Assembly (NCBI GenBank): GCA_002269645.1
Contig: NIVC01001279.1
Span: forward strand, 258,503 to 322,502
Reading direction: 5' to 3'
Origin: Macrostomum lignano
Taxonomy: Eukaryota
Length of the DNA stretch: 64,000 nt
Below the pieces are notes generated by a model. The model was not told the DNA's origin and ran no database searches. It was given only the letters and a program-made list of their open reading frames with translations. The first letter of the stretch is position 1. The number at the start of each line of letters is the position of its first letter. Below are positions 1 to 64,000 of this stretch, one piece after another. Position numbers and translations under genes: made by a program.

Positions 1-3000
1 GGAAAGTTTTAGAGCTCAAATCAGCTTCAACGATGGCGTCTGTAATAGACTCGTCCCAGCTTTGCTGTACTGTAGAAAAAAAACGCGTAGATGACAGATC
101 GCAACGTTGGGTATTTTTTATTTTAGTTTATAGTTGCAATTAAGTAAGTATCAGTGTTGAAAGCTTTCTACATGTAGTTAGAAAGTTATTAATTTTCATT
201 CCAATCAACGGAATAGCTAGTGTATCGTTAAAAAATTATGCGAGTCTATTGAAGATGGGCTTGATCATCGCAGGGATGAGTGATCAGCTGACAAACGCTT
301 TAGCTAGTTTAACAATGGCGTCAAAGTCTACCTTGAGCGAAGCACCTAGTGACGATATCTGGTCGCGAGTTCGCGTGCTGACGGGCTGCTATTAAAGTAG
401 TGAGTAAACACACAGTTAGTGGTGACGATAACTGACGGCGCCGATAATTCGATTACGGATTATGTATATTTGCAGGTTACACATGTAGTGGTTATTGCTG
501 ATGCTAACTGGTAACGAACAATTGCAGTGTCAATGGAATGTGGCTTCGAAGATGACCTTAGTGGGTAACACTACTAAATTGAGAGCGATCTTGAACTACT
601 GTTTTTTTCAGTGTTTACTAAAATCAAATGACTGGCGATAGGAACAGCAGCGGCACACCACGCTCAGTCTTCTCCGAAGCCACAGAATTCAAAATGTTAA
701 ATATAACTATTTAATGCAGTAAAACAAAGCATTGCTTACTATTTTCAATAAACATACCCTGGTAAAAGTGAAACCAATTGATATAAATAAAGTACATATT
801 AAATATTTTTTAGTAGATATTAATCGACGAACTGGGAGAATAAAAGAACCACCAACGTCACAACCTTTAAGGGCTGTTGCCACTGCCGTCTCGTGTGGAT
901 CAGCGCCAATTTCGCTAGAAGTCACTTGTTGTTGAAAAGGCACCATTTAAATTTTAAACGACTCCTGCAGTAGCAGCCCCAACTAAGCGGATAAAGATTT
1001 TAGCAAACGGCGAAACAAATGTTGAGCTGTTAATTTTTGAGTAGAGTTCGAGAAGGGTTTGAGTGTAGACTCAATAGCTGCTTGCTTTTCCTTAGTCTCG
1101 TCGTTTTGATGCTTCTGTTCTGTTTCTAACCTGCTGTTTCTAAAAATAGACTTGTCGGACCATATGCAGGAATAAAAAATGCTCATATTGTAACACAATT
1201 CAGCGTGCATTAAACGCTAAATCGTGATCGCGCATTGGCTTGAGTCATCTAATCAGCACAAGAAATATACCGTCTTTACAATGCAGCTATACGGTGGATG
1301 TTTGGTAATTTTACGTAACCATAAAGATTTTACGGTATATTATTGAGTATTACCAAATGAAATTACGGATAATGCATTACATAATGTCCAGAAAAATCTA
1401 TATATCTGTGTATTTTTGTCAATGGACAATAGCGCGCCGCGAGAAAATAGACAAAACACATAATATTAATGAGTAGTGATCAAAGATCAAACGAAAACGA
1501 TTATGAGATGAGATCGATTGTCAAGTCTCCCACTCTTGCCAATTCAATTCAATTCATTCAGCCGATCAAAATTAATTGCTATTTAATTGACACCTTTTTG
1601 CAAATATTTATAGACCTATTAAATACCCTTTCAGTGCAGGATATGATAAAAACGAAGCTCGATTGAAAGTGGCAATGCCTCGATTGAGGTTGATACCGCT
1701 GCACTAGATGGATTAATGATATTATGATATTCAACAGAGTCGATTCTGATGAAATGTTAGTTAATTGAGTGACATAATTGAGAATGAGATTGATCAGACT
1801 AATATATTGCCAAAAATCTATAAAATTATATACATTTAGTGGTTAATCCTCAAAAAAAGTATTAACTAACATATTGCCGGACTGTAAAGAAACTTTGATG
1901 GTACTCTCTGTTGTATATAGCTACTGCACATTGGTCAGGCCGAATTAAGTCAAAAGGTATGGCTGGTGAGCTGGATCGGATGTTGAAAGTTCGTTCGTAT
2001 ACATCTAGGGGAAATGCACATGCTACCCTATCATTTTTCCAACATTAGATAGTCATAGTTCCACGTGCAATCCCGTGTCATATTTCTATCGACTTGGATA
2101 TACCAGCTATTTTAACCAAATTTTTAACAAACTATGTGATAAATTATTCGTTTACAAAAGGTTTTACGGCACTTTTACGCTCTTAATCTCAAAGCAGAAA
2201 TATTCGTAAGCTTTGCACGCGAACTGATGAAGATGAAAGAATTCATGCAGATAAATTAAAACTTTTGGTAAATGCAAATTTTATAGTCATATCAAGACTG
2301 TTGCATACGAGCTACTGCAACTAGCTTGAGTATGAGCACGAGGCAGAAGAAGTTTCTACTTTCATATCGTCTGCTTTGCTCTGCGTGAGCTGCTTAGATG
2401 CTTAAATTGGAATTCAATTTTGAGCAAAAATTAAGTCGCTAAGACGGAACGCCATCAACCTAGACATTTATGACACTTTGATGCGGGCAAATCTATTAGA
2501 AGGTAGCTATCCAACACTGTAAATGTTTTCATCTATTTTGCTTTCCATTTTGAAGGAAGGAAAATTTTAATTTCCGTGTAGAAATATTCACTCGATACCG
2601 TTAAATCTACCGTTAAAGTATTTTCTGTTGATGCAGTTATCAGACATCATATTCTCTGTGGGTACTTCAATGAGCAAATGCACTTGCACTAATATTTTAA
2701 GTCCGGGAAATCTGAAATACCTGGAGTGAAAGCGTACCTACTTTCTCAACGAAACGCAACGAACACTTTTATACATTTTCAACAACAGCAAACAACAAAC
2801 AATTTCAAGAGCCTGAAATGATGCAGAAATGTTTTACTATTGACCGAGTTTTGGGCACAATAATTCAAATTTCAGTCCCATCATTACCTCTATCGAATGT
2901 CATTATTGTGCTGTCAAAATCGAAGGTCAGTCCTTTTTTTATAAAATTAAAAGCTGAAATCAGCTTTTTAGTGTCTGCCAATAAGGATTGGAGGGAACAG

Positions 3001-4588
3001 TTGGTGCTCAATAAAGGTTCCGGTACAAGGTCTCCCAGCTTTAGCGTAGCTTACCCCTAGGCAATCAGCCAAACTAAACCAGCTCAAAGATTATCTTCAT
3101 ACAAGACCTTCTTGATTCGACTTTACTAAGCGGTCCTCGACAAGACTCTCTACAGGCAATCCTTTCGCTTGTTTTTTCAGGAAATGCAATGAAATTCGAT
3201 ATCCGTTGGAAATTTGCCTATCACATGTGGTTACCCTGGCTCTGTTTGATCCAGATTTCAGAGAAAAGAGAGACATGAAAGCCTCCTTGGAAAATTTTAG
3301 GAGGCAGTTTTTAGCGAAAAAATACACCTCGGAGATAGGAGGTTTTTTGATTTCAGCACAAAATTGTTATTGTTTTTGATAGAAGGGAGACCCAATGTCC
3401 ATCTCTTGATATGTCTATCTTATAACTCATATATCATAAATCATCATAAATAAAAAATCACAGGAATGGCGCAGCTCGACTCCCCTCATTGATTTTATGA
3501 ATCTATTGTAGCATTCGTAGCTTAATGACAGTGCAACTAAATGTGTAACAGAATGACTACATGTCTGTAAAAAAGACAATGCAATGGGAAAAAACCTGCA
3601 GTTTCCCATCCTTCTACTTAAGCAGTCCTTGGCTTTACGTCTGCGGAGGATTCATTTTTCTTATCCATACTTTTCAGACGCTTAGCACTAAGCTCGTGTG
3701 AAACTTCCTGCTTTCTGAACAGCCGTCCTTGAGAAAGGCAGTAGGTTAAATCCTGTCTAGCTTTAACAAACCTCCATCGCTCAAGAATACTTTCGTAGTG
3801 GTGACTCTAAGCAGGAAATATACAACTTGCAGAGACAGTCAGATTGCTTCAGATATCATCATTCCTAATTAATTAACCTTCGACAAGCCTTAAAGATGTG
3901 AAATTTATTTCACTATATAGCATCTACATAATTAAGCTAAGGGCTCAGTCTGAGGTTGTCCTTTAGACTTTTGACGGTTCAGCAGAGTTATTTTATTTGA
4001 TCTGATCCGAGATATCTTCTGGCAGGATTGCCTGACTTTTGCTTGGCTTGAGTTGGGAATGCACAGTTGGCATTTGGCTATACAGAAGATAGCCGGGAAC
4101 CCTAGATGCCTTGAGAGTCTCAGGAAATGATGGGTTGCAAGCTTCAATTCGCGAGCAAGCAATGAAAAGTATAGGATTGCAAAAATGGAGAGGGCAGAGC
4201 TTTTTCGACAGAAAATTACCTCGGTAGACCCGGGCAACCCATCGCTCAGATGCGTGGGAACAATGCGCGGCGAGAGACGTTCAGAGTGACGCATTAGCGC
4301 AGACACGTCCTCAATCCCTGTGCAGCTGATACCCAGTCAGGCAGTTAGGCCGAAGAGGTGGGAAGGAATCACATGAATAGAGCGAACAAAAGAGCGCACA
4401 GAATTATTATTTTACTGGAAGGGTCAACCTAGCGCACGTAATACTGCGGCTCGAGAAAGCTTTGTTTGTTTTTGTTTGCTACAGTGGCTGACTTTACTTG
4501 TTAAAAATTATTAAAGTTAATGATTAATCTACCATTAAGTAAATAAAATTATAAATCACTCACTAAGTTATTCAATCAACAAACAAAC

Positions 4589-5557
<969 letters not shown>

Positions 5558-5801
5558 AGCCCCCTTCTGTTGTATTAAACTTCAAGCACTAGAAAGCAAT
5601 ACTGCACCATCACAATCCAATCACTTTCTCAGCCAATCAGATCAGAGGCTGCTCTGCCTCCTACATTCAGTTAGGACAGCTCTGTCTACTTATTTCCTGT
5701 CTCCTCGGCGATCTGCGCTGCTTCAGCGAGCGCGCAGTTGCTAACACGGAGAGTAAAAACAACTCATTGCACCCCGACGACCAAACTGTCAAGCCAAGCA
5801 G

Positions 5802-6932
5802 ATGGACGCCGACCTGCTTGAGAATGCTACCAATGGCATGAACTCATCCGCTCCGGCCATTGCTGGCTTCAAAGACGTTTCCATGTCGACTCAAGCGGCC
5901 ATCGGACTAGTGGCAACATTCGCCACATTCGCCCTCGTGCTGAACTCGTTTCTGCTGTTCATCCTGATTCGCAGCCAGGTGCGCGAACGCTCTGCCGGCA
6001 TGCAGGTGCTCACTGTTATGGAAATACTGCTCAGTGTGGCCCTACTGTCGCTGTTCATCAGCATGATGGCGGCCAAGGACCCCGGAGCTCTGCCGCAGGA
6101 GCTCGGGCTCGGAGTTCACGCCGTTCAGATGACTCGCAACTACTGGCTGCTGGCCGTCACTCTGCACCGAATGGCCATCACGGTGCGGCCTCAGCTGGCC
6201 GCCCAACGGAATGACTATTTTCGCGGCAGGCATCAGTTCTCGATTGTGTGCTTGATTGTGTGCCTCTCGACTCTGACTCTGCTCGCTAGAAGTCCCACGC
6301 TGACTGGTGCAGTGGATAAGCAAGCCAATGCAACTGCGGAGAATGCTCTCGTGGCTTATATTCGCGTCTACCTCATCAAGTCGGTGAGCTTCGCCGCTCT
6401 TGGCGTCATGCTGCCAGGCCTGGCGATTCTGGCCGCTACCGCCAAGATCGCGCACGCCCTGCGCTACCGACTGGCGCCGCACCGGGCCACCAACCGGGTG
6501 ACGAAGATGGTTCTGACTCTGTCCATCGGCTTCGTGCTACTCGAGTCTCCACTGGCTATAACCTATACCGTCACCTGCGGCTACCTGTTGAACAGTTTGA
6601 CACTGCCGTTGGACCAATCTGATTTTGCCAGGCTGCAGGTGCTGGAGGAGCTGGCCACCTGGGGCATGGTGTTCGTACCGGTTGACTCCTGCCTGAACTT
6701 TCTGGTGCTCCTTTGCTACAGCCGATCGGTGCGATGGTTCCTGCGCAGCAGCATGCAGAAGTACAGGCGGCGACGGCGGTTGCGTCAGCACCGTAGCCGA
6801 CGCCGGTGCCTTCGGAAGCGTCTGGAAAAGCAGCTGCGGCAGCAAGCGAAGCTGCGTCGATCGCTGCAGAAACAGCGGGAACGAGAGCTGCAGGCCGACG
6901 GGTATGCGCGCTTTGGGTCGGTTGTGACTTGA
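5802..6932 (+). CDS. Intronless orphan rhodopsin-like (class A) GPCR, 376 aa, peptide-receptor-like
   Basis: N-terminal N-glycosylation sequons (NAT, NSS) and about seven hydrophobic segments. TM1 LVLNSFLL, TM3 end LHRMAITVRP (DRY position), TM6 FVLLESP, TM7 DSCLNFLVLLCYSRSVR, basic C-tail. Confidence 0.85.
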   Translation: MDADLLENATNGMNSSAPAIAGFKDVSMSTQAAIGLVATFATFALVLNSFLLFILIRSQVRERSAGMQVLTVMEILLSVALLSLFISMMAAKDPGALPQELGLGVHAVQMTRNYWLLAVTLHRMAITVRPQLAAQRNDYFRGRHQFSIVCLIVCLSTLTLLARSPTLTGAVDKQANATAENALVAYIRVYLIKSVSFAALGVMLPGLAILAATAKIAHALRYRLAPHRATNRVTKMVLTLSIGFVLLESPLAITYTVTCGYLLNSLTLPLDQSDFARLQVLEELATWGMVFVPVDSCLNFLVLLCYSRSVRWFLRSSMQKYRRRRRLRQHRSRRRCLRKRLEKQLRQQAKLRRSLQKQRERELQADGYARFGSVVT

Positions 6933-6991
6933 TTAGAGTAGGCTAATGAAATTCATGCATGCTACCGATTCAATACTACGCTCGTAATAAT

Positions 6992-8807
6992 TGTAGTAAC
7001 TGAGTCAGAGGCCGTGTTTGCTGTGTAGCCAAACTCTTACGAGGTACAATCTCGCCGCGCTGGGCACGCGTCTATATATTTTTGAGTTAGAATTGGGGTG
7101 GCGGCACCCACCCCACTCCGCAGCCAATCAGACTGCCCGGGCGTACCACTGGGCTAACATACTGTGCGTACGCACACTACATCTCTCCCCTTTCGAATAG
7201 AGACTGCGAGAGAAGAAAATCTATTTAAATGTAACTCGAAAATACAAAACTTGAAATATTCACCGATGATGCGCATTGAAAATGGAGATTAAAATATTGA
7301 GGAAATGAAATATTTGAATTGAATGCAGCAGCAAAAACTTGAAAAAAACTTCAGTCCGCATATTACAGAAAAAAAATTCTGTTAATTTCAGTCACTCCAC
7401 GATTCAAAATTCAGTCCTTGTAGATTTTCACGCCAGCCCGAGCAGCGCGGGGGTGCGGGCGCAGCGCCACCGGGGAGGCGGGTGGATCTCGGGCCGCCTC
7501 GCCAGCAGCTCTCGGTGTAGCGTTCTGCGTCTGGATGCCGGCGTCGGCCAAATCGGGGCCGTGCAGTGCCGCCAGCAGGTCGTGCCGTCCCGGCGTAGCA
7601 GCAGCGAGTTGCCGGCCACTCGCTGGACCGTCCAGGCATCGCTCTCGAATGGCGTCTGCGTCTTCACCGACCCGCCATCGTAGCACTGAGTCGCCGACCT
7701 GGACGTCGTGCTGCCGTGGTCGCCTCCTTGCGTCCGCGTGCTGCTTCATCGCCGCCTTGGCGCCGGCGTCGGCGTCTCTCAGCCGCTGCTCGTTGATGCG
7801 GACTCGCTGGGACGGCCGGGCGGCGGGAATAAAGTCGTTTGGCCGCCGGCCCATCAGCAGCTCGGCTGGTGCGCGCCCGGTGGCCGTGTGCGGCGTGTTC
7901 TTGTAGGCCAGCAGCCACTCGTCCAGAGCGGCCCTCCAGTCCCGCCGCTCCTCGATGGCTGCGCGCACGACTTTGTTGATGGAGCGGTTGAGTGATGAGG
8001 CGGTGCTTGATCCCGTAGCTCGCCAGGAATCGGCCGAACTCCTTGGACGAGAAGGGCGGTCCATTGTCTGTCACGAGCTCCTGCGGAGGACCCGGTCAAC
8101 CGCAGGCAGCTCTTCTCGCAGCGCGTGGAGTGAGCGTATCTCGGGGTTGGAGCGATCCCACCGGCCGTCTTGCGTCGTCGCAATCGCTGCCCGGATGACT
8201 GGGTCGCTGGCAGAGCTCTTGCGGATGTCCCGGAGCGTCAGCGCCATCGGCACAGCCGCCTGCGCCACCTCGTTGATGTAGGCCTCCCTCCGCTGCTCGC
8301 CAAAACTTCTGCCGTGCGCGCTTAGGGGCTGCCGGAGGCTCCCGGCTGGTACTCGACCTTGAACACTAGGTGCTGGATCCTCAGCGTCATTCGCTCGACT
8401 CGTGGAGGCGGCCGCGACCCAGACGCGAACATGGCCGTCAGCGGCTTGTGATCGGAGACCACTGTGAACTCGCGCGATCCATGCAGGTAGTACTCAAACT
8501 TCAGGCAGCCGAACTTCACGGCCAGTGCCTCCTTCTCGGTCTGCGAATATCGCCGCTCGACATCGGAGAGGATCCGGCTGGCGTATGCAACCGGCCTTGA
8601 GCTGCCGTCGCGCTGCACCTGCGCCAGGATGGCGCCCAGTCCGGTCGGCCCCGCGTCCACGATCAGCTGCGTGTGTAGCCGCTTGTCGTAAAAAGCCAGC
8701 GTTGTCGGCTCCGCGATGCTGCGCTTCAGCTGCCCACCCCACTCCGCAGCCATTCAGACTGCCCAGGCGTACCACTGGGCTAATATACCGTGCGTACGCA
8801 CACTACA
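6992..8807 (-). mobile_element. Mirror copy of the deleted Ty3/Gypsy element
   Basis: Reverse complement of 10167..11982; all ORF-track translations are identical. Confidence 0.95.
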
Positions 8808-9104
8808 ATAATAATATTGGATTTCACCTGCACTAAATGGGCAGATGTGCAACCGACAGCTCAGCCACAGCCTCAGCGCATCTGAAGGCTACGTACGGCT
8901 GTTCAGTCCAAGGACTGGGGGGTCGCCATACACATCCTCAATTACCCCAGCTAATGCTGGCATCCATTTTACAGCTGGGTGAACTGAAGCAATGCAGAGT
9001 TGAGTGTCGTGTTCAAGGACACAAATTGCTCCGAGTGGGTCAAGAATCGAACCCCCGACCTTTAAGTCGCGAGTCCGACGCTCTAACTACTAGGCTAAAA
9101 CCCC
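8808..9104 (-). mobile_element. Mirror copy of the CORE-like SINE
   Basis: Reverse complement of 9870..10166. Confidence 0.85.
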
Positions 9105-9471
9105 ATACTAGCAACAGCAACAACAAACCTCAGTTGCCAAATCAAGGTCTACCTAGAGCAAGAGAACTTAGCCCTAAAAGCTAAAGTGTATTGATTGGTA
9201 ACTCCTTCTTCAGATAATGACTCTTTCGGATTTTACATACGAGCGTAAGTTGTTTAATATAAATACAGAATATAGCTAGCAATTAAGAAACGGCTAATGC
9301 ATTCTCATATTTTCTCAAATCCATCCCTTGTGACCCGATCTGGAAATTTGAAGCCTTCGATTTGACCAAAGCATCGTAGCGAAATTTTTTCCTTCTGGTA
9401 GAATTGTCGAATATCTCGATGATTCGGAGGGCTGGCGACTTGCTTCTGCTTGAAAAGATGCGCAACAAAAA

Positions 9472-9502
9472 TTTAGCCTGTGTTGTTGATTGTTGTTGTT
9501 GT
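9472..9502. other. Unpaired loop/spacer of the palindrome (TTTAGCCTGTGTTGTTGATTGTTGTTGTTGT)
   Basis: Complementarity holds through A9471/T9503 and fails at T9472/T9502. Confidence 0.93.
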
Positions 9503-9869
9503 TTTTTGTTGCGCATCTTTTCAAGCAGAAGCAAGTCGCCAGCCCTCCGAATCATCGAGATATTCGACAATTCTACCAGAAGGAAAAAATTTCGCTACGA
9601 TGCTTTGGTCAAATCGAAGGCTTCAAATTTCCAGATCGGGTCACAAGGGATGGATTTGAGAAAATATGAGAATGCATTAGCCGTTTCTTAATTGCTAGCT
9701 ATATTCTGTATTTATATTAAACAACTTACGCTCGTATGTAAAATCCGAAAGAGTCATTATCTGAAGAAGGAGTTACCAATCAATACACTTTAGCTTTTAG
9801 GGCTAAGTTCTCTTGCTCTAGGTAGACCTTGATTTGGCAACTGAGGTTTGTTGTTGCTGTTGCTAGTAT

Positions 9870-10166
9870 GGGGTTTTAGCCTAGTAGTTAGAGCGTCGGA
9901 CTCGCGACTTAAAGGTCGGGGGTTCGATTCTTGACCCACTCGGAGCAATTTGTGTCCTTGAACACGACACTCAACTCTGCATTGCTTCAGTTCACCCAGC
10001 TGTAAAATGGATGCCAGCATTAGCTGGGGTAATTGAGGATGTGTATGGCGACCCCCCAGTCCTTGGACTGAACAGCCGTACGTAGCCTTCAGATGCGCTG
10101 AGGCTGTGGCTGAGCTGTCGGTTGCACATCTGCCCATTTAGTGCAGGTGAAATCCAATATTATTAT
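9870..10166 (+). mobile_element. tRNA-derived SINE with CORE-like central domain and (ATT)n tail; mirror at 8808..9104 (-)
   Basis: A-box-like TAGCCTAGTAG and B-box-like GGTTCGATTC. Body GTGTCCTTGAAC..TCAGTTCACCCAGCTGTAAAATGG resembles the MIR/CORE domain. A related copy lies at 60767. Candidate TSD TAGTAT before the head and after the tail (11996-12001). Confidence 0.85.
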
Positions 10167-11982
10167 TGTAGTGTGCGTACGCACGGTATATTAGCCCAGT
10201 GGTACGCCTGGGCAGTCTGAATGGCTGCGGAGTGGGGTGGGCAGCTGAAGCGCAGCATCGCGGAGCCGACAACGCTGGCTTTTTACGACAAGCGGCTACA
10301 CACGCAGCTGATCGTGGACGCGGGGCCGACCGGACTGGGCGCCATCCTGGCGCAGGTGCAGCGCGACGGCAGCTCAAGGCCGGTTGCATACGCCAGCCGG
10401 ATCCTCTCCGATGTCGAGCGGCGATATTCGCAGACCGAGAAGGAGGCACTGGCCGTGAAGTTCGGCTGCCTGAAGTTTGAGTACTACCTGCATGGATCGC
10501 GCGAGTTCACAGTGGTCTCCGATCACAAGCCGCTGACGGCCATGTTCGCGTCTGGGTCGCGGCCGCCTCCACGAGTCGAGCGAATGACGCTGAGGATCCA
10601 GCACCTAGTGTTCAAGGTCGAGTACCAGCCGGGAGCCTCCGGCAGCCCCTAAGCGCGCACGGCAGAAGTTTTGGCGAGCAGCGGAGGGAGGCCTACATCA
10701 ACGAGGTGGCGCAGGCGGCTGTGCCGATGGCGCTGACGCTCCGGGACATCCGCAAGAGCTCTGCCAGCGACCCAGTCATCCGGGCAGCGATTGCGACGAC
10801 GCAAGACGGCCGGTGGGATCGCTCCAACCCCGAGATACGCTCACTCCACGCGCTGCGAGAAGAGCTGCCTGCGGTTGACCGGGTCCTCCGCAGGAGCTCG
10901 TGACAGACAATGGACCGCCCTTCTCGTCCAAGGAGTTCGGCCGATTCCTGGCGAGCTACGGGATCAAGCACCGCCTCATCACTCAACCGCTCCATCAACA
11001 AAGTCGTGCGCGCAGCCATCGAGGAGCGGCGGGACTGGAGGGCCGCTCTGGACGAGTGGCTGCTGGCCTACAAGAACACGCCGCACACGGCCACCGGGCG
11101 CGCACCAGCCGAGCTGCTGATGGGCCGGCGGCCAAACGACTTTATTCCCGCCGCCCGGCCGTCCCAGCGAGTCCGCATCAACGAGCAGCGGCTGAGAGAC
11201 GCCGACGCCGGCGCCAAGGCGGCGATGAAGCAGCACGCGGACGCAAGGAGGCGACCACGGCAGCACGACGTCCAGGTCGGCGACTCAGTGCTACGATGGC
11301 GGGTCGGTGAAGACGCAGACGCCATTCGAGAGCGATGCCTGGACGGTCCAGCGAGTGGCCGGCAACTCGCTGCTGCTACGCCGGGACGGCACGACCTGCT
11401 GGCGGCACTGCACGGCCCCGATTTGGCCGACGCCGGCATCCAGACGCAGAACGCTACACCGAGAGCTGCTGGCGAGGCGGCCCGAGATCCACCCGCCTCC
11501 CCGGTGGCGCTGCGCCCGCACCCCCGCGCTGCTCGGGCTGGCGTGAAAATCTACAAGGACTGAATTTTGAATCGTGGAGTGACTGAAATTAACAGAATTT
11601 TTTTTCTGTAATATGCGGACTGAAGTTTTTTTCAAGTTTTTGCTGCTGCATTCAATTCAAATATTTCATTTCCTCAATATTTTAATCTCCATTTTCAATG
11701 CGCATCATCGGTGAATATTTCAAGTTTTGTATTTTCGAGTTACATTTAAATAGATTTTCTTCTCTCGCAGTCTCTATTCGAAAGGGGAGAGATGTAGTGT
11801 GCGTACGCACAGTATGTTAGCCCAGTGGTACGCCCGGGCAGTCTGATTGGCTGCGGAGTGGGGTGGGTGCCGCCACCCCAATTCTAACTCAAAAATATAT
11901 AGACGCGTGCCCAGCGCGGCGAGATTGTACCTCGTAAGAGTTTGGCTACACAGCAAACACGGCCTCTGACTCAGTTACTACA
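10167..11982 (+). mobile_element. Internally deleted Ty3/Gypsy LTR retrotransposon (truncated 5' LTR, RNase H, integrase fragments, PPT, full 3' LTR)
   Basis: Termini TGTAGT...ACTACA with 5-bp TSD ATTAT (10162-10166, 11983-11987). The first ~74 bp of the LTR recur at 10167 and 11793. RNase H motifs IVDAG..GLGAIL.Q, VAYASR, RYSQTEKEALAV, SDHKPL; integrase VTDNGPPF and YKNTPHTATGRAPAELLMGR. PPT AAAGGGGAGAGA at 11781-11792. Stops, frameshifts and deletions are present. Confidence 0.95.
11793..11982 (+). repeat. 3' LTR (190 bp) of the Gypsy derivative; mirror at 6992..7181
   Basis: TG...CA ends with a 6-bp terminal inverted repeat, directly after the polypurine tract. Confidence 0.92.
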
Positions 11983-12041
11983 ATTATTACGAGCGTAGTA
12001 TTGAATCGGTAGCATGCATGAATTTCATTAGCCTACTCTAA

Positions 12042-13172
12042 TCAAGTCACAACCGACCCAAAGCGCGCATACCCGTCGGCCTGCAGCTCTCGTTCCCGCT
12101 GTTTCTGCAGCGATCGACGCAGCTTCGCTTGCTGCCGCAGCTGCTTTTCCAGACGCTTCCGAAGGCACCGGCGTCGGCTACGGTGCTGACGCAACCGCCG
12201 TCGCCGCCTGTACTTCTGCATGCTGCTGCGCAGGAACCATCGCACCGATCGGCTGTAGCAAAGGAGCACCAGAAAGTTCAGGCAGGAGTCAACCGGTACG
12301 AACACCATGCCCCAGGTGGCCAGCTCCTCCAGCACCTGCAGCCTGGCAAAATCAGATTGGTCCAACGGCAGTGTCAAACTGTTCAACAGGTAGCCGCAGG
12401 TGACGGTATAGGTTATAGCCAGTGGAGACTCGAGTAGCACGAAGCCGATGGACAGAGTCAGAACCATCTTCGTCACCCGGTTGGTGGCCCGGTGCGGCGC
12501 CAGTCGGTAGCGCAGGGCGTGCGCGATCTTGGCGGTAGCGGCCAGAATCGCCAGGCCTGGCAGCATGACGCCAAGAGCGGCGAAGCTCACCGACTTGATG
12601 AGGTAGACGCGAATATAAGCCACGAGAGCATTCTCCGCAGTTGCATTGGCTTGCTTATCCACTGCACCAGTCAGCGTGGGACTTCTAGCGAGCAGAGTCA
12701 GAGTCGAGAGGCACACAATCAAGCACACAATCGAGAACTGATGCCTGCCGCGAAAATAGTCATTCCGTTGGGCGGCCAGCTGAGGCCGCACCGTGATGGC
12801 CATTCGGTGCAGAGTGACGGCCAGCAGCCAGTAGTTGCGAGTCATCTGAACGGCGTGAACTCCGAGCCCGAGCTCCTGCGGCAGAGCTCCGGGGTCCTTG
12901 GCCGCCATCATGCTGATGAACAGCGACAGTAGGGCCACACTGAGCAGTATTTCCATAACAGTGAGCACCTGCATGCCGGCAGAGCGTTCGCGCACCTGGC
13001 TGCGAATCAGGATGAACAGCAGAAACGAGTTCAGCACGAGGGCGAATGTGGCGAATGTTGCCACTAGTCCGATGGCCGCTTGAGTCGACATGGAAACGTC
13101 TTTGAAGCCAGCAATGGCCGGAGCGGATGAGTTCATGCCATTGGTAGCATTCTCAAGCAGGTCGGCGTCCAT
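12042..13172 (-). CDS. Second copy of the 376-aa orphan GPCR (palindrome mirror)
   Basis: Translation identical to 5802..6932 in the ORF track. Confidence 0.85.
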   Translation of the reverse strand: MDADLLENATNGMNSSAPAIAGFKDVSMSTQAAIGLVATFATFALVLNSFLLFILIRSQVRERSAGMQVLTVMEILLSVALLSLFISMMAAKDPGALPQELGLGVHAVQMTRNYWLLAVTLHRMAITVRPQLAAQRNDYFRGRHQFSIVCLIVCLSTLTLLARSPTLTGAVDKQANATAENALVAYIRVYLIKSVSFAALGVMLPGLAILAATAKIAHALRYRLAPHRATNRVTKMVLTLSIGFVLLESPLAITYTVTCGYLLNSLTLPLDQSDFARLQVLEELATWGMVFVPVDSCLNFLVLLCYSRSVRWFLRSSMQKYRRRRRLRQHRSRRRCLRKRLEKQLRQQAKLRRSLQKQRERELQADGYARFGSVVT

Positions 13173-13416
13173 CTGCTTGGCTTGACAGTTTGGTCGTCGG
13201 GGTGCAATGAGTTGTTTTTACTCTCCGTGTTAGCAACTGCGCGCTCGCTGAAGCAGCGCAGATCGCCGAGGAGACAGGAAATAAGTAGACAGAGCTGTCC
13301 TAACTGAATGTAGGAGGCAGAGCAGCCTCTGATCTGATTGGCTGAGAAAGTGATTGGATTGTGATGGTGCAGTATTGCTTTCTAGTGCTTGAAGTTTAAT
13401 ACAACAGAAGGGGGCT

Positions 13417-14499
<1,083 letters not shown>

Positions 14500-17288
14500 T
14501 TGTTTGTTGATTGAATAACTTAGTGAGTGATTTATAATTTTATTTACTTAATGGTAGATTAATCATTAACTTTAATAATTTTTAACAAGTAAAGTCAGCC
14601 ACTGTAGCAAACAAAAACAAACAAAGCTTTCTCGAGCCGCAGTATTACGTGCGCTAGGTTGACCCTTCCAGTAAAATAATAATTCTGTGCGCTCTTTTGT
14701 TCGCTCTATTCATGTGATTCCTTCCCACCTCTTCGGCCTAACTGCCTGACTGGGTATCAGCTGCACAGGGATTGAGGACGTGTCTGCACTAATGCGTCAC
14801 TCTGAACGTCTCTCGCCGCGCATTGTTCCCACGCATCTGAGCGATGGGTTGCTCGGGTCTACCGGGGTAATTTTCTGTCGAAAAAGCTCTGCCCTCTCAA
14901 TTTTTGCAATCCTATACTTTTCATTGCTTGCTCGCGAATTGAAGCTTGCAACCCATCATTTCCTGAGACTCTCAAGGCACTTAGGGTTGCCGTCTATCTT
15001 CAGTATAGCCAAATGCCAACTGTGCATTCCCAAATCAAGCCAAGCAAAAGTCAGGCAATCCTGCCAGAAGATATCTCGGATCAGATCAAATAAAATAACT
15101 CCGCTGAACCGTCAAAAGTCTAAAGGACAACCTCACACTGAGCCCTTAGCTTAATTGTGGACTCGTAGATGCTAGTAAAATAATTTTCATATCTTTAAGG
15201 CTTGTCGAAGGTTAATTAATTAGGAATGATGATATCTGAAGCAATCTGACTGTCTCTGCAAGTTGTATATTTCCTGCTTAGAGTCACCACTACGAAAGTA
15301 TTCTTGAGCGATGGAGGTTTGTTAAAGCTAGACAGGATTTAACCTACTGCCTTTCTCAAGGACGGCTGTTCAGAAAGCAGGAAGTTTCACACGAGCTTAG
15401 TGCTAAGCGTCTGAAAAGTATGGATAAGAAAAATGAATCCTCCGCAGACGTAAAGCCAAGGACTGCTTAAGTAGAAGGATGGGAAACTGCAGGTTTTTTC
15501 CCATTGCATTGTCTTTTTTACAGACATGTAGTCATTCTGTTACACATTTAGTTGCACTGTCATTAAGCTACGAATGCTACAATAGATTCATAAAATCAAT
15601 GAGGGGAGTCGAGCTGCGCCATTCCTGTGATTTTTTATTTATGATGATTTATAATATATGAGCTATAAGATAGACATATCAAGAGATGGACATTGGGTCT
15701 CCCTTCTGTATTCAAAAGCAATAAAAATGTTTGTGCTGAAAAAAATGAAAAAAACTCCTATCTCCATAGTGTATGTTTTTGGTAAAAACTGCCTCCTAAA
15801 ATTTTCCAAGGAGGCTTTCATGTCTCTCTTTTCTCTGAAATCTGGATCAAACAGAGCCAGGGTAACCACATGTGATAGGCAAATTTCCAACGGATATCGA
15901 ATTTCATTGCATTTCCTGAAAAAACAAGCGAAAGGATTGCCTGTAGAGAGTCTTGTCGAGGACCGCTTAGTAAAGTCGAATCAAGAAGGTCTTGTATGAA
16001 GATAATCTTTGAGCTGGTTTAGTTTGGCTGATTGCCTAGAGGTAAGCTACACTAAAGCTGGGAGACCTTGTACCGGAACCTTTATTGAGCACCAACTGTT
16101 CCCTCCAATCCTTATTGGCAGACATTATTCAGCTGATTTCAGCTTGTAATTTTATAAAAAAAGGACTGGACCTTCGCTTTTGACAGCACAATGACATTCG
16201 ATAGAGGTAATGATGGGACTGAAATTTGAATTATTGTGCCCAAAACTCGGTCAATAGTAAAACATTTCTGCATCATTTCAGGCTCTTGAAATTGTTTGTT
16301 GTTTGCTGTTGTTGAAAATGTATAAAAGTGTTCGTTGCGTTTCGTTGAGAAAGTATGTACGCTTTCACTCCAGGTATTCCAGATTTCCCGGACTTAAAAT
16401 ATTAGTGCAAGTGCATTTGCTCATTGAAGTACCCACAGAGAATATGATGTCTGATAACTGCATCAACAGAAAATACTTTAACGGTAGATTTAACGGTATC
16501 GAGTGAATATTTCTACACGGAAATTAAAATTTTCCTTCCTTCAAAATGGAAAGCAAAATAGATGAAAACATTTACAGTGTTGGATAGCTACCTTCTAATA
16601 GATTTGCCCGCATCAAAGTGTCATAAATGTCTAGGTTGATGGCGTTCCGTCTTAGCGACTTAATTTTTTGCTCAAAATTGAATTCCAATTTAAGCATCTA
16701 AGCAGCTCACGCAGAGCAAAGCAGACGATATGAAAGTAGAAACTTCTTCTGCCTCGTGCTCATACTCAAGCTAGTTGCAGTAGCTCGTATGCAACAGTCT
16801 TGATATGACTATAAAATTTGCATTTACCAAAAGTTTTAATTTATCTGCATGAATTCTTTCGTCTTCATCTGTTCGCGTGCAAAGCTTACGAATATTTCTG
16901 CTTTGAGATTAGAGCGTAAAAGTGCCGTAAAACCTTTTGTAAACGAATAATTTATCACATAGTTGTTAAAAATTTGGTTAAAATAGCTGGTATATCCAAG
17001 TCGATAGAAATATGACACGGGATTGCACGTGGAACTATGACTATCTAATGTTGGAAAAATGATAGGGTAGCATGTGCATTTCCCCTAGATGTATACGAAC
17101 GAACTTTCAACATCCGATCCAGCTCACCAGCCATACCTTTTGACTTAATTCGGCCTGACCAATGTGCAGTAGCTATATACAACAGAGAGTACCATCAAAG
17201 TTTCTTTACAGTCCGGCAATATGTTAGTTAATACTTTTTTTGAGGATTAACCACTAAATGTATATAATTTTATAGATTTTTGGCAATA

Positions 17289-17298
17289 TACGAGCGTA
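17289..17298. other. TA-CGAGCG-TA insertion (probable DNA transposon excision footprint); empty allele at 1803-1804 in the other arm
   Basis: Right arm reads GGCAATA-TA-CGAGCG-TA-TTAGTCTG. The left-arm reverse complement reads GGCAATA-TA-TTAGTCTG. Confidence 0.75.
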
Positions 17299-17933
17299 TT
17301 AGTCTGATCAATCTCATTCTCAATTATGTCACTCAATTAACTAACATTTCATCAGAATCGACTCTTGTTGAATATCATAATATCATTAATCCAGCGGTTT
17401 GCTCTAGTGGCAGCGGTATCAACCTCAATCGAGGCATTGCCACTTTCAATCGAGCTTCGTTTTTATCATATCCTGCACTGAAAGGGTATTTAATAGGTCT
17501 ATAAATATTTGCAAAAAGGTGTCAATTAAATAGCAATTAATTTTGATATGCTGAATATTGAATTGGCAAGAGTAGAAGACTTGACAATCGATCTCAGCTC
17601 ATAATCGTTTTCGTTTGATCTTTGATCACTACTCATTAATATTATGTGTTTTGTCTATTTTCTCGCGCGCGTTATTGTCCATTGACAAAAATACACAGAT
17701 ATATAGATTTTTCTGGACATTATGTAATGCGTTATCCGTAATTTCATTTGGTAATACTCAATAATATCCCGTAAAATCTTTTCGTTTTTTCTACAGTACA
17801 GCAAAGCTGGGACGAGTCTATTACAGACGCCATCGTTGAAGCTGATTTGAGCTATAAAACTTTGCCTCTAAACCATTTCAACCACTTCACCCAACTTCGC
17901 ATCACTTCTTTTGGCTTCTTTTTGACTATTTTA

Positions 17934-19426
17934 ATGGTCAAAGCCGTGCAGGAATGACTACGTCTATGGTTGAAAGAGAAAGCCGTGCAGGAATGACTAC
18001 ATGTACATCTATGGTCGAAAGAGAGAGCCGTGCAGGAATGACTACATGTACATCTATGGTCAAAAGCGAGAGCCGTGCAGGAATGACTACATGTACATCT
18101 ATGGTCAAAAGCGAGAGCCGTGCAGGAATGACTACATGTACATCTATGGTCAAAAGCGAGAGCCGTGCAGGAATGACTACATGTACATCTATGGTCGAAA
18201 GAGAGAGCCGTGCAGGAATGACTACATGTACATCTATGGTCGAAAGAGAAAGCCGTGCAGGAATGACTACATGTACATCTATGGTCGAAAGAGAAAGCCG
18301 TGCAGGAATGACTACATGTACATCTATGGTCAAAAGCGAGAGCCGTGCAGGAATGACTACATGTACATCTATGGTCGAAAGAGAGAGCCGTGCAGGAATG
18401 ACTACATGTACATCTATGGTCGAAAGAGAAAGCCGTGCAGGAATGACTACATGTACATCTATGGTCGAAAGAGAGAGCCGTGCAGGAATGACTACATGTA
18501 CATCTATGGTCGAAAGAGAGAGCCGTGCAGGAATGACTACATGTACATCTATGGTCGAAAGAGAAAGCCGTGCAGGAATGACTACATGTACATCTATGGT
18601 CGAAAGAGAAAGCCGTGCAGGAATGACTACATGTACATCTATGGTCGAAAGAGAAAGCCGTGCAGGAATGAGTACATGTACATCTATGGTCGAAAGAGAA
18701 AGCCGTGCAGGAATGACTACATGTACATCTATGGTCAAAAGCGAGAGCCGTGCAGGAATGACTACATCTATGGTCGAAAGAGAAAGCCGTGCAGGAATGA
18801 CTACATCTATGGTCGAAAGAGAAAGCCGTGCAGGAATGACTACATGTACATCTATGGTCAAAAGTGAGAGCCGTGCAGGAATGACTACATGTACATCTAT
18901 GGTCAAAAGCGAGAGCCGTGCAGGAATGACTACATGTACATCTATGGTCAAAAGCGAGAGCCGTGCAGGAATGACTACATGTACATCTATGGTCAAAAGC
19001 GAGAGCCGTGCAGGAATGACTACATGTACATCTATGGTCAAAAGCGAGAGCCGTGCAGGAATGACTACATGTACATCTATGGTCAAAAGCGAGAGCCGTG
19101 CAGGAATGACTACATGTACATCTATGGTCAAAAGCGAGAGCCGTGCAGGAATGACTACATGTACATCTATGGTCAAAAGCGAAAGCCGTGTAGGAATGAC
19201 TACATGTACATCTATGGTCAAAAGCGAAAGCCGTGTAGGAATGACTACATGTACATCTATGGTCAAAAGCGAAAGCCGTGTAGGAATGACTACATGTACA
19301 TCTATGGTTGAAGGATAAAGCCTTGCAGGAATGACTACATGTACATCTATGGTTGAAAGAGAAAACCGTGCAGGAATTACTACATGTACATCTATGGTCG
19401 AAAGCGAAAGCCGTGCAGGAATGACT
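17934..19426. repeat. 45-bp tandem array (~33 units; ATGTACATCTATGGTCGAAAGAGAGAGCCGTGCAGGAATGACTAC), with a few 39-bp units
   Basis: Periodicity read directly (18001, 18046, ...); 15-aa periodic ORFs. Confidence 0.97.
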
Positions 19427-19659
19427 GCAAGAATTATGGATAGGAGCCAACAACGTTCATTCAATGTATTTTTATTGAAATGCATCTCAAATATGCTAAG
19501 CCAAAGCTTCCATTGTTTTTTTGATTGTTAAATTCTAAATTTAGAACGCATCAACTTAAACTGTTTTTCTGCGTTTATTCTTTGCTGAACTGCTCAAAAT
19601 ATATTTTCAACGTCACTACGAAGCCATGCAATGCCTCAGCTAAATTCAACTGATTTCAG

Positions 19660-20027
19660 AATTCCCAAGAAAATCAATTTGCGTCCACCCCACCATACCC
19701 ATCGTTCTTCATTATCCTCAATGATAATCACCTCTCATAGGCCTGCCGCTGAGAATCACACCTAATCTACCAATTCCTAAGAATAATTTCAGATTTACCA
19801 ACCCTTGAGAATCACTCCCGATCTAAACAGCCTCTGAGAATCACTCCCGATCCAACCGACCCTTGAGAATCACTCCCGATCCAACGAGCCTTTGAGAATC
19901 ACTCCCGATCCAACCAGCCTCTGAGAATCACTCCCGATCCAACGAGCCTTTGAGAATCACTCCCGATCCAACCAGCCTCTGAGAATCACTCCCAATCCAA
20001 CCGACCCCAAAGAATCACTCCCGATCC
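19660..20027. repeat. 29-bp minisatellite (GAGAATCACTCCCGATCCAACCGACCCTT), degenerate toward the 5' end
   Basis: Unit starts at 19807, 19836, 19865, 19894, ... Confidence 0.9.
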
Positions 20028-20302
20028 CCGTTTCCATTGCACTCCTTCTGATACCCTCGGTGAACCATTTACAATCCTATATACTAAAAATGGTCTGTCG
20101 GTAGGTACATATGTGGATATGTGATCGGTTGAGCAAAAACGGCTCAACCGATGCCTCTCAGTTTACGTTTAGGTTTTCCGTTCCAGTAGAAACAATGGGA
20201 GCGACAATGACGCGAAAATAGACAGACTTTTTATTTTGAACTTGCACAACAAACAGCCAGAATGAATCAATGAACTAATCTAAAAACAGAGTACAAGCCT
20301 CT

Positions 20303-21677
20303 TTAATCAAATTTCTCTTGTTCATCCTTTTTCGATGAGCAGCTGTAGATGAGCAGAAAGGAGCTGGTAATGATGAAGTTGAGCACAATTAGGACGAACC
20401 CGATGAACCAGATGACAGCCAACGACATCTTTGTGCTGCTATTTTCACCGAGCTTCAGTTCCTTTGTGAACTCGAACCCTGCAGCCAAGTTTGAGGCGTT
20501 CAAGTTCAGAAATCTAATATATTGTGATGTGAGCACAATAGGAAGAGGAAGAGGAAGTAAGGGGACCCTCAGGAACTCGTAAAGTGAGTACTTTACCATT
20601 CTGTGTGGTGAAGTGATAATTCTGAGTGGTAAAGTGACCATTCTGAGTGATAAAGTGACCATTCTGAGTGGTAGAGTGACCATTCCGAGGGGGTAAAGTG
20701 ACCATTCTGAGTGGTAGAGTGACCATTCCGAGGGGGTAAAGTGACCATTCTGAGTGGTAGAGTGACCATTCTGAGTGGTAGAGTGACCATTCCGAGGGGG
20801 TAAAGTGACCATTCTGAGTGGTAGAGTGACCATTCTGAGTGGGTAAAGTGACCATTCTGAGTGGTAGAGTGACCATTCTGAGTGGTAGAGTGACCATTCT
20901 GAGTGGTAGAGTGACCATTCCGAGGGGGTAAAGTGACCATTCTGAGTGGTAGAGTGACCATTCTGAGTGGTAGAGTGACCATTCTGAGTGGTAGAGTGAC
21001 CATTCTGAGTGGTAGAGTGACCATTCCGAGGGGGTAAAGTGACTATTCTGAGTGGTAGAGTGACCATTCTGAGTGGTAGAGTGACCATTCCGAGGGGTAA
21101 AGTGACGATTCGGAGTGGCCCGGTTATCATCGTTACGAGTAGCTCAGCAAAAATCTCTGCCAATCAAAGCGACTAAGCCGTTACACTTACGTGTGGTTGT
21201 CACGCCAACAATGGCGCACACAATGCAGCAAATTCCGCAGTTAATTAACCAGAAAGACAGAATAGTAAAAAACTGCACCTCCCAGGGAGGCACCAATCGA
21301 GATTTAGACATGATAATTTTCTCCTTCATCGGCCGGCTTCCTAGATAGTTGATGATATCCTGATGCAGTGACGGGTCGTCATTAAACACTTTCTGCACAT
21401 CGATGCTGTTTTCGTGGACATCGGTGTACCTCTTGTCCTCGGACTTCTGATCATGGTGCACCTGCTCTTCCGCTAGTTGATTTAACAGAGTCGACCTTCG
21501 TTCAAGTTCTTGATGCTCCACCAGTTTATCGACAGCTGTAGGAGATGCAGCAGGTTGATTGCTGACATTTTCGTCGACGCTGTCCTTGTCTCTTGATTCA
21601 TCGCACTGATTATTGTTGGCGCAGTTAAGAAACTGAGAATACACGTAATATTCATAGTTTTCGGCTAGAAATGACAT
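20303..21677 (-). CDS. Predicted two-exon orphan membrane protein (~220 aa; acidic N-terminus, two hydrophobic helices); exons 21677-21191 and 20478-20303
   Basis: Canonical GTAAGT donor at 21190 and CTGCAG acceptor at 20479 are phase-compatible (487+176 nt). The join is CAIVGVTTT-R-FEFTKEL. AATAAA lies ~70 nt past the stop (plus-strand 20230-20235). Confidence 0.55.
20592..21118. repeat. 21/22-bp minisatellite (GTGACCATTCTGAGTGGTAGA / GTGACCATTCCGAGGGGGTAAA), intronic
   Basis: Two interleaved unit types read directly. Confidence 0.95.
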
Positions 21678-22012
21678 TTTGGACTAGAAATTTGACCCAG
21701 GCCATGGATAAAGTAATCCTTTTTCGACGGGCTCAAGATTGGGGGCGATACCGCTTGGTTTATTTCATAGACACTGCGCATGATGGTGTTAAAATATGCC
21801 AGCAATTTTAAAAAGCCAAGGTCCAGTGCTAAGTTTATATTTACATTTGTAGAAGTGATCATGCATGAAAGAAAGAACTCAATCGCAAGAAAGTCGAATT
21901 ATTTAGGACGGGCCATAGACAAATTTTCAAACAAAGATGATTTCCAGCTTCTCATCAAAGATCAATGGCCATTCACAGACCATTCAATGGGGGATTCACG
22001 GACCATTGATTT

Positions 22013-23210
22013 TTGCTATTTCCTAAATTTTCACTCACAGAATTTTTAAAACCTAAAAATATAACGAATCTTCGAGCATTCTTTGGTCTTGTTAACCAAG
22101 TTGGAAAATTTACTCCAGAAGTTGTGGAGGTAACAGGCCCGCTAGGACCGCTGCTATCAAAAAAAGAACATGTTTCAGTGGGGACAAGAACGGCAAGATG
22201 CTTTTGAAAAGGCCCGCAGCCACCTCGCAAACACGTCTACCCTTGCCTACGACAAGGCGGGATCCAGGTTCATCTCTACTGGTACCGAATTTAGATCCGC
22301 AATGATTAAGCTAGAATTGTTGGCCGTGGTCTGGGCGACACAGAAGTGTAGGCTTTTCCTAGAAGGTCTGTCTGAGTTCGACATCGTTACTGACCACAAG
22401 CCCCTAGTTCCGATTCTGAACAGCTACCAGCTGGACCTGATCGAGATCCCCAGAATCCAGCGCTTGAGAGCTAAACTGGAACGCCATGCAAGATGGGTTA
22501 AAGGCAAGGATAATGCACCTGTAGACTACCCGACTCAACAGGACGAGCTAGCAGAATCAGCAGACTTTCACCTGTCACACCAACTCATGCTACCAAGAAA
22601 ATCACTCCTGATCCACCCGACCCTTAAGAATCACTCCCGATCCAACCGACCCCTGAGAATCACTCCCGATCCAACCGACCCCTGAGAATCACTCCCGATC
22701 CAACCGACCCCTGAGAATCACTCCCGATCCAACCGACCCTTGATGCTACCAAATGCAAAACTGGACCCTAGCTTGTGTTGAGTGCAAGAAAGCACGACTG
22801 TTGTTCAGGATCTGCAGGACCTAAAGCAGCACAATACAGACGGATTTCCGAACGACAAGACCAATATGCCCAACAATGTGCGCCCATTCTGGAATGTGCG
22901 TGAAGAGATTACCGTCGGAGACGGGATCATCCTCTGCTGCTGAAGTTGATGCAGCGTTCCATGAGCCATGAGAAAGCAGATTCTTACACACCAAGGACTT
23001 ACCAAGACAAAACAGAGGTCTTGCACTGGCCAGGCCTCGACCGAGACATTGAGAGCGCTATAAGACAATGTAAGTCGTTCCAGGAACACCTCCCATCCCA
23101 AGTTAAGGAGCCCATGAGCATATTAAATCCACCAGAACATTGTTTTCAGCGCATATAAGCAGATTTCTGCGAACACGCCAACAAAAAGTTCCTGGTTGAT
23201 TGTGGACGCC
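22013..23210 (+). pseudogene. Degenerate Ty3/Gypsy pol remnant (RT thumb, RNase H, integrase Zn-finger region)
   Basis: LRAFFGLVNQVGKF, FQWGQERQDAFEK, KLELLAVVWATQKCRLFLEG..FDIVTDHKPLVPIL, GFP..RPFWNVREEITVGDGII, HWPGLDRDIE..IRQCKSFQ; frameshifts and stops. Confidence 0.9.
22597..22742. repeat. Five-unit insertion of the 29-bp minisatellite inside the Gypsy pol, flanked by 10-bp direct repeat ATGCTACCAA
   Basis: Direct repeats at 22587-22596 and 22743-22752; same unit as 19807-20027. Confidence 0.88.
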
Positions 23211-23802
23211 CATTGCCTCCAAATAGGCCTCGATGGTCGCTTGTCATGCGTCAAACTCGTCTATAGAATCTACTGCTAGATCGAGACGGAGGATTTAAAG
23301 CCCAGGAAGCCTGAACCGACTGGTACCAGGTACTTGCAGTCATAACAGCGGCTCTTGGTCTCATTGGCGATATCAAAATCACGGGGGCCTGTGACCCCAT
23401 CGCTGGATTCGGGCTTTTGCTCATTAATTTGACTGCACTTTGAATCGAGCCTGGGTCGCTGGGACACAAGAGAGCCGCGCTAGACGACTAGGCTACGCCC
23501 CGTCACTTTTTGTCTTCACGTTGACAACCAATTCTCCAGGCCAATTATTTTCCATGGACCAGCTTCGGCTCTTAGAATTTTACAAGCATATTCCTCGAAG
23601 GCATGATGATGTACCTTCTCGTAAATCGTAACAAAAATATTGCTAAACGCACTGCCATATGCGGTTAAAAACACTCACTCCAAAGTATCGCGATTATTGA
23701 ATGGAATAATTTCAAGTGGGTTTTATTGAATTGTGGATTTGCGAAAATTTGCGACAGCGAATGTGAAACTCTAAAACTTTAGAGTTTAGTTAGTGAACGA
23801 GT

Positions 23803-24116
23803 GTCAGCCAGTCAGTCAGTCAGTCAGTCAGCCAGTCAGTCAGTCAGTCAGTCAGTCAGTCAGTCAGTCAGTCAGTCAGTCAGTCAGTCAGTCAGTCAGT
23901 CAGTCAGTCAGTCAGTCAGTCAGTCAGTCAGTCAGTCAGTCAGTCAGTCAGTCAGTCAGTCAGTCAGTCAGTCAGTCAGTCAGTCAGTCAGTCAGTCAGT
24001 CAGTCAGTCAGTCAGTCAGTCAGTCAGTCAGTCAGTCAGTCAGTCAGTCAGTCAGTCAGTCAGTCAGTCAGTCAGTCAGTCAGTCAGTCAGTCAGTCAGT
24101 CAGTCAGTTAGTCAGT
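23803..24116. repeat. (CAGT)n microsatellite
   Basis: Read directly. Confidence 0.99.
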
Positions 24117-25445
24117 TATTCGGCTTCTTCTAGCAAAGTGGGCTGGCTTCTCCAATTGCAGCTGGGTCTGATATGCACAAAATAGGAGCTCTTGCAACGA
24201 GCGGGCGTCCCAACAGCGCTTGTAGCCTGCGCAGACGAAGCAGCGGCTTGTGGCAGTTTGCTGAGCTCCGACTCGGAACCATATCGAACTTCTAAAGTCT
24301 TCCAAAATCGAGCAGGCTGTTGTTTCTGTTGTTGTGGTTTTGGTTGCTGCTGCTGTTGTTGTTGTTGCAAGTGTCGTCGAGTTGCAGGCGGCGCGAGCAC
24401 CATTGCCAAGTGGCTGCTGTGGCGCCTGACGCAATTGCGATCCACGTCAGTCATTGAGACGGCTTTGCGCAGTAGGGAAGACATCGACGACGGGACTTCG
24501 TCACGGTTCAGCTCGTTTCCAGTGCTTTCTGACCTGTTGTGACGGCTGACTATGGGAAAGCGGAACGGCTGCGGCGTATCTGCGAATGGCATCGTGTTCA
24601 AATTTGTGCTTGAATGTAATCAAACATTGTTTTATCGATTATACAATTTTAGTTTTTCGGGGGGGGGAATAGGAAATGACGCAACTTATGGCAACGTTAG
24701 GCCATGATCGACATTAAGAAACAAATAGTTTCATTTTCCACTCTTCTATTAGGGGTTGAGTAGCTTAGCGGTAAACGGTCGACCGTCTTGGTAGCTCCTG
24801 CACAGAAAATGGCTTTGGGTTTTTCGTGCGATTTATTTCCATGATGACTGCGTACTCCTTATGTACACGCAGAGAAAGAGTACAACAGCCTATCGATGAG
24901 AAAGTCTTTGCTGCTGCACACGCTGTGTGAGTGTGTGCCTGCGCACTTGTCTGTGTAAGTATGCTTGCTCCGGGGCAGTGACATGGGAAGGACTGCTATC
25001 CTTCTCACTGACTCCGAGTTGACTGTCACTTTGAATCCTGACAGAGCTCAAAGCCCAATTAACAACTGGCAATTTATCAGAAAACAGTATTTCGTGCATT
25101 ATTTTAAGCACATCTGAGCATACGCTACCTTGCGAGGAGGAGCTTTCGCTGCAGCTGGACCAGCCATTCTTGTCCGTGCAAGACTCCGCGCTTCCATCGT
25201 CAGCCTCGGAAGTCGAAGCTGAGTCGTCGTCTTCAAGGACGTCGGGGACGTCCGCAGAAATCGATCCTGTTGGCAGCCAGCGCCATCGAGTGCGACGGTA
25301 TTGTTGAAGTTGACGACCTCGACGAGTAGTCTTGCTTGCACTGGACAAGTATTTATCATTTTTTGACTCGGCCTCGTTGTCTTCTTGATCAGCCAGGTTG
25401 GACAAAATCAGCTTGGTTGACTGGTACTGATAGGTCGTTGCGACC
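24116..25445 (-). CDS. Two 3' exons (25445-25129, 24579-24116) of a Ser/Gln-rich low-complexity orphan protein; 5' part unresolved
   Basis: AG/GT boundaries are phase-compatible (SSQ-D-TPQPF). Poly-Q and acidic Ser-rich composition; no recognisable domain. Confidence 0.5.
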
Positions 25446-26239
25446 CTGTTGAGTCGGTTTAAGATTAGACGGCTTCAAAATCTGTGAAGCTGAACGTTGT
25501 TCTATTTTTAGATAAAGTGGTAACACGAGAAATTCTGGACTGTTTAGAAAAAAACGACTACTAAAAACAGTGAAGGAAATTTCGGCATAGAAAAATCGAT
25601 TAACTCACTTTTGTGGCTTCCTGATCACGTATGATGCAAATTAGAAGAAGTACAAACTAAATTCTTAGTTTTTTTTCTTGAGCAGATACTTGAGTATTTC
25701 AATCAAAAGACTTAATACGTCTTGTTATCGATCCTTATTTCCAATATTCCCAAATGCTAACCATGGTTGCCTTTTTTTCTTATCCCAAAGTCACATATTT
25801 CTTTTTCCTAGTTTGGAATGACTTTCGTCTACAAATGTCTCAATAAAAATCGAAATATTTAAAATAGTTGGCCCTATGCAGGCATCAAAATGAAAAAGTA
25901 AATCAAATTAAACGTTCATACTTTGAGTAGAGTATTGTGAGTAGACATCATTCACGCAAAACTCAAGCACCATGCGGTTATACGGTTTTTAACAGCATTC
26001 CCACTAACAGAGTTTATTTTTTGTTTAAAACAAACGCATTTCTCCGGCAACGTGCAAGTATTGTGACTTTAGTGTAGGTAAGCTGTGTAAAATTTAGTTT
26101 GTGGTCTCAGGGGAGTGGGGTTATTGATCTCAAGCGCAAACAGAAGGACTGTTGTTTTAGTGGACCTATAAACCGTTTCAAAGTATTAAACTTGAAGTTC
26201 CTTCCTTTAAAGTTTAAAAGCAAGCCAGTAGTCTTAAAA

Positions 26240-28576
26240 TCAAATAGCAACAGTCCCGTCAACGGTTTTCTGTTTCAAAACTGCTCCGCTGAGTCGGCTG
26301 CTAACGGTGGCTGAAATGCTAAAAAGTACCGCAAATGGCATTCTCGTTTCCATGCTGTTGGGTGTGAAGCTATCATGCATTGGATGTTAAATTTCTATAT
26401 TAGTAGTGCCTCCATGTTGTACGCAACAAACCAAAAGTCAAGGCAGCAAGTCAAACAAAGAACCAAACCACCACGTAATGTATAGTTAGGAGTGAAGGAA
26501 GACCGATAACTGCAGAAAGAAATACAAGCAAGGAGTTTTCTTTCTTAGAGATTGAGTTCATACCTTTGACAGGTAGTACCGCTGACAGCTGAAATTATTT
26601 TTGATGAACGCTTGAATTACTCGTAAAATAGTGCAATATAGCTTGCAGATGATAAACTATGAAGACATCTAATAACTGCGGACAAAGGCAAGACAGAAAG
26701 ATCAACTGTGAACGATAACTATAGTAAGAAATGAAGATCATCTTTAACTGGTCGCTTTCTCGGACGGCTGACCGATTGGAGGCCGCATGCTCGACCGTTT
26801 CCTTGACACCCGCCACCAACCTTGAAGACGCGCTCTGTCGCCGTCGGACGCCCGGCCCATAAAGTTTGGCAGTTGCCGCTGCTGCTGGCGCTGCTGCTGC
26901 TGTTCAGCTGCAGTCGCCGGCCCGCAGACCAGGCGTCGTCTGGCCTGATCGTCTCGGATCCGGTCCGGTCTCTGAGTCTGTCGCCAGTATTGCTTATAGC
27001 TGCTGGTGCTCCACCTTCGAATCGGCTGATGCTGCTGTTGCTGTTGCGGTGGCATCGGTCCCAGGCGGTCCCGCCTGGCCGCCCCCTCCATGAGATCGGC
27101 GTCGTCGAGTCGCATAGCGCGGCACATGAACTCCAGCTGCGACACCGGGTCTCGACTATCTACTCGGCGAAGATTCGTCACCACGAGCTCTTCGGACGAC
27201 TGACGACTCAAACTGGACGGCGGGCCGCGCAGTAAGACGCCAATCTCAAGCCTCGACGATTGATTCAGCTGCTGCTGTTGCAGCTGCAGGTCAGTCAGAC
27301 CCTGCGAGAAACTGCCGGCTCTGAAGCGGACGGCGGCTCGACGCATTCTCGGCGGCAGCGGCGGTGGCGACGTCTGATGGCCATTGTGTTGATGGTCCAG
27401 AGAATCTTTCTTCTGGCAAGGCTCCATGGCTGTGGGTACAGAAAACCTGACACCGGCTGAATGACGCTCCGGAAGCTTGTGCTGCTCCTGGTCCTGCCGT
27501 CGCATGGAAACAACACGCCTAGGATTCGTTCGATAGCTCGATGCCGCTCCAGTGGAAGTGGAAGTGGCCGAGTTATTTGCTGCTTGGCTGCCAGCCATTT
27601 TTTTGGCTACCAATTCTGCTGGTCTGGGTCGTTCCACTGGGTGACTGCTAGCTGAGCTTTCATTCATAGCCACTGCTGCAGCATTATTCTGTTCACTGGA
27701 GTTTTCCGCCCCAGCAGGCTCTGTGCTGCAAGTACTTTTCTTGTCTGGTTGTTTGCAGCCAATAGGGGAGCTTGAATTCTGCTGTTCGCAAAGTGCCTGA
27801 CCTGATTCGTTGTCATGGCAACTGCACTCGCACTGACTGGTTTTTTCTACCGAGACTGCCGACCAAAACTCGTCGCCGTATAGGGTCTCGAAAGACGACC
27901 TGCGCTCCGGCTCCTTGGCCTGACGGTTTCGTCGCGTCAACGGCTCCAAGTAGGGGCTGCTGCGCTCCTCGACGAACTCGTTCGCCTCTTCGTCTGAAGT
28001 CAGAAGGTCTAGCGTCAGTCGTCGATACGTTCGACGCTTTGTCTGTCGTCGGTGTCTTGTCTTAGCTTGTTGGTAAAGTTTCTGCGATGATTGCTGTGTA
28101 GAATCGATCTTTTTAAAGTTCTTGGAAGCTAGCGTTCTGCTGACAGCAGTTGCAGAGATGTCGTTGGGCTGCTCCGGTTTTTTATTGGAAATCTTACTCA
28201 CTGATTTTGTAGCTTCAGAGGGCCCTGTTGATACGCTCGGTCCTAATCCCATGGACTCCTTGCGGGCTAGGCCCACTAGTTGAGCAGCCATTTGAGCATT
28301 GATGTCGGCCACCTTCTGCAGAAACTGACTGTCAGATGCTTCTTCCGCGTCAGACGCTGACTGAGCATCGCTGATGAAGGCTTGGTTGTGCTGGAATGTG
28401 TCTCCAAGCGAGCTCATGTCATCCTCCAGGCCTAGAAACAGTCTTTCGTCGAGGCTTGACAGTGATAGACTGGCGCCTCTGCGCAGATTGGACGTTGCAA
28501 GTCCTTCAGCACTTTTTGCGTCTTTTTGCTTGTGCTGTTGGAGCATTTCTGTCTCTGCGGCTTGTTCTGAAAGCAT
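26240..28576 (-). CDS. Predicted ~608-aa disordered orphan protein; exons 28576-26821 and 26310-26240
   Basis: 1.75-kb open frame in AT-rich surroundings. Donor AG|GTTGGT at 26820 and acceptor TTTCAG at 26311 are phase-compatible. Contains PPPLPPR and poly-Q. Confidence 0.6.
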
Positions 28577-29384
28577 GACGGGGAATTTTTCTGGAAGCGT
28601 TATGGGAAACGTACTTTACTAGAGTCTAGAGATACTGAATATGGTATAGTTGGACGCATGCTACACAGTCCACGAGTGATTTTATATTACACGCTCGTAT
28701 ACTCGGCATATTTAGCTAGCTCAATAAAAGTTGCACCTGCTCATTTGCTCGCAAGGTGTCAGACCGCACATGCTCGATCAAGCATTAGGGACCGAGACAC
28801 GTTGCGACGCACCTGACACAGGTGAAAGATATCTCCCTGACGAATGTATAATAGCGAGTCTAATTACTTCAGTATTTCACTGAAATAATTTTCGCTCTGA
28901 ATGAGAGACGAGTTCAGAGACGAAACTGAAACTTGTATAGAATGTTGCCAAGAATTTTGCCTTATACCAAACAGAGGACCCAACCCGAGCTTCAGTCAGA
29001 CTGAGGGCCATTCTGCAGCTACTCGAAGCTAAGTGGACTGTTTCTAATGCGCACTTTCGGCAAATTAAAAAGGAATGAGAGAGCCAGGGCAATGCATTTT
29101 AGTAGCATGCATACCGAATCCTGAGTGCCTACTCTGAGTTGCAAGAGCTTTCCTCTTAAGTAATAATCTTTTGATTCTTCGAATCATTATAATGCTTGAA
29201 AAATTCCAAACTTCCTTTCTTTATACACTATTACGAGCGTATATTGGGTTTGGAATTAAATCAATTTGAAGTCAGTCGATCTACAACAAAAATGGATTCA
29301 CAATTGGACTGGAGTAAAAGCGCAAAATTCTGAGGGAAAAGTAAGAATAGTTCTTGTTGTTAAAAATCTAATATGAGAGGGAAG

Positions 29385-29990
29385 GGAGACGAGAGAAGAG
29401 CGAGAGCGAGAGCGAGAAGGAAAGGGGGAGAGGGAAAGGGAGAGGGAGAGGGAGAGGGATAGAATAGAGTAGGAGAAGTAGAGAATAGAGTAGATGAGGG
29501 ATAGAGTAGAGTAGGTGAGGGAGAGAGTAGAGTAGATGAGGGATAGAGTAGAGTAGATGAGGGATAGAGTAGAGTAGGTGAGGGAGAGAGTAGAGTAGAT
29601 GAGGGATAGAGTAGAGTAGATGAGGGATAGAGTAGAGTAGGTGAGGGAGAGAGTAGAGAGGTGAGGGATAGAGTAGGGTAGGTGAGGGAGAGAGTAGAGT
29701 AGGTGAGGGAGGGAGTAGAGAGGTGAGGGATAGAGTAGGGTAGGTGAGGGAGAGAGTAGAGTAGGTGAGGGATAGAGTAGAGTAGGTGAGGGAGAGAGTA
29801 GAGTAGGTGAGGGAGAGAGTAGAGTAGGTGAGGGAGAGAGTAGAGTAGGTGAGGGAGGGAGTAGAGTAGGTGAGGAAGAGAGTAGAGTAGGTGAGGGATA
29901 GAGTAGAGTAGGTGAGGGAGAGAGTAGAGTAGGTGAGGGAGAGAGTAGAGTAGGTGAGGGAGAGAGTAGAGTAGGTGAGGGAGAGGGTAC
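29385..29990. repeat. Purine-rich degenerate ~21-bp array (GAGTAGAGTAGGTGAGGGAGA)
   Basis: Read directly. Confidence 0.92.
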
Positions 29991-30766
29991 AGAAGGAAAG
30001 GCAGATTCGGAAGTTGATCAAAGGAGAAAATGAGTTTGAGAAAGGAGAAGTAGGTTTTTAGGAATTATTTCTTACTTTTGAACAACGTTACAAGAAATTT
30101 AGCAATAAAAATCGTACCTGGAATAACTTCAATATCGAATAACTACAAGTAGCTGATCCAGATCAGTATTCCAAGCTATACACTATATACCATGATATAC
30201 AGTTGCTAACCAAGGGAAACTGGTCAGCATTCCACCACCAATCCTTTGGTTAAATCGTTCGCATGCAGATCCAACCCAGATGCCGAATGGTTCAACCCCC
30301 AGACTGTACAGACAGACAGAACTGGTGGGCAGAAAGGAACCAAGAAGATAGGCTGGGAGCGAATGATGGAGATGCCACGGGCTCGGAGTGCCGCCATGTT
30401 CGATACTATTCAAGCCCTGTGGTTGGCTGTTCCACCTCTTTAATACCTCCTCTCTCTCTTCTCTCCTCTCTCCTCTCTCCACTTCTCTCTCCTTTAAATT
30501 TCCTGGCTCCCCTAGAAGCAGATTTTGTCACAAGAACACCTTGAGGGACTTTCTAGCAAATGGCCCCTCCTGTGGGGCTTCGGGGGAATCCAATCCCAAT
30601 TTCAAGTTTTTAAGGAGACTTGTAGCAACAAAGAACTTTTCGAATACACATAGGACAGCATAAACTGAATCTCTTGTTGGCTCAGGCGAGTCAGCCGCAG
30701 TTGCGGTGAATCCTTAGTTGTCAGCTGCCGTCTTTCCTGCTCCTCTTTCACTCACGCCTCTGCTCC

Positions 30767-31830
30767 CTGTCCTGTCCTGTGTGTCCTGTCCTGTCCTGTC
30801 CTGTCCTGTCCTGTCCTGTCCTGTCCTGTCATGTCCTGTCCTGTCCTGTCCTGTCCTGTCCTGTCCTGTCCTGTCCTGTCCTGTCCTGTCCTGTCCTGTC
30901 CTGTCCTGTCCTGTCCTGTCCTGTCCTGTCCTGTCCTGTCCTGTCCTGTCCTGTCCTGTCCTGTCCTGTCCTGTCCTGTCCTGTCCTGTCCTGTCCTGTC
31001 CTGTCCTGTCCTGTCCTGTCCTGTCCTGTCCTGTCCTGTCCTGTCCTGTCCTGTCCTGTCCTGTCCTGTTCTGTCCTGTCCTGTCCTGTCCTATCCTGTC
31101 CTGTCCCGTCCTGTCCTGTCCTGTCCTGTCTTGTGCTGTTCTGTCCTGTCTTGTCCTATTCTGTCCTGTCTTGTGCTGTTCTGTCCTGTCTTGTCCTATT
31201 CTGTCCTGTCTTGTCCTGTCCTGTCTTGTGCTGTTCTGTCCTGTCTTGTCCTATTCTGTCCTGTCTTGTCCTGTCCTGTCTTGTGCTGTCCTGTCCTGTC
31301 TTGTCCTATTCTGTCCTGTCTTGTCCTGTTCTGTCTTGTGCTGTTCTGTCCTGTCCTGTCTTGTCCTGTCCTGTCTTGTCCTGTCCTGTCTTGTGCTGTT
31401 CTGTCCTGTCCTGTCTTGTCCTGTTCTGTCCTGTCCTGTCCTGTCCTGTCCTGTCCTGTCCTGTCCTGTCCTGTCCTGTCCTGTCCTGTCCTGTCCTGTC
31501 CCGTCCTGTCCTGTCCTGTCCTGTCTTGTGCTGTTCTGTCCTGTCTTGTCCTATTCTGTCCTGTCTTTTGCTGTTCTGTCCTGTCCTGTCCTGTCCTGTC
31601 TTGTGCTGTTCTGTCCTGTCCTGTCCTGTCCTGTCCTGTCCTGTCCTGTCCTGTCCTGTCCTGTCCTGTCCTGTCCTGTCCTGTCCTGTCCTGTCCTGTC
31701 CTATCCCGTCCTGTCTTGTGCTGTTCTGTCCCGTCCTTCCCTGTCCTGTCCTGTCCTGTGTGTCCCTCCTATCCTATTCTGTCCTATTCGTCCTGTCCTG
31801 CCTTCTCCTGTCCTGTCTTGTGTCCTGTCC
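30767..31830. repeat. (CCTGT)n pentanucleotide array with degenerate sub-blocks
   Basis: Read directly. Confidence 0.98.
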
Positions 31831-32254
31831 TGTGCTTTCTCCCTTGTTTTATCTTGCCCGCCCTGTTATTTTCTCTGACACAATCATTGCAGCTACTGGG
31901 CAGTTAGTTGAAAATACACAGGCAAATTCGAGCGTACACGGAAAAGCAAAATCTATGCATATATTGTTATTTTAAACGAGATGCCCCTGCTGCTACAGCC
32001 GCAATATCTGTTAGCTAGGGGCTTCGATCTGGAGCTGTCCGGGCTTCTGCACCTCGATTTGTAGTAGATGGCAGGTAGATGGATAGATACATCGCATAGA
32101 TCAGGTGCTGCTGTGCTAATTTGATTGACAAGTTGTTCTGGCTCAACCTTTGGCTTGCTTTGCCTTTTGTTTATTTTTTTGCTATCAGTCGAGTTGTGAA
32201 AACAAGAAATATGGGAATGGGATGGTTAATGGGGGAATGTATTTGGGACAGTGA

Positions 32255-32900
32255 GAGGGAAAAGAAGGTGAGAGGGAGGGAGGAAGAGAGGGAGAGAGGG
32301 AGAGAGGGAGAGGGGGAGAGGGAGAGGGGGATAGGGTGAGGGGAAGAGGGGGATAGGGTGAGGGGGAGAGGGAGAAGGGGAGAGGGAGAGGGAGACAGAG
32401 AGAGAGAGAGGGAGAGAGGGAGTGAGGGATAGAGGGAAAGGGGGTGAGGGGTGAGAGAGGGAGACAGAGAGAGAGAGAGGGAGAGAGGGAGTGAGGGAGA
32501 GAGGGAAAGGGGGTGAGGGGGTGAGAGAGGGAGACAGAGAAAGAGAGAGAGGGAGAGAGGGAGTGAGGGAGAGAGGGAAAGGGGGTGAGGGGGTGAGAGA
32601 GGGAGAGAGAGAGAGAGAGAGGGCACCTCCAATCTCAGGCCCTGACACGGTAGAAAAGACTGACAAAAGTCAATTTAGTTGGATTGCCGATATTTCGAAT
32701 TAGGTAAATTCTTCTTCTGGGCTGGAAGCGAGAGGGGGAGAGGAAAATAGGGAGAGAGAGTGGGGGACAGAGAGAGAGGGGGGAGAGAGGGAGAGAGGGA
32801 GAGATGGAGGAGGGGTGAGAGGGAGTGAGGAGAGGGAGAGCGGGAGGGGAAAGAAATAGAGAGATAGAAAAGATCGAGAGAAGGAAAATGATAGAGAGTG
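32255..32900. repeat. Two GA-rich polypurine tracts (32255-32625 with a ~62-bp higher-order repeat; 32730-32900)
   Basis: Read directly. Confidence 0.9.
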
Positions 32901-33477
32901 CATAGTGAGGCCAGGCACTGAGATTTTGTCTGAATGCCTCAGGCGAGTTTTAACTTTTTAAATTTTAACTTTTACGCTCATAATTTGCTGTATTCAGTCG
33001 GCTGATTAAACGAGTAAAGTCTACTACAAAAAACCACACAATTCACACTATTCAGTATAGTGTGAATTTTAAAATAAAGTAAAATGAACGCACAGCCGCA
33101 TCAGTGCAGCGCCGACTGCACTTTTATAAGCCGTCAGTTTCTTGTTCGTCTACACTGCACTTGCCCGACAGACCTTTCTCGTCTTCGCAAGGTAGACAGA
33201 CAGGAGCTACCTTTGGTCGAATCTCTGCAGCAGCGCCTTGGTGACCATATCTTACTTGCTGGCATTGATCTGAGGCCTGGCGTCTCTTGCGTTTTGATAG
33301 ACTGGGCTGGTTTTGTGACTTGCCATGGAAAGGTCGAATAATGTTGGGATTCGGATTAAATAGCACCTATGGATTAGAGGGTACATGGGAGAGAGAGAAA
33401 GTGAAACTCAATGAAGTAAATGATGAAGTTAATGTCTGTGAATAAAGAGTCAGAAGGGAGAAAATAGTTACATGGAG

Positions 33478-33770
33478 GAGAGTGTCAGAGAAGAGAGTCA
33501 GGAGAGAGTGTCAGAGAAGTGTGTCAGAAGAGAGTGTCAGATAAGAGTCAAGAGAGAGTGTCAGATAAGAGTCAAGAGAGAGTGTCAGATAAGAGTCAAG
33601 AGAAAGTGTCAGATAAGAGTCAAGAGAGAGTGTCAGATAAGAGTCAAGAGAGAGTGTCAGATAAGAGTCAAGAGAGAGTGTCAGATGAGAGTCAAGAGAG
33701 AGTGTCAGATAAGAGTCAAGAGAGAGTGTTAGATAAGAGTCAAGAGAGAGTGTCAGACAAGAGTCAGGAG
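33478..33770. repeat. 24-bp tandem array (ATAAGAGTCAAGAGAGAGTGTCAG)
   Basis: 8-aa periodic ORFs and direct reading. Confidence 0.95.
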
Positions 33771-33934
33771 AAGTATTGGATATTAAATTCGTTTTTCACA
33801 TTTGAAAAAGGATATTTAACTATTTTAGACTTTCTTTTATAAAAATAAATATTTTGATATATTCGGTATACTACTTAGTGAGTAGTTACGTTAAATTTGA
33901 CCTTCAAACGTGCATCAGAGCATTTATCAAATCA

Positions 33935-34090
33935 CAGAGATCACTCTGAGAGATCACACTAGGAGATCACACTAGGATATCACACTGAAAGATCACACTC
34001 GGAGATCACACTGAGAGGTCACACTGAGAGATCACACTGAAAGATCACACTCGAAGATCACACTGAGAGATCACACTGAGAGATCAAACT
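33935..34090. repeat. 12-bp tandem array (GAGATCACACTG-like)
   Basis: Read directly. Confidence 0.85.
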
Positions 34091-34544
34091 GTGTACTTAA
34101 GCAATAGCAGCAGCAGGTGTGCGACACAGCAAGCACACAGTCTCAAGTACATACCAAAAATTTGTCCTGAAGTCCAGGGTAGCATAGAAATTTACACCTA
34201 TCTGAAACTCTGTCTTTGCACTTGAATTCGGTAGCGGTGAGTGGAAATGCCCTTATACTTTCTGCAGCACCCAAAGCACACTTTGAAATGGCTATTTTTT
34301 TTCGAGAGAGTGGGGGGACTGGAATCGATGATAGTCATTGCGAAGAAAGGAGGACTTGGTGTTTGTAGTGTACTGGAATTCTGTCTGGCATAATTCCACT
34401 TTGAGTTCATTGGCCAACTGCCAAGGTGACTGTACCTGTATTTGAATAGCTTAGGTTTGAGGACTACTGAGCATATTAGACTTCTAAGATATGGATTGGA
34501 GGCCAAGCTTCGAATGGAGGCTGGTCAATTAAAAAAACATACTT

Positions 34545-35575
34545 ATCTACTGTACCTACCTACAAACCTACCTATCTAGCTACCCTACCCTTCCCACCTA
34601 TGAATACGTAACAACCTACCTTTCCAGCTACCCTACCTACCTACCTACCTACCCTACCAACCTACCTACCTACCTACCTACCTACCTACCTACCTACCTA
34701 CCTACCTACCTACCTACCTACCCTACCAACCTACCTACCTACCTACCTACCTACCTACCTACCTACCTACCTACCTACCTACCTACCTACCCTACCTACC
34801 TACCTACCCTACCTACATACCAACCTACAAAGCAATCAACCTACCTACGAACCTACATATCTATTAACCTACCTACCTACTAATCTAGCTACCTGCTAAC
34901 CTACCGACCTACTAATCTAACTACCTACTAACCTACCTAACCTACTAATCTAACTACCTGACTAGCCTACCGACCTACTAATCCAACTACCTACTAACCT
35001 ACCTAACCTACTAATCTAACTACCTGACTAGCCTACCTACCAGTACCTACTAATCTAGCTACCTACTAACCTACCTAACCTACTAATCTAACTACCTGAC
35101 TAGCCTACCTACCTACTAATCTAGCTACCTACTAACCTACCGACCTACTAATCTAACTACCTACTAACCTACCTAACCTACTAATCTAACTACCTGACTA
35201 ATCTACCTACCTACTAATCTAGCTACCTACTAACCTACCGACCTACTAATCTAGCTACCTACTAACCTACCGACCTACTAATCTAGCTACCTACTAACCT
35301 ACCTAACCTACTAATCTAACTACCTACTAGCCTACCTACCTACTAATCTAGCTACCTACTAACCTACCTAACCTACTAATCTAACTACCTACTAGCCTAC
35401 CTACCTACTAATCTAACTACCTACTAACCTACCTACTAATCTAACTACGTACTAACCTACCTACTAATATAACCTACCTTACCTACTAACTTACCTACCA
35501 ATTATCTACCTACCTACTCAGCCACATTCCCAACCTACCTAATTACCTACCTACCCCTACTTACCAATCTAACCA
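34545..35575. repeat. (CCTA)n microsatellite grading into a complex CTAACCTACCTACTAATCTA array
   Basis: Read directly. Confidence 0.93.
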
Positions 35576-36070
35576 CCTATATAATACAAGTTCCGACATT
35601 ATTGGTTCTTTTCCTCTAGTCCAGATATCGCTGTACATAAGCAGTCTCTGGAGCTTGGACATTATAGCTAGCTAGGGCTGACGCTTCCTCAATTTGCATT
35701 GAGCTGGATTAGGCCAAAGAGACGCAGATCTCTATTGGTTGAAAGTAATGACCTTGCAGTGAACCTTGCCCACCCACCTCAGCATATCGTGCTCGCACAT
35801 TTGAGCTGTTAAACCCCCAATCGATCAGCGCTCGCGGAAGCCCCTGACAAACCTCTTTTCTCTCTCTAACCCTGTGTACCTCCTCATTCTCGTCCATTTT
35901 GCTGAGCAGTGGTCTCACACTGCTTAAATACACATGGCTACAAATGCTGTATGAACCAAATACCAGTAAAGCAACTGTTGATAGAATATTTATTAAAATT
36001 AACCTGGGCATTGAGGTTGCGTTAGTAATTGAATCCGACAATGCTGAGCTAATAGGAAGGTGCTGTCACA

Positions 36071-39000
36071 ATGACCGAGGACAAATCCAGACAGAGCCGT
36101 TCGGGCACTCTTCTGTCAGCATCGAATCAGTCAAGACAACAGCAGCAGCAGCAGCAGCCAAAGCTCCTATCACTCGGATTCGTTCACTTCACTGGCGGAA
36201 TTGACACCGGTTCGCGTCCGGTGGTCTGCTTCCCCCCGAGACAAATTATTCGAATGCATTTGAACAGCGTTGGGAGCCCCGAACTGGCCAGCATTGTCGA
36301 ATATCTGGTGTCCATTGCGCCTAGCGAAGTGTCGATGTCGACTGAGACCGGTTCAAATCGGCGGACTCATCGAGGACTGGCGTTTCTGGCCGACTTCAGA
36401 GCGTGCTCTCAGTCGATATTTCGGATTGTCATTGACGCCTTGGATAGTGTTCAGGTGCAGTTGGTTGCCTAATGGGCTTGGCTTGGCATATCTTTGAGTA
36501 GTGTCGGGTGGCATTTTCCATAATTTAGGGTCATGTTTTAGGGTATATTCTGTGGTTTTAGGTAGTTTAGTCTGAATTTTTTAGGTAGTTTAGGGTGATG
36601 TTTTAGGTAGTTTAGTCTGAATTTTTAAGGTAGTTTAGGGTGGAAGTTTTAGAGCGGTTCTGGGCGGAATTTTTTAGTAGTTTTGTTGGTGTTGATGGAT
36701 CTTTAGGGCGGTATTTTGGGTAGTTAAGTATGAAATTTTAGGCTAGTACTAGCAATATAGTGCCCCCCTTCGGGGCGCGCAATAAGCAAGGAGCAAAAAT
36801 TTTTGATGCAAATCTATTATAAAGCACATTTTCTTAAGAACCAATTCCTTCTTCAGTTTTATAAATCACCTTACTCGTGTAAAATTGTCATGGACAAAGA
36901 TGTTTGCTAAGAATACGAGCTATCTTTTTTTGTAAAAATAACAAAAATACAACAAAAAAGCCTTTACAAAGATAACACACACTTTTGTCTAAATAGAATG
37001 TTTCCCCCAGACCGCAAGCATCCCCCCAAATAGCAACCATTCGCCGATAGCAAGCACCCCTCTCCCATATCCCAAATAGTATGGGTGGAATTTTCGGGTA
37101 GGCTATGGTGGTATTTTTGAGTAGTTTGGTGGCATTTTCGGGTAGTTTAGGGTGATATTTTAGGTAGCTTTGGTGACATTTTCGGTATATTAAGGTGGTA
37201 CAAGTATTTTGGGTTATTTAGGGTAATGTTGTAAGGTAGTTAAAATCAATAACCTACCTTAAGGCGATGTTCTGGGAAAGTCAAGGGTGGCACACGTTTA
37301 GTTATAGCACATATCTGAATCAAAAATATTCAATCAAAGATCAACGTTGACGCTATGCGAAGCCTTCTGTACCGTCGTACTATAGACTGGAGGCAGTTAG
37401 AAGGCAAGATTGTCTTTTCTTGACAGAGCTGCTCAAAAATTTTTTCTGCGCGACTTTGTTTGTCAAATCAAAGTGTGACAAAAATTATTCACTCTTGGCC
37501 GTTCAATTTTCTCACTTCCTGTGTGCTTTTCTGAGTAAGCCAAACTTCATGACTTTGTACCTTGTCCAGACAGGTGGAGTTTAGCAATAAAAAATGACAA
37601 AAGGTATAGCCAAAACAAAAGCCAAATAGAGAAATATAGCTCTCCATACGGCAATCTTTAGTATAGATGGACTATCGTTGCAAGCTCACGTGGAATTTAT
37701 TTGGGGCTTTAAATTCATTTGTGTGCACTAAAATGGACCTGCGGCTTGTCGCGAGACCATGGTTGTGGGACGATGTTGATGTTTCATCAAATCAATTTCC
37801 TTTTGAAAATATTCTGCCACTCCCACTTCAACAGCTGAAGCGATAGTGAAATCACTTTTCTATTTTTACCATAAATTGCAGTCTCGTTCACCTGGCAGCG
37901 TCGCCGTGTTCTACGCTCTGCTGCCGAGAAGCAAGGAGCTCGCCAAGAGTCTTCAAAAGATGCTCGGTCTCTACCAGAAGAAGACTTTGCTGCCTAGTAG
38001 AAAGTCGGCACCAGATCCGAATGCCAAGTCGTTTCAGGTTTGTTAGCTCGTAAATCATACAGAGATCTTTGATGATACTTTGATAACTGGACAGCAAATT
38101 AATTCGATCAAAAACTTTTGAAAATTTTCAGAGCGTATTGTTGCCAAGCTCACAAGAACTTTATCAGTTTGTCAGCAAAGCCAACCTGATGCCGGACTTT
38201 GGCGGCACGTTAAACTATGATCACCAGGCCTGGATGAAGCTGAGAACTGTGAGGCATGATCTGCATAAATCCATTGCGTTTTTAATATTGATCAGGGGGG
38301 GGGGGTTGGGCGTCTCCTTGCCCTTTCCTCTTTGCAGTTCCCAAACGACAATATTTTTTTCTGGCGCCCTTGGTGCTAAAGCTCCTGGTTCTAAAGCTCC
38401 TGATGCTAAAGCCCGGGTGCTAAAGCTCCTGGTTCTAAAGCTCCTGGTGCTAAAGCCCGGGTGCTAAAGCTCCTGGTTCTAAAGCTCCTGGTGCTAAAGC
38501 CCGGGTGCTAAAGTCTCTGGTGCTAAATCTCCTGGTGCTAAAGCCCGGGTGCTAAAGCTCCTGGTTCTAAAGCTCCTGGTGTTAAAGCCCCTGATGCAAA
38601 AGTCCCTGGTGCTAAATCCCAGGTGCAAAAGCCCCTTGTGCTAAAGCCCCGGGTGCAAAAGCTCCTGGTGCTAAAGCCCCTGATGCTAAAGGCCCTTGTG
38701 CTAAAGCCCCTTGTGCTAAAGCCCCTGGTGCTAAAGCCCCGGGTGCTAAAGCCCCGGGTGCTAAAGCTCCTGGTGCTAAAGCCCCTGATGCTAAAGGCCC
38801 TTGTGCTAAAGCCCCTGATGCTAAAGCCCCTGGTGCTAAAGCCTTCTAAGACGCCCCTAAATTAGGAATCCTGATTATACGCCTCAGATGCTACTTCAGT
38901 AACTGCACGAAAATTAAGCTGACACATTACAAGTTTTCTAATAGACGCAGATGCCTCATTATGTAGTTTCTTACAAGCTGTTAACAATTTTATTGCATAT

Positions 39001-42000
39001 GTCCTAACTACAACGAGAAGCAGTACTACAGCTTTTCACTAGCTACTCTCAGTATAGAAAATGTCTATATTTAAACAGGCGTGCGTCATGCAAGTGAAGC
39101 AAGTGCAATATTATATAGCTACTGAATTTCTAATGCCCAGCCTGAAGAAATATCGTTCTGTAGAAACTTTTCAGCTGTTGGAGGCCAGACTTTAGTTGGC
39201 TTCTACGAGACATTTTCCCTTCCTCTCGTGGGGTTTAAAGTGAGAACTATTTCTGTGCAGAGTGAGTCAAGTAGGAAGTCCCAAGTGCATGGTTTTATTA
39301 GTAAAACTGAAAGCCTGTCAAAATTTACAGTTTAACCGACGAGGGCTGGGTAGGTTCTGGCACTCTATTCAAACAAAACCAACTCGCAAAGTCAACGACT
39401 GACTCTATGAGTTCTGGGATATTTCCTGCTTCTTCCCATATCTAAAGTCTAAGTCAATATCGCATGTATGTGTTTAAGTACTGCACTGGGACCTGAAGTG
39501 AATTCCATGAAAAAGTAGGTCTAGCTATATATCCGAAAAGTCTTTTTTCTGCTTGAAGTGCATCTAGCAGACACAAGAAAGCAAGTGAATGACCCTGGAA
39601 GTGAATCGCACAAAAAGCAGCTCAAATCCTCGCAGCAGTGCCCAAAACTTTTCTAACCAACCAATTAATGCAACGTCCAAAGCTATTTGATAACCTCCGG
39701 GATCCGTTGAAAAATGGATTTGAGCTGTGACCCCCTCATTGCTGACATATGTTGGTACGCATTCACTTTTCACTTCTAATTCATTACTCGCAGCAATTCG
39801 ACACTCTGCTAGCCGAGGTGGCCGACATCGCGGACCGGGCCCCGGCAGCTCTGGACAGTCTGGCCAGATTGAAAGACAATCAGTCGGAGAATGGCGGCGA
39901 GGCCGGCGAGGCCTCGCTACAAGAGTCTGCGCACGGCATGCAGGACCAATTCCAGCGGGTCACGGCGTCGCTCGGCTTGGAAGCAACTTCGGAGAGAGTG
40001 GCTCAGCTACTGGCAGCCTGCAAGGAGCCAGCGAATCACCCGGAGACGAGAGCTCTCGCTGGGAACAGTTTGCTTCGGCCGTATATCGAACGGCTGGAAA
40101 GATTACAGGCTAGACTCGACGAACTGCGCCAGCTGTTGCAGGATAAGTGGAAGCAGGCTGAAACCGGCTTGTTGGTTGATGGTCGATTGGGAGACTACAG
40201 AAGGTCCGTCCTCGAGCTGGGCGACTGGCTGGATCGATGGAGCAAGGAGGTGGCCAAGAGAGTGGACACTCGTTCAATTGCAAATCAACAAATGGCCGAG
40301 GATGCCAGAGAGAAAATGCGGATACAGGTAACGTTATCTATCTGGCCTAATGCGTCTCTTAAAGCTGTTTTAGCTAATGATAATATTACTCATTGTGGCG
40401 GCCAGACTCCGCGACCGGCAGCACCAGTGCAGCCGCACTGGAAACCCCCCCCCCAACCTCTGTCTAGCTGAGGTGGGGTGGCGGCGCACCGCGCTAGCCG
40501 GCTCGCTAAGCCAGGGGGGTTGGCGTAGCCAATCACGCCACGCCACATGTGCGCACCTCCCTTGGCCCAATAATCTCGCGCTGTTTTCACTTGTATAAAT
40601 ATACGCGCAATGCAGTGCAAAATCTTCGCTGCCATTCCATCTATTGAAACAAAAGGCCTTCCGCCTCATCATCAATATTAATTAAATCAAGAATTTCCTT
40701 GCATCTATGCTACCTGTTTCTCTGCGCATGTTCCAACCACACATGGACAACTACATGTAGCTTTTGACCTTTTTACATGTACAGTCATTGTGCTAGTTTC
40801 TTAAGGACAATGATGTCTTTAGCCCTGAAAGACCTAGCCTAAGATATCAGCACCCCCTGTGAGCTTTGGTATTGAAGCTATGGCTTAACTATAACTCTTT
40901 CTTTGATGCTTGGGCTACCAAAAGCTCCTAATTGACCCTTGGCAACTCAGCAATTTCCAGCAAGCATGAGCCTTGACAGATTGATTTCGAATTTGTGTCT
41001 ACGAGATCGCATTATTCGGTTACTTAAAATTGTCAGTTGTTTTATTCGCTCACAACGCAATGTTCCCCCGTTCCAAAAAACGATTCTCTTTTATCTACAT
41101 GCACATCTATGCCCTGTTGATATCGTTGCCACAGGTGCTGGAACCGTCTGCCTCTAAACTTGCCGAATGCCGCACTCTGACTGGCAGACTTCGCCGACTG
41201 TTGGCAGCACTACCGCCCAGCGGGGTCGGCGGCGAGCCGCACGAAGCGGCGCAACTTGCCGACGAATTGGAAGCCAAACTGAAGAATTTCAACGAGCGGA
41301 TAAAATTGGCTAGCGAACAGCTGATCAGGATTTGCGCCTTCTTCGGCGGCTGCGCAGAGGTAAGGCGCTGTGTAGACATCGGACTTATATTTGCTTAGAG
41401 CACCTCGCCTCCACTGCGTGCGTCACCACGCTTCCTCGCCTCCACTGCATACGTTAAATAGAGAAATGTCAATGATGCTTGTAGAGCAATTCGACGTTCC
41501 CGGTGTCTATTGACGTCGATGACAAATATGTACTTTTATATTGCACCGACGTTCAGCCGACATATGACGTCATCACCCATCGATTTAATATGCAATTTTA
41601 AATTACACCGACGTTTACTTGAAGTATGACGTCGTTATACGTCGCTGTAGAACAGAAGCACAGACGCAACGCGCTGTAAAAAATACGTATACTTTTACAT
41701 TACACCGACGTCTATCGACGTCTCTGAAAAAGTATGTACTTTTAAATTTACATCGACGGATAGCTATACGTCGTCACCAACGTCGGATTGCTTTACGGGT
41801 CAGACGCTAGCCAGTGGCATGTTTTATTCTCTACTTTGGTTGATGTGGCTAGCCCCAGGCTTCCAGGCTTCCAGTTTCTACAACTTGTTTCAATATAATT
41901 ACGATTCAAATTCAAAAGCTTTGAAAGCGAGCTAAAAAACTCGAGAAATAAAATTCGCAATCAATTCCAGATGCTGAAATGGTACCGTCGCTGCATGCGT

Positions 42001-43988
42001 AAGCTGCCTCTGGATCTGCTGCGGCCAGCGAGTCACAGCCGTTTGCAAGCAAGCGATTCGCTACCAATAGCCAGCAAATGGCCTCCAGTAGCGAAAGCCT
42101 TTCTAAAGCAGCATCCATGCCCGACCAGTGCGCAAGTTGACGACATTACGGAGTCCATGGCACTGATTGACAATTCCGAGATTCGTCAGGAAGCTCAGCT
42201 GCTATTGTACAGGTGCGGAGATTTCTAGAGCAGCAGATAGCGCTGTTAAGAAGCAGTAATAACAATCAAAGCAGGCTGAGGAACCTACTTCGATGGTGTT
42301 TAGTTTAGTGTATGACTGTGAAGGTACCTGTTTTTGGGTACTTTTTGGGTACTTTTTGGGTCAAATGGGTACTAATATTAGCTGGGGGTAATTGAGGGTG
42401 TGTGGCGACCCCCCGGTCCTTAGAATGAACAACCGTAAGCAGCCTTCAGATGCGCCGCACAATAGCTGCGGCCGAGCTGTCGGTCGCACATATCCCGAAT
42501 AGAATCATAGGAGAACCAGTTTTTTTTATTCCCTTACAAAAACTTATACTATGCCCGTGCATGAATCCAACCCACAGAACCAACCTGCTGCGAAAACTTC
42601 TCTCAGTTGATCAAACAAAAAGCAATGAGGCTATCAGCGTCGGAGAATATCGCGAGCTACTCGATAGTCGCGAACGTCAAGCGGAACCCGATGGAGATCC
42701 GGCGTTCGCGGCCCTGGAGCCCAGCCAGAGCCTGGCCGGGTCCAGCGACGAAGAAGAGTTTGAAGCGTCCCCGGCAGTGCCCCTGAAAGCTGCCGGCAGC
42801 AGTTTTCAGTTTCCACCGGAACGAGAGCAACTGTCAGACCGCGATCAGCTTCAACGCGGTGGAGGCGGCGGCCGCTTCCGACGCCGGACAGATCGCTCGA
42901 TGGCCTCGAGCAGTCGGAGCGGGACGGAAATCATTGAGGTCATACCGCAGCCGATTGTCATCAATCATAGACTGATGATGTCTCGACCACCGGCTCGCGG
43001 CGTCGACCCATTCGACGAGGACGGGCGTCCACCTGCTAGGAAAGAGGCGGCCGAAGATGCAATCTCGAGACAGGCAGTCACTACACTCGAATCGCTACCC
43101 AAAGAGGAGACTGTCCGGCGATACCTTGAGAACATGGTCACCCCACCGCCGCCTCTGACAGCCACCACCGAAGATTCGCTAGGCAGCGGTTCTCGTACAG
43201 GTCGGTCACTTTCAAATCTGGTCGGCGAGCTAAGAGAGCTCAAAGACGCTCTGTTCTACGGCGGCAATCGGGGCTCGGCAGAGCGCCGAGGAAGGCGCGC
43301 CCCTCAGCAGCATCGGCAACCGCAGCAGAAACAACAGCGTCTGCCGGCGGCAATGTCAGGAGAGCTGCTCCGCAGTCGGTCAGAGCAGAATCTCGCGAGC
43401 CAGCCCGTCGGCGGTGCGGGTCACACTGCCGGCGATCCAATGGGTCGGAGGCAGCACCAGCTGTTGCTTCTTCAGCTAGACGAACCGCCAGCTAGACGCG
43501 GCGTTGCCTATCCAGTTGAATTGGTTGACATAGAAAAAATCATTGACGATATTCATGACATCGCGTCGGATCGGTATCGCAAGCCGGAAAATCAGCATTC
43601 GAAGCAGAGCCTGCATGCAAGCCGACATCGTTTGATCAGCGCCGAGACTGCAGGAGCTAGTAGTTATTCTATGTCCAGAATGAGCGACATCGACCCCGTG
43701 ACAGGAGACTATTCGCTAGACAATCTGGTCGACGAGGAAGAGTTCACTAGGGAGCTGCGCCCATCGCGTCACTCGGACAACTTCCTGTTGCTGGGTTCGC
43801 CGGACGGTCGCCCCACTGCCGGGCGATCGAACAGCCCTCGATCGGTGCTGCTGATGTCTCCTCCGCCTCCGCCGTCGATACCGGAGGAGGCGGGCGGGGC
43901 TGCCGAAGCAGCCGCAGCAGCTGAACTGTCGCGCTGGCGTCGCAGAGATAATCGAGTTTGGCTGCACAACACGTATAAAAATTTCTGA
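36071..43988 (+). CDS. SEC14/CRAL-TRIO plus spectrin-repeat protein (SESTD1/Solo or Trio-kalirin-MCF2L N-terminus type), ~1022 aa; exons 36071-36454, 37882-38037, 38132-38248, 39794-40327, 41135-41359, 41971-42212, 42578-43988
   Basis: Family motifs FTGGIDTGSRPVVCFP and LMPDFGGTLNYDHQAWMKLR, then helical spectrin-like exons with conserved Trp (LGDWLD, LKWY). All six introns are GT-AG and phase-compatible. Extra upstream exons are possible. Confidence 0.85.
38370..38845. repeat. 15-bp tandem array (CTGGTGCTAAAGCCC), intron 3 of the SEC14-spectrin gene
   Basis: Read directly. Confidence 0.95.
40394..40668 (+). mobile_element. Solo LTR (275 bp) of the family at 55195-56907
   Basis: TGTGGCGGCC...CCGCCTCA with 4-bp TSD TCAT on both sides. 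Aligns to both LTRs at 55195 and 56631 with scattered substitutions. Confidence 0.93.
41477..41800. mobile_element. Probable MITE with imperfect TIRs and internal CGACGT repeats (intron 5)
   Basis: GTAGAGCAATTCGACGTT (41481) versus the reverse complement of the right end GTAAAGCAATCCGACGTT: 16/18 match. Internal TACTTTTA..TT.CACCGACGT motif repeated. No clear TSD. Confidence 0.55.
42363..42496 (+). mobile_element. 5'-truncated copy of the CORE-like SINE (intron 6)
   Basis: ATTAGCTGGGGGTAATTGAGGGTGTG..GCGACCCCC..GTCCTT..GCAGCCTTCAGATGCGCCGC..GAGCTGTCGGTCGCACAT matches the 3' half of the 9870 and 60767 copies. Confidence 0.88.
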
Positions 43989-44409
43989 TTTACATGTCCT
44001 GTACCAGCGTATGGCTGCATGTGTGAGATTTGGGAAGATTCTTCTTGAACCGGTTTGTTTGATGTTTTATTTATTTCTTTCAATTCTACTATAATTCTAA
44101 GTTTTTTCATGTGACGTGTACATTTTACCTCAATGCTGCATGTACGGTTACGTGTAAATCTGTAAATCTATCGTAAAATTAATTACCTGTAGACATTCGC
44201 GATCATGAAAATGCAGAAAATATTATACTCGTAATCCTCGAGTAACTGTTGTACTTTTTAACCAACAAAAGAGTTATAAATTAAGGAGAAATATAATTAG
44301 TTATCTATACTGACGCCACGTACAAGGTTTGCTCAAAAGTAGCTGATATAGAAATTACTATCTTGCTTCTTTCCAGAAGCTGTTGTTAATCTCGTTGAGC
44401 ATTAATGCT

Positions 44410-44760
44410 TTTCCTTTGTTCGACCGCTTTGATGACAGCTTTGAGGCGTCACCCATTCCACCAATCCTTGAAGGGCCTGCGTGGAGCGTAAGAATACTTA
44501 GAAGACTACTTATTACCTGGAGGGCTTACGGTTGCTTAGGTCTAATTCTTTGATGATCACGGACAGGGAGGTCCTCGGGTCCTTCCTGTGGCGCTCTGTT
44601 GGGATGTCACGTAAGTAATGCTTAATTAGGCTCGCCTGGATCCGGGGGTGGATGTTCTTAGATTAACCCCTAGACTGCGCTGATGAGTTCATGCCATAGA
44701 CACAGTTTGCGGCTTGGCCTGCCCTGCAGTCTTGGGGTTAAAGACCTGATCAATTTGTCG
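44410..44760 (-). pseudogene. Possible degenerate non-LTR retrotransposon 3' fragment
   Basis: Broken frame KNIHPRIQASLIKHYLRDIPTERHRKDPRTSLSVIIKELDL loosely resembles the post-RT region of LINEs. Weak. Confidence 0.3.
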
Positions 44761-46306
44761 GCTCGAACTCAAGATTATGAAGCCAAATCTTCAACGATAC
44801 AGTTTGGCAAATGCAAGTTACATTTCTTGGACTTTTCCTATCTATAAATACACTAGAATTGGCAAAAAATCGCTTTGAATAGCTCCGAAACTAGTTCGAT
44901 ACAGTAGAGACATGGTTCTCTCTATGACATCGACAATTAGCGCTCCATTGACTTTGTCGTAAAATTGTGATTGAATGCTAATGCAAATTAAGTAATTTTA
45001 ATTCAGTTCACTTAATTGAAATAACTTGATTTCAACGTAAACGTTTTTCTTGTTTGTCTTGTATTTTGTGGCCGCTTTAGAGGCTTGTCATGGAGGATTC
45101 ATCATTGGGCGGGGATGTGGTGGGGAACAGTGGAGGGGTATGGGGACAAAAAATTAATGAGCTATCTTAGATAGTGCTAGATTTTCCGCGGGTGATTTAA
45201 TAGATTGCTTGCTTCTTCCCGTGGCCCCAAACTGTACATGTACATTTAGAGCTCAGCATTAAATCAGCATACATGTAGTTCTCTGAAAACAAAGAATTAT
45301 GGAGCGTATTTTTCTACCCTTGACGATCTTTACACATAGCTCCACAAGCTCAATAGAGTTCCTGTGCGAATGGCAATGACTTCAAATGCTAAATTTTTTT
45401 TGCTTGGGTGTGCGAGACAATTCGTCTGATAAATTAGATGCGCACTCCAAAACAGGCAGAGCCATTTTTAGGATCAGTGTACCAGTGAAAGAATACATGT
45501 ATCTCAATCCTAGTATTGAGTGTCAATGGTCGTATATGTGTAGCCATAAAGTATTGAACATTCCCGGACTTTCTGATCAAGCGCCTTTAATTTTATACAG
45601 AACGCGACACATGGTATTAGTACAATTTTTTAGGGCGGGGTGGAATTTTATTTAGGCATATGAGGGCAATTAAATCCGTCTAGTCTATTTTTCTATTTCT
45701 GCTGAAAGAAGCACTAGCCTAGTCTCTCTCAGCCCACGAGAATAGAGCAGAAAATGAACATAACAGAACGGAACAGAACAGAACTCTTTTACGATAAAGA
45801 ATAAACACCAACAGCGAAAAAAGTCAAGTTGAAAACTCACTGACAATAATTTATTGTTCGTATATAAACTTTTGCCATATAATACTGAATTAAACTTTTA
45901 GTTTTTGTTTCACTGTTAAAAAGCGCGCATTTACAATTTAAACGCGTGAAAGAATAGTTTTCGTGCAAACTACACTAATAGAATAGAATATAACTTACAT
46001 GTCTGTATAATCTTTTGTAAGTAACTGTAATCATGATTAAATAGCTAGTCTTTAACTTTAGTGTCTTTCGATTCGAATGAATTAGTTTACAACCATATAT
46101 TATATTGCTTTTCAATATTGTCACATTTAGGTTTGCATTGGATTGGTGTGACTGTGATGTGATTTCATTTATAAAAATTTTCAAAACAACAGGCAACAGT
46201 TGGTTTCATTTTATGTCACAAACTGGGTGCTTTTCACTAGATTTATAGCCTAAAACTCTGGACCTGTATTTAAAAAATCTCTTAGTTCACTCTTGCAATT
46301 TGCTCG

Positions 46307-48182
46307 TACAGTTGCATCTGCACCACTATCCTGATATAGGGCCTATTTAATTAATTGCTTTTGTTTTCAATGGACTAATTAATTTAAGTGCTTTTAATTA
46401 CTTTGAATTGTCATCAATAAAAATGGTATGTTTTACTATTATCTAAATATACTATATATATAATGTATTCAGTGTAAGGATACTCTAGCCCAGGTCCTAT
46501 TGGCAGTATTGCATAGACATTTTTATGCATCATCATGAAATTATTATTTTTGAAAGTATGGGCAATACCTAGCTGACCTAGCCAATATGACTAGTAGATA
46601 AAGTAGCCAATAGCCAATAGGTATATAACAAAACTGGTCAAAAAGGCATTTAAACTATTAAGGGACAAGTCAAAAACTTAAGTTTATAAGACAAAAAAAT
46701 ATAGAAATAAGAAAACTTACCTAAGTGATTGAAAAACATAAATATAAAGATAAGATTAGCATTAAATAGCTTAAGCCAAAGAGGGAAAATATTCAAATTT
46801 TATGTAAAGCATAGCTATGTTCTAAAAAGGCTCTCTAGATACATGTATGACATTGTATTTTCATAGAAAACTACATCATACTAGTTAGGTAAAACTCAGG
46901 TTATAGTTACAGAAGCAAAAACTAAGAAATCTAAAAAATCCAAAACCCTTGTTAGGCCTATAAGGATTTTTTTGAAATTATCCTATGGTTATTAACAACT
47001 AGATAGTTGCCTTTGCATTTGGGTAAAATATTACTTTTGAAGTTCTGTTTGTTGTATATATATGCTAGCTTTAATTTTTTAATGTATTTATTGTTGCTAT
47101 CTATAGTTCAAAGATCATGTGGTATTTAGTTAGGCTCAAAATGCATATACACATGTCTTTAGGCCCTAGTCATTATTTTTTATACTAAGAAAAATACCAG
47201 AACTAGAAATTCTGTGTATACTTAATTTACATGGCTGAATATTACTGTTTATTGTATCGCTTTAATAAACCCTTAAAAAGGTTTTAGTCTAAGTGATAAT
47301 TTATATCTAATCAAAATTATGACTATTGACTTGACTTCACTGATAAAAACACAAAATTCATCAATAATATATATGGGCCCTGATGAAAAAAAACTTATTC
47401 AGTATTAATAAGACAAGATTTATTTTTATATAGTTTTAGATTTGGTTTTTTACTTATTTTGTTTTTTTAGTTATATTTGTAGTTTCTCTAGGCCCTTTGC
47501 ATGGGAAATAAAAATATAAATCTTGACTTTATTTCTTATACGACCCTAATAACTTAATGTGCATAAGGAATAAAAATTCTATATTGCTTGAGTCCCTAGG
47601 TCTATTCTTAGGACTTATTAAGAGTTCCCCCTTTAAAAGCATTAAAACTAATATTCATTTTTTATTATTCTACACCTTTCTAACCATTAATCAAGGGTCT
47701 CCAATGATCTTTTAAATCTTTTCAGGTCCTAAATAGCTAATATTACTAGATATTTTAGGAACTATATATGAGAAATATGTATTCCTATAACTATATATGT
47801 ATATTTTATCTAAAAACCCTTATGTCCATAAATTCCCATGACCATATTTGTAACTATGGTAGAACTCTATTTTATTTCTATTAAAATGCAATGCTTATAT
47901 TTTCTTACCTTTAAGCCCTTGTAACTAAGACTTAAGATTTTACCATTTTGAAGATTTATAGGGCTATTCAATAGTATTTTGTTACTTTTTTTACTTTGGC
48001 AAATGAAGCTGATTACTTTATAAAAAAACAATCAATAAGGAAAAAGTTGTTTAATTTCATGAAAATTTATATGTAAACTTTACATGTAACTGCTTGTTAC
48101 TTACAGTAGAGTGTTAAGTATTTTCTGGATGACAATTCACTCTGTATATTGTTGACTTTTCCAGTTTTGGATAAAATTTAAG
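46307..48182. other. AT-rich segment almost devoid of CpG
   Basis: Only two CG dinucleotides seen (47258, 47541) in 1876 bp. Confidence 0.85.
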
Positions 48183-49722
48183 CGTGCATATAGCAAATGC
48201 TCAAATGAGATAGAGATATGATTCTTTTTGTGCTAGACACTGACTAGCCAAATATAACTATTTGTTGAAAATCAAGTCTCAGTGTACTGATACAGCTTGG
48301 GAAATCTAGATTTTTTCCTGATTTCCTCTGTCCTACATGTACTCATATTTTTCTAGAATTCTTTCAGAACTTTAAGACATACTCATAAACCAGAAATTTG
48401 ACAAAACAGGAAATTGTTTTAGCAATCTTCTTAATGTCAATCGCCTACTGTCAGTAGCATTTTTAGAAACATTATTGGTCGCGAATTTTTTTCGATAATA
48501 TGTTTTTTTAGACACAAAAGATGTTTGAGTCCTAAAAATTGTTCGGCAGATAAAAATTTAGACAAAAGAACAGGAAATTATTAATAATAGACACCTTAAA
48601 TAATAAAAAAACGTGCTTTTAAACACAGTGTACTCCACTATCCGCCCTTTTGATAATAAGTAGTACAGTAAAAATTCTGAAAAACTCGGCGTCGAGGTTC
48701 GATGTTCTGGCGCCCAGCGCCATATGTTGGACCGCGGGCGCCAGTGCTCCACTGGGATATTATGTAGATACTGTACCTGAACTGCCCCTGTTCTGCTCAT
48801 ATAAGTGCTTTAAGTGCTCATATACAATTTCCACCCCATTGCCACAGGTCCATATATTGTGCATTGGCTCTTGGACTTGAACTAGCTAGAGAACGCTTTT
48901 TGCCCTTTTCTAGTGGCTGGATTAACTGTTGACTTTTCTGCATCTTTCAATTTTTCGTCTTTCATCCTGACTCTTTGACTGATCGAATCATTCTGGCTTA
49001 CATTTTGACGTCGTTTAGGATCACTTGGAGGAGGCTTTATTTAACCCGGAGCTGTAGCTAACTCAAATTTCATGCGAATTTACTCGCTCAGCTATATGCT
49101 ACTCTGCAATTTCGCATTGAGTTCGCTTTTGTTTGTTCTAGCCCTCATCGTATTTCCAGCTTGTAGTTTTTTATCTATTATCTCATTTAGATAGGTGGAT
49201 TTTTGACTTGCTGATGGCATTGGCATCTCACGTGACTATTGTTTCTCAGCCGCTTACTGCAGCCTATTATTGGCTTATAGTTACTTGTTATTACTTTCAT
49301 TCAATAGCTTGATTTGTGAAACGTTCTGCTATAGTTTAGGCATGCAAATGTCTAAAAAAATGCTAGAACACGAATTTGCTCTTGATTTGTCATGCAAACG
49401 GTTATCGTTGACACTGTCGTCATTCTTTAGGCATTTGTCAATCTGCTTTATATTCTGCAGTCTGTAATTTGAATCAGGGCATTATACCACGTGAAAGTAT
49501 TTGGATTTCTGGATATAGTACAAAGCTGTTGCAACTTCCGAGATATTTTTACTTTATAATGCATATACAAAGTAGTAACATGCAAAGCAACGTTTTTAGT
49601 AAAGTTGTGACGAGAATTGGTATTTACGCTTACGCTTAAAGCAACTCATCGTCAATTTAGTATTCATCAGCTGAGTATAAATGTATTAACGGTTATTCAA
49701 AAGTACGATCTATCGGCATAAC

Positions 49723-51090
49723 TTATTCCTTGTCCTCATTTTCATCATCAATAGACTCAGGAGCTGCTAACAGTTGATGCACGGGTGTTAGCTCAAAGCT
49801 CTGCGTGTTGCTACTTCCGTCTCTTTGCACTTGCAGATGCAGCTGTTGCTGCTGTCCCGTGTTTTTAGGATAACTGCAGCATCGGCTGTTGATGCGCTGA
49901 AACTCGTCCTCAGCCCCAGCATCCGAATCCGATTCAGAATTCGATGATGAACCATCGTTATAATCGTGATCTTCGGCGATCTGCTCCGCCTCTCGGGATC
50001 TGCAATTGTTGGCGCTTAGATCGTTGAAATCCTCTTCGCTGACTAGAGGAATGGCCATGGGATGATTGGCTTGTCGCAGTTCTGACGGCGGGTGCGAATG
50101 GTTGGCCTTGCTAGCACGCCGGGCCAGTTTCTGATCGACGCTGCCAGCTGGTTGAGCTCCCCAAATCCGTCGCCAGTAGCACAGAACTAAACGGTATCCA
50201 TCGGCAAAGTTTCTGTTTAGTATGCCGTAAATAATCCAGTTGTCACAGGCGCTTGATATGCTAAATATGCCAAGGTAGCGATGAATCTGAGGATTGTATT
50301 GAAAGCTTGGATCAACGCCGAATAAAATCATTACCGGTAGCCAGTGAAGAAAGAATGACACTAGTGATATAAAGAGCGGCAGCGTTGCACGTCTTTCGCG
50401 GCTCAGTTTTCTGGCCAGAAAAGCGGCATTGGCGGCTCCCATGTGCTGTTGCAAGTTTCGTCTTGTGCGCCTGAGTACGGAAAAAATCAATGCGTAGCAG
50501 GCGATGCAGACTACCACACAAGGCAAGAAGCACAGGACATTGATGTACACGGCAATTGCAATTGGGTGTTTAGTGTAGTTTAAGTGGCAGACGTCGATCA
50601 CCTGATTGTAGTTGTATTGGAATAGCTGAGTGCCTGATGGCAGTGCCACTTGTATCACACTATATGTCCACAGTCCGATGCACCAAAGTGCGCTTCGCTT
50701 GTGTCTGAACAGTTGCACGACCAGGTGAGACTTACAGATAACAATGTAGCGAGTGAGTGCTATCAAAGCGCTAAAGTTGACAGTAGCGGCGCAGCTAAAG
50801 AACAGTGCAATACTGAACAATTTGCACCAGGGGCTGTTTGGCATGCCGGGTTGGTGCCATAGCATTCGAATTGAACCCGGGGCGACTAAACCGGCCAAGA
50901 ACAGGTCGGCTGCAGCGAGGTTCGCTACAAAGAGCGAAGTGACATTTTTCATCTTCTTGTGTACTATCACGCAGATTATGATGAGACTGTTGCCAAAAAC
51001 GCCGATAACTGAGAGAGCTATTAGCAGGGCCATGTCTAATGCCATATCGCTTTTGCTGTAGTTTATCTTAGTTGTTTGGTTGTCTGGCAT
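49723..51090 (-). CDS. Intronless class A GPCR, melatonin-receptor-like, 455 aa
   Basis: TM1 GVFGNSLII, TM2 FVANLAAADL, TM3 IALTRYIVIC, TM6 FFLHWLP. TM7/H8 DNWIIYGILNRNFADGY resembles melatonin receptor NAIIYGLLNQNFRKEY. Confidence 0.88.
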   Translation of the reverse strand: MPDNQTTKINYSKSDMALDMALLIALSVIGVFGNSLIIICVIVHKKMKNVTSLFVANLAAADLFLAGLVAPGSIRMLWHQPGMPNSPWCKLFSIALFFSCAATVNFSALIALTRYIVICKSHLVVQLFRHKRSALWCIGLWTYSVIQVALPSGTQLFQYNYNQVIDVCHLNYTKHPIAIAVYINVLCFLPCVVVCIACYALIFSVLRRTRRNLQQHMGAANAAFLARKLSRERRATLPLFISLVSFFLHWLPVMILFGVDPSFQYNPQIHRYLGIFSISSACDNWIIYGILNRNFADGYRLVLCYWRRIWGAQPAGSVDQKLARRASKANHSHPPSELRQANHPMAIPLVSEEDFNDLSANNCRSREAEQIAEDHDYNDGSSSNSESDSDAGAEDEFQRINSRCCSYPKNTGQQQQLHLQVQRDGSSNTQSFELTPVHQLLAAPESIDDENEDKE

Positions 51091-54000
51091 TCTGTCGTTG
51101 AATGCGCTTCAAGCGTCGGTCGCTGTCGTATTAGTAATGTTTTCCTGGGCAAAGTGGAAACAATTGTAGGCTATTGTGTTAGGAAATTAGTTGGCAACAA
51201 AGCCTTTTGTTTGGTCATGGCCTTCAAACACTGTCTGATAGTCGCTGCCTTTGGAGCGTGCTTTTCTGGCTGGAATTTGGAGTTAGAGAGCAAGTGCCTC
51301 AGGCCAGGGATTTTGATGTAGCCGAGCTTTTTCCCACTCTTCGTTTTTAACCTTATATTTCTGGCCTCTCGCCGTCTCCCGCTCGTGGTTAGGTCTGATT
51401 GGCTTTCGCCAGTTTTTCTATGCTTTTCCTATTCCCATCTTTTTGTTGTGCTCTCGTAAATGTCCTTTTGATTTTGTGGGTTTTCTGACGAGTAAATGGA
51501 TAAGAAAGCCAGCTCCCGGGAGATTTCTTATGGTCTTCTACGAGCTATATTTCTAGCTGTCATCAGGAATTCTAAGCTAGATGCAATAAGTGTGTTGCAT
51601 GTCAAAACCTCGGGTAATTTTTTTATTTTCCCACATTGGCGGCTGATAGCATGCAGAGCTTCGTGACAAAAATTCTTACTTCGCTTGCGTAAAGACAACT
51701 TTATGTGGCACACTAACGAATCTAGCCAGTGTCCCTCGAAGTTCCCAGACCCAGTGTGGATATTCACAATATTTGATGATTTCTGACAGACTTGTCACTG
51801 TTACACTGTAATTCTGGCTCCTGCGCTATCAGCTCTGCTCCCTGCCTGTCTGTCTTTCATCGGGTCACGCAAGCCTTGCATTCGAGAAGTTAAGGCAGCG
51901 GCTTTAACAATAGCCCTCAGAGCATTCCAGCTTCCGGTCTGAGAGACTTCTTTTAGCTCGTATTATTAAATTTTCAGTGCCCATAGTTGCGTATTTATCA
52001 TATAGAAATTTTCATCAATATTTAGTTTTTGCACTTAGTATCTAAAAAATGGAATGAGTTCATAATAGTGTGGCCACGCATATATAGAGCCCAATATAAC
52101 GGAGTTAGATCAACTAGCTTACTGTAAGTAAAAATATATTGTAGTCATGGAAATGTTACGAGCGTATCCTAGCTAATAGCACTGCTCAGCATTGGCTTAA
52201 TTATTTCAAAAAGTCCTATCGTTTTTAACTTTTTTATGGCTTTGTCGATATCGAACGATAGAACGATATCGACTTTGTCGATGGGGTTTAATTATAATTT
52301 TATTTCTTTGTAAGTCTTCATGGCTGCATGTCATATAAGGCTGAGTTGCAAAAATATCTATGCGAAATCTCTGTCACTCAGAGGCTAGTATCCTTTCATG
52401 TCGCTTAAGAATGGTGACGGGTGTTAAAATCGATTTTTTTTATTTCACCGACCATATATTTTCGGCACCGGTGAGCAAGTAAGCTTTCTTTGACTGATAG
52501 ATTGTGTAAAGATGCATTAGATTCTGTCTTGGGAAATGACTGACTGAGCGTGCTTCGAGATATGTTAGCTCTTATTCCCCTTGCAATTCGAAGGCATTAT
52601 AATTAATATGAGTCAAAGCGAATGAGTAGCAGATGTTAGTTTATTTTTTGTATAGGGATACGAAACAAAACACTCCAAATCATTTAAATGCCGGATGTTT
52701 TGTTAAACGAAACGCTTGACAAGTTTTTTCACTTGTCAGGATAGCGCTTGACTAATTGTCACTTGTAACTTGTAGATTTGTCACAACTTCTCATGGAACG
52801 CATTAGTTGGCGGAATGTCACTTGTCACCTGTAATTTGTCTGGCAAGTGGCTTCATGAGATCCACCCCAGCTATATAGAAAATTTAATAAATTTTTAAAT
52901 GCTATTGAAGAGTGTACAAAATATGACTTTTTCTTCAAGGATAAAAATCCAGATATCTAGTATGTTTTCTACAATAGTTCAAATTAACTTTACATCCTTC
53001 TTTAACGAAGACAGTTGCTTTTTCTGTTATTTTTCCGGACCGACTAGTTGCGTGTCTTAACAATATTTTGATTCCTGCTTTGTAGAGCTGCGTTACAAAG
53101 TATTGATTTATGGTTTTATTTCCGTTTCCGTTTCGCCACATTTGATCTGCGACGATGTGAAAGTTTATCTACCTTTATTATGCGAATGTAGCTAGACGAA
53201 TCTAATTAGTTTATTTATTTAGTTGCCTTTATCTTACGCTCCCATATCACTCAAAGACATGCGAAAGGTAATCTTGTAAATTCCCCCATATGCGTGTGTG
53301 TTTTGGGTAAAGCAAAGCTGTGTAGCCGAACTTCGGCCCCTTTGTATAGTCCGATGTCTGGGGTTTTGTGTAAACACTTGAGTCGCTGCAGGGACTATCG
53401 CTATGTTTTATGAATATTTTGCTGCAATACCGCACTGTATGCATTTTTTATCCACAGTAAATGTATCAGAGGATTTCGTATAGATATTAGCACAAATTAG
53501 CATTGGTTTTCCTGCGACTTGGAGCTTTAAGTTTTTAACGAAACGAGCGGTATATTAATCAATCAGATTCGCCTCTAGTTCGCGTGCACTTGTGCAACTT
53601 ATCTACAAACATTGGCTGAGTTTTTTATTTATGCTGGTGTCTGGCTTAGCTCTGTCTAAATTTAATTTAATGTGTGCTTCATCCCTTTTTTGGGTCGGCG
53701 CTCCTTTCTAACTAATCTTTATGAAGGCCGCTGCTAGCTTACCATTCTAGTTTTTGGTAGACCACACATGACTTTGCTCGTATGTCTACCCGGAATTTAC
53801 CAGTGTTTTTACTAGCCCTCTCTAGTCCAACCCTTGTGGTTTTTGGTATCTCGCTGCTACTCCCGGTCCTTCAGTAAAGGCGGGTTCACATTACCACAGT
53901 AAGCTCCACGGGTCTAAGATTTCTCAAATCAAATTTAACATGGGCGTGAACCAACTGTAAATTGATTCAATCAATCTTGGATCCACAGAGCTACGAGCGG

Positions 54001-55194
54001 TAATGTGAACGGACCCTAAGGTTACTGCACCACCCTGGTAGTTCGGTAGGCTACTTCTACCACTAGTTCTTGGATCTTCGGGTAGGCAACTTTCCCTTTG
54101 CTTCTTCTGTAGTCTACAGTATCCCTCTCTTCAGTGATTCAATATATGGTTTGTAATTTGGTTGTGACGCTTGTGACGGAATGCATGTAGTGACAAGCAA
54201 AGGTTAATTTAATGGCAGACACCTATACTTTGCAGCACTGCAGTTAAAATGTCATCGTTGTTCTTTCTGTCTCCCAATTCTCTCTGGGTGTCACGTTTGA
54301 ACGTTCCGTCGCTTTGTCTGAATTCCTGTCGTGTAAGTTCGTGGTACTGGATTGAATTTGCATCCGAAATCTCATTTTTTCATTTGGATAATGTTTCTTA
54401 GTTTTGCTTTATCACGACATTCAGTCAGTCAGTCAGACGGTATTATAGCTTTGGTAGATAGCAGCAAATTGTTTTTTTGTTCCGACGCTATGAGAGGACG
54501 GATATACGGGGTCGAACGAATGAGGTAATAAATCTTTTTTGACGTAGATTCTGGAAACATTTATGTATTGTATTCGTGTGTGTGTGTGTGTTTCCTGGCA
54601 CTAACTTTCTTCTGTTTTGCTGATTCTGGCAAAGTGTCCCCGGCGTGGCCGCACGAATTGCTTTGCAAAGTATGTTTTTGTGCGTAGTTTAGTAGGTGTA
54701 TTATGTGTGGGAAGCATCTGAATTACACAAAGCATTTCGATAGGAGTTAGGCTTGCGTTCGATCATCAAAAAAAGTTTTTCATGGTCCTCCCATCCGCAA
54801 CCAAGCCTTTTACTTCCCTCTTGTGGGCCACTCCTAGATTGCACTTAAGGACTGGATCCCATTATTAAACATTCCTGGTGGTACAGTCGAATGGGCTTTC
54901 CATCTGTGTTGACTAACGACCGATTTCCATCTCGAGTCAGGCATTATTAATAATATAAAGTAAAGGCTTATAAAGTGCATATTTCTAAAATCTAAGGAAT
55001 GGGATATTAAGATCAAATTTATAGCGAATGTTTTGCACTTTTAGACAGGACAGTTTTGTTTTATTTTCAAAGACTGAATCGATGTGGTTGTGTTTTAGCT
55101 GTTTTGCCTTAATGCCTTGTGATCGGATTGAGTCGAGACGGGCTAAAGCTTCCAGCGTGACGCTGACGCTGTAATCACAAAATAAATACAGTCT

Positions 55195-56907
55195 TGTGGC
55201 GGCCAGACTACGCGACCGGCAGCACCAGTGCAGCCGCACTGGAAACCCCCCCCGCCTCTGTCTAGCTGAGGTGGGGTGGGTACGCGCCAAGCTAGCCGGC
55301 TCGCTAAGCCGGGGGGGTTGGCGTAGCCAATCACGCCATGCCACCTTTTCGCACCTCCCTTGGCCCCTCAATCTGGCGTTGTTTGTAAATCTCATATAAA
55401 TACACGCGCAAAGCAGCACAAACTCTTCGCTGCCATTCCATCTATTGAAACAAAAAGGCCTTCCGCCTCATTGGTGAGCCCGACACCCAGCGCGGAACGC
55501 TGGGCCTACCTGGTCGGCCCTGTGCGGTCCTGGCAGCCAACCGCCTTGGCCGACTGCAACGGCAGCACCGCAGCACAGCAGCACCGCAGCACCGCAGCAC
55601 CGCAGCACCGCAGCACCGCAGCACAGCAGCACCGCAGCCCAGCAGCACCGCAGCCCAGCAGCACGAATCGGCCCAGTCAGCCCGCCCCCCGGTAGCTCCT
55701 GGGGTCTCGCCTTTCGGCCCCCGCGTTGGACCAACCAGCGCCACACGCTGCAGCTACTTCTAGGTTAGCACCGCTGCTGCTAGCCTAACGTCCCCAGCCT
55801 CTGTGCAGGAGCATCGATCCGGCTCACGGCGGCAACTGACTGTCGATTGCCTCTGGTGTGGTACGGCCGCGCGCCCCTGCTGCCTTCGGCGCCCACCTGG
55901 CGCCCTGCTGCCATCGGCGCCCGCCTGGCGCCCTGCTGCTATCGGTGCCCGCCTGGCGCCCTGCTGCTATCGGCGCACGCCTGGCGTTCTGCTGCCTTCG
56001 GCGCCCGCCTGGCGCCCTGCTGCCTTCGGCGCCCGCCTGGCGCCCTGCTGCCTTCGGCGCCCGCCTCGCGCCCCTGCCGCCTTCGGCGCCCGCCTGGCGC
56101 CCTGCTGCTGCCTTCGGCGCCCGCCTGGCGCCCTGCTGCTGCCTTCGGCGCCCGCCTGGCGCCCTGCTGCTGCCTTCGGCGCCCGCCTGGCGCCCTGCTG
56201 CCTTCGGCGCCCGCCTGGCGCCCTGCTGCCTTCGGCGCCCGCCTGGCGCCCTGCTGCCTTCGGCGCCCGCCTGGCGCCCTGCTGCCTTCGGCGCCCGCCT
56301 GGCGCCCTGCTGCCTTCGGCGCCCGCCCGGCGCCCGCCTGGCGCCCTGCTGCTTTCGGCGCCCGCCCGGAGACCGCTCGGCGACCTGCTGCCATCGGCGC
56401 CCGCTCGGCGACCTGCTGCCATCGGCGCCCGCTCGGCGACCTGCTGCCATCGGCGCCCGCTCGGCGACCTGCTGCCATCGGCGCCCGCTCGGCGACCTGC
56501 TGCCATCGGCGCTCTGCTGCCTTCGGCGCCCGCCTCGCGCCCCCGCCGCCTTCGGCGCCCGCTCCTCGGCGCTCTCGCTGCCTCGGCTACCACCCGACGT
56601 TCGGGGCCTAGCTCGGTGCTGGGGGAGCTGTGTGGCGGCCAGACTACGCGACCGGCAGCACCAGTGCAGCCGCACTGGAAACCCCCCCCCCGCCTCTGTC
56701 TAGCTGAGGTGGGGTGGGTACGCGCCAAGCTAGCCGGCTCGCTAAGCCGGGGGGTTGGCGTAGCCAATCACGCCATGCCACCTTTTCGCACCTCCCTTGG
56801 CCCCTCAATCTGGCGTTGTTTGTAAATCTCATATAAATACACGCGCAAAGCAGCACAAACTCTTCGCTGCCATTCCATCTATTGAAACAAAAAGGCCTTC
56901 CGCCTCA
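55195..56907 (+). mobile_element. Complete non-autonomous LTR retroelement (TRIM-like): LTRs 55195-55470 and 56631-56907, PBS-like TGGTGAGCCCGAC at 55472, PPT GGGGGAG at 56621, non-coding tandem-repeat interior
   Basis: TG...CA LTRs appear to differ only in C- and G-homopolymer length. 4-bp TSD GTCT (55191-55194, 56908-56911). No gag/pol motifs. Confidence 0.95.
55875..56570. repeat. GC-rich 28-bp tandem array inside the LTR element (GCCTTCGGCGCCCGCCTGGCGCCCTGCT; 3' variant GCCATCGGCGCCCGCTCGGCGACCTGCT)
   Basis: Unit starts at 56173, 56201, 56229, 56257 (CCTTCGG register). Confidence 0.93.
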
Positions 56908-59719
56908 GTCTAGCTCTTTTTGACACATCCTTGATTCTAAAGGGCCCATTTATCGCTTCCCTCCCAGCCTCTGACGAGTACAAGTATGTTGTTTTATAGT
57001 TTCACCTTTCTTCGTGCACTTCTTATTTTGCCCGAGGGGGGGCTGTGGAAACGAGACTGGCTTGTCGAGAGGTTAAGCCTAAGTGTCTGTCGATCTGAAG
57101 ACTCGCGCTAGCGAGATGATACTTAGTGCTGGAGGCGGTACAAAGATTCTAGCTCTATTTTAGAGAGGAAATTATTATAGAGAGGACATTGCCAGCTAAA
57201 AAAGAGAATGAAAAAGGAATATTTTAAATTGGATTTAGACGATGTCTTATCACCGCAGCTGTTTCTGTCTGCTGTCAAGTAGGTGCCGGATCTCTCCAAT
57301 GAAGAGATTAAATACTGGATCGATTATGTCCTTTCGATACAGTTAGTGCACTGAGATTATGTTCAATCGAATCGTCTCAGAATACTAATCGATTTCTAAC
57401 TCTGCGGGAGGTAATTTGTCTTGGTAAGGACAGTAAGCAAAGAAGATTACACTGCTAATCGATGTCTAAGGCCCATTGATTTTCAAGCTGCTCCCATGTG
57501 CACGTGTGTCTGCTCAAGGCTAGATATAACATGTAGTACGATTGAGGCTAGACTGATTAGCATTTCGGTGTCTCAGAGCAGCCCTTTAATTCAATAATTA
57601 TAGTCGATTTCCATGTCTGTTGTTTTCAATTTTCTAGTAGGGCTTCGTTTAGCCCTTGAGTCGTGCTCCAGTGATTTTAAGAGAAGACTTGTATCAGCAA
57701 TGTTTCAGCAAGTTGCAAAGCTAAAATTTATTCAAGCAGAATCTTGCAATTAATCACTTGAGAGGCTTAAAAATCCTATTTTGAGTTAAAGGAACCTCCC
57801 ATGGCTGACCAACCAGCCGTGTCTTAGTTGGGCTTCAATTTGCACTTTTGTCCGTTGCTCAGACACTTTGTTACTTTTATTTTTAATTTCCTCTTGAATT
57901 TTTCGGAGCCTATTATCCATTAGGCCTATACTTTTGCCTAATGCCCGGTTTTATTCGAATATGTCTGAAACAGGAAGCTTTTTTAAAGAGATCGAGAATC
58001 TGTGGTGAGGGGCTGACTTTAAAGGCCTCTGAAATATTTTGCAGAAGTTTCTCTTGCAGTTTACTTGGGGGTTCAATCCGCATTGGGCTTCTCTATAGGC
58101 TTTGTAATCCAATCAGATTTCCATGCCAATGCTTGCATGCTGGCTCCCTTTTTGCCTACTAGTATTACCTCTCTCTCTCTCTAATTCCCTATTCTCCGAT
58201 TTCTTTCCTTCTCTGGGCAACAAGTTCTCTCTGCTATCAGCTTTATCGAGTTCTTATTTTCAGCATATACTACGAGCGTATTTATCTCACTATGGGATTC
58301 GCTCTGATTAAAGAGTTTAGTCGGCCGCGTGCGATTAGCGATCGCGTATATTTTATTTGTAGCTTGTTTATTTTCCTATTCTGCTTTACATTTCTTGGAA
58401 ATTTTGTTTGGATGCTTGAATTTGCGCTCAAATTTAATACCGCCGTTAATCAGAAAAAAATTAAAGCGTAGTCGATACGAACTCAAGTGCTCAATAGTAC
58501 AAATTAAAGACTAAAAATAGAAAAAATGCCTAATCTTAAAATAATTTCCACCATTATACGAGCATATAGATTTTCCGGCAAGTTGGTTGTTCAATTACTT
58601 TCTGTTCAAATAAGTTACTGTCGCCACAATGAAGTATCGATTGATGCGGGCGACGCCTAATCTCATTAAATTTGTATTAGTTTGATCCGTACTGGTTCGC
58701 TTGCTAGCAATTTTCCCCTTAGATGCGGGAGTAGTTCCTGGAGTAGAAATTGGGACTAGCGATTTTCCCGTTGCGGGTGCGGGGAGTTTTGGTCAATCTA
58801 ATTTGGCTGCACGGACTCTCGGCAACGATGGGCGCGGCGTCAACTTGCAATCCCGCGTTCTGTCCTGTTTTCCATATAGCTCTGCACTGGGTCCGTAGCA
58901 GCCTTAGTCCGATGCCTCTGCCCCTCGCGTGCTGCGAGGTGAGTATTCGGGAAATAGGGGAGTGGGAAATTTTTGCCTGCTCGATTTTCTCCTCCCTTCA
59001 TCCTCTTCTTCCTTAAATTTCCCCCCGTTCCGCGGATAAACTGCCTGTCCGCGCATCCTGCATGGTCCGCGTATGGGTGGGGGCTACATGGGTTTTGGTA
59101 AGAGATCCTCTCCTGAAATTGTCGATTTTTCCTATGCGTTTCAGTTGCCAATAGGGGAGGCTGAGGTGGGGTAGGTAATTCGGTTTTAGACAATTCTCAA
59201 CTGCAAGCCTAGAAGCCTGGCGTCGTTTCCCTCTTGACTTGGCGGTCGCTGCGACAGTGTCCAGTTTCCAGTTCTCACATGCATGAGGGTAGCGGTCTCT
59301 CGATTTTTTTTGTATTTCCCCTTTTTCCTCTTTGTGCTCACTGCATGTTGGGGGAAGACGGGTATTTTGAGACGTTTCCTATAATGGGAAGAAATGACTT
59401 CCTTAATTTCGTCTTTAGAGCGCTGAGAAACAAGCCAGGACAGACAGTGAACTAGGTCGAAAAGTTGATGCGGTGCAGCGTTTTTTAATTCTCAATTCGC
59501 CTTGATGACAGGGTGGCTTAGTCACCACTCGGGAATTACATTTGAAACCTATGACAAACACTAAATCCCGTGACACTTTTAAGGAATCAAACAATCGGCA
59601 TCTTCAGGCAATTATACCAGAAAGAAGGTAATTTTTTAAGCCTAGTAAGCCAATATGATGCAAATAAGCAGGTATGGGTAGCAAAGTTAGATGGCACTGA
59701 TTGAGAGGCAAGGGCATAG

Positions 59720-60036
59720 GTCAGGACACTCGCCCCTCTACCACCAAGTCGGATGTTCATGGCGGGCTTTAGCTGTTTAATGTACAACGCCTCAGGAATA
59801 GACAACTTCATACTCTGGCGGTTGCGATCAATAATTTCAAAGGGCCTGTCAACAAAAAAGTGACAAAAATTGGACCTGGGATAGAAGAGAACAAGCAAGG
59901 GGATAATTAGGGCATGTCTAACTTTTGCGCATTTGTTGCACATCAGGAGGTGGTCGTACACAGCGCTTGCTATTGCACAGTCCTCCTTAACCCGTGTGTG
60001 TAGGTGCTTTTCATTTTTACCTATGTAAACCCGCAT
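59720..60036 (-). pseudogene. Penelope-like element remnant, GIY-YIG endonuclease C-terminal part
   Basis: VYIGK..KHLHTRVKE....SAVYDHLLMC...FEIIDR....KLSIPEALYIKQLKPAMN pattern typical of the PLE endonuclease. Confidence 0.85.
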
Positions 60037-60766
60037 TGCTCAGCAACGCTCGAGAATTTGTAGATGACTCCCGCACACAAGGTTTTCGGTACACTGGACT
60101 TGAGTCTGTCTATTTGGTGGAGACGTTTGCTCATTAAGTGAGACTTGCTTTCACTAGGTGTTGATTATCTTGATTTATGTAGCACAGCTGTAGCTGTGAT
60201 TTGCGTAATCACAATATATCAGTATCTATCGATGGGAAATTGTCGCCGCCTGATCCTGTATTGACGTTTTTCCACTATTGCATCGCAATTGGAACTACAT
60301 TCACTCTATAGTTTTTCACCTTAGCACTCCAGAGCTTGCTACAAGTGTACTGTTAATATTTGTTAAATATCAACTCTCGATTTCGAAACATGATGTGGGG
60401 CAAGCGGCATACATCAGCTATTGACAGCAAGGCTTATAATTTATAATAAACTTTTATAATTTGCTACAGAATTCTCAGGGCTGCATGCATAGGATGCCGG
60501 CCACTAGCTGTATGGTTATAAAAGATTTTCAACTGTAAAAGATTACACGTGTTTTGAAATTTCGATTCTAGCCACACCTTTGACTAGAAAATTATTATTT
60601 TTAATGTAAAAATGCGCCCCGTCTGGTGTTCTGCAATTGCGCAGCGCATCTGAGGGCTGCGCACAGCCTGTGCATAGTGCTGGCACTGCGGGGGTCGTGA
60701 CTCCACACCCTGTACATGTATATGTCTGCTGCAGCTCAGACTGCTACCCTATCACAGTCTCACAGT

Positions 60767-61084
60767 GGGGGTTGTAGCCTAGTGTTTAGAGTGTCTTGAC
60801 TCACGACTGAAAGGTCGGGGATTCGATTCTTGACCCTTTCGCGGCACTCTGAACAATTTTTGTCCTTGAGCAAGACACAAATCTGCATTACTTCAGTTCA
60901 CCCAGCTGTAAAATGGGTGCCAGCATTAGCTAGGGTAATTGAGGGTGTGTGTAGCGACCCCCCAGTCCTTGGACTGAACAGCCGTAGGCAGCCTTCAGAT
61001 TCGCCGCGCAATCGCTGCGGCTGAGCTGTCGGTTGCACATCTGCCTATTGGGGGCAGGTGTAATCACACAATTATTATTATTAC
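60767..61084 (+). mobile_element. Full-length CORE-like tRNA SINE
   Basis: Same head (GTAGCCTAGTG, GATTCGATTC), body GTCCTTGAGCAAGACAC..CACCCAGCTGTAAAATGGG and (ATT)n tail as the 9870 copy. Confidence 0.88.
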
Positions 61085-61306
61085 AACAGGGTGAACTGCA
61101 GCTCAGCCTAATTCGCCGCTGCGTAGCCTTATTAAGCTGCGTAGGAATCCCGGCCCCAATGCTGCTTAACTTGCATACATGGATACTCTGTAACACTAGC
61201 ACAATATTACATGTATCTAATAAATATATTATTTCTTTTTTCACTCGTTAAATTTCAAAATGTCATCTTAAATCTTCAGTGATAGCAAGTGTTGGGAGGA
61301 CAGAAC

Positions 61307-61738
61307 ATGGAGCAGGCTCCTCAGCGGCAGCAGATGCAGAAACAGCAAATAACAATTTTTGCTGTCTCTTCTCTCGCCTCCGCCGAGGCGATTGCAGCCG
61401 CTGAATTGCTAGCTTCAGCTCCTCTAATTGCTTGCGATCGTTGCAATTTGAAACTGCCGGCAGTAGACATGCCCAGTCATCGGCAGGTGTGCATTGTCGA
61501 TCCTGACTTGTTCGCCACTCTGGCCCTGCGGCCATCCACTGCGCCAGCTGACTCTTACGGTTGTCCGGTGTGCGGCCAGTTTCAGGCCAGCGCGGCCAAG
61601 CTGGCTGAGCACAGAGCTCGACGGCATGATTTTACTGGGACTGGCAGTAAGCCGCAGTACAGGTGCCATCGGTGTCGATTGATCTGCGTTGGGGTTACTG
61701 GACTCAGGGAGCATATGCGGTTGAGACACGGCTCGTGA
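61307..61738 (+). CDS. Small C2H2 zinc-finger protein or terminal exon (two C2H2 fingers plus a CxxC..H..C finger)
   Basis: CDRC..MPSHRQVC; YGCPVCGQ..LAEHRARRH; YRCHRCRL..LREHMRLRH. Confidence 0.72.
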   Translation: MEQAPQRQQMQKQQITIFAVSSLASAEAIAAAELLASAPLIACDRCNLKLPAVDMPSHRQVCIVDPDLFATLALRPSTAPADSYGCPVCGQFQASAAKLAEHRARRHDFTGTGSKPQYRCHRCRLICVGVTGLREHMRLRHGS

Positions 61739-62019
61739 CTGAATCTATAGTTTTTTTTCTATTTCTGATTTGTAGATCAGATAGCAAGTTGGATTGCTTT
61801 ATTGGGAATACCAATCCCAAAGAAGTTAAGAAGATCAGTTTTACGTCAATAAGATCAAACTAAATTTTGGCTAATTTTTCTACGAAATAACAGACTAACA
61901 ACTTTCGAAAATGGCTGATGAAAAATGGATTTGTTTCAGTCGTTTTAGAGAAAATGATTAGATGTAGATGTTTAGATTATATGACACCGATAAAAAGGCC
62001 ATAAGGTGGGGCTAAAATA

Positions 62020-62570
62020 AACCTGTTTAGGTCCTAAGATTAGGCTAAAATAGGCCCCTTTTAGGTCCTAAGATTAGGCTAAAATAGGCCCGTTTTATGT
62101 CCTAAGATTAGGCTAAAGTATGTTCATTTAGGTCATAAGATTGGGCTAAAGTATGTTCATTTAGGTCATAAGATTGGGCTAAAGTATGTTTATTTAGGTC
62201 ATAAGATGGCTAAATGTTCATTTGGTCATAAGATTGGGCTAAAGTATGTTTGATTGGCTAAAGTATGTTTTTTAGGTCCTTTGGGCTAAAGTATTTTGGT
62301 CATAAGATTGGGTTTTTTGGTCCTAAGATTGGGCTAAAGTATGTTTATTTAGGTCATAAGATTGGGCTAAAGTATGTTTATTTAGGTCCTAAGATTGGGC
62401 TAAAGTATGTTTATTTAGTTAAGATTGGTAAAGTATGTTTATTTAGGTCATAACCTAAGATTATTTAGATCCTAAGATTGGGCTTAGGTTTATGTCATAA
62501 GATTGGGCTGAAATCGGCCTGTTTTAGGTCCTAAGATTGGACTAAAGTATGTTCATTTAGGTCTTAAGCA
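62020..62570. repeat. ~33-bp degenerate tandem array (TTAGGTCATAAGATTGGGCTAAAGTATGTTTAT)
   Basis: Units at 62161, 62194, ... Confidence 0.9.
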
Positions 62571-63326
62571 AACGCGATTACTTTTGTTGGCTATACTGGT
62601 AATCGCTCAAATATTATTTCAAATTTTCGCCATGACGATGATTTTTTTCACTATACCGGTAAGTAGCAACGGATATTCTATAGATGTTCTTGCTAGCTCT
62701 ATCAATGAGCGATTTAATTCCATTTATTACTACTACTTACTGAAGTCGTGTCTGCTTTTCACATGCAACAGACTGCTTTCATTGTATAGAATATTATTAG
62801 TGTTGTTTGTGCTTGGCTGTATAAACATGCTGCTGCGCTTTTTGTTTTGCCAAAGTTTTCAGGTGATTTTTATGTCTTGCGTCGCTTAATATTTTTCTGT
62901 GAATTCTTTCTTTTTCGCTTGCTTTGTTCGGGTTTCCTGTGCGTGCCATGCATAACATTGATTTGTTTCGCAACATTGATTGCTAAACCATATTGATCAC
63001 ATGTTTTTTCAAGTAAATTGTCTTTGTTGAACTGACTAAAAAAGGCGCAATAAAACTAGCCCTTACGCTCGTACTCTATTATTTACATTAGTTCAATCTA
63101 ACAATATCTAAATCGTATACCGCGTATTATCTACGATAATTGATGTAAGCTTTCATTTTACTGTCGTTTGATAGACAACTTTCAGATACCTTTGTTGTAT
63201 CGATTTTACAATCAGGGAGTATGTATTGATAAGAAGCAGTGTTTCCTCTGTAATGCTCAGGAGGATGCTAGGAAATATTCTATGAAAGGTCATGAGCAAC
63301 CCTATAAAACCTTAAACCATATACGG

Positions 63327-64000
63327 TTCGGGCTGCTGGCTCTCTCTGAAATGCTCGGCTGCGGTTCTGTGGAAGATTCGGGCTGGCTCTCTCTGAAATG
63401 CTAGGCTGCGGTTCTGTGGAAGATTCGGGCTGGCTCTCTCTGAAATGCTAGGCTGCGGTTCTGTGGAAGATTCGGGCTGGCTCTCTCTGAAATGCCATGG
63501 CTGCGGTTCTGTGGAAGATTCGGGCTGGCTCTCTGAAATGCTAGGCTGCGGTTCTGTGGAAGATTCGGGCTGGCTCTCTCTGAAATGCTATGGCTGCGGT
63601 TCTGTGGAAGATTCGGGCTGGCTCTCTCTGAAATGCTATGGCTGCGGTTCTGTGGAAGATTCGGGCTGGCTCTCTCTGAAATGCTATGGCTGCGGTTCTG
63701 TGGAAGATTCGGGCTGGCTCTCTCTGAAATGCTATGGCTGCGGTTCTGTGGAAGATTCGGGCTGGCTCTCTCTGAAATGCTTGGCTGCGGTTCTGTGGAA
63801 GATTCGGGCTGGCTCTCTCTGAAATGCTATGCTGCGGTTCTGTGGAAGATTCGGGCTGGTCTCTCTGAAATGCTATGGCTGCGGTTCTGTGGAAGATTCG
63901 GGCTGGCTCTCTCTGAAATGCTATGCTGCGGTTTCTGTGGAAGATTCGGGCTGGCTCTCTCTGAAATGCTATGGCTGCGGTTCTGTGGAAGATTCGGGCT
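63327..64000. repeat. 46-48-bp tandem array (TGGCTGCGGTTCTGTGGAAGATTCGGGCTGGCTCTCTCTGAAATGCTA), runs off the window end
   Basis: Read directly. Confidence 0.96.

Follow-up and report, generated by a model that had tools for sequence, protein, structure and literature searches.

Background: footprints of Tc1/mariner elements

Transposons of the Tc1/mariner superfamily insert at TA dinucleotides and duplicate the TA. Arca and colleagues are said to have reported in 1997 that the footprint of the Minos element comprises four terminal nucleotides and the duplicated TA, produced by way of a heteroduplex with a two-base mismatch. Passages of two papers (PMC10992017; PMC3386967) describe Minos as leaving a characteristic 6-bp footprint, and the 1997 Arca title names repair by heteroduplex formation (PMC3386967). 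A Minos inverted-repeat primer appears in a passage of a further paper as TACGAGCCCCAACCACTATTAATTC, i.e. TACGAGCCCCAACC... (PMC3680223). By this primer, Minos ends in TA|CGAGC, and CGAGC is also the invariant part of the flatworm motif described below. A Tc1/mariner element has also been described from Macrostomum lignano, namely the DD37E element MS-Mali, which is present in 35 copies (six of them intact) and whose inverted repeats begin with CTGGG (PMC10379824).

Sequence examined and its general features

The window referred to throughout is the whole 64-kb stretch of DNA that was analysed, the last 64 kb of M. lignano contig NIVC01001279.1 (assembly GCA_002269645.1; record coordinate = window coordinate + 258502). 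It is nuclear DNA of an animal and holds intronless GPCR genes, a Ty3/gypsy pol remnant and many tandem arrays; Rfam and tRNA scans of the window returned no rRNA, tRNA or Rfam families. Together with contigs reached via protein anchors, ~120 kb of non-redundant M. lignano DNA was examined, which is a small sample. Locus L001 (NIVC01001279.1:204475-225842) is an inverted paralogous copy of window positions 43914-61438; it is 95-99% identical and belongs to the same contig, at a distance of ~80 kb. Locus L002 (NIVC01001344.1) and its homeologues L004 and L005 (NIVC01000037.1 and NIVC01000098.1) were anchored by P0004 and its cluster member P0131; identity between L004 and L005 is 99.4-99.9%, and that of L002 to both is 88-98%. 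Locus L009 (NIVC01001279.1) corresponds to window 14116-38546 (100% identical), and L003, an ENA metagenome contig, was without the motif and uninformative. A homology search with the gypsy RNase H fragment gave no identifiable M. lignano proteins.

The window begins with a giant inverted duplication (positions 3-17863; centre at 9472-9502, with a 31-nt spacer). Its inner arms, 4589-9471 and 9503-14385, are 100% identical and its outer arms 96-99% identical, and since an inverted copy of window 43914-61438 (L001) lies on its far side, the arms may be longer than 50 kb. Either the palindrome is real, or the assembly may have joined two haplotypes or paralogues in a fold-back. The GC-rich inner part of the palindrome holds a degraded pol remnant of Ty3/gypsy type, with fragments of RNase H and integrase (7411-8753, minus strand, with its mirror at 10221-11563, plus strand); the nearest relatives in the database are only 67% identical to it. 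Intronless ORFs for rhodopsin-type GPCRs were identified at 5802-6932 (+), 12042-13172 (-) and 49723-51090 (-). The first two are mirror copies; the third (455 aa) is 100% identical to the M. lignano protein BOX15_Mlig009868g1 and has an identical-protein duplicate in L001. The micro- and minisatellite load is very high, at ~19% of non-mirrored sequence (TRF), and several of the tandem arrays create long spurious ORFs in all frames. The arrays lie at 4589-5557, 13417-14499, 17959-19426, 20595-21118, 29454-29996, 30766-31833, 34553-35555, 38366-38843, 55875-56512 and 63335-64000.

Distribution and form of the motif

The most over-represented dispersed 10-mer of the window is TACGAGCGTA, with nine exact copies against 0.04 expected from dinucleotide shuffles, in which it never occurred more than once. 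The earlier note had given nine positions for this 10-mer, far above its chance expectation; the excess holds, and all nine coordinates and strands proved right. Its count of seven independent sites is likewise borne out, as 6977/11988 and 9238/9727 are mirror copies within the 100%-identical inner arms of the palindrome. The copies are dispersed and use both strands, and their flanks are unrelated, as had been claimed (mean in-register identity 27%). The sites of the window, with related forms, are as follows.

17289..17298, plus strand: TACGAGCGTA, the filled member of the palindrome-arm pair; 17289-17296 hold the 8 additional bases
1795..1810, minus strand: empty counterpart of 17289; the left arm has one TA (GGCAATA-TA-TTAGTC), and the junction falls between 1804 and 1805
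6977..6986, minus strand: TACGAGCGTA, 45 bp beyond the stop codon that ends the intronless GPCR ORF 5802-6932; mirror of 11988
11988..11997, plus strand: TACGAGCGTA, mirror of 6977 in the 100%-identical inner arms
9238..9247, plus strand: TACGAGCGTA, ~240 bp from the palindrome centre; mirror of 9727
9727..9736, minus strand: TACGAGCGTA, mirror of 9238
29232..29241, plus strand: TACGAGCGTA, ~690 bp upstream of the start of a called 843-aa gene (P0130)
52157..52166, plus strand: TACGAGCGTA, also in the inverted paralogous copy at L001:8930
58271..58280, plus strand: TACGAGCGTA, also in the paralogous copy at L001:2997
63064..63073, minus strand: TACGAGCGTA, exact copy
2306..2314, plus strand: TACGAGCTA, mirror of 16781
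16781..16789, minus strand: TACGAGCTA, mirror of 2306
36914..36922, plus strand: TACGAGCTA, exact copy
38044..38052, minus strand: TACGAGCTA, exact copy
51539..51547, plus strand: TACGAGCTA, common to the paralogue at L001:9548
51954..51962, minus strand: TACGAGCTA, common to the paralogue at L001:9131
58557..58566, plus strand: junction variant TACGAGC-A-TA (TACGAGCATA), of lower confidence; common to L001:2710
28688..28699, minus strand: possible junction variant TACGAGC-GTG-TA, of lower confidence
53992..54002, plus strand: possible junction variant TACGAGC-GG-TA, of lower confidence; common to L001:7088
32973..32982, minus strand: TATGAGCGTA, one mismatch; may be a decayed footprint or a chance match

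The 10-mer is one form of a wider motif, in which a constant core, TACGAGC (20 copies against 5.6 expected), is followed by 0-2 (once three) junction bases, mostly G, and then by TA. The 7-bp form, the 9-mer TACGAGCTA, has six copies at five independent sites in the window, where 0.56 would be expected. TACGAGC-A-TA, TACGAGC-GG-TA and TACGAGC-GTG-TA are represented in the window by one case each, and TACGAGC-C-TA was found in L002. The 9-mer form, the junction variants and the motifs in other M. lignano contigs had escaped the earlier note. The two single-mismatch copies that it listed, at 32973 and 58557, do exist, although the excess of one-mismatch copies overall is weak (six against 2.5 expected). 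Setting seven independent exact sites against the ~3.5 one-mismatch copies above chance suggests a mean age near 5% divergence. As this is similar to the divergence of the homeologues, selection need not be invoked.

All words of the form TA-N(2-7)-TA were also scored in 66 kb of non-redundant M. lignano DNA after masking of tandem repeats. A third-order Markov model supplied the expectation, with the following results.

TACGAGCGTA: observed 8, expected 0.03, p ~1e-17, ranked first
TACATGTA: observed 10, expected 0.89, p ~4e-8, ranked second
TACGAGCTA: observed 5, expected 0.29, p ~1e-5
TACGAGTA: observed 5, expected 0.82, p ~2e-3

The second-ranked word (TA-CA-TG-TA) is what we take to be the classical Tc1 footprint, the sequence of which reportedly goes back to Plasterk 1991. 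On that identification, the two strongest TA-flanked words both have the form left by Tc1/mariner excision. Plasterk 1991 is cited in a passage of PMC2874221. Outside a 45-bp satellite, the window holds 11 scattered copies of TACATGTA, their flanks unrelated (0.74 expected), at 169, 40752, 40774, 45235, 45270, 45494, 46840, 48081, 48334, 60713 and 61208; the word is also present in every unit of the 45-bp satellite at 17959-19426. It may mark a further class of transposon scar; no pair of empty and filled sites turned up for it.

Empty and filled sites in duplicated sequences

The earlier note had pointed to the palindrome arms as a natural pair of empty and filled sites, and this pair is real. 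Against GGCAATA-TA-TTAGTC in the left arm, the right arm carries exactly 8 extra bases (TACGAGCG, 17289-17296); identity of the outer arms is 96-100%. A second case was identified in an intronic (TATC)n array of L002, which is broken up nine times by TAGCTCGTA, always through an insertion of 7 bp at a TA within the repeat. Neither homeologous array, that of L004 with 84 units or that of L005 with 98, is interrupted. All nine insertions have the same orientation and follow a 538-bp higher-order period, so that they represent at most four independent events and possibly one. Because the repeat is otherwise perfect, the comparison is unambiguous despite the few independent events. Alignment of paralogues, which the earlier note had proposed for detecting presence or absence of exactly the motif, thus gave differences of 8 bp between the palindrome arms and of 7 bp between L002 and L004/L005. 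The motif is flanked by TA on both sides at all sites, and the empty sites show one TA.

The expanded L002 array occupies ~2.4 kb (L002:10551-12949), its 538-bp higher-order repeat carrying the 7-bp insertions, and its clean counterparts of 84-98 units lie at L004:10534-10869 and L005:5803-6194.

Nine other motif sites are common to paralogous copies. TACGAGCGTA is found at the same position in L002, L004 and L005, between the Fer2 and DHHC genes, and a TACGAGC(C)TA site lies upstream of a 648/649-aa gene in the same three loci. All seven motif-type sites of window 43914-61438 are present in both the window and L001. Surveys of indels in L002 versus L004 and in L001 versus the window revealed no further motif-type indels, and outward extension of L002 and L004 by ~9 kb at each locus added no new motif sites. 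This distribution shows most insertions to be older than the duplications, with at least two that are younger.

These shared sites bear on the possibility that the motif is a sequencing or assembly artefact, such as an adapter or barcode remnant or a polishing error. The assembly is a draft, its contig has a suspicious giant inverted duplication, and one of the two empty/filled pairs lies between the arms of that duplication. Diverged paralogous contigs that were assembled separately nonetheless carry identical sites at corresponding positions, which shows these to be inherited genomic features rather than read or polishing artefacts. A literature search for the 10-mer gave only incidental matches to unrelated primers, and no SMRTbell adapter is detectable at the palindrome centre with an approximate adapter sequence as query. 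An artefact is therefore extremely unlikely.

Retention of sites between paralogous copies would also be expected of a protein-binding cis-element (a promoter or insulator motif) kept by selection, and sites lie 150-1100 bp upstream of gene starts at 29232, 28693, 52157 and L006:11246. The intergenic spacers are short, however, which makes closeness to genes expected, and in this small sample the motif positions vary, with others in an intronic microsatellite and at a 3' end, just after a stop codon. A motif that has two lengths and that arises as a discrete 7-8-bp insertion at TA also fits poorly with a binding site. Furthermore, the nine motif sites common to paralogues show one change among them at 1-4% divergence, and are conserved no better than their flanks. 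We therefore regard a selected cis-element as very improbable.

Search for a parent element

The earlier note had proposed a search for TA-flanked elements with terminal inverted repeats beginning CGAGC and encoding a transposase; none was found in the ~120 kb of non-redundant M. lignano DNA. When elements of up to 8-12 kb with TA-CG...CG-TA or TACGAG-type inverted ends were sought in the window and L002, only the palindrome itself was recovered. No repeated continuation after TACGAGC was seen in any locus examined, and tblastn with an approximate Sleeping Beauty transposase query found no Tc1-like transposase coding remnant in the window. If the family numbers a few hundred copies, failure to meet the parent in ~120 kb is no surprise.

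Other insertions were noted during these comparisons. A 1241-bp segment of the left palindrome arm (82-1322) stands opposite 3 bp in the right arm (17782-17784); it has no inverted ends, for which reason it was rejected as a parent, and no obvious duplication. A 2.68-kb LTR retrotransposon with TG...CA LTRs and an apparent 5-bp duplication (AAAAT) occupies L001:17610-20289 and is absent at window ~44994-44999. A 1.5-kb DNA transposon at L001:15110-16617, bounded by the inverted ends GGGCATTTCCG.../...CGGAAATGCCC and showing a short duplication of TTA/ATTAG type, has no counterpart at window ~45975-45979. It was rejected as the source of the scars as it is not TA-specific. MS-Mali was ruled out on account of its CTGGG ends.

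The absence of a parent element from the sampled DNA would suit a stereotyped micro-insertion made without a full transposon, either by integration of tiny transposon-end fragments or as templated filler at TA breaks made by a transposase-derived nuclease. So would the very high density (~12 exact sites in 54.5 kb) and the occurrence of several copies within one microsatellite. Against this, the motif matches a known Tc1-family terminus, and its interrupted palindrome is the form predicted by annealing of overhangs after excision. We know of no mechanism that adds the same 5-6 bases and duplicates the TA each time. Such micro-insertion is thus considered unlikely.

Proposed origin of the motif

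The motif most probably represents the excision footprints of a cut-and-paste element of the Tc1/mariner superfamily with inverted repeats beginning 5'-CGAGC(G), as in Minos. This is the best supported of the readings considered, and is circumstantial for as long as the parent is an element that we infer. The earlier note had proposed that the 8-bp insertions at TA were left by excision of a TA-duplicating transposon. The proposal gains from the second empty/filled case, the shorter length variant with the same invariant TACGAGC, the inherited sites, the match of CGAGC to Minos, the A(-1)/T(+1) bias of the flanks and the enrichment of TACATGTA, and is weakened by the failure to find the parent in ~120 kb.

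The putative element would insert at TA and duplicate it. On excision, its transposase would cut the non-transferred strand several bases inside each end, leaving each flank with TA and a 3' overhang of transposon-end bases, and host end-joining would seal the gap. Two identical 5-nt CGAGC overhangs could anneal one base out of register, giving a G:C pair, an A/G mismatch, a G/A mismatch and a C:G pair; both 3' ends would then be base-paired and one base would be filled on each side. Mismatch correction would yield CGAGCG or CGCTCG, which are mutual reverse complements and hence one motif in two orientations. Out-of-register annealing with fill-in would in this way account for the interrupted palindrome TACG-AG-CGTA. 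Where a single overhang was kept, TA-CGAGC-TA would result, and the other junction bases (A, C, GG) may be repair noise. Alternatively, a 6-nt overhang from a CGAGCG terminus could also give the 10-mer. A 3+3 reading (CGA + GCG) was set aside, as it needs imperfect termini and leaves the 5-nt form unexplained.

Tc1-family elements prefer AT-rich targets, and the inferred targets agree with this: A at -1 and T at +1 occupy 15 of 30 positions versus 28% expected (p ~0.009), an agreement that local AT-richness weakens.

For a known kind of feature, the motif is unusual in density and in length. Both forms together occur at ~1 per 4.5 kb, and the 10-mer at 1 per 8-11 kb. Counting against an origin by excision, a density of ~1 per 4.5-8 kb implies very many cycles of insertion and excision. 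By extrapolation there would be ~100,000 scars, a number that an element long active in a single lineage could reach, yet a striking one. A more extreme version holds that the transposon family was almost wholly purged by excision, leaving ~100,000 scars and few or no surviving copies. This could have come about through an unusually long (5-6 nt) staggered cut with very high germline excision, or through host-driven or soma-specific removal; under the latter, whole-animal assemblies would show scars where the germline holds elements. We consider such a purge improbable.

As to length, a claim that the footprint is beyond precedent would be overstated, since relative to the four nucleotides reportedly left by Minos the excess is 1-2 nt. 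A retained end of 5-6 nt is nevertheless, to our knowledge, longer than for any characterised Tc1/mariner element. The earlier note's statement that Tc1/mariner footprints are usually 2-3 nt had left out the 6-bp footprint of Minos (PMC10992017; PMC3386967).

If the motifs are footprints, cut-and-paste transposition has left a fossil record that can be counted, in an organism that serves as a model of regeneration; scar density, sharing between homeologues and polymorphism among lines could then be used to date bursts of activity against the whole-genome duplication. Retention of 5-6 nt, if true, would widen the range of staggered cleavage known for Tc1/mariner elements. The scars point to a flatworm-native Minos-like element, which might serve as a vector for M. 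lignano transgenesis. Where the 10-mer emerges from promoter motif searches in M. lignano, it should be treated as a probable transposon scar before a regulatory role is called.

Comparison with known systems

The footprints of Tc1/Tc3 and Sleeping Beauty (TACATGTA; TAC(A/T)GTA) resemble the proposed flatworm footprint in consisting of TA, end bases from staggered cuts, and TA. They differ in that 2+2 or 3 overlapping bases derive from CA(G) ends and not from CGAGC. MS-Mali illustrates that TA-duplicating Tc1/mariner elements do live in the M. lignano genome.

The closest likeness is to Minos, a member of the Tc1 family from Drosophila hydei. The present host is a flatworm, and no Minos-like element or transposase was seen in the M. 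lignano DNA examined. The Minos footprint reportedly holds four terminal nucleotides and TA (TACGAGTA or TACTCGTA), whereas the flatworm motif keeps 5-6 nt. This canonical 4-nt form is not dominant here, with three copies of TACGAGTA versus 1.26 expected in the window and five versus 0.82 pooled. Being barely enriched, it suggests that a Minos-like parent would cut, or be repaired, differently. In common with Minos, TA is duplicated on both sides, and the Minos inverted repeat opens with the five bases CGAGC that the flatworm motif contains. The repair through a two-base mismatch heteroduplex that is said to operate for Minos also matches the interrupted palindrome TACG-AG-CGTA. Transposon excision scars are a known kind of feature, and what stands out here is the density, the length of 5-6 nt and the link to Minos-type termini in a flatworm.
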